A stretch of DNA of 64,000 nt from positions 416,001-480,000 of the forward strand of contig OZ250150.1 in NCBI GenBank assembly GCA_965237675.1, written 5' to 3'. The DNA comes from Candidatus Latescibacterota bacterium. GTDB taxonomy: Bacteria; Latescibacterota; UBA2968; GCA-2709665. Positions 1 to 64,000 of the stretch are shown here, piece after piece (within the stretch, counting starts at the first letter, position 1; every line of letters begins with the position of its first letter). The translations under genes were made by a program, and so were the position numbers. The notes beneath the pieces were generated by a model. It was not told the origin of the DNA. It saw nothing but the letters and a program-made list of their open reading frames with translations, and ran no database searches.

Positions 1-2094
1 GCCAGCGCCCGTCACCTTCGCGACGCCGCCGTTCTCCCCGGTCCGTGGCGCACCCGGCCGCCGAACATCCGGACCACGGCGAAGCTGACGGTCCCCGCCG
101 GGCTGAACATGAAACTGCGGATCGGATGGATGTACGACTGGTCGGAGGGAATCAACAACGGACGGCTGTCCAGGTACAGCTTCCCGAACATCCTCCGAGG
201 ACCCGGGCGGGATCTCTTCATTCCCGAGGGGTCGGTCGCCGGGACGGAATCCCAGTTGGACAACATGGTCTACGGCGTTCTCACCCATACCGTCAACCCC
301 AGGACGTTCTACGAGGTGAGCGTGTCGCGCTACCGCAGCAGGACCGACACAAGCGGCGTGGGGAATGCAACCACGGCCGTCAGGACGGACAGCGACGGGT
401 TTTTCTACATCGGCCGAGACGACGTTTGGGCCTTCAAGGTCGGTGAACAGAACCGATACAGCGTGAAGGCCGATCTGTCCAGCCAAGTGAATCGCGAACA
501 CTTCGCCAAGACCGGCTTCGAGTTCATGACGTTCAGCAACTGGTGGACGTGGACGGGCATGACGCCCGGCGACGCCAAGCGGGATATCCGTTACATCGGA
601 CAGCCCGAACCGGGCGAGCCCGTGACGCCCAGGCAGTTCAGTGTGTACGTCCAGGACAAGATGGAATTTGAGGGGTTGATCGTCAACGTCGGCCTGCGCT
701 ACGACCGGATGTGGGGTCAGGACGTACAGTTGCTGCCGACGTTCACGTCGGGATGGTACAACGCGATGGATACCTTCATCCAGGCGCCGACCGGGCCCAT
801 GCGGACGATCTCCGGCTGGAGCCCCAGGATGGGAATCTCGCACCCCATTACGTCCAGGTCCAGCTTGCATTTCTTTTACGGCCGATTCATGATGCTCCCC
901 TCCTTCCGGCAACAGTTCGGCAGCCACTGGGAAACGGCTTCGGGGCCGTCGGGCGTTCCGGGCGTGCCGTGGAGTCATTTCAACGCGAAAGACGAAAGCT
1001 ACGGCGCGAACGCTATCAGCCCGGTTTGGGACCACGGTCACCCTACGAACAGTTTTGAGGTAGGCACCGACTGGAACTTCGTGAGCGACTATGTGGCCTC
1101 TCTGGCCGCCTTTTACAAGAGCGGCCACCTGCAGAGCACCGGTCTCTGGCACGACGCCGTCGATCCCGTGACCGGGAGAACAGGCGCCATCGGTGGCACG
1201 TACGGTTCCGAGCGCACGGAGGACGTCAAGGGCTTCGAGTTCAGCATGAGGAAGGGATTCAGCAACCTTTTCTCATTCCGGGCCGCAATGAACCTGGAAT
1301 GGCTGGAAGCCATCCACTGGCTTGGAGATCTGGAGTCTGTCGCGAGTGTCCTCGTCTATCCCGATGCCAGCTTCATCGCCAGCGGAAAGTACCACAAGGA
1401 GTGGCGTGCCGCGGGCGGCCGCAGGGAACCCGTTCCGCTGACAGCCGACGAGATCCGGGAAATCTCCGCCAAGGCCGAAGAGAACCTGCAAAAGGTCAGG
1501 GAAAATCATGAGTTCTTCCTCACCAGCGGTGGCGCCGGCCCGATTCAACCGGCGTGGGAAGCCCCGGGCCTGACGGCCGAAGCCAAGGAATATCTGCAGG
1601 GCATCTGGTTCCAGAAGTTGTGGTTCAGCACCGGGAACATCTTCTCACGCGGGCGCCGCAGCCAGGGCAGTCTGCAGATGTTCTTCTCCTCCCCGCTTGA
1701 CTTTGGCCCGGGCGCCAGGATGGCCGGCACGACGCTCTTTGGCGGCATCAACGCCAACCTGATCTACCGGATCTACACGGGCGGCAAGTTCAATTACATC
1801 AAGCTTACCGGAAACAACACATCGGCGAGGGGTCCGTTGCACACGGAAACCGACTTGAACTTACAGAAGCACTTCCGCTTCGGGAGCTTCAACGCCGATG
1901 TGTTCGTCGAAGTGTTCAACCTGTTCAACCAGCAGGACGCGGCCCGCGTTACCAATACGGACTACATGTGGTGGGGGCTCCAGCAGCCCAGGCCCGACGA
2001 TGCGAACTACCTGAATTACGGGGACTTATCTGACCGCTCGCGCTACATCGGCAATCCCCGGATTACCCACGTGGGGATCAGGTTGAATTTCTGA
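1..2094 (+). CDS. TonB-dependent receptor, C-terminal barrel (5' part outside window)
   Basis: Frame is open from base 1. Motifs YVQDKMEFEGLIVNVGLRYD, SPRMGISHPIT and VFNLFN, and C-terminal ...GNPRITHVGIRLNF ending in an aromatic residue, are typical of TBDR barrels. Confidence 0.85.
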   Translation, partial: ASARHLRDAAVLPGPWRTRPPNIRTTAKLTVPAGLNMKLRIGWMYDWSEGINNGRLSRYSFPNILRGPGRDLFIPEGSVAGTESQLDNMVYGVLTHTVNPRTFYEVSVSRYRSRTDTSGVGNATTAVRTDSDGFFYIGRDDVWAFKVGEQNRYSVKADLSSQVNREHFAKTGFEFMTFSNWWTWTGMTPGDAKRDIRYIGQPEPGEPVTPRQFSVYVQDKMEFEGLIVNVGLRYDRMWGQDVQLLPTFTSGWYNAMDTFIQAPTGPMRTISGWSPRMGISHPITSRSSLHFFYGRFMMLPSFRQQFGSHWETASGPSGVPGVPWSHFNAKDESYGANAISPVWDHGHPTNSFEVGTDWNFVSDYVASLAAFYKSGHLQSTGLWHDAVDPVTGRTGAIGGTYGSERTEDVKGFEFSMRKGFSNLFSFRAAMNLEWLEAIHWLGDLESVASVLVYPDASFIASGKYHKEWRAAGGRREPVPLTADEIREISAKAEENLQKVRENHEFFLTSGGAGPIQPAWEAPGLTAEAKEYLQGIWFQKLWFSTGNIFSRGRRSQGSLQMFFSSPLDFGPGARMAGTTLFGGINANLIYRIYTGGKFNYIKLTGNNTSARGPLHTETDLNLQKHFRFGSFNADVFVEVFNLFNQQDAARVTNTDYMWWGLQQPRPDDANYLNYGDLSDRSRYIGNPRITHVGIRLNF

Positions 2095-2157
2095 CGCGGT
2101 TGAACCCCTCCGGTAACGGAGGGCCCAACCCTGTTGGACATCTTTGAGGAGATCTAG

Positions 2158-4437
2158 GTGATGAAAAAGATTATGGTATGCGGAATCGCATTCTTGGTTC
2201 TCGCCCAGGTGTTTGGCGGCGCCGGGCACGCGGAACTCCGCGTTCAGTCCCGCGCGAAGGTGTGGGATATCTACTGGAATTCAGGCACCCAGGGCGTGCG
2301 CGCCGCAACGCCCATGAGTTGGTACCGACCCGTCGGCCTGGCCTATCCCGGGACCTTCTGGGTGCAGTTCCCGCAGGAATTCGTGGACTACTGGGGCACC
2401 CGACGCTGGGGGGTCCGGTCCGAGTGGGTCGTCTATTACAACGAATTGTGCGGCACGATGCCCGGCTGGAACCAGTTCATCGCGACAAGAGTCGGAGGCG
2501 AATACCACGTCTCCGAATCCAAGGCGACTCTGGAATCCGAAGACGTGGTCCCGATGGCCTACGATCCGTCCCAGGGGCCTGAGATGAATATCGGCTACCG
2601 GAAGGTATCGCCCCTGGGTCCGGTCATGGCCAACTGGTGGTCCGGGCAGCCCGCGCCGGGGCCCGCTTCGCCTGTGGAGATCCACAACTACCGGTACAGC
2701 GAATACATGGAGCCCGACAAAGACAGTTTTCCGGAGAGCACTATCATCAGCAAATGGACCACGCGCAACGGCATCACCGTCACCAAGAAGGCATACGCGT
2801 GGAGCTTCCCCGACTTCGACGATTTCGAGATTCTGGAATACACGTTCGAAAATACCGGAGATTCCGACGGCGACGGCGTGGCCGATCTCGGCGGCGGGGG
2901 GTTGCAACTGAACGATACGTTCCTGATCTTCTCTACCCGCTTCTATACCTCCCAGTGCGGCCAGGCCCACTATGTCGGGGATTCGTTCTTCAGGTACACG
3001 CTGCCGTTAGCTTTGGACGATTGGTACAAATATACGGAGGCGGCCAATTTCGACGGTCCAGGCGCGGCGACGGGGCTCAAGATGTGGTACGCCTATGACG
3101 GGGAGAACCCGGACCTGCCAGGCGAGGACATCGGCAAGCCCTACAGTCAGAACCGCGCCAACCAGAGTTGGCACAGCTGCTGTCTCAAACAAACAAAAGT
3201 GGAGGGCCAGTTGGGGGCCTTCCAGTACGTGGGCGCCGCACCGCTCGCCTACACGCCGGGATCGGTCAACGATCCGTCATCCTTCACCTACGACACCGGA
3301 GGCGATGCGAGCTTCGTGGCGCCACGGGTCGCGGACCAGCCCCACACCGTAAAGTGGTGGGACTACCGGGACCGGACCGATTTCTCGGAACCCGGTTCGG
3401 AGAACAAGAGTTCCGAGCAGATCTATACCGAATTGACGAGTGCGTCGCCCTTCATCCAGGACAATCCCACGGTGGTGGACGGCGTTACGGCTTCGTTCGC
3501 CTATGGACCGTACGACCTGGCCCCCGGGGACAAGGTGAGAATCGTCTACGCCCTGGTGGCGGCCGCCCCGGTGGAGGAGAACATGTGGGGTTGGGCCAAG
3601 CAGGGCAGACAGGAGGACATGTACACGGATAAGGCGATGAACAACCTCCTCAAACACCACAAGGCCGCCGCGGACGCCTTCAGGTGGGGCTACGATCTGC
3701 CCGATCCCCCGCCGGACGTGAAGACTGAGGTAGCCGCTTCGGTCGACGGATTCAACCTGATCAAGTGGACCGACGACGGGGACGACGCGACCGACCCGGA
3801 CTACACCGGCGCAGAGGCCCAGGATATCGTGGGCTATCGAATCTACCGCTCGGACTTCAAGATTGACGACTGGAAGCTCATGGCCGATATTCCGTTGAAG
3901 GATCCGGAGTATTATAGCGGTGGCACCTACCAGGTTGAAGACAGGAAATCCGTGGCGGGTTTTGAATACACCTACCGCGTGGCGGCCTACGACTCGGGCC
4001 ACGACGACTGGAACGGAACGGGGATGGCCATCTCCTCCATGGAGGGCGGGAACAGTTCGCCCGAGCAATGGGTGGGAGGCGTCATGACCAGTGTTCCTTT
4101 CGTACCGGCCAATGCGGCGGCGGACCAGATGCAGCGGGACGTGATCATCGTTCCCAATCCACACAAAGTCGACGGAGCCCACAACTATCCGTCTGCGGGG
4201 CTGATACGGTTTACCAACGTCCCGCAGCGTTGCACGATCAGGATCTACACCGTGGCGGGGGAGCTTGCCGCTGTGATCGAACACAACGATCCCAGCAGGG
4301 GCGAGGCCGGATGGGACCAGATACCCCGCTCGCGCGGCGGGAACGTGCCCTCCGGCGTCTATTACTGGATCGTCGAATCCCAGATGCCGGGAAGCCAGGG
4401 CCAGACACAGTCGGGCACGTTGATGATCATCAAATAG
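2158..4437 (+). CDS. Secreted protein with FN3-like segment and C-terminal T9SS/FlgD-like sorting domain
   Basis: Signal peptide (MKKIMVCGIAFLVLAQVFGGAGHA) and RBS GAGGAG. FN3-like segment PPPDV..IKW..GYRIYRS..YTYRVAAYD. CTD-like tail VVPNP..IRFTNVPQRCTIRIYTVAGEL..WD..SGVYYWIVES..GTLMIIK. Confidence 0.75.
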   Translation: MMKKIMVCGIAFLVLAQVFGGAGHAELRVQSRAKVWDIYWNSGTQGVRAATPMSWYRPVGLAYPGTFWVQFPQEFVDYWGTRRWGVRSEWVVYYNELCGTMPGWNQFIATRVGGEYHVSESKATLESEDVVPMAYDPSQGPEMNIGYRKVSPLGPVMANWWSGQPAPGPASPVEIHNYRYSEYMEPDKDSFPESTIISKWTTRNGITVTKKAYAWSFPDFDDFEILEYTFENTGDSDGDGVADLGGGGLQLNDTFLIFSTRFYTSQCGQAHYVGDSFFRYTLPLALDDWYKYTEAANFDGPGAATGLKMWYAYDGENPDLPGEDIGKPYSQNRANQSWHSCCLKQTKVEGQLGAFQYVGAAPLAYTPGSVNDPSSFTYDTGGDASFVAPRVADQPHTVKWWDYRDRTDFSEPGSENKSSEQIYTELTSASPFIQDNPTVVDGVTASFAYGPYDLAPGDKVRIVYALVAAAPVEENMWGWAKQGRQEDMYTDKAMNNLLKHHKAAADAFRWGYDLPDPPPDVKTEVAASVDGFNLIKWTDDGDDATDPDYTGAEAQDIVGYRIYRSDFKIDDWKLMADIPLKDPEYYSGGTYQVEDRKSVAGFEYTYRVAAYDSGHDDWNGTGMAISSMEGGNSSPEQWVGGVMTSVPFVPANAAADQMQRDVIIVPNPHKVDGAHNYPSAGLIRFTNVPQRCTIRIYTVAGELAAVIEHNDPSRGEAGWDQIPRSRGGNVPSGVYYWIVESQMPGSQGQTQSGTLMIIK

Positions 4438-4496
4438 GGGCAGATCTCTATTTCTGCACGGCTCAGGTCCATACTGAAACTTAAGGAGAGTACACG

Positions 4497-5450
4497 ATGA
4501 AACGAACGTTGTGGATCGGACTGACAGCGGTGGTGATCTGCGCCCTGCTCTATCCACGGGGAGCAGATGCCCAGGATCAGAGGCGGCTCTCGCGGATGGT
4601 CCTTCCCGTACTGAAGATCGATCATGGAGCGCGTATGGCCGGTATGGGAGGTTCGTTTGTGGCCGTATCGGACAATATCGATGCCATCTTTTCAAATGTG
4701 GCCGGGTTGACGCATATCGAGGGGTCCGCGTTCACGCTCGGATACACCCGATGGCTGATGAACGACCACATTCTGAACGGCGGCCTGGCCTTCAAGACCG
4801 GGTACGGGGTTGTGGGTTTGAGCGTGGTCACATTCAGACCCAAGGGGTTCGAGGAGACAACCATTTTTCAGCCCACGGGCACGGGCCGGGAACCGGATAT
4901 GGGCGATCTGTCCCTGGGCGTGGCCTACGCGAAAAAGCTGACGGACAAACTTTCGGTGGGCTCCTTGTTCCGCTGGACCCAGCAGACACTCGATACCGAC
5001 CGTCTGACGGCGTACGACGTAAACGTATCGACGTTTTTCTACACCGGCTTCAAAAGTCTGCGTCTCGGAATGACGTTTGAAAACATGGGCAAGGACGTCA
5101 AGGTGGTTGAAGATGTGAGAAAGATGCCGGTTTCCTTCGGTACGGCGGTCGCAATGGAAATTGTCGGCGCCAAGGGCGACCCGTCGTACCTGACGTTTAC
5201 TGCTGAGAATCACTACGCCACGGATTTCGCCGACCCTCAGTACCGGCTGGGCGGAGAATTCTGGCTCCAGAACAGCTTTGCCCTGCGGGCGGGATACAAG
5301 GTCAACTATGACGAAGAGTCATGGACGCTCGGGGCCGGTTTGAAATTCACGATGGCGGACGGCCGTGTGGTGCAGGCGGATATCGCCTATGGCGATTTCG
5401 GCGCGTACCTGAATGCCCCATTGAGGTTCACGCTGAGCGGGGCGTTCTGA
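4497..5450 (+). CDS. PorV/PorQ-family (UPF0164) outer-membrane beta-barrel
   Basis: Signal peptide, LKIDHGARMAGMGGSFVAVSDNIDAIFSNVAGL motif, alternating beta-strands, terminal F; RBS AAGGAG. Confidence 0.8.
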   Translation: MKRTLWIGLTAVVICALLYPRGADAQDQRRLSRMVLPVLKIDHGARMAGMGGSFVAVSDNIDAIFSNVAGLTHIEGSAFTLGYTRWLMNDHILNGGLAFKTGYGVVGLSVVTFRPKGFEETTIFQPTGTGREPDMGDLSLGVAYAKKLTDKLSVGSLFRWTQQTLDTDRLTAYDVNVSTFFYTGFKSLRLGMTFENMGKDVKVVEDVRKMPVSFGTAVAMEIVGAKGDPSYLTFTAENHYATDFADPQYRLGGEFWLQNSFALRAGYKVNYDEESWTLGAGLKFTMADGRVVQADIAYGDFGAYLNAPLRFTLSGAF

Positions 5451-5472
5451 GTTTTCCGGAACAATCGTGGTT

Positions 5473-5511
5473 AAAGGAAATGGCGGTCCTCAGGGATTGC
5501 CATTTCTTTTT
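5473..5511 (+). terminator. Rho-independent terminator of the TBDR-CTD-PorV operon
   Basis: Hairpin AAAGGAAATGGCGGTCC-TCAG-GGATTGCCATTTCTTT followed by Ts. Confidence 0.75.
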
Positions 5512-5677
5512 AGTGTTCTTTCCCAGAAATAGGTTGCCTAAATTCGGCCGTCGAGTCGCCCGGCTCGCAAGGCGCCAGAGCGCAGGCGACCTGCGTAAGT
5601 TCGGCGAGCGAAGGCAACGCCGCGAGACGGGATGAATCGGCGGGAGAATGGTTAGATATTTTTGGGACAGGACATTA
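5511..5677. mobile_element. MITE-like element (~165 bp) with IS630-like TA ends
   Basis: Imperfect terminal inverted repeats TAGTGTTCTTTCCCAGAAATA / TATTTTTGGGACAGGACATTA around a GC-rich self-complementary core. Confidence 0.55.
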
Positions 5678-5744
5678 GGTGGTGGATTCCATATATTCTA
5701 CCACTATCCGGATCTCGTGACCAACGCGCCTATCGGGGGCTGTC

Positions 5745-6971
5745 GTGGGTCGATTTCGAACGATATGCCAGAAGTGCGATGCGAAACAACAGGATGCCCG
5801 ACTCTTGAATTGTGGTGTCTGCGGGGGTCCACTGGGGTTTCGATACAGCTATGCCGATGTTGCGTGGGACAACCGCTTCGAAGGTTCCATGTGGCGCTAC
5901 TGGCCCCTTCTACCGGTCGACGGCCCGGACGCGGCCGTCACCCTGGGTGAAGGCGGTACGCCTCTGCTGCACGCACGGAGCTTCGAAGGGCGGCAGGTTC
6001 TTCTGAAGGACGAAACCCGCAATCCCACCGGGTCCCATAAGGACCGTTCTCTCTCGGTCGCGATCACACACGGAAAGTCCATTGGCGCGGATGTTTCCGT
6101 TATTGTGTCAACGGGAAGCGCCGGCATCTCCAACGCCGCCCTCGCAGCACGCGCCGGAATGCGCAGCGTGGTGGTCATGGCCGAGGGAACGCCGCCCGAA
6201 CGGCTCTACCCCATGTTCGGCCTCGGCGCCGTGCTTCTCGAGGTGAGTGCACAGATCGACCCGATCGTGGAAGGGGTTATTGCCGTCTGCCGCAGCCAGG
6301 GACTCTATCTGAGCACCACCAGCCGGAACTCCAATCCGTACCAGTCCGAAGGGAATAAGACCATCGCCTACGAGATCGTGGAGGAACTTGGCAGGGCGCC
6401 GGACTGGGTGGTGGTTCCCGTGGGTGGCGGCGGTACGGTTTCGGGTGTCTGGCGGGGGTTCCGGGATTGCCACGCGCTTGGGCTTATTGACTCTCTTCCA
6501 AGGATGATTGGCGTGGTTCCTCGTGACTACAACGCGCTGGAGGTGGCCTTCGAACGCGGGCTGGAACAATGGAAAGAGGTACTGGCGCTGCCCTATGACA
6601 ACCCGCCGCCCTCAATTCTTGTGAAGCTTGCCCACAGCTATCCCCCCGACGGAATGGAAGCCCTCCGGACCCTACGTGCGTCGAGGGGAAATTTCATTTC
6701 CGTCACGGACGAGGAGGCCCTGACGGCCCAGGAATTTTGCGGGCGGCAGGAAGGGCTGTTCGTGGAGCCGTCCACCGGTGCCTGCCTGGCCGGCACAGCC
6801 CGGCTGTTGGATTCGGGACGTGTGGATCCAGGGGATCTCGTGGTTGCCGTCGTGAGCGGTTCCGGGTATCGCGAGACTGCCTGCACCATGGCCTCGCGCC
6901 CCCTGAAGAAGCAGGCAATATCGATCGAGGAACTGTCCGGCACCCTTGCGGGCTTTGCCGGGTCCGGGTGA
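5745..6971 (+). CDS. Threonine synthase-like PLP-dependent enzyme
   Basis: N-terminal CxxC..CxxCGG, TLGEGGTPL, NPTGSHKDR (PLP lysine), EGNKTIAYEI, VPVGGGG, EPSTG. Confidence 0.85.
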   Translation: MGRFRTICQKCDAKQQDARLLNCGVCGGPLGFRYSYADVAWDNRFEGSMWRYWPLLPVDGPDAAVTLGEGGTPLLHARSFEGRQVLLKDETRNPTGSHKDRSLSVAITHGKSIGADVSVIVSTGSAGISNAALAARAGMRSVVVMAEGTPPERLYPMFGLGAVLLEVSAQIDPIVEGVIAVCRSQGLYLSTTSRNSNPYQSEGNKTIAYEIVEELGRAPDWVVVPVGGGGTVSGVWRGFRDCHALGLIDSLPRMIGVVPRDYNALEVAFERGLEQWKEVLALPYDNPPPSILVKLAHSYPPDGMEALRTLRASRGNFISVTDEEALTAQEFCGRQEGLFVEPSTGACLAGTARLLDSGRVDPGDLVVAVVSGSGYRETACTMASRPLKKQAISIEELSGTLAGFAGSG

Positions 6972-7103
6972 ACGGCCCGGGCTTCCCATCCTCAATTGAC
7001 CGAGTCGCCAGAATGGAACACCGGACAGGCATGCGCGGCGGCGAACGTGTTTAATCTGGACAATTCACAAAAAAGGTAGTTTCCTTACTCAAGTCAATGA
7101 GAA

Positions 7104-7128
7104 GGGCAGACAGGAGTGTCTGCCCCAC
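7104..7128. repeat. REP-like palindrome
   Basis: GGGCAGACA-GGAG-TGTCTGCCC followed by CAC; related copy at 37909-37933. Confidence 0.6.
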
Positions 7129-7267
7129 ATTCACACACGCTTCCTCAACGGCTCCACAAGCCATTGTGCGGGGTTGAGATGATTGATTCGCGAATAAGGC
7201 AGAAAATCCAATCCACCTGTCCTGCCGGGAAGTGGCGCGGCTCGACTCTGGCCGAGGGACTGAATGC

Positions 7268-8290
7268 ATGTTCATGCATCGTGCGAAATGGCAGCGTAGC
7301 GAGCAGCCGGTTCTGTCTGCCCTGACCACCCGACAGGACTGGTCCCGGGTTGAACTCTACAATCCGACGGTGGTCCGCGTCGAGGACAGGTACATGATGT
7401 GGTACATCGGCAACAGTACCGCCACCCGTACAGACGATACGAAACTGGGCTTTGCCACGTCGGACGACGGGATCCACTGGGACGAGCATCCGGACAACCC
7501 CATCCTGACTGGCGCCCACCTGCCCGCCTGCGACGCCTGGCAGACCCCGCACGTAATATTCGACGCGGACGAGGGCCTGTTCAAGATGTGGTTCATCATG
7601 TCGACCGTCGTGCGGGGCGGGCCAACCTGGCTCATCAGCTTCACTCAACAGTTGGGTTACGCTTCAAGCCGCGACGGTCTGGGATGGGACGTCCATCCCG
7701 AGCCAATTTACCCCAGCGGGCGGCGGCCGTGTGTGATCAAGGACGGTCCGGGCGCCTACCGGATGTGGATGAACTCATCGCCGACGCCCGACGGTAGCTT
7801 CGACGATCTGGTCCGGCACATCTATCGATTCGAATCCACCGACGGCATCGATTGGACGCGGGACCCTGAACCTGTCGTGAGCTTCAACGAGAAGCTCAGG
7901 GGCACGATCTATCCTTTCGTTATGCGGGACGGCGACGGATATATCATGTGGTACGGCGGCTGGCCCGCCGAAGGCGAAGTGGTGATCGACGCGGGTTCCG
8001 ACGCACCCCTGGTTCGCCCCGTGTTCGAAATATACTGTTCGACGTCCGCCGATGGCCTGAATTGGACCCACCACCAGGACACGCCCGCCCTGCCGGCGAC
8101 GCGCAATCCCGTCGACTACGACGGGCGGTATACCTCCACGCCGTGTGTCGTCGACGGCGGGGACCGCTACCTGATGTACTATTCCGCCAGGGACTGGGGT
8201 ACCCTCTATAGAACCGGAGCGGACACGCTGGGCATCGATAAAGCCGGAATCTATCGTCACATCGGCGTGGCCGTGTGCCCCAGGACTTGA
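7268..8290 (+). CDS. Five-bladed beta-propeller glycosidase-like protein (GH43/GH32/GH130-type fold)
   Basis: Repeated P-x-V...Y-x-MWY...GFATSDDGIHW...HPDNPIL blades; paralogue at 12578. Confidence 0.75.
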   Translation: MFMHRAKWQRSEQPVLSALTTRQDWSRVELYNPTVVRVEDRYMMWYIGNSTATRTDDTKLGFATSDDGIHWDEHPDNPILTGAHLPACDAWQTPHVIFDADEGLFKMWFIMSTVVRGGPTWLISFTQQLGYASSRDGLGWDVHPEPIYPSGRRPCVIKDGPGAYRMWMNSSPTPDGSFDDLVRHIYRFESTDGIDWTRDPEPVVSFNEKLRGTIYPFVMRDGDGYIMWYGGWPAEGEVVIDAGSDAPLVRPVFEIYCSTSADGLNWTHHQDTPALPATRNPVDYDGRYTSTPCVVDGGDRYLMYYSARDWGTLYRTGADTLGIDKAGIYRHIGVAVCPRT

Positions 8291-8330
8291 TGTGTCGTCC
8301 ACAACAGTCCGTTGAAAAAGGGGAGAACGA

Positions 8331-10343
8331 GTGGAAGGCTCTCAAGCCCGAAGCCTGCGGAATCGGGCCGACCCACAACAACGCGCGTCTTCGGAGAATC
8401 TTCCTGCGTCTTCACAGGACGGTCTGACGTTGCGGGCTTTCCTGATCGGGCTCGTCCTTTGCGTGTTCCTTGGTGTCGCGCTGACGCACAACCGTATGGT
8501 CGTCCAGGGGCCCTTCATGGGCAGTTACTTTATGGACCGGGGCGTGCTGTTCGTTTTCTTCGTCCTTGTTCTGGCCGTAAACCCTCTGGCGGCGGCCCTG
8601 AAGCGCCGATATGCACTGGGGCGGGGCGAGTTGTTGGCCATCTATGTCATGTTGCTGTTTCTGATGCCGGCATGGAAAATGACCAAGGCCCTGCTGGGCT
8701 TTATGACGGGCGTGACCTACTATGCCTCGCCGGAAATGCGGCACCTGGAAGCGGTGTTGCCCTACGCCCTTCCCTGGCTGTCGATACTGGATACGCATGC
8801 GGTAAGGGGGCTGTACGACGGTCTTCCCGCCGGCGACCCGGTGCCCTGGTTGACGTGGGTGGTTCCCATGTGGAGCTGGGGGTCGTTCCTGGTGGTGTTG
8901 TACGTCGTTCTCGTCTGCCTGGCGGTTCTGATGAGAAAGCAGTGGGAGGAACACGAACGATTTGCGTTTCCCATCATGCAGGTGCCGCTGGAGATGAGCG
9001 AGGCGGGCGCGCGAAAGGTGGGACCCCTGTTCCGCAACAGGATGATGTGGGGGGGATTCGCGGTTCCATTTCTGATCGGATTGTTGAACGGGCTTCAGAG
9101 GTACTACTACTCCCTGCCCCGCATTCCGCTGAGAACGGTGATCTGGATCTTCCGCCGCGCGATTCCCTTGCATATCGGCCTTCATTTTGCGATCCTTGGG
9201 TACTCGTATTTCGTGAATACGGACGTGAGTCTGAGCATCTGGCTGTTCAACGTGATCGCCAAGTGCGTCAGCGGAATTCTGGCCATCGTGGGGGCGGAAA
9301 CATACGGCGTTTCCGGGGTGGTGGGCCGGCACAGTTCCCAGGGATCGGAATTCCTGGCGATGATGGGCATGGGCTACATGCTCGCCCTTGCAGGGTACAG
9401 TCTGTGGATCGCGAGGGGGCACCTGCGGGAAGTGTGGGCCAGGGCGATGGGCCGCCCGTCACGCCTGGACGATTCGGACGAGGTTATCCCCTACCGGTCG
9501 GCCGTGGCGGGCATCGTTGCGGGGACCCTGTATCTGGGATGCTGGCTCTACCAGGCAGGCATCTCTCCCCATCTCGTCCTGCTGCTGGGCTTTTTCTGTT
9601 TTGTCGTCTTTCTGGTTCTTGCCCGAATCGTGAGCGAGACCGGTTATTCGGTTACCTACGCCCCGCTGAACCCCTCGGAGTTCGTGGTGTGTGCGGTCGG
9701 TTCCGCGGCGTTCAGCCCAACTGGCCTCACGACCCTCGGCGTCAGTTTCGCCTGGACGATGACCCGGCTGAATACGCTGATGCCCCGGGCCTCGGGCGCG
9801 CTGAGACTCGCACGGGAGATCGGACGCAAGCGGGGGCTGGTCCTGGCGATGGGCGCCGCGCTGGCGGCGGGCCTTGTCGCGGCGAGCTATACGACGCTTC
9901 AACTGGGATACGAGCACGGCGGCCGCAACCTGGATTATTGGTTCAGGGACGTAAACGATTGCGCGCTGCCGTTCGACGAATACATCGGACGCCGGTTGCT
10001 CTCACCGACTCCGATCTTCTACCCCGGATTTCTTTACACGGCGCTGGGGGCCGCCGTTGTCGTCGTTCTGATGTCGCTCCGGTCGCGGCTCCCGTGGTGG
10101 CCGCTGCACCCGGTGGCGCTGCCGGTGAGTACGATCGCGTATACGCACAATTACTTCTTCAGCGTATTTCTCGCCTGGGGAATCAAGGCGCTCGTGCTGC
10201 GGTATGGAGGGGCCAACCTGTACAGGATGACCAGACCGTTTTTCATGGGAATCATCCTGGGTGAGGCGGTCTGCCTGGGGATGTGGATCGTCATCGACAG
10301 CGTAACCGGGAAAGTGGGCGGGATCTGGATCCTGCAACCCTGA
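8331..10343 (+). CDS. Polytopic membrane protein, putative transporter (DUF6785/DUF6784-like)
   Basis: About 15 hydrophobic segments; motifs LRAFLIG, RKQWEEHERFAFPI, WWPLHPV, PFFMGIILGE. Confidence 0.7.
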   Translation: MEGSQARSLRNRADPQQRASSENLPASSQDGLTLRAFLIGLVLCVFLGVALTHNRMVVQGPFMGSYFMDRGVLFVFFVLVLAVNPLAAALKRRYALGRGELLAIYVMLLFLMPAWKMTKALLGFMTGVTYYASPEMRHLEAVLPYALPWLSILDTHAVRGLYDGLPAGDPVPWLTWVVPMWSWGSFLVVLYVVLVCLAVLMRKQWEEHERFAFPIMQVPLEMSEAGARKVGPLFRNRMMWGGFAVPFLIGLLNGLQRYYYSLPRIPLRTVIWIFRRAIPLHIGLHFAILGYSYFVNTDVSLSIWLFNVIAKCVSGILAIVGAETYGVSGVVGRHSSQGSEFLAMMGMGYMLALAGYSLWIARGHLREVWARAMGRPSRLDDSDEVIPYRSAVAGIVAGTLYLGCWLYQAGISPHLVLLLGFFCFVVFLVLARIVSETGYSVTYAPLNPSEFVVCAVGSAAFSPTGLTTLGVSFAWTMTRLNTLMPRASGALRLAREIGRKRGLVLAMGAALAAGLVAASYTTLQLGYEHGGRNLDYWFRDVNDCALPFDEYIGRRLLSPTPIFYPGFLYTALGAAVVVVLMSLRSRLPWWPLHPVALPVSTIAYTHNYFFSVFLAWGIKALVLRYGGANLYRMTRPFFMGIILGEAVCLGMWIVIDSVTGKVGGIWILQP

Positions 10344-10502
10344 GCGGGCGTCGGGCGGGCGTGGAACGACCGGGACGTGGAGGTGGATCGGATTAAGTTG
10401 CGTTTTCGGCTGTATGGCCGCGCCAGGCTATACAGTTTTGCGTTCCAGGCTTCGAATGAGGCTAAGTGAGGACGATCAACCCACAAAAAGAGAGTTGAAG
10501 AC

Positions 10503-11336
10503 ATGGAAGCGGGAACTGAATTGGACGACCAGATGCAAAGCGAACTGAATCAGATGCGCGTCAACGGCTGGTGTGTCGTCAGGAACGTCGTCCACCAGGA
10601 TCGGGTCGCGGCCGTGAGAAAGAGCGTTATGGATGCCGTTCATCGGCACGCGAATGCCGACACTCTCGATGACAAGGGCATCGGCCACGTCTCCGGATTC
10701 GTAGCCCGCGAGCAGTCGTTCGCGCCCTATGTGGCGGATTCCCGGGTCATGGGTGTCGTCAAGGGAATGTTAGGCGACCACGCCCGGATCTCTTTCACGA
10801 CGGCGACGGTGAATTTCCCCGGAAACCCGCGCGGCGTGTGGCACGCCGACTGGCCCTTCAACCAGAACAACGCCGGGCATATCACGGCACCTTATCCCGA
10901 TGTGGTGATGCACCTCACCACGCTATGGATGCTCTCCCCCTTCAGTGCGGAAAACGGCGGAACGCTCATTCTCCCCGGCAGCCACCGTTCGAATAACAAT
11001 CCAAGCGGGGAGAACGGATTCGATCCGCTCGGCACGATTCCCGGGGAGTGCAACGCGGAAGGCGACGCGGGAAGCGTGCTGATGCTGGACAGCCGGCTCT
11101 GGCATGCCACGGCGCCGAACCGCTCCGACGCGCCGCGTGTGTCGGTCGTCATTCGCTATGCGCCCTGGTGGCTCAATACCGATGTCCTGATGCCCGGGTC
11201 CGAGGAGCGGGCCCGGATGTTGGAAGCAACCGGGCTGAAGGCGCCCGAGGTCCCGCCCGTTCCCCGGGACGTCTACGATACCATGCCCGAGCGGGTGAAG
11301 CCCCTCTTCCGTCACTGGGTAAGAGCAGAGAACTGA
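10503..11336 (+). CDS. Phytanoyl-CoA dioxygenase (PhyH) family Fe/2OG oxygenase, canonical HxD
   Basis: NGWCVVRNV, WHADWP, NGGTLILPGSH, AGSVLMLDSRLWHATAPN..R. Confidence 0.88.
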   Translation: MEAGTELDDQMQSELNQMRVNGWCVVRNVVHQDRVAAVRKSVMDAVHRHANADTLDDKGIGHVSGFVAREQSFAPYVADSRVMGVVKGMLGDHARISFTTATVNFPGNPRGVWHADWPFNQNNAGHITAPYPDVVMHLTTLWMLSPFSAENGGTLILPGSHRSNNNPSGENGFDPLGTIPGECNAEGDAGSVLMLDSRLWHATAPNRSDAPRVSVVIRYAPWWLNTDVLMPGSEERARMLEATGLKAPEVPPVPRDVYDTMPERVKPLFRHWVRAEN

Positions 11337-11377
11337 CGAAGACCGGCCAGAGGCTCAATGACGTTCGCTGCGTGCGT

Positions 11378-11574
11378 TGAGCCTGTCGAAACGCCGTCAT
11401 TGAGCTTGTCGAAGTGCCCACGTTTCGCTATCCTTCGAGACCCTTCGCCGACCCTTCGACAGGCTCAGGGAGCGGCTCAGGGTGCAGGCGCGATGGCGGT
11501 TGTGGTGGCGCTGCCTGTGCTGCCCGCACTGTTTACGCTGCCTGTGCTGAGCCTGTCGAAGCAAGCTTGTCGAA
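11378..11574. repeat. Cluster of REP-like TGAGCYTGTCGAA units in both orientations
   Basis: Units at 11378, 11401, 11548 and 11563 (partial); inverted TTCGACAGGCTCA at 11455; near-identical block at 25006-25077. Confidence 0.7.
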
Positions 11575-11605
11575 ACATGTCAATCTTCTTTGGAGGTGCA
11601 CCGAA

Positions 11606-12559
11606 ATGGGAGAGACAGCAACAAAAACCAGGTATACCGCGCCGAATCCCGGATTCGGGTTCTCGGACGTGGCGCAGGCCGAACCCGAATATCCATTCCC
11701 GGCCCTGACGCTGGAACAGCGGATGCGGTTCGAGCTTTTCGGGTATACCATTGTGGAGGATCTGTTTACCGAGCAGGAGTTGCAGGCCATAGAAGCGGCA
11801 GCCAGGAGCGCCAGAGCCGAAATTCTGGAAGCAGTAGGCGACAACGAGATAACGCCACCTCCGCCGCCAAAAAAATACGAAGACTTCAGGGACGGGTCGA
11901 TCTGGCGGGCCAATCGAAGGAGGACGGCTTCGGGTGACTTGCACATCGAACGTCTGGAAATTGAGAACGTGCTGGGGCTGGACCCCATTTACCTGTCCGT
12001 GCTGACCAAACCGCGCGTCCTGGGGGTCGCGACCGAACTGCTGGGCGGGACCTTCCGGTTCCACCAGGTCGCCGTCCGCTTCAACCGGCGCTCCGAAACG
12101 CCCGTCCTGGGATGGCATGGCGGGGTGACCCGGCACAAAGACCGTGCGGTGTGCAAGAACGGGTGGTTCCATACGCAAATCCTCGGCTTGATTCTCTACC
12201 TCACGGACGTGTGGCCCGGTGACGGCGGTACCGGGATCTTTGCGGGAAGTCACAGACTCGACCTTTCCTATGACGACCTGAAGCAGTACATCACAGATCA
12301 TCCGGATTCCGAGTTCTTCCACCAGACCACGGCGAAGCGGGGGTCGGCTCTGCTGTTCGCCGACGGGCCCCTCATGCACCGGACCATCAACATCGAAACG
12401 GATAAGGAAAGGCTCATCATGCTCTCGCGGCTGGTCCATTCAGACTACGAGTTCGGCCGCATGGAGTCGCTCGGGCGGACCGACCACGTACCGCATGAGC
12501 TTATGCCGCTTTTCTACGGCCGGGCGTTTACGCCGAGATATCGACCCCGAGGGGAATAA
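11606..12559 (+). CDS. PhyH-family Fe/2OG oxygenase with HxG motif
   Basis: RBS GGAGG then ATG at 11606; FELFGYTIVEDL, LGWHGG, YLTDV..GGTGIFAGSH, GSALLFADGPLMHRT..ER. Confidence 0.8.
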   Translation: MGETATKTRYTAPNPGFGFSDVAQAEPEYPFPALTLEQRMRFELFGYTIVEDLFTEQELQAIEAAARSARAEILEAVGDNEITPPPPPKKYEDFRDGSIWRANRRRTASGDLHIERLEIENVLGLDPIYLSVLTKPRVLGVATELLGGTFRFHQVAVRFNRRSETPVLGWHGGVTRHKDRAVCKNGWFHTQILGLILYLTDVWPGDGGTGIFAGSHRLDLSYDDLKQYITDHPDSEFFHQTTAKRGSALLFADGPLMHRTINIETDKERLIMLSRLVHSDYEFGRMESLGRTDHVPHELMPLFYGRAFTPRYRPRGE

Positions 12560-12577
12560 CACACGGAGGTAATACTG

Positions 12578-13855
12578 GTGGCAGCGAGTGTTCTCGAAGG
12601 GCCGAAGTGGTATTTGCCCCGAATCTGTGGGATCAATCCGACCGGTCCGCGGATTTCAGTCAAGGCCGGAGGCGCTGTGGACCTGCGCCTCGAGGTGGAG
12701 CCCTGTCAATGCCTCCCGACAGGCCAGGTCTGGCGGCGTCAGTCCGAGCCCATCCTGTCGGCCGCGACGACCCGTCAGGACTGGTGCCGCGTGCTCCTCT
12801 ACATGCCCTGCGTGCTGAGACTGGACGGCATCTACAAGATGTGGTACGTGGGCAGTTCCGACCACGCTCGCGGTCCTTCGTACATCCACCTCGGGTACGC
12901 CGTGTCGAGTGATGGATTGAACTGGGAGGCATATCCCGACAATCCGATCGTGACCGACCAGGCGATACCCTGGGGCTGGCGTTTCCAGTCGCCCTGCGTG
13001 CTTTACGATCTGCAGGATAAGATCTACAAGATGTGGTTTACGGCGGTGGATGAGAGCGACCGGGAGGGCAGTCCGTGGTTGAACCAGCGGGTGGGATACG
13101 GCGAAAGTCCGGACGGGATATCGTGGACGTTCCGTGAGAAGCCGGTGTTGCGCACGGGGCGGCGTCCATACGTGATGAAACAGGATGGTGGGACGTACAG
13201 AATGTGGGTTAACGCCCCGTCTGCGGACACCCCGGGTTTGCAGATGACCGAAAACATCGTTTCCGCCCGTTCCGAGGACGGCCTGCATTGGAAAACGGAA
13301 GGAGACGCGGTCCGGTACGGCGGGATCTATCGCTCCTGCGTTTATCCTTTCGTCATGCGCGACCGGGGCGAACTGGCGATGTGGTTCGGCGGTCACCGGG
13401 CGGGCGGCGCTTTCGATATTTCGTTCGGACGCACGCACGACGGCAGCACCTGGTACTACCAGAACGACGTGCCGATTTTTCCGTCGAACCCGCGCAGGGA
13501 AGCGTTTGACGGCCGGTACACGTCCACACCGCACGTGTTGAAGCTGCCGGGCAGATACCTGATGTACTATTCCGCGCGGGACCTGGACGACGGCTGGTTC
13601 GCGCCCGACGGCTCGCGTCAGCACGACAGCGCGGGGGTGTATCGCCACATCGGGTGCGCCGAATTACCCGTCGACGAAATAGAAGATCCCGGACTCCGGT
13701 TTTCGTGGACATCGGACGGCAGGACGATGCCCGGAAACGGCAGTTCTTTGCGGTTTGAGGCAGACAGGGCGGGCAGACATTCGGTCACCTGCCGCGTGGA
13801 GAATTCCAACGGTTCCGCGGCTTACACATGGGAAATGGATGCAGAAGATGGATAG
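12578..13855 (+). CDS. Beta-propeller glycosidase-like protein with Ig-like flanking segments
   Basis: Paralogue of 7268-8290 (TTRQDW.RV.LY.P, DGRYTSTP, YYSARD, GVYRHIG); RBS GGAGG. Confidence 0.75.
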   Translation: MAASVLEGPKWYLPRICGINPTGPRISVKAGGAVDLRLEVEPCQCLPTGQVWRRQSEPILSAATTRQDWCRVLLYMPCVLRLDGIYKMWYVGSSDHARGPSYIHLGYAVSSDGLNWEAYPDNPIVTDQAIPWGWRFQSPCVLYDLQDKIYKMWFTAVDESDREGSPWLNQRVGYGESPDGISWTFREKPVLRTGRRPYVMKQDGGTYRMWVNAPSADTPGLQMTENIVSARSEDGLHWKTEGDAVRYGGIYRSCVYPFVMRDRGELAMWFGGHRAGGAFDISFGRTHDGSTWYYQNDVPIFPSNPRREAFDGRYTSTPHVLKLPGRYLMYYSARDLDDGWFAPDGSRQHDSAGVYRHIGCAELPVDEIEDPGLRFSWTSDGRTMPGNGSSLRFEADRAGRHSVTCRVENSNGSAAYTWEMDAEDG

Positions 13856-15722
13856 ACACGTAATCCTGGCTGCGGGCCGCCGCGCACGATGCGCGGTGGA
13901 GGTGCCCGCGAAACCGGAACCCGGCGAAAAGACGGCCGGGGAAGAACTCGCTCGCTACCTGGGTAAGCTGGCCGGCGTTCCAATCGGCCTTCTTCAGGGC
14001 GAGAAAAGCCGCGCACCCGTAAGGATCCTGGTGGGGTCCAGAGCCAGGGAGGTGGTGGACGACCTGCCGCTGGATGCGGTTCGGGATGACGGGTTTGTGC
14101 TGCGGGTCTCGCCGGACCGGATTGCCTTGGCCGGCGCCAACGCCCGGGGCACGCTGTACGCCGCGTATGAACTGATCGAGCGGTTGGGGGTGCGGTGGTA
14201 CGGGCCGGGTCCGGAGGGTGAGTATGTGCCGGCGGCGGGGGACATGGTGATTCCCGAGGGTGTGGCGGTGATCAACCCGTCCTTCCGGTTCCGATTCCTG
14301 CGTGCCATCTTTGCCGCGATGGTCGGGCTGGGCAAGTCGGGAATGTGGCAGCCCTTTTCGCCGCCCCGGAAGGAGCAGCTGCTGGACTGGGGCGTGAAGA
14401 ACCGGCTGAACGCGGGTTTCTGGCCATTTGACGATCCGGACGTCACCACGTTCTTCGCCCGGCGCGGCGGCGTGGCGTGTGTGGACCACGCTCACGCCCT
14501 TCCTTACATGATCCCGCCTGGCCAATACTGGGAGTCGCACCCGGAATACTTCGCCGTCGACGAACAAGGCGAGTTGTTCGAGAGGCGGGCGAACGAGTAC
14601 GGGATACACGTGTGCACGTCAAATCCCGATGTCCTGGACCTGGTGGTCCGGAAGGCCCTCGAGACGATGGAACGCGACCCGGATGCGGGCTTCGTGAGCA
14701 TTACCCAGGCGGACGGCCAGTTCCATTGCCGGTGCCCGGCCTGCCTGTCGAAGTGCAACCAGGGATCTCTGGTATTTCTGGGCGACGAGCAGATCATCCG
14801 GACCGATTGTACGGTGGACTTCGCCAACCGGGTGGCGGAACGGTTCTGCGAGCGATGGCCGGGCCGGAACCTGATGATCCTGGGTCATCATCAGACGATT
14901 CCGCCGCCGACGATTGCCGTGCACCCGAACGTGATGGTCAAGCTGGCCTGTTCGCCGCACGGGTTCGTGTCGTTCAACCGGCCCCTCGAGGATCCCGCGG
15001 GGAACCACTTTATCTTCCAGAGGGCCGTGGAGGGATGGGCCGCCACGGGTACGCCGCTGGCGTATTACGGTTATAACCCCCACAGTTCGTTTGCCCACGC
15101 CCCCTTTTCGGCGGGCCGGAGGTTTCACAGCGATATCAGATGGCTGCACCGGCACGGCTTCGTGGGCGCCGAGTTTCAGGGTGAGGGTACGCTCTGGGGG
15201 TTCTACGGGCTCAATCACGTGATCCAGGCCCGCACATTGTGGGACATCGACGTGGATTTCGACCGTCTTCAGGAGGACTACTTCCGCTGTCTGTTCGGTG
15301 CCGCGGCCGAACCCGTGAAGGCGCTGCACGAGGCGTTCGAGCGGGCGGTGGTGGAACACGAACCCATGATGAAGGGCCTCGGCGCCTTCCTTTCGCCGGA
15401 GGTGATCGCCAGGGGAAGAGATCTGATTCGCGAGGGTCGCGACGCGGAAACGTCTGATGACGTCCAGGGCCGCCTGAACGTCCTGGCCGCCCAGGTTGAA
15501 TATGGGGACCGGCTGATGGGCGCCAGACGAACCGCGGAGACGTACCACCTGACGCGGGAACGGGACCATTTGAAGCGGCTGGTCCGCGAACGGGACGCGA
15601 TTGTAAGCTACATCGAAGCGAATCCCGTGGACGGCGCCTATCACCTGGGCGGCATCGGAGGGCAACGAGGGAATATAAACGGGTTCCTGCTGGGCCATCT
15701 GTGGGGAATCGACAAGATTTAA
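13848..15722 (+). CDS. DUF4838-like putative glycoside hydrolase with GH67/GH20-type N-terminal domain
   Basis: AGEELARYL, DDGFVLR..GANARGTLYAAYELIERLGVRWYGP, PSFRFR, HPEYFA, CTSNPDV, D..FHCRCPAC; start overlaps the upstream gene end. Confidence 0.75.
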   Translation: MDRHVILAAGRRARCAVEVPAKPEPGEKTAGEELARYLGKLAGVPIGLLQGEKSRAPVRILVGSRAREVVDDLPLDAVRDDGFVLRVSPDRIALAGANARGTLYAAYELIERLGVRWYGPGPEGEYVPAAGDMVIPEGVAVINPSFRFRFLRAIFAAMVGLGKSGMWQPFSPPRKEQLLDWGVKNRLNAGFWPFDDPDVTTFFARRGGVACVDHAHALPYMIPPGQYWESHPEYFAVDEQGELFERRANEYGIHVCTSNPDVLDLVVRKALETMERDPDAGFVSITQADGQFHCRCPACLSKCNQGSLVFLGDEQIIRTDCTVDFANRVAERFCERWPGRNLMILGHHQTIPPPTIAVHPNVMVKLACSPHGFVSFNRPLEDPAGNHFIFQRAVEGWAATGTPLAYYGYNPHSSFAHAPFSAGRRFHSDIRWLHRHGFVGAEFQGEGTLWGFYGLNHVIQARTLWDIDVDFDRLQEDYFRCLFGAAAEPVKALHEAFERAVVEHEPMMKGLGAFLSPEVIARGRDLIREGRDAETSDDVQGRLNVLAAQVEYGDRLMGARRTAETYHLTRERDHLKRLVRERDAIVSYIEANPVDGAYHLGGIGGQRGNINGFLLGHLWGIDKI

Positions 15723-15877
15723 CCATGATTCGTCGTTTTTCGGGGACGTTAAATCGTATATATGCAAGTTAATAAAGGCGATTAAACTGCGGATTACCAG
15801 GATACACCAGGTCACTGGATGTGAACGAAAAAAATGTCCTTATGAACGACCTCAATACCCCGTTTTGCACCGGTACC

Positions 15878-15904
15878 TTCTGTGCCTTTTGTGCTTTTTG
15901 TGGC
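15878..15904. repeat. Short REP-like tandem motif
   Basis: TTCTGTGCCTTTTGTGCTTTTTGTGGC, three TTGTGC-type units. Confidence 0.35.
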
Positions 15905-15979
15905 CAATTTGACTGTTGTCTTTTTTCGAATTGAGGTTAAGCAGCCTGGCGCGGCTTCGCATCCCTCAACCGCAACCGA

Positions 15980-16306
15980 TCATGTGCCGCCTGCCAGCCG
16001 CGCACTCACAAGCCGGTTCACGCTCACGCCCTGTTCCGCCGCTTCGATAACCAGGGCACGGTGTGATTCCGGCGGCAAACGCACCAGGAATTTACCGCTA
16101 TAGGTTCGGTCGGCCAATGGCACCGGTACGGGTTCGCCGGCGGCGCGCATGTCGCCTACACACTCCCGTACCAGCCGCTGAATGCCGGACAGTGCCTCGT
16201 CGGGTGACGGCGCCAGCCAGCTCAGCGATGGGAATTCCGCGCAAAGACCCACATGTTCTTTGTCTTCGGCGGACCACGTGATGCGGTAGGTGTAATGGTC
16301 AGTCAT
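15980..16306 (-). CDS. hicB: HicB-family antitoxin
   Basis: YTYRITWSAED.EHVGLCAEFPSLSW..ALSGI, YSGKFLVRLPPE.HR.L..EAAEQGVSVN (RHH). Confidence 0.88.
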   Translation of the reverse strand: MTDHYTYRITWSAEDKEHVGLCAEFPSLSWLAPSPDEALSGIQRLVRECVGDMRAAGEPVPVPLADRTYSGKFLVRLPPESHRALVIEAAEQGVSVNRLVSARLAGGT

Positions 16307-16551
16307 TCTGTCGCTTCCATTTTCTCGATTGCCTTGATCGCCTGGCGGACTTGATATGCCTTCGCCATGCCCTTGTCATTCTGTATGTTCACGCGTGGAT
16401 CGCCTGGCCACGGCGTTCGGTAAACCCGATGACTGGTGCCCTTCTGGCGCGGTTCCCCGAAATAGGCGTCACAAATCCTGGCAAGATCCGCAAATCGAAC
16501 TCCCGTGGGATTGTAGCGTAGTGCTTTGAGGATTTCCGCCGCGCTTGCCAT
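16303..16551 (-). CDS. hicA: HicA-like toxin
   Basis: NPTGVRFADL..FGEPRQKGTSHRVYRTPW.GDPRVNIQ..GMAKAYQVRQ; 4-bp overlap with hicB. Confidence 0.82.
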   Translation of the reverse strand: MASAAEILKALRYNPTGVRFADLARICDAYFGEPRQKGTSHRVYRTPWPGDPRVNIQNDKGMAKAYQVRQAIKAIEKMEATE

Positions 16552-16556
16552 GAAAT

Positions 16557-16585
16557 ATGGTATCAATAATGATACTATTTGTAAA
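16557..16585 (-). promoter_or_regulatory. hicAB promoter with overlapping operator
   Basis: Minus strand TTTACA-17bp-TACCAT, 5 nt before the ATG; palindrome GTATCA-ATAA-TGATAC. Confidence 0.6.
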
Positions 16586-16728
16586 GTAGAAACCATTCCG
16601 GTCTGGAACGACGGGCGATGTGGAACCCACTCTCAATCTGCTTAGCGTGACACGAGCGACAACGTCATTAGGCTACGAGCGGTCAAAGGTCGCCTGCGTT
16701 CATTTCCCCCTGCAAAAAAGGTACCTGC

Positions 16729-18546
16729 ATGGAACAACCCATCCTGATTCTTCGTCCGGACAGCGATCCGTCGGAAGGCCTCTGCGCCGAGGTGCTCCGG
16801 TGCGAGGGATTTCCCTGGCTTGAAGAGCGGCCCGCTGGCGAATTCGACGGTGTACCGCCGGGCGTGAGCGTGGTGATTCTGGCTGGCTCGGGCGTCAGCC
16901 GAAACACCGCCGAGCGGCTGGCAGGGGCAGTTTCCGAGGGTGTGTCGCTGATCGCGACGGCGCCTGACCCGGCCCTCGCGGCCGCGTTCGACGTCGCTGT
17001 CTCCATCGCTGTTCCCGACGCTCACCTTTCTGTAGAATCCCTTTATGGCTGGGAGCATGGGGAGGTGCCGCTGCTTTGTCCCGACGATACCGCGCGTCCC
17101 CTTCATGGGGGACAGGAAGTGGCGGCGCTGCGGACGGTTGACGGCGAGCGATGTGGATCGGGAATCGTATCCGCCCGTCTGGGTGAAGGTACGGCCTGGA
17201 TCTACGGATATGACCTCTGCCGAACCGTGGCCACGCTGCGTCACGGCACGGGAGACGTGCGCGAAAGGCCGGCGAAGGATATGGGCCCGCTCACGGGGCC
17301 CCGGCATATCTACGGTTTCTTCGACCTTTCCGACAAGCTGCCCCGGGACGTGCCGGTATGCGACCTTCACCAGGATATTCTCCGGACGCTTGTCCTGTCC
17401 GCGCTCTCCGATACCGTTCTTCCACGACTGTGGCACTTTCCGGACGGCGCCCCGGCGCTCTGGTTCGTAAAAGGGGACGGATGCGGAGAGTCCGGCGCCG
17501 ACGTTGAGGTGGAAGTCGTGGAGGAATACGGCGCCTATCTGACCTTCAACCGGCCGCCCGTGAGCCAGTACAGCGGGGACCTCATGAGAGATTGGCACGA
17601 ACGCGGACACGGCATCACCATAGAAGCGAGCCTGGACGACGTCACCCGGCCCACCGTCGAGCACTCGGGCAAGATGGTCAGACGGTCCCGGACCGCGGAG
17701 GACCTGAACGAAAACGCACTGCCCGATATTCGCGCCAACCTCGAGGCGCATCGTGACAGCTTTGTACGCGACACCGGCCTGGATATGGACACGATTTGCA
17801 TCCACGGATGCCAGTGGTCGGGGCATCCGATGGCGGAGATGGTCGTCGACCTGGGCTGGTATACACCCACCCATTTCATCTCGCACGATCCGCGCATGCG
17901 CCACGATGAGCGCTACGGGCCTTATATGATCTCCACCGCCCTGCCCCTCCGCTACTTCCAGCACGGCGTGGGGGTTCTCGACCTGTGGCATATGCCGGCG
18001 CAGTGGGACGAGAGTCAGACGCTTGGGGAACGGGATCCCGCGGATCCCAAATCGACGGGCAGGGTGGGCCTCTCGGCGGAGGCGTACGGCGAGGAACTCA
18101 CCCGGTTCGCCGAAGACGCGGCGCGGCGCTGGCACGGCTGCCAGATCGCCAATTTCCACCCGAGCTACGTCGCAATGCCCCAGGACCATCCCCGGGCGTC
18201 CCGCCTGGCGCTGGAAATAGGTCTCGAGGGCGCCCGGTCGGCGGGATGCCGGTTCGAGAACCAGGAGCGGTGGTCCCGGTTCTCCAGGGCCCGGGCGGAC
18301 GTGCGGCTTGTGGATCGGTGGAATGAGGGCGGGGCCGTTTTTCTGAAGATGGTCTCCCCCGGGGATCTGCATGGGCTCACGCTGCTGCTGCCCGACCCCG
18401 TTACCGGGGTCCGCGCCGCCGAGACGGGCGAGGTTCTGGAAGTGCGGGAGGCTGAGCTGGAGGGACAGAAACAGCGTTGTGTACATCTCGATCTCCTGTC
18501 GGGCACGCCGCGGACACTACGGTTGGCTCACGCGGAAACGGAGTGA
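16729..18546 (+). CDS. Hypothetical protein, possibly with a polysaccharide-deacetylase-like barrel
   Basis: 605-aa ORF with host-like codon usage; PRLWHFPDG..GDG, ERGHGI, ANFHP motifs. Confidence 0.55.
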   Translation: MEQPILILRPDSDPSEGLCAEVLRCEGFPWLEERPAGEFDGVPPGVSVVILAGSGVSRNTAERLAGAVSEGVSLIATAPDPALAAAFDVAVSIAVPDAHLSVESLYGWEHGEVPLLCPDDTARPLHGGQEVAALRTVDGERCGSGIVSARLGEGTAWIYGYDLCRTVATLRHGTGDVRERPAKDMGPLTGPRHIYGFFDLSDKLPRDVPVCDLHQDILRTLVLSALSDTVLPRLWHFPDGAPALWFVKGDGCGESGADVEVEVVEEYGAYLTFNRPPVSQYSGDLMRDWHERGHGITIEASLDDVTRPTVEHSGKMVRRSRTAEDLNENALPDIRANLEAHRDSFVRDTGLDMDTICIHGCQWSGHPMAEMVVDLGWYTPTHFISHDPRMRHDERYGPYMISTALPLRYFQHGVGVLDLWHMPAQWDESQTLGERDPADPKSTGRVGLSAEAYGEELTRFAEDAARRWHGCQIANFHPSYVAMPQDHPRASRLALEIGLEGARSAGCRFENQERWSRFSRARADVRLVDRWNEGGAVFLKMVSPGDLHGLTLLLPDPVTGVRAAETGEVLEVREAELEGQKQRCVHLDLLSGTPRTLRLAHAETE

Positions 18547-18713
18547 AGGGTTCCGGCGTCGGGGCCGGCCCGCAGCGCTGGATCGTCGCGAAACCGACGT
18601 CCCGGAGGATGCGGTCTCTCCTTGAGTCCTCCCCTTCCGGACAGCAGGCCGATGCGGCGCCCGGATATAATGCATCCGAACCCCGTGGAGTGATCGACCA
18701 AAAGGAGAATCCG

Positions 18714-19682
18714 ATGAACAGTCAGATGTGGGACCCCGTGCAGGAAGAGGTACGTCGAAAGCTCGGCGCCATCGTCTTCTCGGATCATCCATACCAAATG
18801 GGAGACCAGGACTTTCCATTTCCGGCCCTGACCCTGGAGGAAAGACTCCGGTTCGAGTTGTCCGGCTATACGATCGTGGACGATCTGTTTACCGAAGGTG
18901 AGCTTGGATCGATCGAGGCCGCGGCGAATACGGCCAGGGAAGAAATCCTCGCGTCCCTGGGCGACCGCCCGTTTCACCGCCCGCCTCCCCCGAAGAAATA
19001 CAACGACTTCAAAGAGGGCTCGATCTGGTGGGGGCATCGGACGGTATCGGAGTCGGGCGAACTTTATCTCCACCGCTTGATCATCGAGAGCGTGCTTGGA
19101 CTGGACCCGGCTTTTCTGACCGTCCTGTCGAAGCCTCGCTTACAGGGAATTGCCACTGAATTGCTCGGCGGGACATTCCGATTCCTGTCGCTCGCCGTGC
19201 GCTACAACCGGCGTTCCGACTATCCCGATCTCGGCTGGCATGGCGGCGTTGGCCGGTTCAAGGACCGGGTGGCTTACAAGAACGGCTGGTTCCACACGCC
19301 CATTCTCGGGATGATCCTCTTCCTCACGGACATCGGGCCGGAAGACGGCGGAACGGGGTTCTTCGCCGGAAGCCACCATCTGGACCTGCCCTACGATACA
19401 ATGAAACAGTACATAACGGACTGTCCGGATTCGGAATTTTTCCACCAGGTCGAGGGCAGGCGCGGTTCGACGCTTTTTTTTGCCGATGGTCCCCTGATGC
19501 ACCGGACCATCCCGATTCAAAGCGATAGGGAACGCCTCATCATGCTCTCGCGCCTGGTCCATTCGGACTATGAAATCGGTCAGACGGAGCCGACCGGCAG
19601 CGTTGAGCACGTGCCATCCGATCTCATGCCGATGTTCTACGGACGCGCCTTCATGCCGAGGTATCGACCCGCCGGGCGATAG
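18714..19682 (+). CDS. PhyH-family Fe/2OG oxygenase with HxG motif (paralogue of 11606-12559)
   Basis: RBS AAGGAG; FPFPALTLEERLRFELSGY, LGWHGG, GGTGFFAGSH, DGPLMHRT, ERLIMLSRLVHSDYE. Confidence 0.8.
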   Translation: MNSQMWDPVQEEVRRKLGAIVFSDHPYQMGDQDFPFPALTLEERLRFELSGYTIVDDLFTEGELGSIEAAANTAREEILASLGDRPFHRPPPPKKYNDFKEGSIWWGHRTVSESGELYLHRLIIESVLGLDPAFLTVLSKPRLQGIATELLGGTFRFLSLAVRYNRRSDYPDLGWHGGVGRFKDRVAYKNGWFHTPILGMILFLTDIGPEDGGTGFFAGSHHLDLPYDTMKQYITDCPDSEFFHQVEGRRGSTLFFADGPLMHRTIPIQSDRERLIMLSRLVHSDYEIGQTEPTGSVEHVPSDLMPMFYGRAFMPRYRPAGR

Positions 19683-19818
19683 TTTCGATTGCGGCAGATA
19701 AAACCGGCTTTCCGGCGTGGTTTGCGGTCGGACCGCCGTTCCCTGCGTACCAAACCGCACAGGACTCGAGAACGTAGCGTCGAGGCATTTCACCCGATCC
19801 GGGTTACGGGGAAGATGG

Positions 19819-21834
19819 ATGAAACGGACGATTCGCAGGACAGCGTTGTTGAATCTGGAGAAGGTGAGTTATTCGCGCGACCACGTGGCGCGGGTCAGCC
19901 GAGAGGGGTTTACGGATATCGGCGTATCCCTGAAGACAGGCGTAAGAAAATTCACCGGCCAGGGATTCGACTCGGAACAGGTGTGTCAATTTGGCGCGTG
20001 GGCCGAGGAATTCGGCCTGGGGATGACCGTTTTCACCGGATATATGAAGTACCGGGAGACTTTCCTGCGGGACCATCCGGAACGGGCTATGGTGTGCGTC
20101 GGCGGCTCGGGGACCTCCCTGGACAGCGACAACCTCGTGCGAACGAAGTGGCTGTGCCCGTTTCAGCCGGAGAACAAGGCGGAATACCTCGATCTCTTGA
20201 GGAAAGTAATCGGGCTGCCGGCACTGCGGGAGATCCATCTGAACGACGAGGCCGCCATCGGATTCGCGAACGGCGACATCGGTTGCTACTGCGACTATTG
20301 CGTTTCTGAATACCAACGGAAATACGGGACACCGCCCCCTGCCGACTTCGACTGGGAATCGGAGGCGTGGTGGGCGTGGGTACAGCGCAGAATGGCGCGG
20401 TGGACCGAGGTCCATGCCTGGTTCCGCGCGCAAATCAAAAAAGAGCGCCCCGACGTCATGGTTGGCATTCAATATTCGCCGGTGGTCGTGTCCTTTAACG
20501 ACAATATCTGGCGTGCGGGGATCGATCTCTCGCAGGACGCCTTGGCTCAGGACGTGCTGTGTACGGATCCCTATCACCATAACCATACTTCGCATTTCAC
20601 CTACCGGCCCGCGCGTAGGATCCTGACCGAGGCGACCCGGACACTCGCCGGCGCCACGGTCGGGCGTTCGATGAATATATATCCGCAGGCATTCAGACCG
20701 CCCCTGGGCGGTCCGGAACTGACCCGCCGCGACGGATTCATGGCCGGCGCCGTTCCCTACGCGCTCGGCGCGGACAATATCACGCCGTATTCCAATGATC
20801 TGGCCCGTATCATTCCCGGTTTTCTGGACGGGTTCCACGAGGCGGGGAAACTCATTCCCTATTTCGAGAAGACAAAACCCTATGCGTACGCCACCGTAGT
20901 CAACCCCACTCAGACGGAAATATACGGGAATCCGGAAACCGGTTGGGGCCGGAAAGCGCTGGCGATCTGGCCCGACGTCATGAACCAGGTCGGGATTCCG
21001 TGGCGCTGGGTTTTCGACGGTCGCCTCGCGGACGCCGGGGAGGCGCTGCAAGGGCCGTCGATCCTGCCGGATACACACTGCCTGACCGGCGAGCAAAGGG
21101 CGGTACTGCAGGCGCGTGCCGGATCGGGCGCCGGCCTGCTTTGGGTGGGAAGGACACCGCGCACGGATTGGCCTGGAAATGGACCCTGTCCGCCGCCGGA
21201 AGGCGAAACCACCGACAGCGCGGAGATGCGGCCCGTCCAACGGGAACACCCCTTTCTGGAGGGCATTTCACTTCCTGTAATGCTGCAGTCGGCGTATTCC
21301 GAGCCGGGCATCGCTGGGGAGACGGTCGGTGAAGTCGACGGGAAGCCGGCACTGGTCGTGAACGAGGAAAACGGCGGGCGGCAGGTCTGGCTGGCGGGGG
21401 TTCCGGAGTTCAGCTACGTGACCCCCGGAGACCACGGTGGTGTCCGGACGCCCACGGACGGGATACCGCTTCTGCGGAATATTCTGAAATGGCTGGCGAA
21501 AGATGAGCCGGTTGCCCGCCTCTGGCCCTATCCGCCGGAGAACGCGTACCGGGACCTGCGGCCGTGGGACCGCCGCGACGTGCCGACCATGGAATTGTTT
21601 CCGATGATCGGCGACGGCTGCCTGGTCTGTCTGATCTTCAACTACGTGGGACTGGAGTACCGGACGAATCTGGTGATGCGTGCGCCGGAAGGCGCGGAAA
21701 TCGCGTCGCTGACTGACGTCTTCACGGGAACCGACGAACTTCCCGCCTCACACGTTCGCGGGCGGGAGGTTGTGATGCCCGTCAGGATGTCGAATCAGAC
21801 CGATTTTCTGGCGGTGGAAATGACGTGGCGATAG
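19819..21834 (+). CDS. Putative glycoside hydrolase (GH42-like TIM barrel plus trimerisation-type domain)
   Basis: HPE..WLCP, LNDEA, CYCDYC..YQRKYG, DVLCTDPY, ILPDTHCLT motifs. Confidence 0.55.
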   Translation: MKRTIRRTALLNLEKVSYSRDHVARVSREGFTDIGVSLKTGVRKFTGQGFDSEQVCQFGAWAEEFGLGMTVFTGYMKYRETFLRDHPERAMVCVGGSGTSLDSDNLVRTKWLCPFQPENKAEYLDLLRKVIGLPALREIHLNDEAAIGFANGDIGCYCDYCVSEYQRKYGTPPPADFDWESEAWWAWVQRRMARWTEVHAWFRAQIKKERPDVMVGIQYSPVVVSFNDNIWRAGIDLSQDALAQDVLCTDPYHHNHTSHFTYRPARRILTEATRTLAGATVGRSMNIYPQAFRPPLGGPELTRRDGFMAGAVPYALGADNITPYSNDLARIIPGFLDGFHEAGKLIPYFEKTKPYAYATVVNPTQTEIYGNPETGWGRKALAIWPDVMNQVGIPWRWVFDGRLADAGEALQGPSILPDTHCLTGEQRAVLQARAGSGAGLLWVGRTPRTDWPGNGPCPPPEGETTDSAEMRPVQREHPFLEGISLPVMLQSAYSEPGIAGETVGEVDGKPALVVNEENGGRQVWLAGVPEFSYVTPGDHGGVRTPTDGIPLLRNILKWLAKDEPVARLWPYPPENAYRDLRPWDRRDVPTMELFPMIGDGCLVCLIFNYVGLEYRTNLVMRAPEGAEIASLTDVFTGTDELPASHVRGREVVMPVRMSNQTDFLAVEMTWR

Positions 21835-21920
21835 CATCCCGGGCTCGCGAAGCGCAGCGAGGATTGCCCGCGGCGCCACGAGGTAATTTGCAGCGTATTT
21901 TTTAACGGGGACGCGGTTTA

Positions 21921-23024
21921 GTGATCGAGGTCGTTGACAGTGGCATCCTTTCCCGGCAGCCGGGACGCGGGGCGTACATGCCGACCATCACCCCGCTGTC
22001 TGACGGGAGCATGATCGCCTGCCAGCACATGGGCGCGGAACTGGGTTCCCAGGACAACCATATCGAAGTCCTTCGCTCCAACGACGGGGCCGCGACATGG
22101 GTGAACGAGGGCAGCATCCACGGTGGCGGACCCCCGGATGATGGATGGACCTACAGGAGTCCCCACGTCAGCGAAGCGCCCGGCAACCGGCTGGTGATGA
22201 CCGCGACGCGTTTCGAAATGCGGTCCGGCAAGCTGTTCGATCCGAACTCGGAGGTGCTGCAGCGACCGGAGATGCTGCTGTTCTGGTCGGATGACGCGGG
22301 GCGCACCTGGTCGGCGCCCCAGGTCGTCCACGTGGACCTGCCTCCCGAGAAATACACGTGCAATGGCGCCGGCGTGCTTCTTCAGCTCGCTCCCGACCGG
22401 TGGATGTATCCCCTGGAGACCTGGAAGCCGGAGGGGTACGCGGGGCCGCCCGACCAGAAGGCGGCGGCGGTGTTTTCGGCGGACCAGGGGCGAAGCTGGG
22501 GGGCGTTTACCGTTGTGGCCGACGACCCTTCGGGGGCATTGCTCTGGTGGGACCAGATGTGTGCGGTGCTGCCGGACGGCAGAATCTATACGATGCTCTG
22601 GACGCACCGTTACGGGACCTCGGAGGACCTGCACAACCACTGGACCGTCTCCGAAGACGGCGGGCGGACGTGGTCGGCGCCACGGCCCACCAACCTGCGC
22701 GGGCAGGTCTGCGCCCCCATCGCCCTGGCCGACGGACGGGTGGCCGCCATCTACAACTTCCGGCACGATCCACAGGGTATCCGCGTGGCCCTCAGCGACG
22801 ACCTGGAAAGTTTCGACCTTTGCAGCGAGGTCGTGGTGTTCGACGCGGGGGCCGAGGCAACCCTCGGAGAGCCGGAGACGGACAATTTTCTGGCCGAACA
22901 TATGCAGATCGCTTTCGGCAAGCCGGGCGGAATCCGCCTCGCCGACGGGGATCTGATGACGTATTTCTGGTGTACGGTCGGAGGCGTCACCCACACGCGC
23001 TGGGCACGGCTCCGGGTGAACTAG
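21921..23024 (+). CDS. Sialidase-like (BNR/Asp-box) beta-propeller protein
   Basis: Asp boxes SNDGAATW, SDDAGRTW, SADQGRSW, SEDGGRTW. Confidence 0.82.
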   Translation: MIEVVDSGILSRQPGRGAYMPTITPLSDGSMIACQHMGAELGSQDNHIEVLRSNDGAATWVNEGSIHGGGPPDDGWTYRSPHVSEAPGNRLVMTATRFEMRSGKLFDPNSEVLQRPEMLLFWSDDAGRTWSAPQVVHVDLPPEKYTCNGAGVLLQLAPDRWMYPLETWKPEGYAGPPDQKAAAVFSADQGRSWGAFTVVADDPSGALLWWDQMCAVLPDGRIYTMLWTHRYGTSEDLHNHWTVSEDGGRTWSAPRPTNLRGQVCAPIALADGRVAAIYNFRHDPQGIRVALSDDLESFDLCSEVVVFDAGAEATLGEPETDNFLAEHMQIAFGKPGGIRLADGDLMTYFWCTVGGVTHTRWARLRVN

Positions 23025-24891
23025 ACCTTAAATAAGCGAGTATTGTTGTTTGCTGAACAGAAAGGCCAATTTGTGTTGCGGTTTGGTTGATAGAAGTATC
23101 GGTGCCGCCTAATGGGGTCGACGGGAGGTCGTTCTGCGGTTTGTTGCGTGTATGTATGAGTCGTAAAGCGACCCATTATTTGTGGGGTGGGCGTATTTGT
23201 CCGTTGCGTCGCGGTAGGCGTCGTGGGTCTGGTGGTCTATGGTCACGGTCCGTACCGGTGTCAGGTGAAGCCGGTGCGTTCGATGGTGGCCCAGGCGCTC
23301 AAGAGTCTATTCAGTGACGGCTGATAGCCGATGATGCGCACGGTGGTGCTTCGTGCGTGTCTCACGACACGACAGGGAAACAGGATGATGTGTGAGAGGA
23401 AGGTCCGAAAGTCCATACGGATATAGTGTCGGCGATGGTTTTTTCGATGCATCATCAAGGCAAACCACGACTTGATGTTCCAGGCCAGCGCGGCGATGAC
23501 CATGTAGGCCCAGTTGCTGATCAAGTCATACAAGGGCACGCGCAGGGCATTGACGCCGTTCTTGAGCTGTTCGATGACGTTTTCCTGGTCGCATCGTTTG
23601 TTGGCAGCAAAGACGACCTCGGCGGGGGTCAGGTCGTCGCGCGTGGTGATGTAGAAGAAATAGCGGATTTCGTCGAAGAGGGTCTGCTCACCTTTGGCCT
23701 TACTGATGTTTTTTCGCAGCGCCACAACGCGGTAGGACCGTTCGCACTTGCCGGGCTGATAGTCAAACTCAGCCACGTCTTCGAAGTTCAGCGCCAGCTT
23801 GAGGTAGCCCCGCGCCTTGACGATACGCTGCTTCTCATTGTCGCGCCGCCGCCTTTTCTGGGGTGCTACAGGTCGGTGCAGGCGCTGCCAGTTGGCTTCG
23901 TCAAGGGCCTCGGCGCGTGTTCGTAAGGCGTCATTGCAGTCCATCCCGAAGATGAAATCGACGTCCTTCGCCCAGCGATCGAGGTGAGCCGTAAGCGAAA
24001 AGTCCGTGTCGCCGCGTAGGCACACGCGCCCCGCGTGGGGCTTCACCACCCGGATGGACGCATCGATCCAGGGGGCGGCCCCCTGGTGAGAAGACGCGTT
24101 GCCCGGACGGTTGACGATATACAGCACCTCTTTGGTATTGGCCAACGATACGATCAGGGGCGCATACCCCCACACGCCCTTGTAGGAGATGTCCATGCCG
24201 CCCTTCTTCTCCCCATACGTTGGGGCGCTTGTGCCATCCACGTCGATGTACGCCACCGGAGAAAGCAAACTGGCAGCCCGCGTGCGCCACAACTTAGACC
24301 GTACCGCGTTAATGCAGTCCATCAGCCCGATCACGTCCGCTTCCGTGAAGCGACGCGTAAAGTCGCCCGCAGTCGTCGGGTCCGGGATCAGCTTCGCGCT
24401 CAAGGCATTCATGTAGGCCCCGTCATGCCGCAAACGCTCGATGTCTTCCAGACGCGTGCCGCCGCACATCACGTTGTAGGCAAGGTTCAACACGTGATCC
24501 GACTCATGATACGGCAGATGCACCTTCAGCAACTTCAACGTCGCGTCGATGCCTTCGACCAAGCCCAACTTCGTCACCAGACGATGCACGGCCGCTATGC
24601 CACCGTAACTCATCCCTTCCGGCTGGGCGCTGACCTCGTAATGCACATAGGTGCTGCCAAACATTGGCTTGCCTTGCGCACAAAAACGACCGCCAAGCTG
24701 ATGCCGAGTACGTACCTTGCGCCCACAATTAACACTGTTCCTGCGGCTTTCTTTTACCGATATTCTTTTCACCGGAAAGGCCTCCTTCGTTGGAGTAGCA
24801 ATTTCTCGTCGGATACTGCTATCTTCAACAAAGATAAGTCTTTCCGGTGCTTTTGTACATAAAAATCTCAAAAAACCCGCTTAATTAGAGA
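23025..24891 (-). mobile_element. IS1380-family insertion sequence
   Basis: Imperfect terminal IRs (ACCTTAAATAAGCGAGT / ACCCGCTTAATTAGAGA); CTAG on both sides (23021-24, 24892-95); single transposase ORF. Confidence 0.8.
23261..24772 (-). CDS. IS1380-family DDE transposase
   Basis: YHESDHVL, IPDPTTAGDF.RRF, IDVDGT, LRGDTDF, QENVIEQLK; GTG start after AAGGAGG. Confidence 0.92.
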   Translation of the reverse strand: MKRISVKESRRNSVNCGRKVRTRHQLGGRFCAQGKPMFGSTYVHYEVSAQPEGMSYGGIAAVHRLVTKLGLVEGIDATLKLLKVHLPYHESDHVLNLAYNVMCGGTRLEDIERLRHDGAYMNALSAKLIPDPTTAGDFTRRFTEADVIGLMDCINAVRSKLWRTRAASLLSPVAYIDVDGTSAPTYGEKKGGMDISYKGVWGYAPLIVSLANTKEVLYIVNRPGNASSHQGAAPWIDASIRVVKPHAGRVCLRGDTDFSLTAHLDRWAKDVDFIFGMDCNDALRTRAEALDEANWQRLHRPVAPQKRRRRDNEKQRIVKARGYLKLALNFEDVAEFDYQPGKCERSYRVVALRKNISKAKGEQTLFDEIRYFFYITTRDDLTPAEVVFAANKRCDQENVIEQLKNGVNALRVPLYDLISNWAYMVIAALAWNIKSWFALMMHRKNHRRHYIRMDFRTFLSHIILFPCRVVRHARSTTVRIIGYQPSLNRLLSAWATIERTGFT

Positions 24892-25005
24892 CTAGAGACA
24901 GACATATCACGTATATGGCACACTTCCCCCATGGCTTGTATGTCGCGGGGAGCATTTTAAAGTTTACATCATTATCCTCTGTAGTCCCGTTCTTGCCGAA
25001 ACGTG

Positions 25006-25077
25006 GTCATTGAGCTTGTCGAAATGCCCGCGTTTCGCTACCCTTCGCCGACCCTTCGACAAGCTCAGGGAGCGGCT
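25006..25077. repeat. REP-like hairpin, second copy of the 11396-11477 block
   Basis: GTCATTGAGCTTGTCGAA...CCCTTCGACAAGCTCAGGGAGCGGCT. Confidence 0.7.
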
Positions 25078-25156
25078 TGGGAAGCGGCTCGGGATCCTGG
25101 CAATAATTCCACGCGAAATCCGCGCTTGAGACAACTGGATAAGGGAGATTGAGAAT

Positions 25157-26236
25157 ATGGATGGCGCAGATCAGGCTGATACCCGTGTGGCTGCCGACGT
25201 GCTGGAAACATTCGTGCGCGATCTGTTTCTGGCTGCCGGCGTGCCCGGCGGGGATGCGGAAACGATTGCCCGAGCGATTCTCAGCCAGGAAATCCGCGGC
25301 AATACAACCCACGGGCTCCGGCTTGTCCATTTCAATCTGCGGGGGCTGGACGATGGGACGATCCGCGCCAATCCGGATCAGCCGGTCCTGAGCGATCGGG
25401 GCATGACCGCGGTCATCGAGGGAGACCACGGCGTTGGCATTGTCGGTTGCATGAAAGGGATGCGGCTTGCGATCCGGAAGGCCCGGGAGGGCGGCATCGG
25501 CGTCGCTCTGATCGTACGTAACAACCATTTTCTCGCTGCCGTTCCATATTGCCTGGAAGCGGCCAACGCCGGCATGATCGGCATTGCGTTCTCGAACACC
25601 AAGGGTTCCATGGGATATCCCGGCGCACGCGGCTCGGTGATCGGCAATACGCCGATGGGGTTCGGCATACCGACCGCCGGAGGTTTTCCGATCCTGTTCG
25701 ACGCATGCATGACCGCCTCCGGGGGCAGGATGAGGCAGTGGATTCGAGAGGGCAGGCGCATTCCGCGGGATATACGAGGGTTTGACCGGGATGGCAGGCC
25801 CACCGACGATCCGCAAGCCGTAATCGGCGGTGGTACGACGCTGCCCATTGGCGTCCACAAGGGCGCGGGTCTGGCCATTCTCGTGGAGGTGCTGACGGGC
25901 GTGCTGGGCGGCGCCGCTTTTCTGAGTGATATCACGCCCCGTGATCAGTCGGACAGAACGGACAAGACCCATGCGGTCAGCCACTGTTGCATCGCCATCG
26001 ACGTCGGGTCATTCATGCCCGTGGCGGAGTTCGAAGCGCGGATGGCAGACTTCATTGCCGATATCAAGGACAGTCCCCTGGACGGTGAGTCCGATGAGAT
26101 CCGATTGCCCGGGGAACGAATGGAGCGAACCCGGCGGGAATGCGAGATCCTCGGTATCCCCCTGGAACCGGATGTGCAGGACGAACTGGAGGTGTGGGCG
26201 AAGAGGCTGGGTGTGCGTTTCCCCGATCCACTGTAG
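25157..26236 (+). CDS. Ldh_2-family (malate/L-lactate/sulfolactate/ureidoglycolate) dehydrogenase
   Basis: RGNTTHGL, IEGDHGVG, RNNHF, IGNTPMGFGIP, LPIGVHKGAGLA, IRLPGE. Confidence 0.9.
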   Translation: MDGADQADTRVAADVLETFVRDLFLAAGVPGGDAETIARAILSQEIRGNTTHGLRLVHFNLRGLDDGTIRANPDQPVLSDRGMTAVIEGDHGVGIVGCMKGMRLAIRKAREGGIGVALIVRNNHFLAAVPYCLEAANAGMIGIAFSNTKGSMGYPGARGSVIGNTPMGFGIPTAGGFPILFDACMTASGGRMRQWIREGRRIPRDIRGFDRDGRPTDDPQAVIGGGTTLPIGVHKGAGLAILVEVLTGVLGGAAFLSDITPRDQSDRTDKTHAVSHCCIAIDVGSFMPVAEFEARMADFIADIKDSPLDGESDEIRLPGERMERTRRECEILGIPLEPDVQDELEVWAKRLGVRFPDPL

Positions 26237-26263
26237 CACGCCGTCGCCACGATGCGAGGGGAT

Positions 26264-26761
26264 ATGGACGACAGATACCGGATTCGCGGCGCAACCGAAG
26301 ATGATCTGGACCGGATAGGGGAAATCATCCGCCAGGCGTGGGAGCCGATTTTCGGGCTGCACGAAGAGAAATGGGGCGAGGAACTGTTCGACGTCCTCTA
26401 TGCGAACTGGCCCGAGAACATCAAGGCCAGCGTGGGACGCCACCTGACGGAACACCCGGACTGGGCGTTCGTCGTGGCGTCGCGCGAGACCGGCGAGGTG
26501 GTTGCGTTCATCACCTATCTGCTGGATACGAAGAAGGGGATTGGAATCGTCGGCCTCAACGCCGTGGCAGCCGGGTTGCAGGGGCAGGGAATCGGGACGA
26601 AGATGTACGACTTCGTCATGAATCGGTTCCGGGAGGCAGGGCTTAAATACGCCCAGGTCCGAACGGGATTGAACGACGCGCAGACCGGCGCCCGGAGGGC
26701 CTACGAGAAGGCAGGGTTCAACATCGAGCGCAAAGAGGTCACGTATTACGCGTATTTGTAG
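26264..26761 (+). CDS. GNAT-family N-acetyltransferase
   Basis: IRGATEDD, AVAAGLQGQGIG, ARRAYEKAGF. Confidence 0.88.
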   Translation: MDDRYRIRGATEDDLDRIGEIIRQAWEPIFGLHEEKWGEELFDVLYANWPENIKASVGRHLTEHPDWAFVVASRETGEVVAFITYLLDTKKGIGIVGLNAVAAGLQGQGIGTKMYDFVMNRFREAGLKYAQVRTGLNDAQTGARRAYEKAGFNIERKEVTYYAYL

Positions 26762-26787
26762 AACGCCGACCGAACGGGAACCAGCAT
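26746..26787 (-). pseudogene. 5' stub of YafQ-like toxin
   Basis: ATG 1 nt after the antitoxin stop reads MLVPVRSAF (YafQ-like start), then runs into the convergent GNAT gene and stops after 13 codons. Confidence 0.55.
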
Positions 26788-26788
26788 G

Positions 26789-27046
26789 TCAGATGCCGAG
26801 ATCCCGGAACAATTCGTCGGCGCTGCCGAATCGCTTGCCCTTACCCTCCTCCAGTTGCGCCATCGCTTTGACGGTAGTGGGATTGGGGACCTGCACGGCG
26901 AACGGCAGCCGCTTTTCTTCGGCTACTCGCAGCAGAAGCAGGCGAATCGCATCTGATACGGATAGTCCCATCGCATGAAGCGCCTCGGTAGCCCGGGCCT
27001 TTGTATCGCTGTCGATCCGGGCGCGTACGACGGTATCGTTGCCCAT
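26789..27046 (-). CDS. dinJ: RelB/DinJ-family antitoxin
   Basis: VVRARID..K..A..AL..MGLSVSDAIRLLL.RVAEEKRLPF.V.VPN.TT..AM. Confidence 0.88.
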   Translation of the reverse strand: MGNDTVVRARIDSDTKARATEALHAMGLSVSDAIRLLLLRVAEEKRLPFAVQVPNPTTVKAMAQLEEGKGKRFGSADELFRDLGI

Positions 27047-27065
27047 TTTTTCAACCTCCGGAAAT

Positions 27066-27103
27066 TTGTAGTTACAATGTAGCTACAATGACATAAATTG
27101 TCA
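27066..27103 (-). promoter_or_regulatory. dinJ promoter and tandem operator
   Basis: Minus strand TTGACA-17bp-TACATT; two TGTAGYTACA palindromic boxes (27067-27087). Confidence 0.7.
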
Positions 27104-27122
27104 AGGAAGAATCCTGTCAGCA

Positions 27123-28223
27123 TTGACTCAGAGCACTCGTAGAAAGGGGACGGTTTTGGAAAAGTACACATTTCGTGGAGGCCCCGCCGAAGCGGGACGG
27201 GCACAGGGTGCGCTCAATCCCGAATATGCCCAGCGGGAGTTGGCGCGAAGGTTGAAACAGCCCCAGAACTTCGAGGAGCGCTACTTCCGTGAGAACATGT
27301 CCTTCATGCGGCGGGAATTCCCGGAACTGGTCGCGCAGATGGAGGCGTACGGCGAGGCGGCTGGGATTGAAAGCTTCGATCATACGTATCTGCTGCATGT
27401 GTACTTTACCGCCGCCGACCTGGACGGATGCTCGGCGTTCGGTATGATGCTTAAGGACGACGGTCCGGCAATGCTGAGGACCTACGATACGAGTTCGGTC
27501 AGCAGGGTTGAAGATTTCGTGAAGGATAAAATCCTGATGCGCCTTCCGGACAGCAGGCCGCGCGGGCTGGTCGGCATCGGAGAACGATTCGGTACTACAG
27601 TCGGCACGGCGATCAACGACGCGGGGTTGCTGGTGGGCAGTGCCTCGGGCCACCGGAAGTTCAACCCCGGCGTCAACCCGGAACACGTCAATCTCTATTT
27701 CACTGCTCACCTGCTCGCCCAGTATTGCTCCGACTGCGACGACGTGCGGCACTTCCTCCGTCAGTACCGGATCTCGGGCATCAAGGGACTCACGGGAGCG
27801 GCCGTTGACGCGTCGGGCGATATGGTCGGGTTCGAACTGGAATCGGAGAATATTGCCCTTAGGGAACCTGAAAACGGGATGGTTGTCGAGACCAACCACT
27901 GGCAGGACCCGGACCTTCAGCGTCCGTCCCGCGAGGCGAATCCGGACTGGTGGGCGAGCACCTCGTATTACAACTCCCAGAACCGGATCCAGTACATAGC
28001 CTGTCACCGGGAACCGTTCCGAACGATGCGCACCGTGGATGAACTGGTGGATTTCTCGTTCGACGTGCACGCGCCGGGAAGGCTCCTGCAAGCGCCGGAA
28101 ACCAATATCGGAAACTGGTTCACGACTCACGGGATCTTTATGACGTCGAGAGACCGGAAGCTGCGCGTCCACCGGTATCCGCTGGACAAGGAACAATTCA
28201 CTGAAGTGGCGTACGCCCAGTAA
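27123..28223 (+). CDS. Peptidase C45-family autoproteolytic Ntn acyltransferase/hydrolase
   Basis: PELVAQMEAYGEAAG, DG|CSAFG nucleophile, INDAGL, VETNHW; start uncertain. Confidence 0.8.
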   Translation: MTQSTRRKGTVLEKYTFRGGPAEAGRAQGALNPEYAQRELARRLKQPQNFEERYFRENMSFMRREFPELVAQMEAYGEAAGIESFDHTYLLHVYFTAADLDGCSAFGMMLKDDGPAMLRTYDTSSVSRVEDFVKDKILMRLPDSRPRGLVGIGERFGTTVGTAINDAGLLVGSASGHRKFNPGVNPEHVNLYFTAHLLAQYCSDCDDVRHFLRQYRISGIKGLTGAAVDASGDMVGFELESENIALREPENGMVVETNHWQDPDLQRPSREANPDWWASTSYYNSQNRIQYIACHREPFRTMRTVDELVDFSFDVHAPGRLLQAPETNIGNWFTTHGIFMTSRDRKLRVHRYPLDKEQFTEVAYAQ

Positions 28224-28323
28224 AAAGGGTGTAAGGCACTCAATAGAAGCACTCGTCACGTTTGGTTGCGGCCTGCTGGTTCGATTGGTAAACAGACGTG
28301 GCGAACCGGGAGGAAAAACGAAT

Positions 28324-29853
28324 ATGGGGGAGAATGCGCAAATGGCGGATAATCTGGACCGGTTGAACACGGACAAGGGCAGCGGCGACGGGTTTCTACT
28401 CATGGACGGAATCGAGTCCGTTTATCACGTGGCGCAGGCCGTGTGCGAGGCCGAAAAGCATCCCCTCAACCCGGTACTTCCGGTGGGCGACTCGCACGAG
28501 TGGGATTCCACGCACTGCGCACCGTGGTCGTCGCCCTCCGTTATCTACGACGACGAAGACAAGCTCTTCAAGGCCTGGTACGCGGGTTCCGACATCGCGC
28601 CTTCGCGATGGTGGGCAACCGGTTACGCGTTCAGCGAGGACGGGGTCAACTGGCACAAACCCGAGCTGGGCCTGTACGAGTACAACGGGAGCAAGAAAAA
28701 CAACATCGTCCTCGACGGACGAGGACCGATCATCAAGGACGACACCGAGCCGGACCCGAACAAGCGATTCAAGGGGATCAAGCGCAGCTTCGGCGGACAG
28801 GCGGTCTATGCCCGCAAGGGCGCCCGGGCGAACTACTCGCCCGATGGGATCCACTGGACCGAGGGTCCGAATATCGACCTGCCCGAGTGGTTCCGGGGTC
28901 CTCCGGATATCGGCGTGCTCGTCCGCGACGACCAGGACCCTGACCCCACGCGGCGGTACAAGTCGGTTTTCCAGGAGATGGTGCCGTTCGACAAGCCGGA
29001 TATCAAGCGCCATGCCGATCGGTACCGCGGCCTCGGCCGCGCCAAGATTCTGGCGTACGGCCCGGACATCGAGCACTTTCGACGGGCGGAAGAAAACCCT
29101 CTGCTTTCCCCTGCCGACGGCCTCGAGTACGAGGACCATCACATCATGATGTCGCCGTACGGGGGCGCGTGGATCATCTGCTACGAGTACGGCTGGTACG
29201 TGCCGAGCCGCTACGGCTGCTACGGGATGTACTCGGCGGACATTCGCCTGGCGGCCAGCGGAGACGGGCTCAATTTCCACCGCGTGAATCCTCACCAGAA
29301 GGTCATCAGCCGCGGCGCCCACGGCGAGTGGGACGGGGGGCTGCTCATTATTACGGATAAGCCGGCTGTCAAGGACGGGACCATCTACATGTTCTATGGC
29401 GGATCGGGCGAAGAATTCACGAGCTGGCCGCCGGAGAACGAGATCCCCGAGTTCATTCATGAAATGGGGAGCGGAAGCGCGCGCATGGCGCGGATGGGCC
29501 TGGCCACGCTTCGCGAGGACGGGTTCACGTGCCTGGAGACCCCGGACCGCGAGACGCCAGGCCACGCGACGACGGCGCCGCTGGCGCTGACCGATCGATC
29601 GACCGCGCTGACGGTCAACGTGGGAGACGTTCGACAGAACCGCAACTGGGTCGAAGTTGAAGTCCTCGATGCGGATTCCGGCGAGCCGATTCCGGGATAT
29701 GGATGCGAGGACTGCGACGATATCTACGTCGACGGACTGCGGCGCCCCGTGAAATGGGGCGGCAAATGCCTTGCCGACGTCGGTCGGGACCGGTTCAAGT
29801 TGCGCTTTTGGCTCTATGGCGCGGCACGGCTCTATGGATACAAATTCGTCTGA
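28324..29853 (+). CDS. GH32-like beta-propeller plus beta-sandwich protein
   Basis: KHPLNPVL, FKAWY, SEDGVNWHKPELGL, SPDGIHW, GLATLREDGF, LTVN, EPIPGY, LRFWL..ARLYGY. Confidence 0.7.
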   Translation: MGENAQMADNLDRLNTDKGSGDGFLLMDGIESVYHVAQAVCEAEKHPLNPVLPVGDSHEWDSTHCAPWSSPSVIYDDEDKLFKAWYAGSDIAPSRWWATGYAFSEDGVNWHKPELGLYEYNGSKKNNIVLDGRGPIIKDDTEPDPNKRFKGIKRSFGGQAVYARKGARANYSPDGIHWTEGPNIDLPEWFRGPPDIGVLVRDDQDPDPTRRYKSVFQEMVPFDKPDIKRHADRYRGLGRAKILAYGPDIEHFRRAEENPLLSPADGLEYEDHHIMMSPYGGAWIICYEYGWYVPSRYGCYGMYSADIRLAASGDGLNFHRVNPHQKVISRGAHGEWDGGLLIITDKPAVKDGTIYMFYGGSGEEFTSWPPENEIPEFIHEMGSGSARMARMGLATLREDGFTCLETPDRETPGHATTAPLALTDRSTALTVNVGDVRQNRNWVEVEVLDADSGEPIPGYGCEDCDDIYVDGLRRPVKWGGKCLADVGRDRFKLRFWLYGAARLYGYKFV

Positions 29854-29888
29854 GGGATCCGGCCGTACCGCGCGGAATCGAGATTTCC

Positions 29889-31718
29889 ATGGAAGAGCAA
29901 CAGACGTCCGACGTGATTGTGGCAAGAGACGTGATGGTCCCCATGCGGGACGGCGTGCGCCTGGCCACCGACCTCTACTTTCCCGGGAAAGTCGCGCACG
30001 AACGAACCGGAACCTTTCCCGCCGTCCTGAACAGGACGCCGTACAACAAACGTGGCGGTGCGGACACGGCGAGTTTTTTCGCGCGTCACGGCTATATGTC
30101 CGTGGTGCAGGACTGCCGGGGACGCTATGGTTCAGAGGGCGTGTTCTTTCCGTTCATAGACGATCCCGAGGACGGATACGACACCATCCAGTGGATCGCC
30201 GATCACCCGTCGTGCAACCGGAAGGTGGGAATGTACGGGTGTTCCTACGATGCATGGGTGCAGTTCCACGCGGCCACCCGGAACCCCCCGGCGCTGGCCA
30301 CGATGATCCCGTTTGAAGGACCTATCAACGCCTACCATTACAGCATGCGCGAGGGCGGCGCCCTGCATCTGGGGCTTCTGAACTGGGCGGTCCGGATGTC
30401 GACCACGAGCCAGGAGGCGCGGGCGAACCCGGCGATCGCCGAAGCCATACGGCCGATGTCCGCCGACGGGCGGCAATTCCTGGAATGGGCTTCCCGAATC
30501 CCCTGGCGGCGCGGTCAGACTCCGCTGGCGATGGTGCCCCAGTACGAGGACGTCGTTTTCCAGCTTTATTTTGAAAATAACGATTATTCGGAATTCTGGC
30601 GGCAGCCCGGACTCGCCATGGACGAGTATTTCGATTCGTTTCCCGACATGCCCATCCTTTGGATGGTGGGCTGGTACGACTGGTATCCCAGGACGATTAT
30701 CGACGGGTTTCAGAAGATGGTGAAGATGAACCGGAAGCACCAGCATCTGCTCGTGGGTCCCTGGACGCACGGCAACTGTAAACCCACCTGCGGCGACGTG
30801 CACTTCGGGCCGGAGGGCGGTCTCCATTTCCACCAAGATTTTCTTCAGCTCTACCTTCAGTGGTTCAACCGGTGGCTCAAGGAGGACGACGCGGTAGACG
30901 TGGGCAGCGCCGTGCGGATGTTCCGAATGGGCGGCGGCGATGGCAGCCGCGACCGGGATGGACTCCTGAAGCACGGCGGGAAGTGGTTCAGCGTGGGTGG
31001 CTGGCCGCCGGAGGGCTCCCGTGAGACGCCTTATTATATCCACAAAGACGGGACCCTGTCGGCCGAGGCGCCCTCCGCGGAAAACGCATCCACGACGTAT
31101 ACCTACGACCCGCGCGATACCGTGTCCAGCAACGGCCGCTGTATCATCCCCTACGGTCCGATGAAGGAGGGGTGGTTCAAGGGGATGGGGCCCCGCGACC
31201 AGATCGAGATCGAGACCCTTCCCGGTCATGGTATTCCGGGCATGCCCATCGCCTCGCGGCCGGATGTTCTGGTCTTCCAGACCGCGCCGTTGGATGCGGA
31301 CGTCTCCATTGCGGGGAACATCGAGGGGATTCTGTGGATTTCCTCGGACGCGCCCGATACGGATTTCTTTTTGAAGCTGCTCGACGTATATTCCTCCAGC
31401 CTGGATTATCCGAACGGATACGCCTTACCGGTTTCCGAGGGCATCCTGCGCGTGCGATACAGGGACAGCTTCGAACGGCCCTGTCCGATGGAACCGGGAA
31501 CGGTATATCGCATCGAAATCGACATGCAGCCGTCCGCAAATCTGTTCAGAGCCGGCCATCGCATCCGCCTGGATATCTGCAGCAGCAACTTTCCCAACTA
31601 CGACATCAACCGGAACACCGGCGATCCGGACGACAGAAGCTGGCGGATCGCACAAAACACGGTCTATCATGAAGCCGGGCGAGGTTCGTTTGTTCAACTG
31701 CCCATCTGGACGGCGTGA
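29889..31718 (+). CDS. CocE/NonD-family serine hydrolase
   Basis: MVPMRDGVRLATDLY, RTPYNK, QDCRGRYGSEG, DGYDTIQW, GCSY, GWYD, GPWTHG, GHRIRLDI.SSNFP. Confidence 0.93.
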   Translation: MEEQQTSDVIVARDVMVPMRDGVRLATDLYFPGKVAHERTGTFPAVLNRTPYNKRGGADTASFFARHGYMSVVQDCRGRYGSEGVFFPFIDDPEDGYDTIQWIADHPSCNRKVGMYGCSYDAWVQFHAATRNPPALATMIPFEGPINAYHYSMREGGALHLGLLNWAVRMSTTSQEARANPAIAEAIRPMSADGRQFLEWASRIPWRRGQTPLAMVPQYEDVVFQLYFENNDYSEFWRQPGLAMDEYFDSFPDMPILWMVGWYDWYPRTIIDGFQKMVKMNRKHQHLLVGPWTHGNCKPTCGDVHFGPEGGLHFHQDFLQLYLQWFNRWLKEDDAVDVGSAVRMFRMGGGDGSRDRDGLLKHGGKWFSVGGWPPEGSRETPYYIHKDGTLSAEAPSAENASTTYTYDPRDTVSSNGRCIIPYGPMKEGWFKGMGPRDQIEIETLPGHGIPGMPIASRPDVLVFQTAPLDADVSIAGNIEGILWISSDAPDTDFFLKLLDVYSSSLDYPNGYALPVSEGILRVRYRDSFERPCPMEPGTVYRIEIDMQPSANLFRAGHRIRLDICSSNFPNYDINRNTGDPDDRSWRIAQNTVYHEAGRGSFVQLPIWTA

Positions 31719-31911
31719 CGGGATCGCCGCATCCGGCGGGTGCGAAACCTGGGCAGGCGCCGGGTAAAGGGCAGAAGCGTGACGACCAGGCATGTCACGC
31801 GGAAATGCCGGCCCCAGGGATACCGTAGGGTCGAAGGAGTATAAATTGAGATCCGAAGGGATAGCGTCTGCTCCTGAGATTCGTGAACTTGCGTGCAGAA
31901 AATTGCTCTGC

Positions 31912-32910
31912 ATGGATATTCTGGAAGAACCGATCGTGGTGTCGGGCTTCGCCTGGCTGGATCGGGAGCGACGGTTCTGCCGGCTGCCGGTTGACGTTTT
32001 GCCGGACATGAGCGATTCCGTCCGGAGCTTGGCCTGGCACACCTCGGGCGGCAGGGGTCGTTTCAGGACGGATTCCGGCACGATCGCCATCCGTGTGGAG
32101 TTGGCGGAAGTCGTCGACATGCCGCACATGCCGCGGTCCGGAAATTCCGGATTCGACATTTATGAGGGAGTCGGAAAAGAGAAGCGGTTTATAAACGCCG
32201 CCAGACCACCCATGAATGAGCAGGTATACGAGACGCTCCTGGTCGATGGACCGGGCTGCGGCATGCGGGAGTGGACGCTGAATTTCCCGATTTACAACGG
32301 CGTCAACCGGGTTGTTGTCGGACTGGACCCGGGCGCGCAAATCGACCCGCCCTCGCCGTTCACGGTTGAGAAGCCGCTACTGTTCTACGGATCGTCAATC
32401 ACGCACGGAGGCTGCGCGTCCCGGCCCGGGAACACGTACCCCCACGTCCTGGCGCGTTGGCTGGATGCGAACCTGGTCAACTTCGGATTCAGTGGAAGCG
32501 CCAGGGGTGAACCGGCCATGGCCCGCCTGATCGCGACGGTGGACATGAGTGTCTTTATTATGGATTACGACCACAATGCGCCGACGGCCGAGCATCTGGA
32601 GCAGACACACGAGGCGTTCTTCCGAATTGTGAGGGAAGCCCGTCCCGAGCTACCCGTTGTGATCGTTTCGAGTCCCTCAATCAATGCCGATCCGTCACGC
32701 TGGGTGGAGAGGAGGGAGATCGTCCGCAGGACGTACGAGAATGCATTGAGACGCGGCGACACCCGGGTCTGGTTTGTGGATGGCGAGACCCTTTTTGGCA
32801 TAACCGACAGGGATGGCTGTACCGTCGACGGGGTTCACCCGAACGATCTGGGTTTTATGCGCATGGCCAAAGCGATTCGTCCGTCGGTCGAGGCCGCCTG
32901 CCTCGCATAA
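31912..32910 (+). CDS. SGNH/GDSL hydrolase with GxDLY-type N-terminal domain
   Basis: RFRTDS, SGFDIY, FYGSSITHG, NFGFSG, DHN, DGVHPNDLG. Confidence 0.9.
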   Translation: MDILEEPIVVSGFAWLDRERRFCRLPVDVLPDMSDSVRSLAWHTSGGRGRFRTDSGTIAIRVELAEVVDMPHMPRSGNSGFDIYEGVGKEKRFINAARPPMNEQVYETLLVDGPGCGMREWTLNFPIYNGVNRVVVGLDPGAQIDPPSPFTVEKPLLFYGSSITHGGCASRPGNTYPHVLARWLDANLVNFGFSGSARGEPAMARLIATVDMSVFIMDYDHNAPTAEHLEQTHEAFFRIVREARPELPVVIVSSPSINADPSRWVERREIVRRTYENALRRGDTRVWFVDGETLFGITDRDGCTVDGVHPNDLGFMRMAKAIRPSVEAACLA

Positions 32911-32987
32911 CGTACCAGGCGGACCTGATCCGGAATTCGGAGTCGGAAATCAGGAAGAAAAAAGATCCACGGCACAAGGAGGCTTAT

Positions 32988-34052
32988 ATGGAAACGCGTA
33001 TTTTTCACGGCAGTCCCGCGGAGATCGGAAAGGCCCAGGGCGCGATGGACCCGGAGGCGGCCCAGGACTATCTGAAGTTCTGGCAGGCTCGTCCGCACGA
33101 TTTCGACGCTTCCTACTTTCGAAAGAATATGGCGTTCATGCGGCGGGAATTCCCCAATATGATCGAGCAGATCGAGGCGTTCGGTGAGGCGGCTGGAATG
33201 GCCTCTTTCGAGCACGCGTACTTTGGCCATATACTCTGGACGGGCCCCATCGGGGATGCCTGCTCCACCCTGGGAATCGTGCTGGAAGACGACGGACCCG
33301 CGATGTTGTCCACCAACGATGGAGGGACGGATACGGTGCCGGGGACCGTATCGAGTACCGTTGTTTCCACATTTCCCGACACGAAACCGCACGGGATGAT
33401 GGGGTTGGGCACCGCGCGACAGGTCACCGTCGGGATGGCGGTCAACGATTCCGGTCTGGCCGTGGGCGCCAACTCCGGGCACCGGAAGTTCAATTTCGTC
33501 TCCAATCCAGAACACTTGAACCTTTACTTCGTGGTTCACCTGCTGGCGCAGCACTGCGGAGACTGCGATGACGTCCGCCATTTCGTGGACCAGTACCGCC
33601 TTTCCGGGCAGAAGGGGATGAACCTGGTCACGGTCGACGCCGAGGGGAATATGCTGGGCCTGGAACTGGAGTCGGAAAATGTGGCCATTTCAGAGGCGCA
33701 GGACGGGATGCTCCTGGAGGTCAACCACTGGCGGCATCCGAGGCTCCGGAATCCGTCGCGCGAGGCGGACCCCGATTTCTGGGACGGGCCATACTATTAC
33801 AACTCCCAGGCCCGCGTCATGTATTTCGAGCACTATCGAAACGTGTTCGCGCGGATGAAGACAATGCAGGAACTTGTGGACTTTTCGTTTGATGTCCACG
33901 CGCCGGGACGTATCCTGCAGATGCACGGGCTGAATGTGGGCGATCTGATCTCCTGCCAGGTGATGTTCGCGACCACGAGAGATCGACGCATGCGGCTCTA
34001 CCTCCATCCGATCGAAAAAGACGATTACGAGGAGTTCGAATTTCCGAACTGA
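32988..34052 (+). CDS. Peptidase C45-family Ntn hydrolase (paralogue of 27123-28223)
   Basis: RBS AAGGAGG; YFRKNMAFMRREFP, DA|CSTLG, SGHRKFN, YYYNSQ.R, FSFDVHAPGR shared with the paralogue. Confidence 0.8.
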   Translation: METRIFHGSPAEIGKAQGAMDPEAAQDYLKFWQARPHDFDASYFRKNMAFMRREFPNMIEQIEAFGEAAGMASFEHAYFGHILWTGPIGDACSTLGIVLEDDGPAMLSTNDGGTDTVPGTVSSTVVSTFPDTKPHGMMGLGTARQVTVGMAVNDSGLAVGANSGHRKFNFVSNPEHLNLYFVVHLLAQHCGDCDDVRHFVDQYRLSGQKGMNLVTVDAEGNMLGLELESENVAISEAQDGMLLEVNHWRHPRLRNPSREADPDFWDGPYYYNSQARVMYFEHYRNVFARMKTMQELVDFSFDVHAPGRILQMHGLNVGDLISCQVMFATTRDRRMRLYLHPIEKDDYEEFEFPN

Positions 34053-34110
34053 CCACGCGGTAGGAACGAAGTCGCGAACAACGGCATCCATGGGCTTCCG
34101 TAGCCTGAGG

Positions 34111-34127
34111 TGTCGCATTTTGCGACA
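34111..34127. promoter_or_regulatory. Perfect palindrome, possible regulator binding site
   Basis: TGTCGCA-TTT-TGCGACA upstream of the barrel gene. Confidence 0.35.
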
Positions 34128-34330
34128 GAAAATGGCGCGCCGAATGAAGATGTTTATTGCGATTCGGACGCGAATATTGTAGACTTTAGGGTAAACTCGT
34201 CGATTCACCGATGTCAGGCCAATGGCAGGGAATCGCAAGCCACCTTCAGGCGCGGTTTTTCACAAATTCGTCCCCCGGTTTGCCCGACACTGTCCGGCAA
34301 ACCGGGGGACGTATCGAAAAGGAGCATGAT

Positions 34331-35251
34331 TTGAGGCACGCAAAAAAAATCCCGTACACGTACGTGCAGATTGCGAACCTGAAGTTTTTCTCACGAATGG
34401 TCCCCGTTTTCATCGTCGCCCTCGGTATCCTTGCGCCCAGGGCCGCCTTTGCGGGCGCGTGGACGTTGGAAAAGGGCGAGGTGTGGAGTAAGATCACCGG
34501 TCTGTACCAGGCCACCAGCAAACACTACGGCCAGGATGGAGACGCGAGCCAGTTCCCCGCCGATTACAGCGCTCGAGAGGTGTATCTCGACGTGTTTTAC
34601 GGCGTGACGAAACGCTTCGACATCGGCGTGCAGTTCGTCGCCATAAACAGGAAGTTTGAGAATTTCACCGCAGACGTGCACCGATCCGCATTCGGGTATC
34701 GCGCCAAGGAATCAGGTTTGGGCGATATTCGCGCCTTCGCCAAGATCAACCTCGTGCACGAACCTGTAGTGGGCACCCTGAAGCTTGGAATCAAATCCCC
34801 ATCCGGCAAATTCCGCACCGCGCCTGAGGCCATGTCCGCCAGCGATGGGCAATGGGATATCGAAGTTGTCGCGCAAATCGGCAAGTCCTACTGGCCCGTA
34901 CCGGCATACGCCAACGTGGAACTCGGGTATCGTCTCCGGCAGACCAACGAGACCATCCACCACGACCCCGACGACGAGTTGATTTACAACGCCGAGGCCG
35001 GTTACAGTCCCGTCGAAAGGCTTACCCTTGCCCTCAAACTGGAAGGCATCTCCGGCGCCGGCAGACGCATCACCTACCTGATACCCACGGCCTTTGTAAA
35101 CCTTCCTCAGAATCTGAGCGTCGAAGCCGCGGCGCGTGTGACCGTCCTCGGACGCGCCGACCCGTCGGTGGGTCCTCCGCCACATACGTATTTCGCCGGC
35201 TCCACATGGATGCTGGGTATCTCCTATACCGGAAACCTGATGATGCGCTAG
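34331..35251 (+). CDS. Outer-membrane beta-barrel protein (putative transporter)
   Basis: Signal-like segment then AGAWTLEKGE; YGVT, SGLGDI, ELGYRLR, alternating strands. Start uncertain (TTG 34331 after AAGGAG, or ATG 34397). Confidence 0.65.
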   Translation: MRHAKKIPYTYVQIANLKFFSRMVPVFIVALGILAPRAAFAGAWTLEKGEVWSKITGLYQATSKHYGQDGDASQFPADYSAREVYLDVFYGVTKRFDIGVQFVAINRKFENFTADVHRSAFGYRAKESGLGDIRAFAKINLVHEPVVGTLKLGIKSPSGKFRTAPEAMSASDGQWDIEVVAQIGKSYWPVPAYANVELGYRLRQTNETIHHDPDDELIYNAEAGYSPVERLTLALKLEGISGAGRRITYLIPTAFVNLPQNLSVEAAARVTVLGRADPSVGPPPHTYFAGSTWMLGISYTGNLMMR

Positions 35252-35302
35252 CCGCTCCATTGGGGGAACCCGCCGTCGTCTATGTAGCGACAAGAAGAAA
35301 AC

Positions 35303-35344
35303 AAAACAGAGGGGAAGGGGCGATTGCCCCTTCCCCTGTTTTTC
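35303..35344 (+). terminator. Rho-independent terminator
   Basis: GGGGAAGGGGC-GATT-GCCCCTTCCCC followed by TGTTTTT. Confidence 0.8.
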
Positions 35345-35508
35345 AACTCTCGAATACAAACCGCAACAATCGAAGCCAGACTGAACGAGAGTCCGAGAAA
35401 TAAAGACATGATTCGTCAAGGACAACGGCCCACCGACTTTCGCGTCTTCACTTCGCCATCACTCCCCTCTACTGGAGTCGCCACCTTCGGGTGGAGACGC
35501 AAGCGGCC

Positions 35509-35662
35509 TTAACAGCCCGTTGAAAAAGTCCATCCGGGCTGCGTCCGGCCCTTGTGGCCGAATTACTGCGTTGCACTCCCTCCCCGAATCCCCCGATTCG
35601 ACGCGGTCGCGCGCCTTGTCTTCGGCCTCGCCTGCAGAGCGACTTTTAAAACGGACTGTTAA
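35509..35662. mobile_element. MITE-like element (~150 bp)
   Basis: Terminal IRs TTAACAGCCCGTTGAAAAAGTC / GACTTTTAAAACGGACTGTTAA with TTAA at both ends; structured core. Confidence 0.65.
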
Positions 35663-35719
35663 CGTCAGTGTTTTCATCTGGTGCATTTGACAAAGCGTCG
35701 CCGTTCCGTCCCCGGGCTT

Positions 35720-36136
35720 TCAGACAAAGGGATCGACGAGTTCTACACCGCGGGCTTCGAAATCGCGACGATTTCGGGTCGCCAGGGGTAATCCGTTAGT
35801 CAGGGCGGTGGCGGCAATGAGGCTGTCTTTGATCGGCATCGGCTTTCCGAGAAAACGGAGACGCGCCAGCAGTTCGGCCCAGCGCAATCCCGTCTCGGCA
35901 TCCCACGGGACACAGTGAATGCGACGGGCGACATCGTCGAACCAACGCTCGAGCGCGCGACGCCGACGCCCCGGTGGCAGCAGAAGGATCCCAAAGCGAA
36001 TTTCTCCCAGGATCACAGGATCGACGGCCAGGTCGCGTTCGGTACGCGCCAACCATTCGATCACCCGCGGATCCGGCCTCGGCTGGGTCGCTTCGCACAG
36101 TACGTTGGCATCGACGAGATACATCACTGCGGCCAT
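35720..36136 (-). CDS. vapC: VapC-family PIN-domain toxin
   Basis: YLVDANVLCE, LGEIRFG, DSLIAATA..L.LATRNRRDF, VDPF. Confidence 0.92.
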   Translation of the reverse strand: MAAVMYLVDANVLCEATQPRPDPRVIEWLARTERDLAVDPVILGEIRFGILLLPPGRRRRALERWFDDVARRIHCVPWDAETGLRWAELLARLRFLGKPMPIKDSLIAATALTNGLPLATRNRRDFEARGVELVDPFV

Positions 36137-36366
36137 CCAAGGGAGTCGGTAGACTCCGATTCGATCGGCACGAACCAGCCTTTTTCAGGACACGCCAGGA
36201 GTGTGTTCAACAGCCCGTGGTTCATTGGGGGGTCGGCAACGACCAGGCGATATTCGCCTTTGTCCACCCGTTCTATTGCAAACGATTGGCCAGGTTCGAG
36301 CTTGTCCTGATGGCGAAACTCGGCCGGAATGACAATCTGACCCTTGGATGAAAGGACTGTCTTCAT
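36124..36366 (-). CDS. AbrB/MazE-type antitoxin (VapB)
   Basis: MKTVLSSKGQIVIPAEFR....LEPG; overlaps vapC. Confidence 0.88.
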   Translation of the reverse strand: MKTVLSSKGQIVIPAEFRHQDKLEPGQSFAIERVDKGEYRLVVADPPMNHGLLNTLLACPEKGWFVPIESESTDSLGWPQ

Positions 36367-36402
36367 AGGAAGTAAGATAACGTCTTACGTCGGGATTGTC
36401 AA
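36367..36402 (-). promoter_or_regulatory. vapBC promoter/operator, probably leaderless
   Basis: Minus strand TTGACA-17bp-TATCTT-7nt-ATG; palindrome GTAAGA-N5-TCTTAC. Confidence 0.65.
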
Positions 36403-36706
36403 TACCCGTCTTGCATGGTCTGTCCTGGCAGTCTGATGCGCCATATCGGACAACCGTGGTTCTGATAACCACACGTATGATCGGTGAATCTACGAATAGA
36501 TCTGGCTATCGGGCCCTTTGCTCGACCGGGAAGGTGCTTTATTGAAAATATAGCGCCCCGATCCTCAACCGAATGGCCCGGCAACGGAAGGGTTCGCCCT
36601 TTACATTATCCGGTATCCACGGTATTTTCTCTTCGCGGAAAGTGGATGACAGGGCCGTGCACCGGATAGAGAAAGGTACGGATTGGCTGGAGAAGGCGCA
36701 GGGTTG

Positions 36707-37789
36707 ATGCAGATCCGGCGAGCGATTGGACTTTGCGGGTTTGTTTTTGTGTGCGCGGCGATACAGGCCGAGGCCCAGACCCTGGTTTCGGAGGTGTCGC
36801 CTTTGACGGAAAGACACCGCGGGGTCTGTTTCGTGGCCGGGCCGGGCCGCCCCGCGGACGAGGCTTTCGACCGCCTGGCTGCGCTGAACGTGAACTGGAT
36901 TTCCCAGACGCCGTTCGGATGGCAGCGAAGCATCGACGCCCCGGAGGTGATCCTGGCGACTTCCGGGCGGGTCTGGTGGGGGGAATCGGACGAGGGATTG
37001 GCGGAGACCGCCCGGCGGGCGCGGCAGCGGGGCCTCCGGACGGTGCTGAAGCCTCACGTCTGGATCCGGGACCGCAGCGATGGAAGGTGGCGCGGTAATA
37101 TTGATTTTGCGACCCGGGCCGAATGGGATACGTGGTGGGCGAGCTATCGGAGGTTCATCCTCCATTACGCCCAATTGGCGGAGACATGCGGGATGGAGGC
37201 GCTGTGTGTCGGGACGGAGCTTCGCAGCAGCGTGTTGAAGCGCCCCGACGCATGGCGCAGGCTGATTGTGGACGTAAGGGCGGTGTACGGGGGCGAACTG
37301 ACCTATTCGGCGAACTGGTACCGGGAGTTCGAGGAGGTGCCTTTCTGGGACGCGCTCGACTACATCGGTATACAGGTCTATTTCCCGCTGGCGGACAGCA
37401 CCGGCAGCAGGTTGACGCTCGACGAATTAAAGGCGGCGTGGGCGCCCCACGTCAAGCGGATCGAGGCGCTGCAGCAACGGGTGGGAAAGCCGGTGCTTTT
37501 TACGGAGGTGGGCTACCGGAGCACGGCGGATTCGGCCATGGAGCCGTGGGTCTGGCGGTCGGGGGCGCCGGTGGACCTTGAACTGCAGGCGACCTGTTAC
37601 GAGGCGATGTTCCAGACTTTCTGGCACCGCCCCTGGTTTGCAGGCACACACATCTGGAAGTGGTTCCCCGAGGGAAGCATGCGGTTTGGAGGGCGGCGCG
37701 CAAGTCGCCGGGAACGGGGTTTTACGCCACAGGGAAAGCCGGCGGAAGCCGTGCTTGCCAGGTGGTACAGGGGGGCCGGGATCGAGTGA
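36707..37789 (+). CDS. Secreted glycoside hydrolase family 113-like TIM barrel
   Basis: Signal peptide; LKPHVW, WRG.I, VGTEL, YSANW, FWDALDYIG, FTEVGYRS, FTPQGKPAE. Confidence 0.85.
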   Translation: MQIRRAIGLCGFVFVCAAIQAEAQTLVSEVSPLTERHRGVCFVAGPGRPADEAFDRLAALNVNWISQTPFGWQRSIDAPEVILATSGRVWWGESDEGLAETARRARQRGLRTVLKPHVWIRDRSDGRWRGNIDFATRAEWDTWWASYRRFILHYAQLAETCGMEALCVGTELRSSVLKRPDAWRRLIVDVRAVYGGELTYSANWYREFEEVPFWDALDYIGIQVYFPLADSTGSRLTLDELKAAWAPHVKRIEALQQRVGKPVLFTEVGYRSTADSAMEPWVWRSGAPVDLELQATCYEAMFQTFWHRPWFAGTHIWKWFPEGSMRFGGRRASRRERGFTPQGKPAEAVLARWYRGAGIE

Positions 37790-37908
37790 AACTGGTCAGC
37801 AGGCATATCGGCAAATTTGTCGTGAATCGGGAAGTGGAAGCAAAGACAGTCGTTTTGTCTCGGATGATTGATGCGCTCCAGCGATACCTCTAACAAATGG
37901 TTGAAAAG

Positions 37909-38020
37909 GTGGAGCAGACATTCTTGTCTGCTCACATACATCAAACCGAAATCACAGAATCCCGTGTCCGGGCAAGCCACGACTCACCGCCGTCTCCCCC
38001 ACTGGCAAAAGGACGGCGCT
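37909..38020 (+). pseudogene. REP palindrome plus 5' fragment of a REP-associated tyrosine transposase (RAYT)
   Basis: GTGGAGCAGACA-TTCT-TGTCTGCTC followed by codons HRRLPHWQKDGA, a typical RAYT N-terminus, fused into hsdM. Confidence 0.55.
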
Positions 38021-39202
38021 TGCCACCGACGCCTTTCCCGCCAGCGAGTTCGACTTCATGTTGTCCAATCCGCCCTACGGCAAAAGTTGGAAAGGCGACC
38101 TGGAACGCATGGGCGGGAAGTCAGGTATCCGGGATCCCCGTTTTATCGTCGAGCACGAGGGCGACCCGGAACACTCCCTGATTACCCGTTCCAGCGACGG
38201 ACAGATGATGTTCCTGGCCAATATGCTGAGCAAGATGAAGCAGGACAGGACGAGAGCAACATCCGCCGGTGGATCATCGAGAACGACTGGCTGGAGGCCA
38301 TTGTTGCGTTGCCGCTCAACATGTTTTACAACACCGGCATCGCCACGTACATCTGGGTGTTGACGAACCGCAAACCCGCGCATCGCCGTGGCAAAGTGCA
38401 ACTCATCGACGCCACGCAATGGTCCAGACCGCTACGCAAGAATCTCGGCAACAAGAACTGCGAACTGTCGGACGATGACGTGACGCGGATCTGCGATACC
38501 TTTCTCGCCTTTGAGGAGAACGAGCAGTCGAAGATCTTCCCCAACGAGACCTTCGGCTACTGGAAGGTCACGGTCGACCGGCCCTTGCGGCTCAGCGTAG
38601 ACCTGTCGCCGGACCATCGCGAACGCTTTCGAGCCGCCTGTCACGACGCTAGGGAAGAGCCGCTTGCAGACGTCATCGATCGTGTAGCATTGGTCCTAGG
38701 CGCTGGGCCTCACAGTGACTTCAACCAGTTCCTGGACGTCGTTGCAAAGTACGCCCCTGAGTGCGGCGTTAAACTGACAGCCGGACGCACAAAGCTGCTT
38801 CAGTCTGCCCTGGCATCCCGCGAAAACGCCGCCGAGCCCATTGTAAAAAGGTTCCATCGTCCGGGAAACGTCGAACCCGACTCGATACGTGGTCTGGTTG
38901 AAACAACTGTAGACGGCAGGCGACGGGTCGTCGAGTACGAACCCGACACCGAACTGCGCGACACCGAGCAGGTGCCTTTGCTCGAAGAGCGCGGTATCGA
39001 GCGCTTCCTGCGCCGAGAGGTGCTGCCCTATGCTCCTGAAGCCTGGTACGAGCCGAGCAGTGTCAAGGTCGGCTACGAAATCAGCTTCACGCGCTACTTC
39101 TACAAACCGCAGCCGATGCGTACCCTCGAAGAAATACGGGCCGACATTCTGGCGCTGGAGCGGGAAACAGAGGGACTTTTGGAGGAAATTCTCGGCGAGT
39201 AA
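38019..39202 (+). pseudogene. hsdM: Type I RM methyltransferase HsdM: 5'-truncated, internal deletion and frameshift
   Basis: DAFPASEFDFMLSNPPYGKSWK..LSKMKQ, then frame change at ~38240 to AGQDESNIRRWIIENDWLEAIVALP.NMFYNTGIATY...GYEISFTRYFYKP. The N-terminal half including motif I is absent. Confidence 0.88.
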
Positions 39203-39682
39203 ATCCAAACGGCGCCGTAATTTAACGCAGCCCTTTACATGGAAACCATTGTTTCCCATATTAAACGCTGCCTTTAATAAGGCCGCGGTCATGCGCTATA
39301 GTGAACGTAGCCTTCAACGTAAATCATACAGACGCACGAGCCTCTTAACGCACACTAATAGATTTGGAAGAACGGGAGGGGGAAAGCCTCGCGTACCGAA
39401 TCACCCCTACACGTAACGTTCACCGGCCGAATCGAATCCTCGCTTAAATTCATTTAGGCCGAAGTTAAAATGCTGGTACAGGATTCCGAACACTTAATGG
39501 AGGAGAATATCGGAGTCCGTGGCTTATGACCGATTGACAGAAAGGAACGTGCCCGCCGTACTCGGCAGACAATCCCTTCGCCACTGCCGCACAATAGTAA
39601 GTTTGCTCAAAAAGCAAAATTGCAGTTAAATTAGTTGACGCAATTAGCATTCACTTTTTAACGTGTCAGGATTGCCGTTGCG

Positions 39683-39979
39683 ATGATTTTCAATGACCTG
39701 ATCCAGGAATTGAACGAAGACGTGCGAAATGCAATCGATGAACTCTTCAATGCTGCATGGACGAATCAGAGTCATCCACAGGATTTGCTTCTCATTGACC
39801 AACATGGATACTATGACAACGTGTTTGCAGGTGTTCCGGAGAACCCTAATGTGATCGGACCCGGAGAGATAGGCTTCAGCGAAGATACATTCTACGAATT
39901 TATCGACATATTCTCTGTCGATATGCGAACACTATACATCATATGGCTCCGCTCCTCCCCATTCTCGTCCCGTGTTTAG
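39683..39979 (+). pseudogene. Hypothetical protein, probably a 3'-truncated fragment
   Basis: Protein-like for about 75 aa, then runs into unrelated opposite-strand sequence. Confidence 0.4.
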
Positions 39980-40165
39980 ATCATCACTTCATACAGGGTA
40001 TCCTGTTTTAAATCGACAAAAGCACATTCACGAATGCGAGTTACAAACCCTATCCCCAATTCATAGATCCTTTCTCCCGAATCCGAACCACATACGATTC
40101 TTCCATGGGCTCTACATGACTAACGTCAACTATTTTTTCTGTTCAACGACAATTAGAATTCCCGA

Positions 40166-40930
40166 TCAGTGGTGATGTTTGTGGTGTTTTTGTGCGTGTT
40201 CGAGTCGGTAGCTTTTGAGGTTCATATCGATGATGATGGCGTGATGTACGAGTCGGTCGATCACCGCGGCGGTAGTCATAGGGTCCTTGAAGATGGCCTC
40301 CCATCCGGAGAAGGGCAGGTTTGAAGTGATCATGACGCTTGCTCGCTCGTAGCGATGTGCCAGGAGGGCGAAGAGGACTTCCATCTCTTCGCGGCTGTGC
40401 TGGACGTAGCCGATATCGTCGAGGAGGAGGGCATCGTATTTGGCAAAGCGTTTGAGGAGGCGTGGCAAGCGCAGATCACGTTTGGCCAGAAGGAGTTCCT
40501 GTACCAGCAGGTTGCAGGGCGTGAACAGGATGCGGCGTCCCTGATGGATGAGGGTCTGCGCGATGGCACAAAGCAGATGGGTTTTCCCGCTGCCCGGGGG
40601 CCCGAAGGCGAGCACATTTTCCGTCCGGTCGAGGAAGGCGCCGTCCACAAGGGTTGCGACGAGGGCGTTTTGGGGTGCGGGCAGTCGTGTGCGGTCAAAC
40701 ATCTCCAGGCTTTTCTCCAACGGCAGCTTCGACTCGCGTAGGAAGCGGAGGGTGCGGTTGTGTTGGCGCACCTCGCATTCTTGCTGAAGCAGGTCCAGGA
40801 GATAGTGCTCATAGCTTTGTCCTTCCCGTCTTGCCAGTTCGGCCTGCTGTGCAAAGGCTTGCCGTATGGTGGGCAGGCGCAACGTCTTGAGACAGCCCAC
40901 CAGGTCGGATCGCAAACGATCGGTGCTCAT
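40166..40930 (-). CDS. istB: IS21 helper ATPase IstB
   Basis: GPPGSGKTHL, LLLDDIGY, RYERAS.MITSNL.FS.W..IF.DPMTTAAVIDRLVHH, SYR. Confidence 0.93.
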   Translation of the reverse strand: MSTDRLRSDLVGCLKTLRLPTIRQAFAQQAELARREGQSYEHYLLDLLQQECEVRQHNRTLRFLRESKLPLEKSLEMFDRTRLPAPQNALVATLVDGAFLDRTENVLAFGPPGSGKTHLLCAIAQTLIHQGRRILFTPCNLLVQELLLAKRDLRLPRLLKRFAKYDALLLDDIGYVQHSREEMEVLFALLAHRYERASVMITSNLPFSGWEAIFKDPMTTAAVIDRLVHHAIIIDMNLKSYRLEHAQKHHKHHH

Positions 40931-42120
40931 CGGGCGGCCACCTCCAGTGGGTGCAGGAGCCCATCGTAGGGGTTCAGATCTACCGAAGGGATGGCGACGT
41001 CGGGGATGATGGGCACGTCGGCTTGTTGCTGCCCGATGAGCGTTTCGACGGCTTCGGCGCTTTTGAGGCTATCCTGTCGCAGAAGATGACAAAGGGCCTG
41101 TTCCACCTTGGTTTGGCTCTCCTTGGCGGCAAGGTGGAGGATGCGCAGATATGCACTGTCGGCACGCCGTGGGGTATGATGGGCTCGCAGGCTGTCGTAG
41201 GCCATCCGGAAGCGGCTGGTGGGAAACAGGTCCGCACGGTAGCGATAGTTTTCAAAAGCGCCGGGCTTACGCACCAGCCAGTCGATGATATGCCGGTACT
41301 GGATCAGGTGGCGGCTTTCCCCACGCAGCCGGGGCAGGCGCTCGAGAAAGCGGGCGCCATACCACACCTCGATGTGTTCGGCGTGGACACGCACCTCCAC
41401 CGTCTCCCCGATCAGGCGGCTGTTGACCGAGTAGACGTTGTGGACCACGCGGATGGTGCTGCTTTTCCCGACTTTGACCCGCAGGCGCTTGCAGGTCTCC
41501 AGACGCCTTTGGGGAAGGGGACGCAACAGGGCCAACTCTTCCTGCACGCGATCCTTCCGGCCGGCGTTGAGTTGGGAAAGCAGACGGCGTACAAAGCGCT
41601 CATAGGATCTGCGGGTGTCAAACGCCCGGGAGCCACGCAACATCAGGGCCTGGTCCAGGGCCTGCTTGAAGCGGTAGTGACGCTGCTCCACGTCGCCATT
41701 CTCGTGTGGCTTGGCAGCCTGGGTCGCACGGGCTTCCAAGGCCAAGTGGGACAGCAGCGCCCGATAACGTGCGGTGAAGATCTCCTGGCGCCCCACATCC
41801 TGAACCGCCGCACTGAGCCGGTCCGTCTGGTGGGTACGGGGCACGCCGCCAAGCTCCCAAAGCGCCTGCTGCAGCCCTCCACTGAGGCTCTCAAAGCTCT
41901 CGGAGAAGCAGATGGAGGCCGTCTCCCAGTTGGAATACGTCAGCACGAAGGGGTAGACCAAATGATCGAAAGGCAAGCCACCGAGGGTCACACATAGGTC
42001 GTTGAGACACGTAAAATCCGACTGGCAACGGTCTGAGGGATAGTGCACCTGAGGGAAAAATACCTCCCGAGGAGGACCGGCTGTGGCACGCCACACCTTC
42101 ACGCGGCGCTGTAACGTGCG
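40927..42120 (-). pseudogene. istA: IS21 transposase IstA lacking its N-terminal HTH region
   Basis: RTLQRRVK.WR, QSDFT, LTYSNWE, ELGGVP..HQTDRLSAA, HENGDVEQ, RKPGAF..YRYR..LFP. Confidence 0.85.
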
Positions 42121-43174
42121 AAACGATTGCTTGCGTTGTGGCATCAGTCCCAGGCGATGGAGGGTGAGGGTTTCTTCGAGCCCTTCCTCCAGGCTGTTGA
42201 GGGCCGAAGCATTCATCAGGGTCAGGGAGGGTTTGAGGGCATACAGCGCGGCTTTGGCTTCTTTGTGCGTGTCCATGTCGTAGGCACTTTGAAGCGCTTT
42301 CTTGACCTCACTCTGCTGTGTCTTGGGCAAATAGGCGATCACGTTCTCCCGTTTGTGCCACTGACAGCGTTGAATGGCGACATAACCGGAAAGGGCTTTT
42401 GTGAGGGCACTATACAATCCCTTGGAGCCATCGATGAGGCAAAGCAGCCCCTGATGATACACCAACCCGCGATGGATGAGCGAATCCACAAAACTGGCGG
42501 CACACGCGCTCATTTTCGCTGGCGGCCTGGACAAAGCCCAGTGGGATCTTGTGTCCCTGGATCGTCACGCCAAGGGCGATGATCATTTCCTGATCGGCAA
42601 AGGTCTTGCCATCCATAAACAGCGCCACGAGGTCATAGCCGGACAGAGGCCGTTCTTGAAACTGCTTCAGTTTTGCCCCTGAAGCCTTAATAAACCGCCT
42701 CGAGACCGTCGACGAAGACAGGCCAAACGCCTCTGGCACCGCCTCGGCGCAACTCGCGTAAGAACGCGTGGCAATGCCGTTGACCACGCGAAGCAGCAGC
42801 CCTTCATCCATCGTTTTCGGGCGCTGCAGGCGGCGATAGACCTCTAAAGGGACTTCTACATTGGCTTCCACGTCGCGCACCCGCGGCACAGAAATGGGCA
42901 CTTTCTGATCTGACAAATACACCGATCCTGGTTGCGTGCCCCACCGACGATTCGGGGTCTTTCCCCCTTTTCGACTGTTTTTCTGGCCCGACAACCCGTT
43001 GACCTCGCCCTGTAGAGCTTCTTTCACAGCTTCCAAACCAAGCGGGATCAGCGCCTGGATCAATGCCACGCGGACGTCCAGTTCCGACAGCGCTTCTTCA
43101 AGATCCATGCCGGAGGTTAAACCGGCATCCGTATTCAACTTGACTTCACGGAGGTTCGACGGTACTTTTTTCAT
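42115..43174 (-). pseudogene. IS256-family transposase, frameshifted and 3'-truncated
   Basis: PRVRD, GLSSSTVSR, LFMDG, ALGV..QG.K.PLG, SEN; frameshift at ~42492; then IDGSKGL, QRCQWHKRENV, SLEEGLEETLT, SFRT. Confidence 0.88.
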
Positions 43175-43448
43175 CACAGGCTCCTTTGCTTGAGGATACA
43201 GTTTTCTTCCGCGAGACAACTGCATCCAATTTACATCGGAGCCTCTTCTATTTCAACTAAGATAGATACAATCCCGCCTTGGGGAAGGGGTCTGGGTTAG
43301 TTTACGAACCGCTTGCCATACCGGGAATTTTAATTGTCGTTAGAACGGATTTTTAAATGTTGCTAATCATCTACAATCACAACATCTGAAGAATGCATGC
43401 AAAACTCCATACTGTTTAGTAATATCCAGTTGAGATTACAGAAAAGAG

Positions 43449-44348
43449 ATGATGATGGCAAACGACATTATAAATACATTGATCGAAGAGCGTATTGATG
43501 TATTCCGTTTTGCGTTTTCCATAAGTGCGAAAGCACTCTTTCGCGATGACGATAAATTGAATAAGATCAGACATCCGGGTGAATTCGGTGTATATAGAGA
43601 AGCAATTGTTCGAGATTTTCTACAATCATTCTTGCCTCAAAAATTGGCTATTGATACAGGATTCGTTGTAAATGCTTTGGGAGAAACCAGCAAGCAGATA
43701 GATCTGGTTGTCTACGATCCATCGTTTACTCCGTATCTGGAATCGAAAAATCGTCAGAGGTTCTTTCCTGTAGAAACAGTAATAGCTGTTGGGGAGGTGC
43801 GATCCGATGTGAACCGTGCCCAATTTGAAGATGCTTTGATTCGCATATCAGAAGTAAAGAAGATGCGCGCAAATTTGCCCAAAGAGGCAGGCGTAGTAAA
43901 AAAGTGGTACGGCTTGGGAGATCATGAATACGATCCAGACAAGATTCCGTTTGATCAAGTCTTTACATTCCTATTGTGTAATCGTATCAATTTCCCTCTA
44001 AGGGAGACTTTCCCATCACAACTGAACGAAATATACAAGTCTGTGAAGTATACCCATCGTCATAACGCGGTACTTAGCCTTGAGGATGGTCTTGTTCACT
44101 ATGTAGGTGAGTTTCCACCGGGCGAGTTCGCAGATTGCTCTTTCCCCACTTTGCCAGGGGGAAATCAGCCCAACCGTAACAAATGGATACATAGTTACGA
44201 TGATACCTACATCCCCTTAAAGATGTTCTGTTCAGATCTATTTATGCATGCTCTGCACTGCACGATAGGACATTGCAATTTGATTGAGTATGCTAAATCC
44301 GACAGTAGGCACCAATTCTTGGAGGAGGGACCGAAGTCTGATGAGTGA
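43449..44348 (+). CDS. DUF6602-like protein (predicted PD-(D/E)xK-type nuclease fold)
   Basis: HPGEFG.YRE.IVRDFL..FLP....IDTGFVV, SKQIDLVVYD, FFPVE.V.AVGEVRS; low GC. Confidence 0.72.
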   Translation: MMMANDIINTLIEERIDVFRFAFSISAKALFRDDDKLNKIRHPGEFGVYREAIVRDFLQSFLPQKLAIDTGFVVNALGETSKQIDLVVYDPSFTPYLESKNRQRFFPVETVIAVGEVRSDVNRAQFEDALIRISEVKKMRANLPKEAGVVKKWYGLGDHEYDPDKIPFDQVFTFLLCNRINFPLRETFPSQLNEIYKSVKYTHRHNAVLSLEDGLVHYVGEFPPGEFADCSFPTLPGGNQPNRNKWIHSYDDTYIPLKMFCSDLFMHALHCTIGHCNLIEYAKSDSRHQFLEEGPKSDE

Positions 44349-44612
44349 TTGGGCCTAACCCAAAACCATTTTCACCAACTATCAGGCTTACCATCCTACA
44401 TTTCCCCTTGTCAAGTTCAGTATGTAATCCCCATTGATTTTGTCTGATGTTATGACGGTTGCGAGCATGTCCCTTACGAATATACGCAATGGTAGGATCA
44501 CCGATGTCGAATCGGCAATCAGGGCCAATGGCTTAACCAATAGAACCAACCATTATACGTTTGCAGGATAGACGGAAAAAAGCCTGTCAGATTGCTGAGA
44601 GTGAGGTCAAGA

Positions 44613-45095
44613 ATGGACTTGATGACGTTTTTTAAGGATTTCCATTTGGATAAAGTCAAGATAGGCCCCAATTGGGCGAACGCGGAAATCAGCTTTAAAC
44701 AGAATGATCGAGATGCTGCATGGGAAATGTACGTCGAGATGCTGACGAGAATCGTCACCCAACCGATGCCCTCTGAAACGGGCGACGAAAAGACGGCTCT
44801 CGACAGTGTATACGCACTTTTCGGAATTACTCGCGAGATTCTGCGACGGCATGGACGCGACACTGTGAACTTCAGCAAGGTTGCCATACCGGTACTTAAC
44901 CAAATTGTGCGACCATTCACTGCAAAATGGCATAAGGAAAGTATAGCGGGAGCTTTTGCTTGCGAGACCAAACGACTCGAATTCCGGGAAGAACTCGAAA
45001 ACCTGCAGTGTGAATTGCGTAACTACAACTCATTGTTGGCAAAGATTGCAGAAGTGGAAGATCTGACCAACTTGGAGCGGACAGACCCCAGTTGA
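44613..45095 (+). CDS. Conserved helical hypothetical protein, first gene of the TIR operon
   Basis: DRDAAWEMYVEMLTRIVTQP, ALDSVYALF..TREILR, VLNQIVRPFTAKWH, FREELE.LQ.EL..Y; RBS GAGG. Confidence 0.75.
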   Translation: MDLMTFFKDFHLDKVKIGPNWANAEISFKQNDRDAAWEMYVEMLTRIVTQPMPSETGDEKTALDSVYALFGITREILRRHGRDTVNFSKVAIPVLNQIVRPFTAKWHKESIAGAFACETKRLEFREELENLQCELRNYNSLLAKIAEVEDLTNLERTDPS

Positions 45096-45125
45096 CGAAA
45101 AACGCGCTACAAAGGAGTAAACACA

Positions 45126-45611
45126 ATGGCCGAAGAAACGAGAAACATCTTTATAAGTCACATCCACGAAGATGATGAAGGTCTGGGCAAGCTCAAGAGT
45201 CTCTTGAAGGACAACGGAATGACCATCAGGGATTATTCTATAAATAGGGATAACCCCAACAATGCCCATTCGGAAAACTACATCAAGTCGGAAATTCTCG
45301 CACCACGCATACGGCAATCAAGTACTCTAGCTGTATATATCTCGCCTGAAACCAAAGATAGTCCGTGGGTAGACTGGGAAATCGAGTATGCACATAAACA
45401 TGGCAAACGCATTGTTGGCGTGTGGGCGCACGGTGAATCGGGCTGCGATGTTCCAGATGCCTTGGAGAAATATGCGGACGCTATAGTTGGTTGGACTGGT
45501 AATCGAATCATGGATGCCATAAACGGAAGAATAGATGGTTGGGAAAACCCCGACGGAACAAAGAAAACGCGTCGTGAAATCGAGCGATATAGTTGTGGAA
45601 AAAACCGATAG
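45126..45611 (+). CDS. TIR-domain protein (DUF1863/ThsB-like)
   Basis: NIFISH..ED, YIK..I...IRQSS.L.V.I..ET..SPWVDWEIEYA (catalytic Glu), KRIVGV; RBS AAGGAG. Confidence 0.88.
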   Translation: MAEETRNIFISHIHEDDEGLGKLKSLLKDNGMTIRDYSINRDNPNNAHSENYIKSEILAPRIRQSSTLAVYISPETKDSPWVDWEIEYAHKHGKRIVGVWAHGESGCDVPDALEKYADAIVGWTGNRIMDAINGRIDGWENPDGTKKTRREIERYSCGKNR

Positions 45612-46221
45612 TCGAAGGCTGTTTTCGTATGTAATAGCTCGTGACTACGGATTCGCGCCCAATCCGTTTTTCGGTGTGTGCACATTGGCCACATGCAAAC
45701 CGAGGATTCGTCAAACAGCTTCCATTGGGGACTGGATCATAGGCACAGGCAGCAGCAAATACGGTAGACAAGGATACCTGATATTCGCCATGCGCATAAC
45801 CGAAACATTGACATTTAATGAGTACTGTAACAACGAGCGGTTTCAAAGAAAAAAGCCAAACATGATGGGCAGCATAAAACAGGCATTTGGCGACAATATT
45901 TACTTTGTGGCTGACGACGGGCAATGGGAGCAGCTAGATTCTCATCACAGCTACCGAGACGGTTCACCAAATACGCATAATATCCAGAATGACACAAAAA
46001 CAGATCGAGTCCTATGCAGCACAGACTTTGTATATTGGGGAAGATCTGGACCTAAAATACCCCAAGAATTAAGGGACTATCGTGGATGCGACATTTGTTG
46101 CCTAACACAGGGGCACAAATGTCGGTTCCCGAATGGTCTGGTTGACCGCTTTATTGGGTGGATACGATCTCTAAACCAACGTGGATATCTTGACGCACCT
46201 ATAGAGTGGAAGACACCATGA
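45595..46221 (+). CDS. Nucleotide modification associated domain 2 (Nmad2) protein
   Basis: RLFSYVIARDYGFAPNPFFG.CTLATCKP.IR..A.IGDWIIG, GDNIY, VL.S..F.YWG. Confidence 0.85.
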   Translation: MEKTDSRRLFSYVIARDYGFAPNPFFGVCTLATCKPRIRQTASIGDWIIGTGSSKYGRQGYLIFAMRITETLTFNEYCNNERFQRKKPNMMGSIKQAFGDNIYFVADDGQWEQLDSHHSYRDGSPNTHNIQNDTKTDRVLCSTDFVYWGRSGPKIPQELRDYRGCDICCLTQGHKCRFPNGLVDRFIGWIRSLNQRGYLDAPIEWKTP

Positions 46222-47393
46222 CCTTGAGACCGTCACCATCTGTGGTAGTCAAGCGTGGTAAATTGGACATGGAGACGTCTATGCTAATTAGCAACTATAT
46301 GCGTGAGATCGAGCACACGGATAGACTTCCTCAAGATAAATTGCAACCAGTTTTGATGGGGTTATTTGGAGAAATAGGCAGTATCATGGCGACGGTGAAG
46401 AAGGCCCACAGGGAACGAGCCGCGTACGCCGGATACCAGCAGGCGGTAGAAGAAGAGTTCGGTGATGTACTTTGGTATTTTGCGACACTGTGTCGACGTC
46501 TCGACACCGGTGTTGACATCATTCTTTCCGAAACCATAGATCAATCCAAATACAATAAGGTCGTCGCGGCAAGTGATCACTTGGATGGCCCTGTTTCTCA
46601 GGTCTCCTCCGTGGGTCAATTACATGATCTTGACAAGACGCTACTTAATCTTGGAGAAGCTACAGCCGCGCTGCTTGGAATCGAGAGATTGGACGAACGC
46701 ACGGAAGATTCGCTGCGCAATTTTTCAGATTGCTACCTGCAAGCCCTTCAAGCCGCCCGGGTGAGCTTTTCGAAGGTTGTTCGGATGAACATCGACAAGG
46801 TATGCGGGCGTTTTCGCGAGCCCGATATAGAGGCTTTGCCAACATTTGACAGCAGCTTTACGCAAGAGGAAAGGCTTCCCCAAGATTTCAAGATTGAAAT
46901 CAGTCAGCGCGCGAGCGGACAAAGTTACCTTCAATGGAACAATGTATTCATTGGGGATCCACTCACGGACAATATCGATGATGAAGATGGCTATAGATTC
47001 CACGATGTGTTTCATTTTGCACATGCTGCAATACTTCACTGGTCTCCTACGTTTCGCGCCTTGATAAAGCACAAACGAAAAAGTGATCCCAAGGTCGATG
47101 AGGTTCAAGATGGGGGCAGGGCGAGGGTTGTTGAGGAAGGACTTACTGCGTGGATATTCTCGTGCGCTAAAAATCTCGATTTTTTTCGGGGCCACAGTAC
47201 CGTCTCGTTTGATTTACTAAAAACCGTGCAACAGTTCGTCCGGGGATATGAAGTTCAAAAATGTCCACTAAAACTGTGGGAACGGGCTATTCTAGACGGC
47301 TACACAGTATTTAGGCAAGTCCGAGAGAACGACGGCGGGATCGTAATTGGAGATCGTGAAGCCCGTACGATTAAGTACCATTCAACTGATTGA
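46218..47393 (+). CDS. MazG-like pyrophosphohydrolase fused to MazG-C domain
   Basis: GLFGEIGS..KK, EEFGDVLWYF; C-domain DGYRFHDVFH (DxYRxHDxxH), WSP.FR.L.K.KRKS, DGGRA..VEEG; ATGA overlap with Nmad2. Confidence 0.88.
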   Translation: MTLRPSPSVVVKRGKLDMETSMLISNYMREIEHTDRLPQDKLQPVLMGLFGEIGSIMATVKKAHRERAAYAGYQQAVEEEFGDVLWYFATLCRRLDTGVDIILSETIDQSKYNKVVAASDHLDGPVSQVSSVGQLHDLDKTLLNLGEATAALLGIERLDERTEDSLRNFSDCYLQALQAARVSFSKVVRMNIDKVCGRFREPDIEALPTFDSSFTQEERLPQDFKIEISQRASGQSYLQWNNVFIGDPLTDNIDDEDGYRFHDVFHFAHAAILHWSPTFRALIKHKRKSDPKVDEVQDGGRARVVEEGLTAWIFSCAKNLDFFRGHSTVSFDLLKTVQQFVRGYEVQKCPLKLWERAILDGYTVFRQVRENDGGIVIGDREARTIKYHSTD

Positions 47394-47402
47394 GACTTGC
47401 TC

Positions 47403-48050
47403 ATGGATCTGTCGGGTTTTTTGAAGGAACTGAAGGAATTGGATTTTGAGAACACCTTTAATCCTTACACCCATCGCTGTGATGTTCACGATCTGGTCGA
47501 TGCCCCCGAACGCCGTCTACGTCTGCTGCAGTCTATGCTAGAAATGGCAACAGAAACAGAAATTGACTCAATGTGGATAGGACGTGATCTCGGATATCGT
47601 GGCGGTAGGCGAACAGGCCTTGCTTTTACGGATGATGTACATATTGGACAACACGGCGCCCGTTGGGGGTTATCTGTTCAGCGGCCGACCAAAAACGAAA
47701 TGGCTGCCGAGCGGACAGCGGGTGTTATCTGGACTGTTCTGTCCCAGGTTAAAGTGTCCGTTTTTCTCTGGAATGTATTCCCACTGCACCCGCATGAAGG
47801 CGGTAATCCTTTCAGTAATCGATCTCATAACTCTGTTGAACGCCAGACAGGGGAAATGCTACTTTCTCAACTACTACTCCTCCTAAATCCGCGCCGACTA
47901 GTTGCAATCGGCAATGATGCGGCACGTACTGTACGTCAGTTAAGCGACAATCTGGAATTCATCCATGTACGACATCCCAGCTATGGCGGAAAGGCACAAT
48001 TTTTAGCCCAAATGTGCGAGTTATACAAACTCGAATCAGACCTCTTTTAG
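47403..48050 (+). CDS. Uracil-DNA glycosylase superfamily protein
   Basis: FNPY, GRDLGYRGGRRTGLAFT, ERTA, LWNVFPLHPH..NR, VAIGN.A, RHPSYGG. Confidence 0.85.
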   Translation: MDLSGFLKELKELDFENTFNPYTHRCDVHDLVDAPERRLRLLQSMLEMATETEIDSMWIGRDLGYRGGRRTGLAFTDDVHIGQHGARWGLSVQRPTKNEMAAERTAGVIWTVLSQVKVSVFLWNVFPLHPHEGGNPFSNRSHNSVERQTGEMLLSQLLLLLNPRRLVAIGNDAARTVRQLSDNLEFIHVRHPSYGGKAQFLAQMCELYKLESDLF

Positions 48051-48103
48051 ACGTCTCCGTAATCAACTATGCTGACCCCTTCAGGGCAATATGGGAACCA
48101 TTG

Positions 48104-49510
48104 ATGGGTTTGAACCATAAATCCTACCCTTCCTACAAACCTTCCGGTATACCCTGGTTAGGCAAAGTGCCCGTCAACTGGGACGTAATGCAAGTTGGAC
48201 GCATCGGGGTATTTTTAAAGGGGCATGGAGGAACGAAAGAGGACCAAGTACATGAAGGCGTCCCATGCATTCGATATGGAGACATATATACTTCGTACAA
48301 GTTTCACATTCTGGATAGTTGCGCCTTTGTGTCTGAAGTGAGAGCATTGGACTATACTCCGATACAGTATGGAGATGTACTATTCGCTGGTTCAGGTGAG
48401 TCCATCGAAGAAATTGGAAAATCTGCGGTAAACCTTTTGAAAGAAAAAACTTGCTGTGGAGGAGATGTTATCCTTTTTCGGCCTGATATTGAAATCAATG
48501 CGAGATTTTCTGGATACGCCATTGACTCCCCTTATGCCCAGTATCAGAAATCGTGCATGGGACGTGGCATCACAGTGATGCACATATATAGTGACGAACT
48601 AAAGTACTTGTGGATAGCACTACCTCCCCTCCCTGAACAAGCCGCCATCGTCCGCTATCTCGACCACATCGACGAACGCATCCGCCGATACGTTAGCGCG
48701 AATGAGCGGCTCATCCGGTTGCTTGAGGAAAAGAAGCAAGCCGTCATTGATCGCGCCGTCACACGCGGCCTGGATTCGAACGTCCGGCCTAAGCCTTCGA
48801 GTGTCCGGTGGCTGCCAAATATACCGACGCATTGGGAGGTACTGCGCCTCAAGGCGCTGGTGCGCATTCGGTATGGGTTAGGGCAGCCGCCTCGCGAATC
48901 GGCAACGGGGCTTCCACTGATCCGCGCGACTAACATTGAGCGAGGGCGTATAATTGACAAGGGCCTTATCCACGTAGATCCCTCTGATGTGCCGGCCGGT
49001 CGTGACGCTCTGCTGAAAGCGCAGGAAATCATCGTTGTAAGGAGCGGAGCATACACCGCCGACTCGGCCATCATACCCAAAGCATTCGTGGGAGCAGTAG
49101 CTGGTTATGACATGGTCGTAACGGTCACGACCTCAATACCTCAGTTTGTTGCCTTTGTATTTCTTTCCAAGTACTTGCGAGATAACCAGTGGGCTGTTTT
49201 GAGCACCCGATCCGCGCAGCCTCACTTGAACGCCGAAGAACTTGGATCAGCGTTGGTGTTAGTGCCTCCGATCGCCGAACAAGCCGCTATAGTTGAGTAT
49301 CTACATAAGGCCACCACTGACATCGAGTCCGCCATCACCCGCACCCGCCGTCAGATCGAGTTGCTCCAAGAGTACCGTACGCGATTGATTTCCGATCTGG
49401 TCACCGGCAAACTCGATGTGCGCGACGCGGTGTCCAGTTTGCCAGCTGAAACGAACGCAATGGATCTACATTGCTCCGTGGCAGCTCCTGACAGAGGAGA
49501 TTCTGGATGA
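48104..49510 (+). CDS. hsdS: Type I RM specificity subunit HsdS
   Basis: YPSYKPSGIPWLGKVP..W; two TRDs each followed by P..EQAAIV.YL; AVTRGL; YRTRLISDLVTGKLDVRDA. Confidence 0.93.
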   Translation: MGLNHKSYPSYKPSGIPWLGKVPVNWDVMQVGRIGVFLKGHGGTKEDQVHEGVPCIRYGDIYTSYKFHILDSCAFVSEVRALDYTPIQYGDVLFAGSGESIEEIGKSAVNLLKEKTCCGGDVILFRPDIEINARFSGYAIDSPYAQYQKSCMGRGITVMHIYSDELKYLWIALPPLPEQAAIVRYLDHIDERIRRYVSANERLIRLLEEKKQAVIDRAVTRGLDSNVRPKPSSVRWLPNIPTHWEVLRLKALVRIRYGLGQPPRESATGLPLIRATNIERGRIIDKGLIHVDPSDVPAGRDALLKAQEIIVVRSGAYTADSAIIPKAFVGAVAGYDMVVTVTTSIPQFVAFVFLSKYLRDNQWAVLSTRSAQPHLNAEELGSALVLVPPIAEQAAIVEYLHKATTDIESAITRTRRQIELLQEYRTRLISDLVTGKLDVRDAVSSLPAETNAMDLHCSVAAPDRGDSG

Positions 49511-51618
49511 AGGCTCTTCGCTTTCGGGTTCGGAATTTTCGCAATATCGATGACAGCGACTGGATAGCCCTGGAGATAGTCACTGCCTTTGTCGGCCGCA
49601 ATGAATCGGGCAAGACCTCGCTGCTTAAGGCGCTACACAAATTCAATCCAGCTACTCCTGAACCTTATGATGCACAGCGCGAGTTCCCGCGGGACCGCTA
49701 CACTTCGGATTACGTTTCCAATGGATCCAATGGTGGAGACTGGCCCGTTTGTTCGGTCGAGTTTGAGATTCCGGAGGAACTTCGGATTGAAATTGGCAAA
49801 ATACTTGAGGAAGACGGCGAAACTCCCGAGAAGGTCACTGCGACCCGCTATTACGATGGCTCCATCGAGTTTCAGTATGCGTCCACAATACAGGAGAAAC
49901 CGCTCGCACCCGAACCGGTGTTTGACGCACTTGATGCATTCGCGTCAAGCGCTCGTCGGCTTGTGGCACCAGACCCAAGTCAGGAGGAATACACGGCACA
50001 GCAGCGTACGGAACTGGCAAATTGGGCGACGGGATGGAAGGACAATTTGAAGGCCATAGTCGATCTCCGAGGCAATGAAGGAGCAAATTGGCTGACCAAA
50101 CTGCGCCACGAAGTGGAGAGCAAGAGTAACCCGGAAACTGCCGATATGGTAGAAGCGTTTCAACGGACGATTGAGCCAATTCTTGAGGCAGCAAAGAAAC
50201 CCTCAATCACAGACCAAGCTAACAAGAAAATCGAACGCATCCTCCCTGTTTTAATCTACTTCGAGAATTACGGCATACTCGATAGCGCCATCTGGCTGCC
50301 GCGTTTTCTCGAAGATCTGAGGCGGGATCCGAACGATTCTCGTGTGCGCACTATCAACGCGATGTTCAAACATGTCGGGCTCGATCCGAAAGAGATAGCG
50401 GAACTTGGCGACGAGCGGACCCGCGAATCCCGCCGGCAGGGTTACCAGCCCGAGCCTGAGCAGATCGCCGAAGACCAGGAGCGCAAGGACAGGCGAGCCA
50501 TTCTGTTGAATGCCGCTTCGCTGGACATCAGTAAAAAGTTCTCCACCTGGTGGTCGCAGAGGCGCCACAAGATTCGATATCACGCCGATGGCGACAGCTT
50601 TCGGATCTGGATTGCCGACGACCGTCGTCCGGACGTAGTAATCGAGCTTGAAGCCCGTAGCAAGGGATTCCAGTGGTTCTTTTCATTTTACCTCGTCTTT
50701 CTTGTCGAGTCTGAAGGTGGACATAAGAATTCGATTCTCCTGCTCGACGAGCCTGGTTTACACCTCCATCCTACAGCTCAGCAGGAGTTAATTGCGTTCT
50801 TCGAGAAGCTCTCCGAAACTAACCAGCTTGCCTATACAACCCACTCGCCGTTCCTGATTGATGGTGAACGCTTGCATAGGGTCAGACCGGTCACCGAGGA
50901 CGAATTCGGCCATTCGCACATCACGGCTGAGACATGGCCGAGGGACCGCGAGACGATTTTCCCGCTTCAGGCCGCAGCGGGATACGCAATGATCCGTGGT
51001 CTTTTTCAACATCGCAAAAACGTCCTTGTAGAGGGAATGAGCGACTTCTACTACCTGCAGGCGCTATCGCAGCAGTGCGCGAAATCGGGTCGCAATGCGT
51101 TACCGGAGGATATCTACATCACCCCCTGTGGCGGCACAAAGCATGTCGGACACTTCGCGTCAATGTTTCTAGGCCATGAGGTTCGGCCACTTGTTCTTCT
51201 GGACGGGGATGATGCAGGACGGGCTCGTCAAGACGCTCTGATTAAGGAGCTATATGTCAATCATAGATCAAATATTGTGATGCTGGATGACGTACTGAAC
51301 CGACCTGGGCAAAAGGTCGAAATAGAGGATATCCTGGGCGAGGCGCTTATCGTTTCAGGTGTTGAAAGGGTCCTGAAGCAATCTTTCCATCTCCAAGATC
51401 GGGACCGCTCGGTCGGAAGCCTAACGAGTCAAATTAAGGCCGCTGCCAAGCGCCAGAGCATCGAACTACCGGTAGGTTGGAAGGCATCGGCCGCCCTGGA
51501 TCTTGTATCGACGTGGGCAGAAGAAGGCACTACACTTGCGGACGAAGTTCTCGACACCGCTGCCACGTTGTTTTCAGTGCTAAACGAAAGATTCGAAAGT
51601 GTTAATTCTTCGGGCTGA
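49507..51618 (+). CDS. OLD-family ABC ATPase + TOPRIM nuclease
   Basis: VRNFRNI, GRNESGKT, RSKGFQWF, LLLDEPGLHLHP, TTHSPF; TOPRIM LVEGMSD and DGD..G; ATGA overlap with hsdS. Confidence 0.85.
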   Translation: MKALRFRVRNFRNIDDSDWIALEIVTAFVGRNESGKTSLLKALHKFNPATPEPYDAQREFPRDRYTSDYVSNGSNGGDWPVCSVEFEIPEELRIEIGKILEEDGETPEKVTATRYYDGSIEFQYASTIQEKPLAPEPVFDALDAFASSARRLVAPDPSQEEYTAQQRTELANWATGWKDNLKAIVDLRGNEGANWLTKLRHEVESKSNPETADMVEAFQRTIEPILEAAKKPSITDQANKKIERILPVLIYFENYGILDSAIWLPRFLEDLRRDPNDSRVRTINAMFKHVGLDPKEIAELGDERTRESRRQGYQPEPEQIAEDQERKDRRAILLNAASLDISKKFSTWWSQRRHKIRYHADGDSFRIWIADDRRPDVVIELEARSKGFQWFFSFYLVFLVESEGGHKNSILLLDEPGLHLHPTAQQELIAFFEKLSETNQLAYTTHSPFLIDGERLHRVRPVTEDEFGHSHITAETWPRDRETIFPLQAAAGYAMIRGLFQHRKNVLVEGMSDFYYLQALSQQCAKSGRNALPEDIYITPCGGTKHVGHFASMFLGHEVRPLVLLDGDDAGRARQDALIKELYVNHRSNIVMLDDVLNRPGQKVEIEDILGEALIVSGVERVLKQSFHLQDRDRSVGSLTSQIKAAAKRQSIELPVGWKASAALDLVSTWAEEGTTLADEVLDTAATLFSVLNERFESVNSSG

Positions 51619-52028
51619 CAAATTTGTCGCTAAGGTTGCAATTCGGATTTGCTAATGAAAACCTTGTAGCGGCCTCGTGCGTAATCCACGACGCTCCCAC
51701 GCCGGGCTTAATCCTTACGCCGGCACCGAATACAGGAAATATGTACCGTGTTGGGCGACACCTTCGCATCCGAGGAAACAGCAAGCGTTTTACTTGACTC
51801 GAACCCTCTCCCTGATCCAACTTGCATCTACAAGTGATTAATTAATAGTAATATACCTTACTTGACGAGTACTTGACTGAAACTGCGCCAAAGGAATCAC
51901 AGGTACATAGCCCCTTACGCAAGCAATCGGTTCTTGGGCATGATCAATCGTCCGTTCGGCCGCGACTCTTGTTGGCACGCTTCCAACCAACGCTCGCTCG
52001 ATGATTTCCAAGAATCCGTCTAAACGCG

Positions 52029-52393
52029 AATTGTGCCATTAACAAAAAATAGTGCAAATGGCATAATTTCGGCATAATTGACTTTGTAAATGTTTGTTTT
52101 TTAAAATCTTATTATATTGTTCTTTCTTGACAAAGTATAAATCTACAAGCAAAAAAGTCTTAATTCATGTGTTCGGTGGGTAGATCCTCCGGGGACGATG
52201 AGAAACGCGCTCGTTGTAGTCCAACCGCGATTGCCGCGCCACCTGACATGCGGCCCGATCTCGGAGGTTGTCAGGCGCCGGAGCCTGAATTTCCATTCGC
52301 CGCTAATTGATCGAGAATTGTCGGAACGACACCCGAATCCTATAACCCATTGATTTTATTGCATTTGTTTAATTGACGGGTAATTGACTGGAA
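52029..52393 (+). repeat. ~360-bp direct repeat, copy 1 (ends in 54-bp core)
   Basis: Aligns by eye with 59714-60088; core CTATAACCCRTTRATTTTATTGCATTTGTTTAATTGACGGGTAATTGACTGGAA at 52340-52393. Confidence 0.88.
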
Positions 52394-52400
52394 ACGCCTC

Positions 52401-52529
52401 ATGACTACTGGCGTCCGCGCGCTATTCATTTCGGATGTGTTTACCAGAAAGATACACGTGAGCGACGCGGTGGCTAATCTGTCAGAGGAGACCGATCAGC
52501 CGGAGTCCTGCGCCCTGCGGAAGCCGTGA
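52401..52529 (+). pseudogene. hsdR-start/hsdS-end fusion scar 1
   Basis: MTT-GVRALFISDVFTRKIHVSDAVANLSEETD, versus HsdS end RTRLISDLVTGKLDVRDAVSSLPAETN. Confidence 0.7.
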
Positions 52530-52584
52530 CCGACGGTGAGGCGAAGATCGTCAATGGCTTCGACACGACGTAAGAGGTCATAAC

Positions 52585-54051
52585 ATGGCAACCAATAGAA
52601 ACCATGACTACCTTGTCGGCCTGGTACGGGAGTTGCGCAACCTGCCACATGAGACCGAATGGGTCGAATTCAAGGTCAATCACCGCAAGCCGCAGACCAT
52701 CGGGCAGTACGTCTCGGCGCTTTCCAACGCGGCAGCCCTGCACGACAAGGTACACGCATATATTATGTGGGGCGTGGAAAATGGAACTCACGACATTGTT
52801 GGCACAGACTTTTCTCCCGCTGTTGCGAAGAAGGGCAACGAACCGCTGGAGACTTGGTTACTCCGGTTATTGAAACCACGCATAGACTTCCGTTTCCACG
52901 AAGTAATGATTGACGGGAAGCGAATCGTGATTATGGAGATTGATCCTGCGTTTCAACACCCGGTCGCGTTCGAAGGAGTGGAGTTTATTCGGGTAGGCAG
53001 CACCCGGAGAAAACTAAAGGACTATCCGGAAAAGGAACGAGCACTCTGGCGCGTTTTCGACCGGGTGAGCTTCGAAGATGGCATCGCCGCCGAACGAGTA
53101 AGTGACGGTGATGTTCTGTCAATGATCGACTACCCTGCGTACTTCGATTTGCGTGAATTGCCGCTACCTGACGGCCGCGATGCCATCCTGCACGCATTGC
53201 ACAATGAAAGGCTTATCGCCCCCGGCGAAGCGGGCGGCTTCGACATAACGAACGTGGGCGCCATTCTTTTCGCCAGGGACCTCGGCGACTTCCCGAATCT
53301 TAAGCGCAAAGCCATGCGCGTCATACAGTACCGGGGTAAGGGCCGGATAGACACATTGAGAGAGCAGGAAGGCGTTCGCGGCTATGCGGTTGGATTCAAA
53401 GGAATTATCGACTACATCATGGCGCTCGTGCCCTCGAACGAAGTAATCCAACAGGCCTTGCGAACGACGTTGCCGATGTTCCCCGACCTGGCCATTCGAG
53501 AACTCGTTGCCAACGCGCTCATCCATCAGGACTTTCTCGTCACCGGTTCGGGACCGATGGTAGAGATCTTTGAGAATCGTATAGAGATTACGAACCCAGG
53601 GGAGCCACTGGTAGACACGGAACGCTTTCTCGACAGCCCACCCAAATCCCGAAACGAAGCGCTCGCCTCGCTGATGCGCCAGGTTCGCATCTGCGAGGAA
53701 CGAGGCAGCGGGATCGACAAGGTTGTCCTTGAAATTGAGTCATACCATTTGCCGGCGCCGCTTTTCGAGGTTCCGCCCGGTTCTACCCGTGCGGTCCTCT
53801 TTGCCCACAAGAACCTGGCTGACATGGACGGAGAGGAGCGGGTGAGAGCCTGCTACCTGCATGCATGCCTCAAGTATGTGATGCGAGATTTCCTGACCAA
53901 TGCGTCACTTCGAGAAAGGTTCGGCATCAAGCCAAACAACAAGGCTGTCGCGTCTCGCCGCATTCGCGAGGCCATGGACGCCGGCATGATCAAGCCGTTT
54001 GACGAGAATGCCTCCCGAAGATTGATGAAATACGTCCCATACTGGGCCTGA
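52585..54051 (+). CDS. AlbA_2 (Schlafen-like) + HATPase_c_4 + wHTH ATP-binding protein
   Basis: ETEWVEFK, SALSN.A, WGV, RELVANALIHQDF, IEITNPG, RNE.LA, EERGSGI, KYVPYWA. Confidence 0.88.
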   Translation: MATNRNHDYLVGLVRELRNLPHETEWVEFKVNHRKPQTIGQYVSALSNAAALHDKVHAYIMWGVENGTHDIVGTDFSPAVAKKGNEPLETWLLRLLKPRIDFRFHEVMIDGKRIVIMEIDPAFQHPVAFEGVEFIRVGSTRRKLKDYPEKERALWRVFDRVSFEDGIAAERVSDGDVLSMIDYPAYFDLRELPLPDGRDAILHALHNERLIAPGEAGGFDITNVGAILFARDLGDFPNLKRKAMRVIQYRGKGRIDTLREQEGVRGYAVGFKGIIDYIMALVPSNEVIQQALRTTLPMFPDLAIRELVANALIHQDFLVTGSGPMVEIFENRIEITNPGEPLVDTERFLDSPPKSRNEALASLMRQVRICEERGSGIDKVVLEIESYHLPAPLFEVPPGSTRAVLFAHKNLADMDGEERVRACYLHACLKYVMRDFLTNASLRERFGIKPNNKAVASRRIREAMDAGMIKPFDENASRRLMKYVPYWA

Positions 54052-54246
54052 CCTCGATTGGCCGGGATTGATCGACGGCCCGACGTCTCGGGAACCGCCA
54101 GGAATTGTATCAATTGATGGATAAATGATCGAACGAACCCGAAAATGGCTGAATAGGCCGACATATCAATATTTTTCAATAAGTTACGCCACAGAAGAGC
54201 AATAGACGGCCAATTGATCAGGAAACACCCGACAGACGTTGAAATT

Positions 54247-54300
54247 CTATAACCCGTTAATTTTATTGCATTTGTTTAATTGACGGGTAATTGACTGGAA
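54247..54300 (+). repeat. 54-bp core repeat, copy 2
   Basis: Identical to 60035-60088; two mismatches to 52340-52393. Confidence 0.9.
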
Positions 54301-54307
54301 ACGTCCC

Positions 54308-54424
54308 GTGACCTACACCTTCCTCGCGCGACTCATCTCAAATATGACTGCCAGCGAGACAGATGTACGCGAGGCGGCCAGTCTAGCAACGGAAGGCCCA
54401 AACTTCAGTCTGACCTATGCCTAG
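54308..54424 (+). pseudogene. hsdR-start/hsdS-end fusion scar 2
   Basis: (V/M)TYTF-LARLISNMTASETDVREAASLATE; its stop overlaps the start of the next gene. Confidence 0.62.
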
Positions 54425-55604
54425 CCGACGGACAAAAATAAGCTTGCAGCCCGGTGTCCTGCAGTGGGCACGAGAACGTGCTCGCGTCAGCCGTGACGAA
54501 CTGGCTCGCAAGATGCAGGTCAAGATCGACCGCGTCGTAGAGTGGGAGGAAACCGGCAACATCAGCGTTGCCCAGGCAGATAGGCTCGCGGAACGCACAC
54601 ATACCCCGCTTGGGTTACTGTACCTCTCGAAGCCACCGGACGACATCCTGCCTATACCCGACTTCAGAACACGTCACGCCGATGCCCTACCGCTACGTCC
54701 GAGCGTCGACCTGCTGGAAACGGTGCACGCGATGCAGCGACGACAGGACTGGATGCGAGAAGAACTGATCAGGAACGGCGCAGAACCACTGGAGTTCGTC
54801 GGTGGATTCAGCCGTACATACGGTCACGTGGAAGTTGCAAGTGCAATGCGAGATGTGCTGCGAATTCCAGATGGGTGGGCGGAGGACATTTCTACCTGGA
54901 TCGCTTCCCTCAGGTTCCTTCGGAGCAAATTGGACGCCGCCGGCGTGCTCGTGGTTTTCAATGGTGTCGTAGGCAACAGTACCAGCAGAAAGCTCGACAC
55001 CGACGAGTTTCAGGGCTTCGCCCTGGTGGACGAATACGCCCCATTGATATTCGTAAACAACGCAGATTACATAGCGGCCAAGATGTTCACGCTTGCTCAC
55101 GAACTGGCGCATGTCTTTGTGGGTGAGTCGGGCGTATCCCACTTTGAAAGGATGCAACCATCCCACAATGATACGGAGCGATTCTGCGATCAGGCTGCAG
55201 CGGAGTTTCTTGTACCCGAGTCCAGTTTTCGCGATCTTTGGAACCTTGATGGCCGTAATACCTTGGCGCCTACAAGTGTTCCATTCGAGTCGATTGCACG
55301 TCAATTCAAGGTAAGCGCAATCGTGGCTGCCCGGCGTGCCCTGGACCTGGACCTGATTGACCTCGACACCTTTTTGGGCTTTTATGAAAACCACAAGCAA
55401 CAAGGGGGTACCATTCAGCCGACAACCGACGGTGGCAATTTTTGGAATACTCAGAGGTGGCGCATCGGTCCACGGTTCGCGGCTGCAGTCGCGCGCGCGA
55501 CAAAAGAAGAACGCCTGACATATCGAGAAGAAGCGTGTTCTCTTGCCGGGCTTAGGGGTCAGTCCTTTGAAAATCTGGCCGTCAAGTTGGATATTCCACT
55601 ATGA
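54417..55604 (+). CDS. XRE-HTH + ImmA/IrrE-family metallopeptidase
   Basis: PGVLQWARER...WE.G, IPDFR, GVVGN.T.RKLD..EFQGF, FTLAHELAH (HExxH), E.FC...AAEFLVP, FKVS. Confidence 0.9.
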   Translation: MPSRRTKISLQPGVLQWARERARVSRDELARKMQVKIDRVVEWEETGNISVAQADRLAERTHTPLGLLYLSKPPDDILPIPDFRTRHADALPLRPSVDLLETVHAMQRRQDWMREELIRNGAEPLEFVGGFSRTYGHVEVASAMRDVLRIPDGWAEDISTWIASLRFLRSKLDAAGVLVVFNGVVGNSTSRKLDTDEFQGFALVDEYAPLIFVNNADYIAAKMFTLAHELAHVFVGESGVSHFERMQPSHNDTERFCDQAAAEFLVPESSFRDLWNLDGRNTLAPTSVPFESIARQFKVSAIVAARRALDLDLIDLDTFLGFYENHKQQGGTIQPTTDGGNFWNTQRWRIGPRFAAAVARATKEERLTYREEACSLAGLRGQSFENLAVKLDIPL

Positions 55605-55686
55605 CGAGTCAGAACCGAACAAAGCTCCTGGATGCTGATGTCCTGATAGCTGCACACCGCAACTATTACGCGCCGGAAGACCATCT
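55601..55686 (+). pseudogene. 5' stub of DUF4411-like PIN protein
   Basis: ATGA-coupled to the ImmA gene; MTSQNRTKLLDADVLIAAHRNYYAPE resembles the DUF4411 start (YLLDAN.FI.A..YY), then is cut off by darT. Confidence 0.62.
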
Positions 55687-56343
55687 ATGTCTGTACCCAA
55701 AAATCCAAAGATCTACCATATCGTCCATGTCGACCGGTTGCCTTCAATAATCGCGGCTGGTCGCCTCTGGTGCGACGCGAAGATCATACAGCACAGCGGA
55801 ACCGGTACAGCCATAGGGATGAGCGACATAAAGCGGCGTCGGCTCGAGCTGAAACTGACCAGTCATCCCACTTTATCCGTCGGAAACTGTGTTCCCTTCT
55901 ACTTCTGTCCTCGCTCCGTTATGCTCTACGTGATCCACCGAGGGAATGACCCGGAGCCGGACTATCGTGGCGGTCAGGACCCAATAGTCCACTTGGAGTC
56001 AGACCTTCAACGGACGGTTGCTTGGGCGGACGAACGCGATCTTCGATGGGCGTTTACGCTGTCAAATGCCGGCGCGGTCTACTTCGAAGACCGGTGTGAC
56101 TTGAAACAATTAAACGAGATCGATTGGAGCGCGGTGCGGGCCAATAAGTGGTCCGGTAACGGCGTCCCGGTGTCGAACAAGGAAGGCAAACAGGCGGAAT
56201 TTCTGATTGAGCAACAATTCCCCTGGGAACTGATCTCGCGTATCGGTGTGTGCACCCAAAAGGTCCTCAACCAAACCCTTGCAGCCGTTGAAGCCGCCGC
56301 GCACAAACCATCTGTCGAGATCAGACGTAACTGGTATTATTGA
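55687..56343 (+). CDS. darT: DarT DNA ADP-ribosyltransferase toxin (DUF4433)
   Basis: IYHIVHVDRLPSII, VPFYFCPRSVMLY, FT.SNAG, KQAEFL (catalytic Glu), IGV, WYY. Confidence 0.92.
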   Translation: MSVPKNPKIYHIVHVDRLPSIIAAGRLWCDAKIIQHSGTGTAIGMSDIKRRRLELKLTSHPTLSVGNCVPFYFCPRSVMLYVIHRGNDPEPDYRGGQDPIVHLESDLQRTVAWADERDLRWAFTLSNAGAVYFEDRCDLKQLNEIDWSAVRANKWSGNGVPVSNKEGKQAEFLIEQQFPWELISRIGVCTQKVLNQTLAAVEAAAHKPSVEIRRNWYY

Positions 56344-56362
56344 CGGCACGAGGAGAAAGGCC

Positions 56363-57424
56363 ATGATCGAATACAAGACCGGCGACATCCTCGCTGAAAA
56401 AGCCGAAGCCCTGGTCAATACAGTCAACTGCGTAGGAGTCATGGGACGTGGAATCGCGCTTCAGTTCAAACGCGCCTTTCCTGATAATTTTAAGGCGTAC
56501 GCAGCCAGATGTAAGCAAGAGAAAATGCAACCTGGGAAGGTGTTTGTCTTCGAAACTGGCGAACTTTTCCATCCGCGCTACATTATCAACTTCCCAACCA
56601 AGCGGCACTGGAAAGGCAAGAGCCGAATGGAGGATATTGAATCCGGCCTGGCGTCTCTCACGAAGGAAATCAGGTCACACCACATCCGCTCGATCGCCAT
56701 CCCGCCGCTTGGCAGCGGGCTGGGCGGGTTGGAGTGGTTCGAAGTACGTGCCCGTTTGGAGGCTACTCTGAAAGAATTGAAAAATGTCAGAATCGTGATA
56801 TTTGAACCGGGCGGCGGACCGGTTGATACGCGCCCTAACCGTTCGCGTGATGTGCCCAGGATGACAGCCGGGCGAGCCGTGTTGGTCGAACTCATGGAAC
56901 GCTACAGGTCAGGCCTGCTGGACCCGTTCGTAACGCTGCTTGAAGTGCATAAGCTTATGTATTTTATGCAGGTCGCGGGTGAGCCGTTGAGGTTGAAGTT
57001 CGCCAAGGGCCCTTACGGGCCATACGCCCTGAATCTCCGGCATGTGGTGAATGCTATCGAAGGACACCTCGTATCCGGCTACGCCGATGGCGGCGATGCC
57101 CCAGACAAGCAGTTGGAACTGGTGCCGGGCGCGCTAGCGGATGCTCGTGCGTTTCTCGAGAACAAGGCCGATACGCAAGCTTGCTTTGATCGGGTTTCCG
57201 ATCTCGTCGAAGGGTTCGAGTCGTCCTTCGGCATGGAATTACTCACTACGGTTCACTGGGTTGTCCGCACGGAAGGCGCGCGGTCGCTCAACGATGTGGT
57301 GGAACACACTTACGCCTGGAACCAGAGAAAAAACCAATTTTCCCGACGTCAGATCAAGATCGGTTGCCAGGTTTTATGTGAGAAGGGCTGGATTGAGCAT
57401 ATCGATATACCGGAATCCCTATGA
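56363..57424 (+). CDS. darG: DarG macro-domain antitoxin
   Basis: GDIL, ALVNTVNCVGVMGRGIALQFK, IINFPTKRHW, SIAIPPLGSGLGGL.W, KLMYF.Q, YGPY, GFES.FGMELL.TVHW. Confidence 0.93.
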   Translation: MIEYKTGDILAEKAEALVNTVNCVGVMGRGIALQFKRAFPDNFKAYAARCKQEKMQPGKVFVFETGELFHPRYIINFPTKRHWKGKSRMEDIESGLASLTKEIRSHHIRSIAIPPLGSGLGGLEWFEVRARLEATLKELKNVRIVIFEPGGGPVDTRPNRSRDVPRMTAGRAVLVELMERYRSGLLDPFVTLLEVHKLMYFMQVAGEPLRLKFAKGPYGPYALNLRHVVNAIEGHLVSGYADGGDAPDKQLELVPGALADARAFLENKADTQACFDRVSDLVEGFESSFGMELLTTVHWVVRTEGARSLNDVVEHTYAWNQRKNQFSRRQIKIGCQVLCEKGWIEHIDIPESL

Positions 57425-57748
57425 CCACGGACACCTCCGAACGCGGTCTTGAAGACCTCATCGGCATGGCGCTGGCTGTCGATCCGACGCAACGACGCAT
57501 CCAGGGGACTAGGTCGACGGCCCGCCACCTATACCGCGCGTTGGCTTCGAGGAGACCCGCCTATCGCCGATGCCGTAACCGGCAATCTAGACGTGCGTGA
57601 GGCGGCTTCGCAACAGTCGGAGGAAGCGGATGACCACGACTTTATAGACGATGGCATTCCACTGACGGACGACATGGGCGACAGACGTTACAGTGCTGAC
57701 AACGAGGCAACGGGGAAGCCAGTAATGGAAAGTGTGGTGACCGAATGA
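57421..57748 (+). pseudogene. hsdR-start/hsdS-end fusion scar 3
   Basis: MTTDTSERGLEDLI..ALAVDP..(frameshift)RPATYTARWLRGDP matches the HsdR start at 60097. It is joined to IADAVTGNLDVREAA (HsdS end). ATGA-coupled to darG and to DUF433. Confidence 0.85.
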
Positions 57749-57972
57749 CCAACTGGGAGACGTGCCCGGCGGTAGAACGACGTCCTGGCAAGCTGAGTGG
57801 GGTTTGGGCATTTGCAGGAACGAGGGTACCCGTATCCGCACTCTTTGAGAATCTTGGTAGCGGGGCCACGGTTGAACAGTTTTTGAAATGGTTTCCGGGA
57901 GTGGCGGAATGGAAGGTCAGAGCTGTTCTGCAACACGAAGCTGAGGCCGTCAAGACACCAGTGAAATCGTGA
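57745..57972 (+). CDS. DUF433-family antitoxin
   Basis: W..CPAVER.PGKLSG.W.FAGTRVPVSALFENL..GATVEQFL.WFPGV. Confidence 0.88.
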   Translation: MTNWETCPAVERRPGKLSGVWAFAGTRVPVSALFENLGSGATVEQFLKWFPGVAEWKVRAVLQHEAEAVKTPVKS

Positions 57973-58100
57973 AAATAACTTTGGATCGGAGTATCCTGTA
58001 CCAGCAGAACCATGCAGCCAGGCGACTGGCGATTGTAGTCAAGAACAAAGTTATCACAGAAAAAGGTGCCAAGAGGCTGTATGACCGTTTCCATACGTGA
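57969..58100 (+). pseudogene. Internally deleted DUF5615-like PIN toxin
   Basis: GTGA-coupled; MKITLD joined directly to RSILYQQNHAARRLAIVV (compare MKILFD...D.N.RYQQNL..R.LAIVV). Confidence 0.62.
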
Positions 58101-59706
58101 ACTTCAAACCTGGATAAACAACCGGGAAGATGAGCATCTTGAATTCAAAGAGGCAAAGACGAGGTTCAACTTTAAGACCTTGGTGAAGTACTGTGTTGCC
58201 CTCGCTAATGAACGCGGAGGAAGGATTATCTTGGGCGTTGCGGATAAACTGCCGCGAAGGGTTGTCGGTAGCACGGCTTTTCGAAATCTCGAAAGGACAA
58301 AGGAAGACCTGATTGAGCGACTGCGGCTTCGTGTTGACGTCGAAGAGATTCAACACCCGGATGGTCGGGTTCTGGTCTTTCAGGTACCCTCCCGTCCGAT
58401 CGGTGTGCCTATGCAGTATGAAGGCGCGTATTGGATGCGTGGTGGCGAGGCCCTTATTCCAATGACACCGGATCAACTCGAACGCATTTTTGCCGAGGCC
58501 ACGCCAGATTTCTCGTCTGAGATTTGTACATCTGCCAAGTTGGACGATCTCGATCCAATCGCCGTGGAGGTTTTGCGTCATTTTTGGCAGCGCAAGTCGC
58601 CAGACCAGGATATCTCGACCCGCCCGGTAGAGCAACTGCTGGCAGATGCGGAGCTGATAGTTGATGGCCAGGTGACGAACGCGGCGCTGATCCTTCTGGG
58701 CACGCGCAAAGCCCTGGGCAAGTATCTCGCCCAGGCAGAGCTTATCTTCGAGTACCGATCCAACGAAGTGCCGGGACCGGCGGCGGAACGACAGGAGTTC
58801 AGACAGGGCTTTCTTCCTGTGCTCGACGAGATCTGGCGACTCATCAATCAGCGCAATGACCTGCAACACTTTCAGCAAGGGCTTTTTAATTGGGATGTGC
58901 CCACTTTCAACGTGCGCGTTGTCCGCGAGGCCGTCTTGAACGCAGTGAGTCACCGTGATTATCGCCTCGGAGGATCCATCTTTATTCGCCAATACCCTCG
59001 ACGCATTGAGATCGTCAGCCCTGGAGGGTTTCCAGACGGCATCACCCCCGAGAATATCCTGCGGCAACAAAATCCGCGCAATCGTCGTATCGCCGAAGTC
59101 CTTGGCAAATGCGGCCTGGTCGAACGGGCAGGGCAGGGGTTTGACCTCATCTTTCGCGAGTGTATTCAGCAGAGTAAGCCGTTGCCCGATTTCACCCATA
59201 CGGATGCGCACTCCGTATGGCTCACATTGGACGGCGATATCCAGGATCCGGAGTTTCTCCGTTTTCTGGAGGAGATTGGTCTGGAACGAGTCGCCGCATT
59301 CGGGCTTGACGATTTTCTGGTGGTCGATTTCGTCCACCGCGACCAACGGGTTCCGGATAACCTCGAACCGAGAATTGAGCATCTGCTGGAACAGGGGATC
59401 ATCGAGCGCGTCGGACGCGGGCGGGGCGTTCGGCTACTGCTTTCACGGCGGTTCTACCGCCACATCGGTAAGCCAGGGGTCTACACGCGCAAGCGGGGAT
59501 TGGACCGCGAGACGAACAAGGAACTGCTACTGAAGCACATTCAAGATAACCGGAAGGAAGGGAGTCCATTGAAGGAACTCGTTCAGGTGTTGCCAGCTCT
59601 TTCTTACGTCCAAGTACAGAAATTACTCCAAGCCTTGAGAATTGGGGGGCAGATCCACAAAGTCGGAAACACTCGCGCCGCTCGCTGGTATCCAGGCAGA
59701 GCTTAA
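58081..59706 (+). CDS. AlbA_2 + HATPase_c_4 + wHTH ATP-binding protein (second subfamily)
   Basis: EDEHLEFKEA, VALANERGG.IILGV.D, REAVLNAVSHRDY, SPGGFP, PRNRRIAE, VERAGQG, G.TRAARW. Confidence 0.88.
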   Translation: MTVSIRELQTWINNREDEHLEFKEAKTRFNFKTLVKYCVALANERGGRIILGVADKLPRRVVGSTAFRNLERTKEDLIERLRLRVDVEEIQHPDGRVLVFQVPSRPIGVPMQYEGAYWMRGGEALIPMTPDQLERIFAEATPDFSSEICTSAKLDDLDPIAVEVLRHFWQRKSPDQDISTRPVEQLLADAELIVDGQVTNAALILLGTRKALGKYLAQAELIFEYRSNEVPGPAAERQEFRQGFLPVLDEIWRLINQRNDLQHFQQGLFNWDVPTFNVRVVREAVLNAVSHRDYRLGGSIFIRQYPRRIEIVSPGGFPDGITPENILRQQNPRNRRIAEVLGKCGLVERAGQGFDLIFRECIQQSKPLPDFTHTDAHSVWLTLDGDIQDPEFLRFLEEIGLERVAAFGLDDFLVVDFVHRDQRVPDNLEPRIEHLLEQGIIERVGRGRGVRLLLSRRFYRHIGKPGVYTRKRGLDRETNKELLLKHIQDNRKEGSPLKELVQVLPALSYVQVQKLLQALRIGGQIHKVGNTRAARWYPGRA

Positions 59707-59713
59707 TCCGGGA

Positions 59714-60088
59714 TTGTGCCTGAAAATAAATAATAGGACAAAAAGCATAAATTCGGCACAATTTTGGCATAATAGATTTCGTAAGTATCTGTTTTTTTGG
59801 ACTTTTTTACTTTGTTTTTTCCTGACAAAGCATAAATCTTCAAGCAAAAAAGTCATAATTCAGTTGTTCGGGGAGCAGATCCACCGGGGATGATGAAGAC
59901 CGTGCTCGTTTTTGCGCAAGCGCGATCGCCGCGCCACATGGCATGCGGCCCGGTCTCTCAGGTTGTCAGGCGCCGGAGCCTGAATTTCCATTAGCCGCTA
60001 ATTGATCGATAATTGTCGGAACGACACCCGAATTCTATAACCCGTTAATTTTATTGCATTTGTTTAATTGACGGGTAATTGACTGGAA
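59714..60088 (+). repeat. ~370-bp direct repeat, copy 3 (ends in 54-bp core, leader of hsdR)
   Basis: Aligns with 52029-52393. Confidence 0.88.
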
Positions 60089-60096
60089 CCTCCTTC

Positions 60097-61068
60097 TTGA
60101 CCACAGACACCTCCGAACGCGGTCTTGAAAGCCTCATTTGCAGGTCGTTGGCCGGCGACCCGAATATTGCGACACATTCAGGCGATTCGGGTGACAGGCC
60201 CGCCACCTATAGTGCGGGGTGGCTTCACGGGGACCCGCACGATTATGACCGTGAATATTGTGTAGACCTGAATCACCTTTCGACTTTTCTGGGTCTGACC
60301 CAGCCCGACGTTGCAGAGGCGCTGGACCTCCGGCAGGATAGCCCGACGCGACGGAAGTTTCTGGCTCGCCTGCAGGGTGAGATAACCAGGCGCGGCACAA
60401 TCGATGTACTTCGTAGGGGGATCAAGCACGGACGCCATCAGATCGACCTGTTCTACGGCGCGCCTTCGCCGGGCAACGATAAGGCCAGGGCACGGTACGA
60501 GCATAACCGGTTCAGCGTCACCCGCCAACTCCAATACAGCCGTGACAATACGCGGCTTGCTCTCGATTTGTGCCTTTTTATCAACGGCCTGCCGGTTGCA
60601 ACCTTTGAACTGAAGAACAGCCTCACCAAGCAAACGGCAGAGGATGCCATTGAACAGTACAAACGCGACCGAAGTCCCTCCGAAAAGCTCTTCGAGTTCG
60701 GTCCCGTGCCGACCGGCGTGGGAACTGGAAAGCCCGAGCCCGAGATTGACCGTCTGAGCAACATACTGAGAATGTTCAACGAACTGTTCGGAAATATCGA
60801 TTGGAAGGACGCGGACAAGATCGGACGGGGCATCGCCGAGGAGTTGCCAGCGAAGGTCGCCGCCGACAGGGCTTACTGGAACGCGATGGAAAACTCGGAC
60901 AGGCAGAACGCACGGATCGAGCACGACAAGGCGCTCGAAAGGGCCGTGACGGAACTGCTGTCCGACCACGCCGAGCTATTCAAGCAGTTCAGCGACAACG
61001 AGTCGTTCCGGAAATGGCTATCAGAGACCAACTTTCGTTCCACTTACCGTCAAACAGCCAACGTTTGA
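60097..61068 (+). pseudogene. hsdR: Type I RM HsdR with large in-frame internal deletion (motor domain missing)
   Basis: N-terminal endonuclease region (NRFSVTRQLQYS, LDLCLFINGLPVATFELKN, QYK.DR) joined at ~60700 to the C-terminus (PEPEIDRLSNIL..FNELFG, QNARIEHDKAL, LFKQFSDNESFRKWL). Confidence 0.85.
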
Positions 61069-61208
61069 AGGGGCCCCGCCCAGTCCGGCCGATGACAACC
61101 GTGCTGAAAAAGAGAACCTGTTTGCCACACGGACTCCACTGTGGTTCCCGTTGAACTGGTGGCTCGATCACCATCAACCATAATTCCAAGGCTGACTGAA
61201 AAGAAAGA

Positions 61209-64000
61209 ATGAGTGGATACCATTCAACAGCTAGAATTGCCGGAGACGAACTGATCCTGTCCCAGGCTCAGGGTCAGGTCCAGACGTTCTTCGATGAGCT
61301 GAAGAACGGCACGCAGAATTATCGGACCATTGCCAGCCTTGGTGAACAGATCACGCAGGAATACCGGGGCCGATGCATTTTGGAACTGATGCAAAATGCC
61401 CACGACGCGCTGGCGAATGCCGCGCCAGATGACCCGCGACGGATCTCATTCGTTCTGACCACCTCTCCTGAACCCGTACTTCTAATCGCAAATAGTGGTT
61501 GTCCTTTCCACACTGATGACTTCAAGGGAATCTGTCAACTTGGACAGAGCCCAAAGGATCCCAACGAGAGCGTTGGTAACAAGGGTTTGGGCTTCCGGAG
61601 TGTCCTAGAAGTGTCAACCTGCCCGGAGATTTGGTCCACGACTCCTGCCGGAAGCGACACTGCCTTCGTTTTCCGCTTCGACCCCTCCGTTGCTGATCGG
61701 GTAGCGGCGGCAGCGCACACGTTTGACCAACATGGACTTGCTGCGCGTTCACCATTCGATACAAAACGCCCGCTTGTCGACTGGTCACAGGAACAAATCG
61801 AGCGATATCGTGAACGTTTGTCCGATGAGGAGAAAGAAGGCTCACACGAGGCTGAAAATTTCCTGTCGCCTTACCAGTTTCCGCTCCCAATCGAAGGCGT
61901 TCTGTTCGAGGTAGAGGAGCTATTGTGCGCAGGGCATGCGACCGTCATCCGGCTTCGCCTGGACGGTGGGAGGACTGGTACTTGCGAGGAAGCAGTCCGG
62001 TCGGTAAAGGAGCAACTTCAAAACTTGGATGCCCGATCGACGGTTTTCCTTTCTCACCTTGAGGAACTTGTCGTCGATATCGATGGCGAAAGACGCATAT
62101 TGGAACGAGTAGTCGACTCGGAATTTGAGTTCTCAGGCTGCCAGCGCACTCGGCAGCAGCGGCTGGTGGTTGGATGTTCAGACCCGTTCCCAGACGACAA
62201 CACGACCCGGAAGTTCCATGTATGGCTTCGCAAACTCGGAGGAGACGACGACCCCGAGCAAGCGGAGCAAATCCGCGCCCTCGTGAAGCACCTGCCAAAT
62301 CGATGGCCGGAGGTCCGACAAGTAGAGGTGGGCATCGTCGTCGAGGAAGCGACCGAGCCCAAGCCGGGAGTCTTCGTGATTTTCCTGCCGACAGAGATGA
62401 CGACCGGTACGGGGGCACATGTCAATGCCCCCTTCTACGGTTCCCTTGACCGGCGCGAGATCAACTTCGATGTTAACTACAACAAGCTGCTCCTCGAAAG
62501 TGTGTTGGATCTGTGCCTCGACGTGGCCTTCGGGTTAATCTCCGAGGAACCTGGAACTTGGCAGGCCTGCGCCGTGATTGATCTTCTTTCATCAACCGCG
62601 GCGGCTGGCGGACAGAGTTGGTGTTTCCTGGACGAACTGCGAAAACGCGCGGCGGAACGAGACAGCGCTCTCGAAAACCATGCGCTGGTTCTTTGTCATG
62701 GCGGCTGGCATGTTCCGGGCAAGGCAAGGGTAATGCCGTACATTGCTGACGACAATCTGATCGGCGCCGAGAGATGGCGCGAGCATGCCGGGTTCGCCGT
62801 CGTTTCGTCTGTGCTCGATGGCCGGCAGGAAGCTGTGGAGACACTTCTCAAGAAGCTTGATGGTTCGCCGAGCCCAACGCATTCCGAATGGCGGGGGTCC
62901 ATTGAACAGGTCGCGAAGGAAATCAAGGCTTGCAGGATCGATGTGACGTGGGATGACTTTTTTAATAGCTTGCTCGCCGTGCTGCCAGAGGATATGCGAT
63001 CCGAACCGGAACCGTGGGCAGATGACCCTGATCCGCTTGCTCCTGCAAGTTTTCTCCCTACGCAAGACGGGCGTCTGTTCAGCGCCTCGGACTCTCCGGT
63101 GTTGTTTTTTCAGCCTGTGCAAGGCACTGATGACGTCGTGGATATCGTTGAAGAGGTTCCCAACTCCGTAAAGCACCGTGTTGCTTTTCTACACCACGAC
63201 ATCCGAACACGAGAGGAGGCGCCACAGGGCCGCAATACCGCAGTACAAAAGTTCCTTGATGGTCGGTTCGTACGTACTTTTCGCCGGGAGGATATCCTCC
63301 GAGACATCGTCCTTAAAGCACTGCCTTCACTACCGACTCCTCACGGCGGGCAAAATGCTGAGCTTTGCTCGGACCTTTTCTCTTGGACAATGAGGTTGGT
63401 GGGCGAGGACGAACCGGACACGTTGCTGCCCTTGCTCAAATCGCTGCCCATCGCCTGCCTTGGCGGCTGGTATGCGATGCGCGACGCGGTGTTCGGGCCT
63501 GGTTGGCAGGGCCGACGTGGCGACCTTATCTGGTCGCTTGCGGACGAACTGCCTGAAGACGCGGCAAGGCTAGTGCGCGATACAGCGCTTCTCCCGCCGG
63601 AGGACCCGCGCTGGGGTGTCACTGTGGAAGGCCGCAATGGGTTATTTGCTCGAGCGGGGGTGTTTGATGGTCTTCCGTTAGAAAATTCGACCGAAGCTTG
63701 CTTTAATATGAGTAGCAGCTCCTACGAGCTTCCCGCCGAGCCGCCAGCCGGCACACCGCAGGCGGCGTGGGACGACTGGCGCAACGCGGTGCGCGAGCAT
63801 GCAAAGCCCTACTTCAGCGGTTGGCACGAATACACGCTGTCGGAAGTCCAACTGCTGCCCGAAATCCACTGCTTGGAATCGTTGAGTCCGAACGGGCGGC
63901 AAGTCCTGTCGAACCTCATTCTTGCGTCGATCGGATCTTGGGGAGGTTGGGAGTCGGTTGAGATCACAAAGAATGGAGGGTATTCCTGGTCACACCGCGT
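61209..64000 (+). CDS. Large sacsin/NO-VEIN-like GHKL ATPase protein (3' end outside window; absent from ORF track)
   Basis: Manual translation from ATG 61209: EYRGRCILELMQNAHDA, LIANSG.PF, SPKD..ESVGNKGLGFRSV, TVIRLRL, VFL.HL, IFLPT, HVNAPFYGSLDR; no stop noticed to the window end. Confidence 0.82.
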   Translation, partial: MSGYHSTARIAGDELILSQAQGQVQTFFDELKNGTQNYRTIASLGEQITQEYRGRCILELMQNAHDALANAAPDDPRRISFVLTTSPEPVLLIANSGCPFHTDDFKGICQLGQSPKDPNESVGNKGLGFRSVLEVSTCPEIWSTTPAGSDTAFVFRFDPSVADRVAAAAHTFDQHGLAARSPFDTKRPLVDWSQEQIERYRERLSDEEKEGSHEAENFLSPYQFPLPIEGVLFEVEELLCAGHATVIRLRLDGGRTGTCEEAVRSVKEQLQNLDARSTVFLSHLEELVVDIDGERRILERVVDSEFEFSGCQRTRQQRLVVGCSDPFPDDNTTRKFHVWLRKLGGDDDPEQAEQIRALVKHLPNRWPEVRQVEVGIVVEEATEPKPGVFVIFLPTEMTTGTGAHVNAPFYGSLDRREINFDVNYNKLLLESVLDLCLDVAFGLISEEPGTWQACAVIDLLSSTAAAGGQSWCFLDELRKRAAERDSALENHALVLCHGGWHVPGKARVMPYIADDNLIGAERWREHAGFAVVSSVLDGRQEAVETLLKKLDGSPSPTHSEWRGSIEQVAKEIKACRIDVTWDDFFNSLLAVLPEDMRSEPEPWADDPDPLAPASFLPTQDGRLFSASDSPVLFFQPVQGTDDVVDIVEEVPNSVKHRVAFLHHDIRTREEAPQGRNTAVQKFLDGRFVRTFRREDILRDIVLKALPSLPTPHGGQNAELCSDLFSWTMRLVGEDEPDTLLPLLKSLPIACLGGWYAMRDAVFGPGWQGRRGDLIWSLADELPEDAARLVRDTALLPPEDPRWGVTVEGRNGLFARAGVFDGLPLENSTEACFNMSSSSYELPAEPPAGTPQAAWDDWRNAVREHAKPYFSGWHEYTLSEVQLLPEIHCLESLSPNGRQVLSNLILASIGSWGGWESVEITKNGGYSWSHR

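Follow-up and report, generated by a model that had tools for sequence, protein, structure and literature searches.

A probable defence operon that joins a ThsB-type TIR protein and Nmad2 to MazG/MazG_C and UDG-like proteins

What is the function of five closely packed genes that lie between the remains of hsdM and an hsdS gene in a Candidatus Latescibacterota bacterium, and that encode a small helical protein, a TIR protein, an Nmad2 protein, a MazG/MazG_C protein and a UDG-like protein? We addressed this question within a 64,000-nucleotide stretch of contig OZ250150.1 (the window), for which a preliminary description had proposed an uncharacterised defence system. Our analysis indicates that the operon is probably a real defence system, of a kind that had been predicted before.

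A five-gene operon in a decayed restriction-modification locus

The genes of the operon and the restriction-modification (RM) genes placed in the window are:

44613-45095, + strand: helical protein gene (ORF with ATG start)
45126-45611, + strand: ThsB-type (DUF1863) TIR gene, 161 aa (Pfam and PADLOC)
45595-46221, + strand: Nmad2 gene, GTG start, 208 aa (Pfam PF18753)
46218-47393, + strand: MazG plus MazG_C gene (Pfam PF18722)
47403-48050, + strand: UDG-like gene, 215 aa (Pfam PF03167)
about 48092-49510, strand not given: hsdS (PADLOC Specificity_I, positions 4-442 of 448)
60079-61068, strand not given: hsdR piece (HSDR_N match)

ORF, junction and GC checks agree with the five intact, co-oriented, low-GC genes first described. 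By inspection for a ribosome-binding site, the ATG of the helical gene is preceded by GAGG, 6 nt upstream; a 30-bp gap leads to the TIR gene, which overlaps the Nmad2 gene by 17 nt, the Nmad2 stop and MazG start form an ATGA overlap, and 9 bp separate the MazG and UDG-like genes. GC content is 0.45-0.50 over positions 44500-48000 versus 0.53-0.64 in most flanking sequence, and the cassette forms a low-GC island within a decayed type I RM locus. That the flanking RM and IS genes have decayed is true of hsdM, a remnant matched over Pfam positions 191-279 of 311 (3-309 in intact copies elsewhere in the same genome), of hsdR, present solely as the HSDR_N piece, and of the IS region, a nested IS21/IS256-type wreck, but not of hsdS, which appears whole from its PADLOC coverage. 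On the 3' side of the cassette, hsdS is accompanied by genes for an OLD-family ATPase and for a protein of the SLFN/AlbA_2 type; DarT and a Macro-domain (DarG-like) gene lie beyond these, and the hsdM ... cassette-hsdS-OLD arrangement recurs in locus L001. Neighbours of relatives elsewhere include pAgo, IetS, ThsA, HamA and AbiEii, in a tally made without a background control. Relatives occur on 35 plasmid records and in none of the 50,697 phage records searched, integrases flank 10 loci, and each genome holds one copy of the cassette; the operon is horizontally mobile and probably anti-phage.

Domain matches agree with the identities first assigned to the four enzymes, and the motifs claimed for TIR, Nmad2, MazG, MazG_C and UDG were all found and are kept in at least 97% of 75-80 relatives; judged by this conservation, catalytic residues are retained in all four. 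The TIR protein matches Pfam PF08937 (E 2.6e-24) and, over positions 2-155 of 155, the PADLOC ThsB model PDLC00418 (E 4.7e-65), with 8wcf_A as its closest solved sequence (E 2.4e-5). Its W84 is kept in 42 of 42 sequences and its catalytic-type E85 in 41 of 42, and C157 in the C-terminal tail is invariant. The fourth protein carries a MazG domain at about aa 25-115, which at 18.0 bits falls under the 22-bit cut-off of PF03819, and a MazG_C domain at about aa 207-389 (PF18722, E 2.7e-81); the metal motif G51-E52 ... E79-E80-x-G82-D83 and the MazG_C motif Y259-R-F-H-D-V-F-H266 are each found intact in 97% or more of 80 sequences. Searched against the PDB, the family profile matches MazG-like 2q5z (E 0.0013) and dCTP pyrophosphatase 1 (E 0.017), and nothing that covers the MazG_C half. 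The fifth protein scores 27.2 bits against PF03167 (cut-off 24.3), and across 44 sequences G60-R-D-L-G64, G67-G-R-R-T-G72, W123-N124, H129 and R190-H-P192 vary little or not at all, and only a single Cys is invariant. The single protein has no PDB sequence match at E<=1, and the best matches of its family profile are family-4 UDGs (E 0.16-0.2); by sequence, it is a divergent member of the UDG superfamily.

Nmad2 matches PF18753 (E 7.5e-71), keeps its A21-P-N-P24 and T33-C-K-P36 motifs in at least 97% of relatives (75-80 sequences), and has C34, H118, D100-N101 and S116 among its invariant residues in 51 sequences. In Foldseek searches with its AF2 model (pLDDT 93.9), the top matches are all PUA-like modified-base readers (ASCH, McrB-N, YTH, EVE, PD-T4-3), although these matches are weak (best E 0.0099, none <=0.001, TM 0.34-0.5), and we predict a PUA/ASCH-like fold. 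The predicted TIR-Nmad2 complex has an ipSAE of 0.88, a measure of model confidence obtained with alignments built in this analysis, versus 0.00 for the best of three controls; in benchmarking, 58 of 80 solved complexes attained the ipSAE mark, as did 2 of 110 mismatched pairs. At least 87% of contacts are shared between runs, and partner pLDDT is at least 90. The predicted interface joins TIR tail residues 152-158, including the invariant C157, to Nmad2 residues 33-34, 117-121 and 132-133, which cover the invariant C34 and H118 and the conserved D133. Eight longer Nmad2 homologues include two TIR fusions, one MazG_C fusion and one SLOG cluster 2 fusion. The modelling suggests that TIR and Nmad2 quite likely form a physical pair.

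A conserved core and an exchangeable neighbour

We confirmed 212 MazG/MazG_C relatives in 185,579 species genomes and examined the closest 80, which are 53-69% identical and come from many phyla. The proposal had been made to depend on co-conservation of TIR with Nmad2, MazG and UDG, and this is what we find: MazG is adjoined by TIR in 77, Nmad2 in 79 and UDG in 77 of these 80 loci. All four lie together as a compact block in 71 of them, and the same is true of 46 of the 47 loci whose flanks both extend for at least 4 kb (well-flanked loci). These counts overstate independent support, because the 80 are nearest relatives only and include many copies of one spreading island. The gene set is retained in differing orders: two loci (L142, L158) read MazG-UDG-TIR-Nmad2-helical, another (L141) reads helical-MazG-UDG with Nmad2-TIR on the opposite strand, and two more (L026, L036) have a same-strand SLOG gene between Nmad2 and MazG. 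Parts of the set also occur alone or in other company. TIR-Nmad2-helical is found without MazG-UDG (L087, L122), more distant MazG-UDG pairs occur without TIR-Nmad2, a Bradyrhizobium plasmid carries MazG-UDG and a dCTP-deaminase-like gene without TIR-Nmad2, and a Gloeothece plasmid carries patatin, a nucleotide-kinase-like gene, MazG, TIR and Nmad2. The operon is composed of three separable modules: the helical protein; TIR with Nmad2; and MazG/MazG_C with the UDG-like protein.

The helical gene lies outside the conserved core, which it accompanies in only 12 of the 80 closest loci, and comes from a family of its own, a widespread group of TIR partners. The protein is all-helical, 160 aa long and without a Pfam, PADLOC or NCBIfam family match, as are 30 of 30 members of its family for Pfam at E<=1; its AF2 model (pLDDT 82; helices 30-44, 59-111 and 118-146) has no PDB fold match (best E 0.44), and no ligand-binding or toxic domain is detectable in it. 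The family comprises 2224 homologous clusters of 88-280 aa, and a TIR gene lies at most two genes away in 24 of 26 metagenome loci that have 1.5 kb or more of sequence to either side, and in 51 of 65 when the flank requirement is relaxed. Close same-strand neighbours are ThsB_TIR (18), TIR_2 (9) and Nmad2 (6) among 38 upstream genes, and ThsB_TIR (15), TIR_2 (7) and SEFIR (2) among 30 downstream genes. Longer homologues (n=31) include 18 patatin and 2 ThsB_TIR fusions, and the helical proteins of three loci (L033, L051, L030) bear a hydrophobic N-terminal extension.

Most relatives have something else in this place. SLOG cluster 2/3 and TIR_2 genes lie within 6 kb in 36 of the 47 well-flanked loci and the helical domain is present in 6 (7 counting L030); 41 carry one or the other, and only 1 carries both. 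The window's helical gene sits where most relatives have the type III Thoeris-like TIR_2+SLOG pair, and genes of SLOG clusters 2 and 3 are absent from its genome altogether. The preliminary description stated that no Thoeris effector is present, and indeed no known Thoeris effector domain lies within the window, but that statement leaves out a candidate receiver/effector, the helical family. Elsewhere, members of this family carry a fused patatin or a hydrophobic N-terminus, and TIR_2+SLOG is usual in its place. We regard the helical protein as a candidate signal receiver/effector or sensor, with even odds on the former role over the latter.

Proposed signalling and its alternatives

We infer a defence role, a direction of signalling, substrates and a part for each arm as follows. 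The ThsB-type TIR and Nmad2 would form a heterodimer that acts as sensor and signal-making unit, in which Nmad2 may sense a cue of infection (a non-canonical base or nucleotide is the likeliest candidate), and recognition of this cue would free or activate TIR to make an NAD-derived signal. The 160-aa helical protein would be the receiver/effector of that signal, a slot that may be filled in most relatives by the TIR_2+SLOG pair and in some by a helical domain with a patatin phospholipase or a hydrophobic N-terminus. MazG/MazG_C and the UDG-like protein would provide a nucleotide- and DNA-directed arm that breaks down certain (d)NTPs and cuts a certain base out of DNA, starving phage replication or damaging phage DNA. 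The chemistry proposed in the preliminary description, by which an odd nucleotide would be made or removed and then excised, is hypothetical. We give this modular defence explanation a probability of roughly 0.45; that the operon is a defence system of this modular build is a claim that we hold with some confidence, while the complete mechanism as written is doubtful. Two points count against signalling: the model gives MazG-UDG no necessary role, and a protein of the ThsB fold might, instead of synthesising a signal, be a nucleotide N-glycosidase, in which case no signalling would be involved.

The latter possibility is central to an alternative in which a phage's non-canonical nucleotides would be the direct targets of all four enzymes: MazG would hydrolyse the odd dNTP, TIR would be a (d)NMP N-glycosidase like DNPH1 and the nucleoside 2-deoxyribosyltransferases, Nmad2 would bind or process the odd base, the UDG-like protein would excise the same base from phage DNA, and the helical protein or SLOG pair would belong to an adjoining, independent Thoeris-type system. 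All four proteins come from families that act on nucleotides or N-glycosidic bonds, Nmad2 resembles modified-base readers, and the MazG profile matches dCTP pyrophosphatase 1, an enzyme that prefers modified dCTPs; TIR-Nmad2 is also combined with nucleotide-kinase-like and radical-SAM genes, and the three modules can occur separately. However, the TIR protein matches ThsB end to end and keeps the NADase-type Glu, patatin-type effectors suit signalling or abortive infection better than simple sanitation, and a shared pathway is favoured both by the near-exclusive alternation of SLOG pair and helical domain and by the in-operon SLOG gene and the Nmad2-SLOG and Nmad2-MazG_C fusions. We consider restriction of modified nucleotides without signalling a serious but rather unlikely alternative.

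Less probable still, at long odds, is a module for self-modification or epigenetic marking coupled to the type I RM system; its enzymes would make a non-canonical base and install it in host DNA, with the UDG-like protein as base-exchange enzyme. The position between the hsdM remnant and hsdS, here and in L001, would fit such a module, as would the family name 'nucleotide modification associated'; the Pfam family names reportedly stem from the base-modification systems predicted by Iyer et al. 2013, and phage hypermodification pathways include MazG, kinase-like and glycosylase-fold enzymes. Yet no base-synthesis or transferase enzyme can be recognised in the conserved core, hsdS and hsdM are each near only 3 of the 80 closest loci (of 212 relatives), and the core occurs singly in genomes, on plasmids and integrase-flanked islands, in the company of TIR, SLOG and patatin genes typical of abortive-infection systems. 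Finally, both MazG and UDG families have housekeeping members, and RefSeq names the proteins 'nucleoside triphosphate pyrophosphohydrolase family protein' and 'uracil-DNA glycosylase', but a house-cleaning pyrophosphatase and a repair glycosylase placed by chance beside an unrelated TIR gene are very improbable given the patchy spread of the relatives, the low-GC island and plasmid occurrence, the strict synteny with TIR and Nmad2, and a UDG too divergent to match any solved UDG at E<=0.1.

Comparison with known systems

A MazG/MazG-C/NMAD/UDG system has been predicted by DefensePredictor, reportedly on the basis of Burroughs et al. NAR 2015. Fig. 6F of that study (DeWeirdt, Mahoney, Laub, Science 2026, PMC13092281) places these four domains among its highlighted predicted defence systems, and its text describes the set as sometimes found in defence islands, with none of these domains validated. 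The domain set is the same here; the word TIR is absent from that main text, and its drawn operon is compared by domain list, not gene order. 'Uncharacterised' is apt in that the searchable literature yielded no experimental validation of this gene set, but its domains had already been named in print as a predicted defence system (PMC13092281). As suggested at the outset, PADLOC was consulted, and none of its models matches Nmad2, MazG or UDG, the TIR protein matching the ThsB model. The Fig. 3C legend of the same paper (PMC13092281) lists NMAD among the abbreviations for validated E. coli systems, which suggests a likeness in phage protection by an NMAD-type domain among nucleotide enzymes, drawn from the abbreviation list and not from Nmad2 or a TIR pairing; a DNA search with an enterobacterial copy of the cassette found no match in 5,426 E. 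coli genomes.

The general Thoeris design of a TIR plus a variable effector, with types I-XI and 29 putative types (Yirmiya et al., bioRxiv 2025, 10.64898/2025.12.03.692087), offers another parallel. Here too a ThsB-type TIR with catalytic Glu lies beside a small protein of no known family, and in a defence-island setting relatives fill the variable effector slot with SLOG, patatin or TM-bearing forms; the difference is that TIR is locked to Nmad2 and MazG-UDG, which receive 0 mentions in that main text. The type VI effector is described there as small and soluble, some copies having N-terminal TM helices. The helical protein is likewise a small (about 160 aa), soluble TIR partner with N-terminal hydrophobic helices in some homologues, and a DUF6650 cluster ranked 9th (score 0.85) in a language-model search; it differs from type VI ThsG (DUF6650) in that its family is without Pfam matches, and profile-profile comparison, with only two DUF6650 sequences, gave a probability of 0.3%. 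Type III Thoeris combines several TIR proteins with a SLOG effector (Van den Berg et al., Cell Host Microbe 2024, via 10.64898/2025.12.03.692087), much as the 36 well-flanked relatives have TIR_2 and SLOG cluster 2/3 next to the core, often together with another ThsB-type TIR, whereas the window's genome, without SLOG cluster 2/3, has the helical gene in that place.

The operon and its surroundings

The operon consists of five genes on one strand. The helical and TIR genes are 30 bp apart, TIR and Nmad2 overlap by 17 nt, Nmad2 and MazG share an ATGA, and 9 bp separate MazG from the UDG-like gene. The five genes are:

44613-45095, + strand: helical protein of 160 aa, without a Pfam, PADLOC or NCBIfam family
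45126-45611, + strand: ThsB-type TIR protein (PF08937, E 2.6e-24; PADLOC ThsB PDLC00418, E 4.7e-65, matched end to end)
45595-46221, + strand: Nmad2 protein (PF18753, E 7.5e-71)
46218-47393, + strand: MazG and MazG_C fusion (PF18722, E 2.7e-81; PF03819, 18.0 bits against a cut-off of 22)
47403-48050, + strand: divergent UDG-superfamily protein (PF03167, 27.2 bits against a cut-off of 24.3)

A preliminary description had singled out five intact, co-oriented, low-GC genes with such junctions, and this observation is borne out, since the ORFs, domain matches, junctions and GC content (0.45-0.50, versus 0.53-0.64 across most of the surroundings) could all be re-derived. The catalytic motifs that it predicted are likewise all present, and 97% or more of 75-80 relative sequences retain them. 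A scan for sigma-70-like promoters returned no site on the + strand, and terminator-like sites occur at the rate seen in shuffled sequence, neither outcome being informative.

A decayed type I restriction-modification locus underlies the defence island around the operon, which has the following features:

37868-43225: hsdM remnant and insertion sequence region; of hsdM, the C-terminal part only (Pfam positions 191-279 of 311)
40166-40930, - strand: intact IS21 istB, after the hsdM remnant
42410-43225: rest of a Mutator transposase
43449-44348, + strand: DUF6602 protein of 299 aa (PF20247, E 7e-26)
48092-51618, + strand: hsdS, apparently full length, and an OLD-family ATPase-TOPRIM gene
52585-55604, + strand: two genes lying after the OLD gene and before DarT, for an SLFN/AlbA_2 plus HATPase_c_4 protein of 488 aa and a 395-aa IrrE/M78 peptidase-like protein
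55687-57424, + strand: DarT (PF14487, E 6.6e-63), then an overlapping Macro-domain protein

Beyond istB, a single ORF fuses a piece of the Mutator-family transposase with a C-terminal piece of IstA, and this nested IS21/IS256-type wreck upstream of the operon looks like one insertion sequence inside another. Downstream, the hsdS stop overlaps the start of the 703-aa OLD gene (AAA_15, OLD-like_TOPRIM; PADLOC AriA/Old/GajA-like). The same pair is kept in the closest related locus, L001, where the OLD protein is 75% identical and the gene order matches that of the window: hsdM ... helical-TIR-Nmad2-MazG-UDG-hsdS-OLD. The downstream island also holds a piece of hsdR. DarT and its Macro-domain neighbor are a DarTG-type toxin-antitoxin defence pair, and the SLFN/AlbA_2 and IrrE/M78-like genes are likely further defence or regulatory genes of the island.

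The first ~140 residues of the DUF6602 protein, encoded just upstream of the operon, also match the PADLOC models PD_DExK (4.4e-33) and NucC (2.8e-25). This NucC-like nuclease was considered as the operon's effector and set aside: because a homologue is absent from all 80 of the related loci described below, we read the gene as probably an independent, nuclease-type defence gene. Elsewhere in the same genome, ~175 kb before the window, lie two more ThsB_TIR-type genes (C1:285491-287766; L164 and L166), which may represent a second TIR-based system.

A conserved core and its accessory slot

A scan for the MazG protein across one genome per species (185,579 species) yielded 212 confirmed relatives, and we examined the neighborhoods of the best 80 of these. 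The 80 loci, whose MazG proteins are 53-69% identical to that of the window, come from Pseudomonadota, Acidobacteriota, Binatia, Planctomycetota, Bacteroidota, Omnitrophota, Latescibacterota and other groups. By tblastn, MazG is adjoined by TIR in 77, by Nmad2 in 79 and by UDG in 77 of the 80, with the misses falling mostly at contig ends, and the four core genes sit tightly together in 71 of the 80 (46 of the 47 loci flanked by 4 kb or more on each side); these counts are not independent, since many of the loci are copies of one spreading island. The preliminary description would have abandoned its proposal had the TIR gene not been conserved together with Nmad2, MazG and UDG, and with TIR, Nmad2 and UDG each found beside MazG in 77-79 of 80 loci the proposal survives this check. 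A PADLOC tally over 129 of 408 neighboring ORFs includes some defence genes; it gives no total and has no background control, and we claim no enrichment from it.

Several near-identical islands (L060, L064-L068, L080 and similar) occur in different Pseudomonadota genera. In these islands one strand carries integrase-HTH-TIR-Nmad2-MazG-UDG and the opposite strand ThsB-SLOG3-TIR_2, and a second integrase follows. All seven genes of the set appear to move together as a single integrative element. A phage origin was considered and rejected, the MazG homologue being absent from 50,697 phage records. E. coli genomes gave no DNA match to the cassette of another related locus, L030, in a search that is sensitive only at identities of at least ~65-70%.

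The core itself divides into two pairs. At ~37% identity, the MazG-UDG pair is also found without TIR-Nmad2. One such locus is on the Bradyrhizobium elkanii plasmid pK03D-1 (L162, 4205-11587), where MazG/MazG_C and UDG, distant relatives at 37% and 50% identity, are divergent from a dCTP-deaminase-like gene and lie next to a C1 peptidase, an I42 protease inhibitor, HTH and holo-ACP synthase genes, and Shedu. Conversely, TIR-Nmad2 accompanies the helical gene without MazG-UDG in two loci (L087 and L122), and on a Gloeothece plasmid it is found with patatin, a nucleotide-kinase-like gene and MazG. TIR-Nmad2 fusions account for two of eight longer Nmad2 homologues. A Parabacteroides distasonis plasmid (L179, 3989-9147) carries, all on one strand, hypothetical-TIR-Nmad2-nucleotide-kinase-like-radical-SAM-hypothetical genes; this plasmid thus couples TIR-Nmad2 to other enzymes, and the first gene falls outside the helical family by profile.

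The helical gene is present in only 12 of the 80 MazG loci (11 by tblastn, 11 by jackhmmer, 12 in union). In L057 it lies upstream of the cassette in two frames (6623-6887; two tblastn pieces of 50% and 62% identity), and is probably a decayed copy. The commonest further neighbors of the MazG loci are a SLOG cluster 2 protein and a 415-aa TIR_2 protein, in 26 loci each; an alternative set comprises a SLOG cluster 3 protein (18 loci) and a 382-aa TIR_2 protein (21 loci), often joined by a second ThsB-type TIR (29 loci). Among the 47 well-flanked loci, a SLOG+TIR_2 pair lies within 6 kb in 36 and the helical domain is found in six (seven with L030); one or the other is present in 41, and both in only one. 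Two loci (L026 and L036) place the SLOG gene inside the operon, between Nmad2 and MazG, and one Nmad2-SLOG cluster 2 fusion protein was found, so the association is more than defence-island neighborliness. In the genome that holds the window, SLOG genes of clusters 2 and 3 are absent.

The helical gene is a module separate from the core, and it belongs to a large family of its own. The 2224 clusters of this family span 88-280 aa, with nearly all of the top 120 at ~160 aa, and 30 members compared with Pfam gave no hit at E ≤ 1. In a neighbor survey of the best 80 of 578 confirmed metagenome relatives, same-strand upstream neighbors of the helical gene are ThsB_TIR in 18 of 38 cases, TIR_2 in nine and Nmad2 in six, and those downstream are ThsB_TIR in 15 of 30, TIR_2 in seven and SEFIR in two. 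When iterated TIR profiles are used, a TIR gene is found within two genes of the helical gene in 24 of 26 loci with at least 1.5 kb on each side, and directly adjacent in 18. Eighteen of 31 longer homologues join an N-terminal helical domain to a patatin phospholipase in proteins of ~900 aa, two are ThsB_TIR fusions and 11 have no Pfam domain; three divergent homologues bear a hydrophobic N-terminal stretch. An AlphaFold2 model of the window's protein is a bundle with a 53-residue helix (pLDDT 82), and a fold search of the PDB with this model returned no match. Adjacency to TIR genes, together with the existence of both standalone forms and forms fused to killing domains, is the pattern expected of a domain that receives a TIR product, which the helical protein may be; it could alternatively serve as an infection sensor.

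Predicted structures and a proposed mechanism

Within the core, TIR and Nmad2 are predicted to bind one another. Their modeled complex reaches an ipSAE of 0.88, versus 0.00 for the best of three controls, and 87% or more of the contacts recur between runs, with pLDDT of at least 90 for the partners. Of 80 solved complexes 58 attain this ipSAE mark, as do two of 110 mismatched pairs; these rates hold only roughly because custom alignments were used. The predicted interface pairs the TIR C-terminal tail (residues 152-158), including the invariant C157, with Nmad2 residues 33-34, 117-121 and 132-133, covering the invariant C34 and H118 and the conserved D133. No solved complex of this type is known to us, and the score lends support to binding rather than proof of it. 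The catalytic glutamate of the TIR protein, E85, is kept in 41 of 42 relatives. The Nmad2 model is confident (AlphaFold2, pLDDT 93.9), and its best PDB fold matches are all PUA-like modified-base readers: ASCH, the McrB N-domain, YTH, EVE/THYN1 and the 5hmC-specific PD-T4-3. All are weak hits: the best E is 0.0099, TM lies at 0.34-0.5, and no E is at or below 0.001. The likeness to a modified-base reader is accordingly a lead rather than a result.

In the second pair, the MazG-type pyrophosphatase domain is putative, with its Pfam score below the cut-off. Residues E52, E79, E80 and D83 of the predicted metal-binding motif (E-x2-E ... E-x2-D) are shared by 97% or more of the 80 sequences, and the family profile finds a MazG-like protein (2q5z, E 0.0013) and dCTP pyrophosphatase 1 (E 0.017) in the PDB. 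The MazG_C half has no match in this profile search, and the Atlas likewise yielded nothing usable for it; the passages of DefensePredictor that concern it (PMC13092281) call MazG-C "a predicted nucleotide kinase". The product of 47403-48050 is by its sequence a UDG-superfamily member, with motifs A (G-x-D/E) and B (H-P-S) present as conserved G60-R-D-L-G64 and R190-H-P192-S. Searched alone, it matches no solved sequence, and its family profile comes closest to family 4 UDGs without reaching significance (E 0.16-0.2). In family 4 UDGs, four cysteines ligate a 4Fe-4S cluster. Assignment to that family is not supported: just one cysteine (C26) is invariant in 44 sequences, and the protein therefore does not carry the four-cysteine Fe-S signature.

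We propose that the operon is a defence system, at a probability of about 0.75; the feature is real and probably defensive. Its division into three modules is well supported. TIR-Nmad2 would act as sensor and signal synthase; the helical protein would be the signal receiver or effector, in a slot that the SLOG+TIR_2 pair or patatin fusions would fill elsewhere; and MazG/MazG_C with the UDG-like protein would form a nucleotide- and DNA-directed arm. This detailed mechanism is itself tentative. The main rival dispenses with signaling: the four enzymes would directly destroy non-canonical phage nucleotides, with the ThsB-fold protein as a nucleotide N-glycosidase. Two further readings, in which the enzymes would modify the host's own DNA or do plain housekeeping, we consider unlikely.

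The chemistry of the operon could be unusual. One specific reading, which we offer as a long shot, is that the operon turns a phage's odd base into an alarm. MazG and the UDG-like protein, helped by Nmad2, would free a non-canonical base or nucleotide from the phage dNTP pool or DNA, and the Nmad2-bound TIR would use it in a base exchange with NAD+ to give a base-ADPR conjugate. This conjugate would activate the helical protein or, in other loci, the SLOG pair or patatin fusions. In a variant of this idea, Nmad2 would modify the TIR tail at Cys157 and so prime the TIR, by analogy with type II and type IV CBASS, where ancillary enzymes prime the cyclase by modification.

Relation to known systems

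TIR-based signaling is now recognized as widespread in bacterial immunity, and to our knowledge every characterized system of this type pairs the TIR with a cell-killing effector. Unlike in those pairings, the TIR here is locked to a protein predicted to resemble modified-base readers and to enzyme families that act on dNTPs and DNA bases. If our proposal is correct, the sensing or destruction of non-canonical phage nucleotides would be tied to TIR signaling, and functions would be gained for three uncharacterized families: Nmad2, MazG_C and the 2224-cluster helical family that has no Pfam model. The modules lend themselves to study singly and together, with TIR E85/C157, Nmad2 C34/H118, MazG E52/E79/E80/D83 and UDG D62/H191 as defined sites for point mutation.

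The operon resembles Thoeris in its ThsB-type TIR with a catalytic glutamate (PF08937, PDLC00418), but differs in having no adjacent effector with a recognized signal-binding or killing domain. Among 21 neighboring ORFs scanned for Thoeris effector domains (SIR2-SLOG, Macro-TM, SLOG, caspase-like, DUF2270, DUF6650, SLATT and others), the one match is a Macro domain 8 kb away (56246-57424), which we read as DarG, since it lies beside DarT and does not have the TM-Macro effector architecture. Several TIRs with a SLOG effector define type III Thoeris according to the main text of Yirmiya et al. (10.64898/2025.12.03.692087), citing van den Berg et al. 2024; the window, with one TIR and no SLOG, does not have this feature, whereas 36 of the 47 well-flanked relatives do. 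The defining partner in type VI Thoeris is DUF6650 (PF20355). A language-model lead (score 0.85) pointing to DUF6650/ThsG for the helical protein was discarded, being unsupported by Pfam and hhalign: PF20355 matches 0 of 30 family members at E ≤ 1, and hhalign gives a probability of 0.3%, a comparison of low power because the DUF6650 profile is thin (two sequences from two of 401 genomes).

Yirmiya et al. describe 29 putative Thoeris types, and their main text mentions neither MazG, Nmad, UDG nor patatin; the supplementary tables of this paper and of DefensePredictor might list the operon or the helical family. The terms MazG, UDG and glycosylase have zero occurrences in PMC13069673, 10.64898/2025.12.08.692795 and 10.1101/2024.01.29.577857, and a search of main texts for Nmad2, MazG-C or MazG/UDG with TIR, SLOG or Thoeris found no validation. 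In the parts of DefensePredictor that bear on these families (PMC13092281), MazG, MazG-C, a nucleotide modification associated domain and UDG appear among eight highlighted predicted systems, several of the domains being credited as predicted by Burroughs et al.; a legend for validated systems lists an NMAD domain, for which that text names neither the carrier system nor a TIR companion. The operon is thus of a kind that has been predicted in print, with no validation in the literature searched: the co-occurrence that defines the predicted Nmad2-MazG/MazG_C-UDG nucleotide system (PF18753/PF18722; DefensePredictor Fig. 6F) is found here in one operon.
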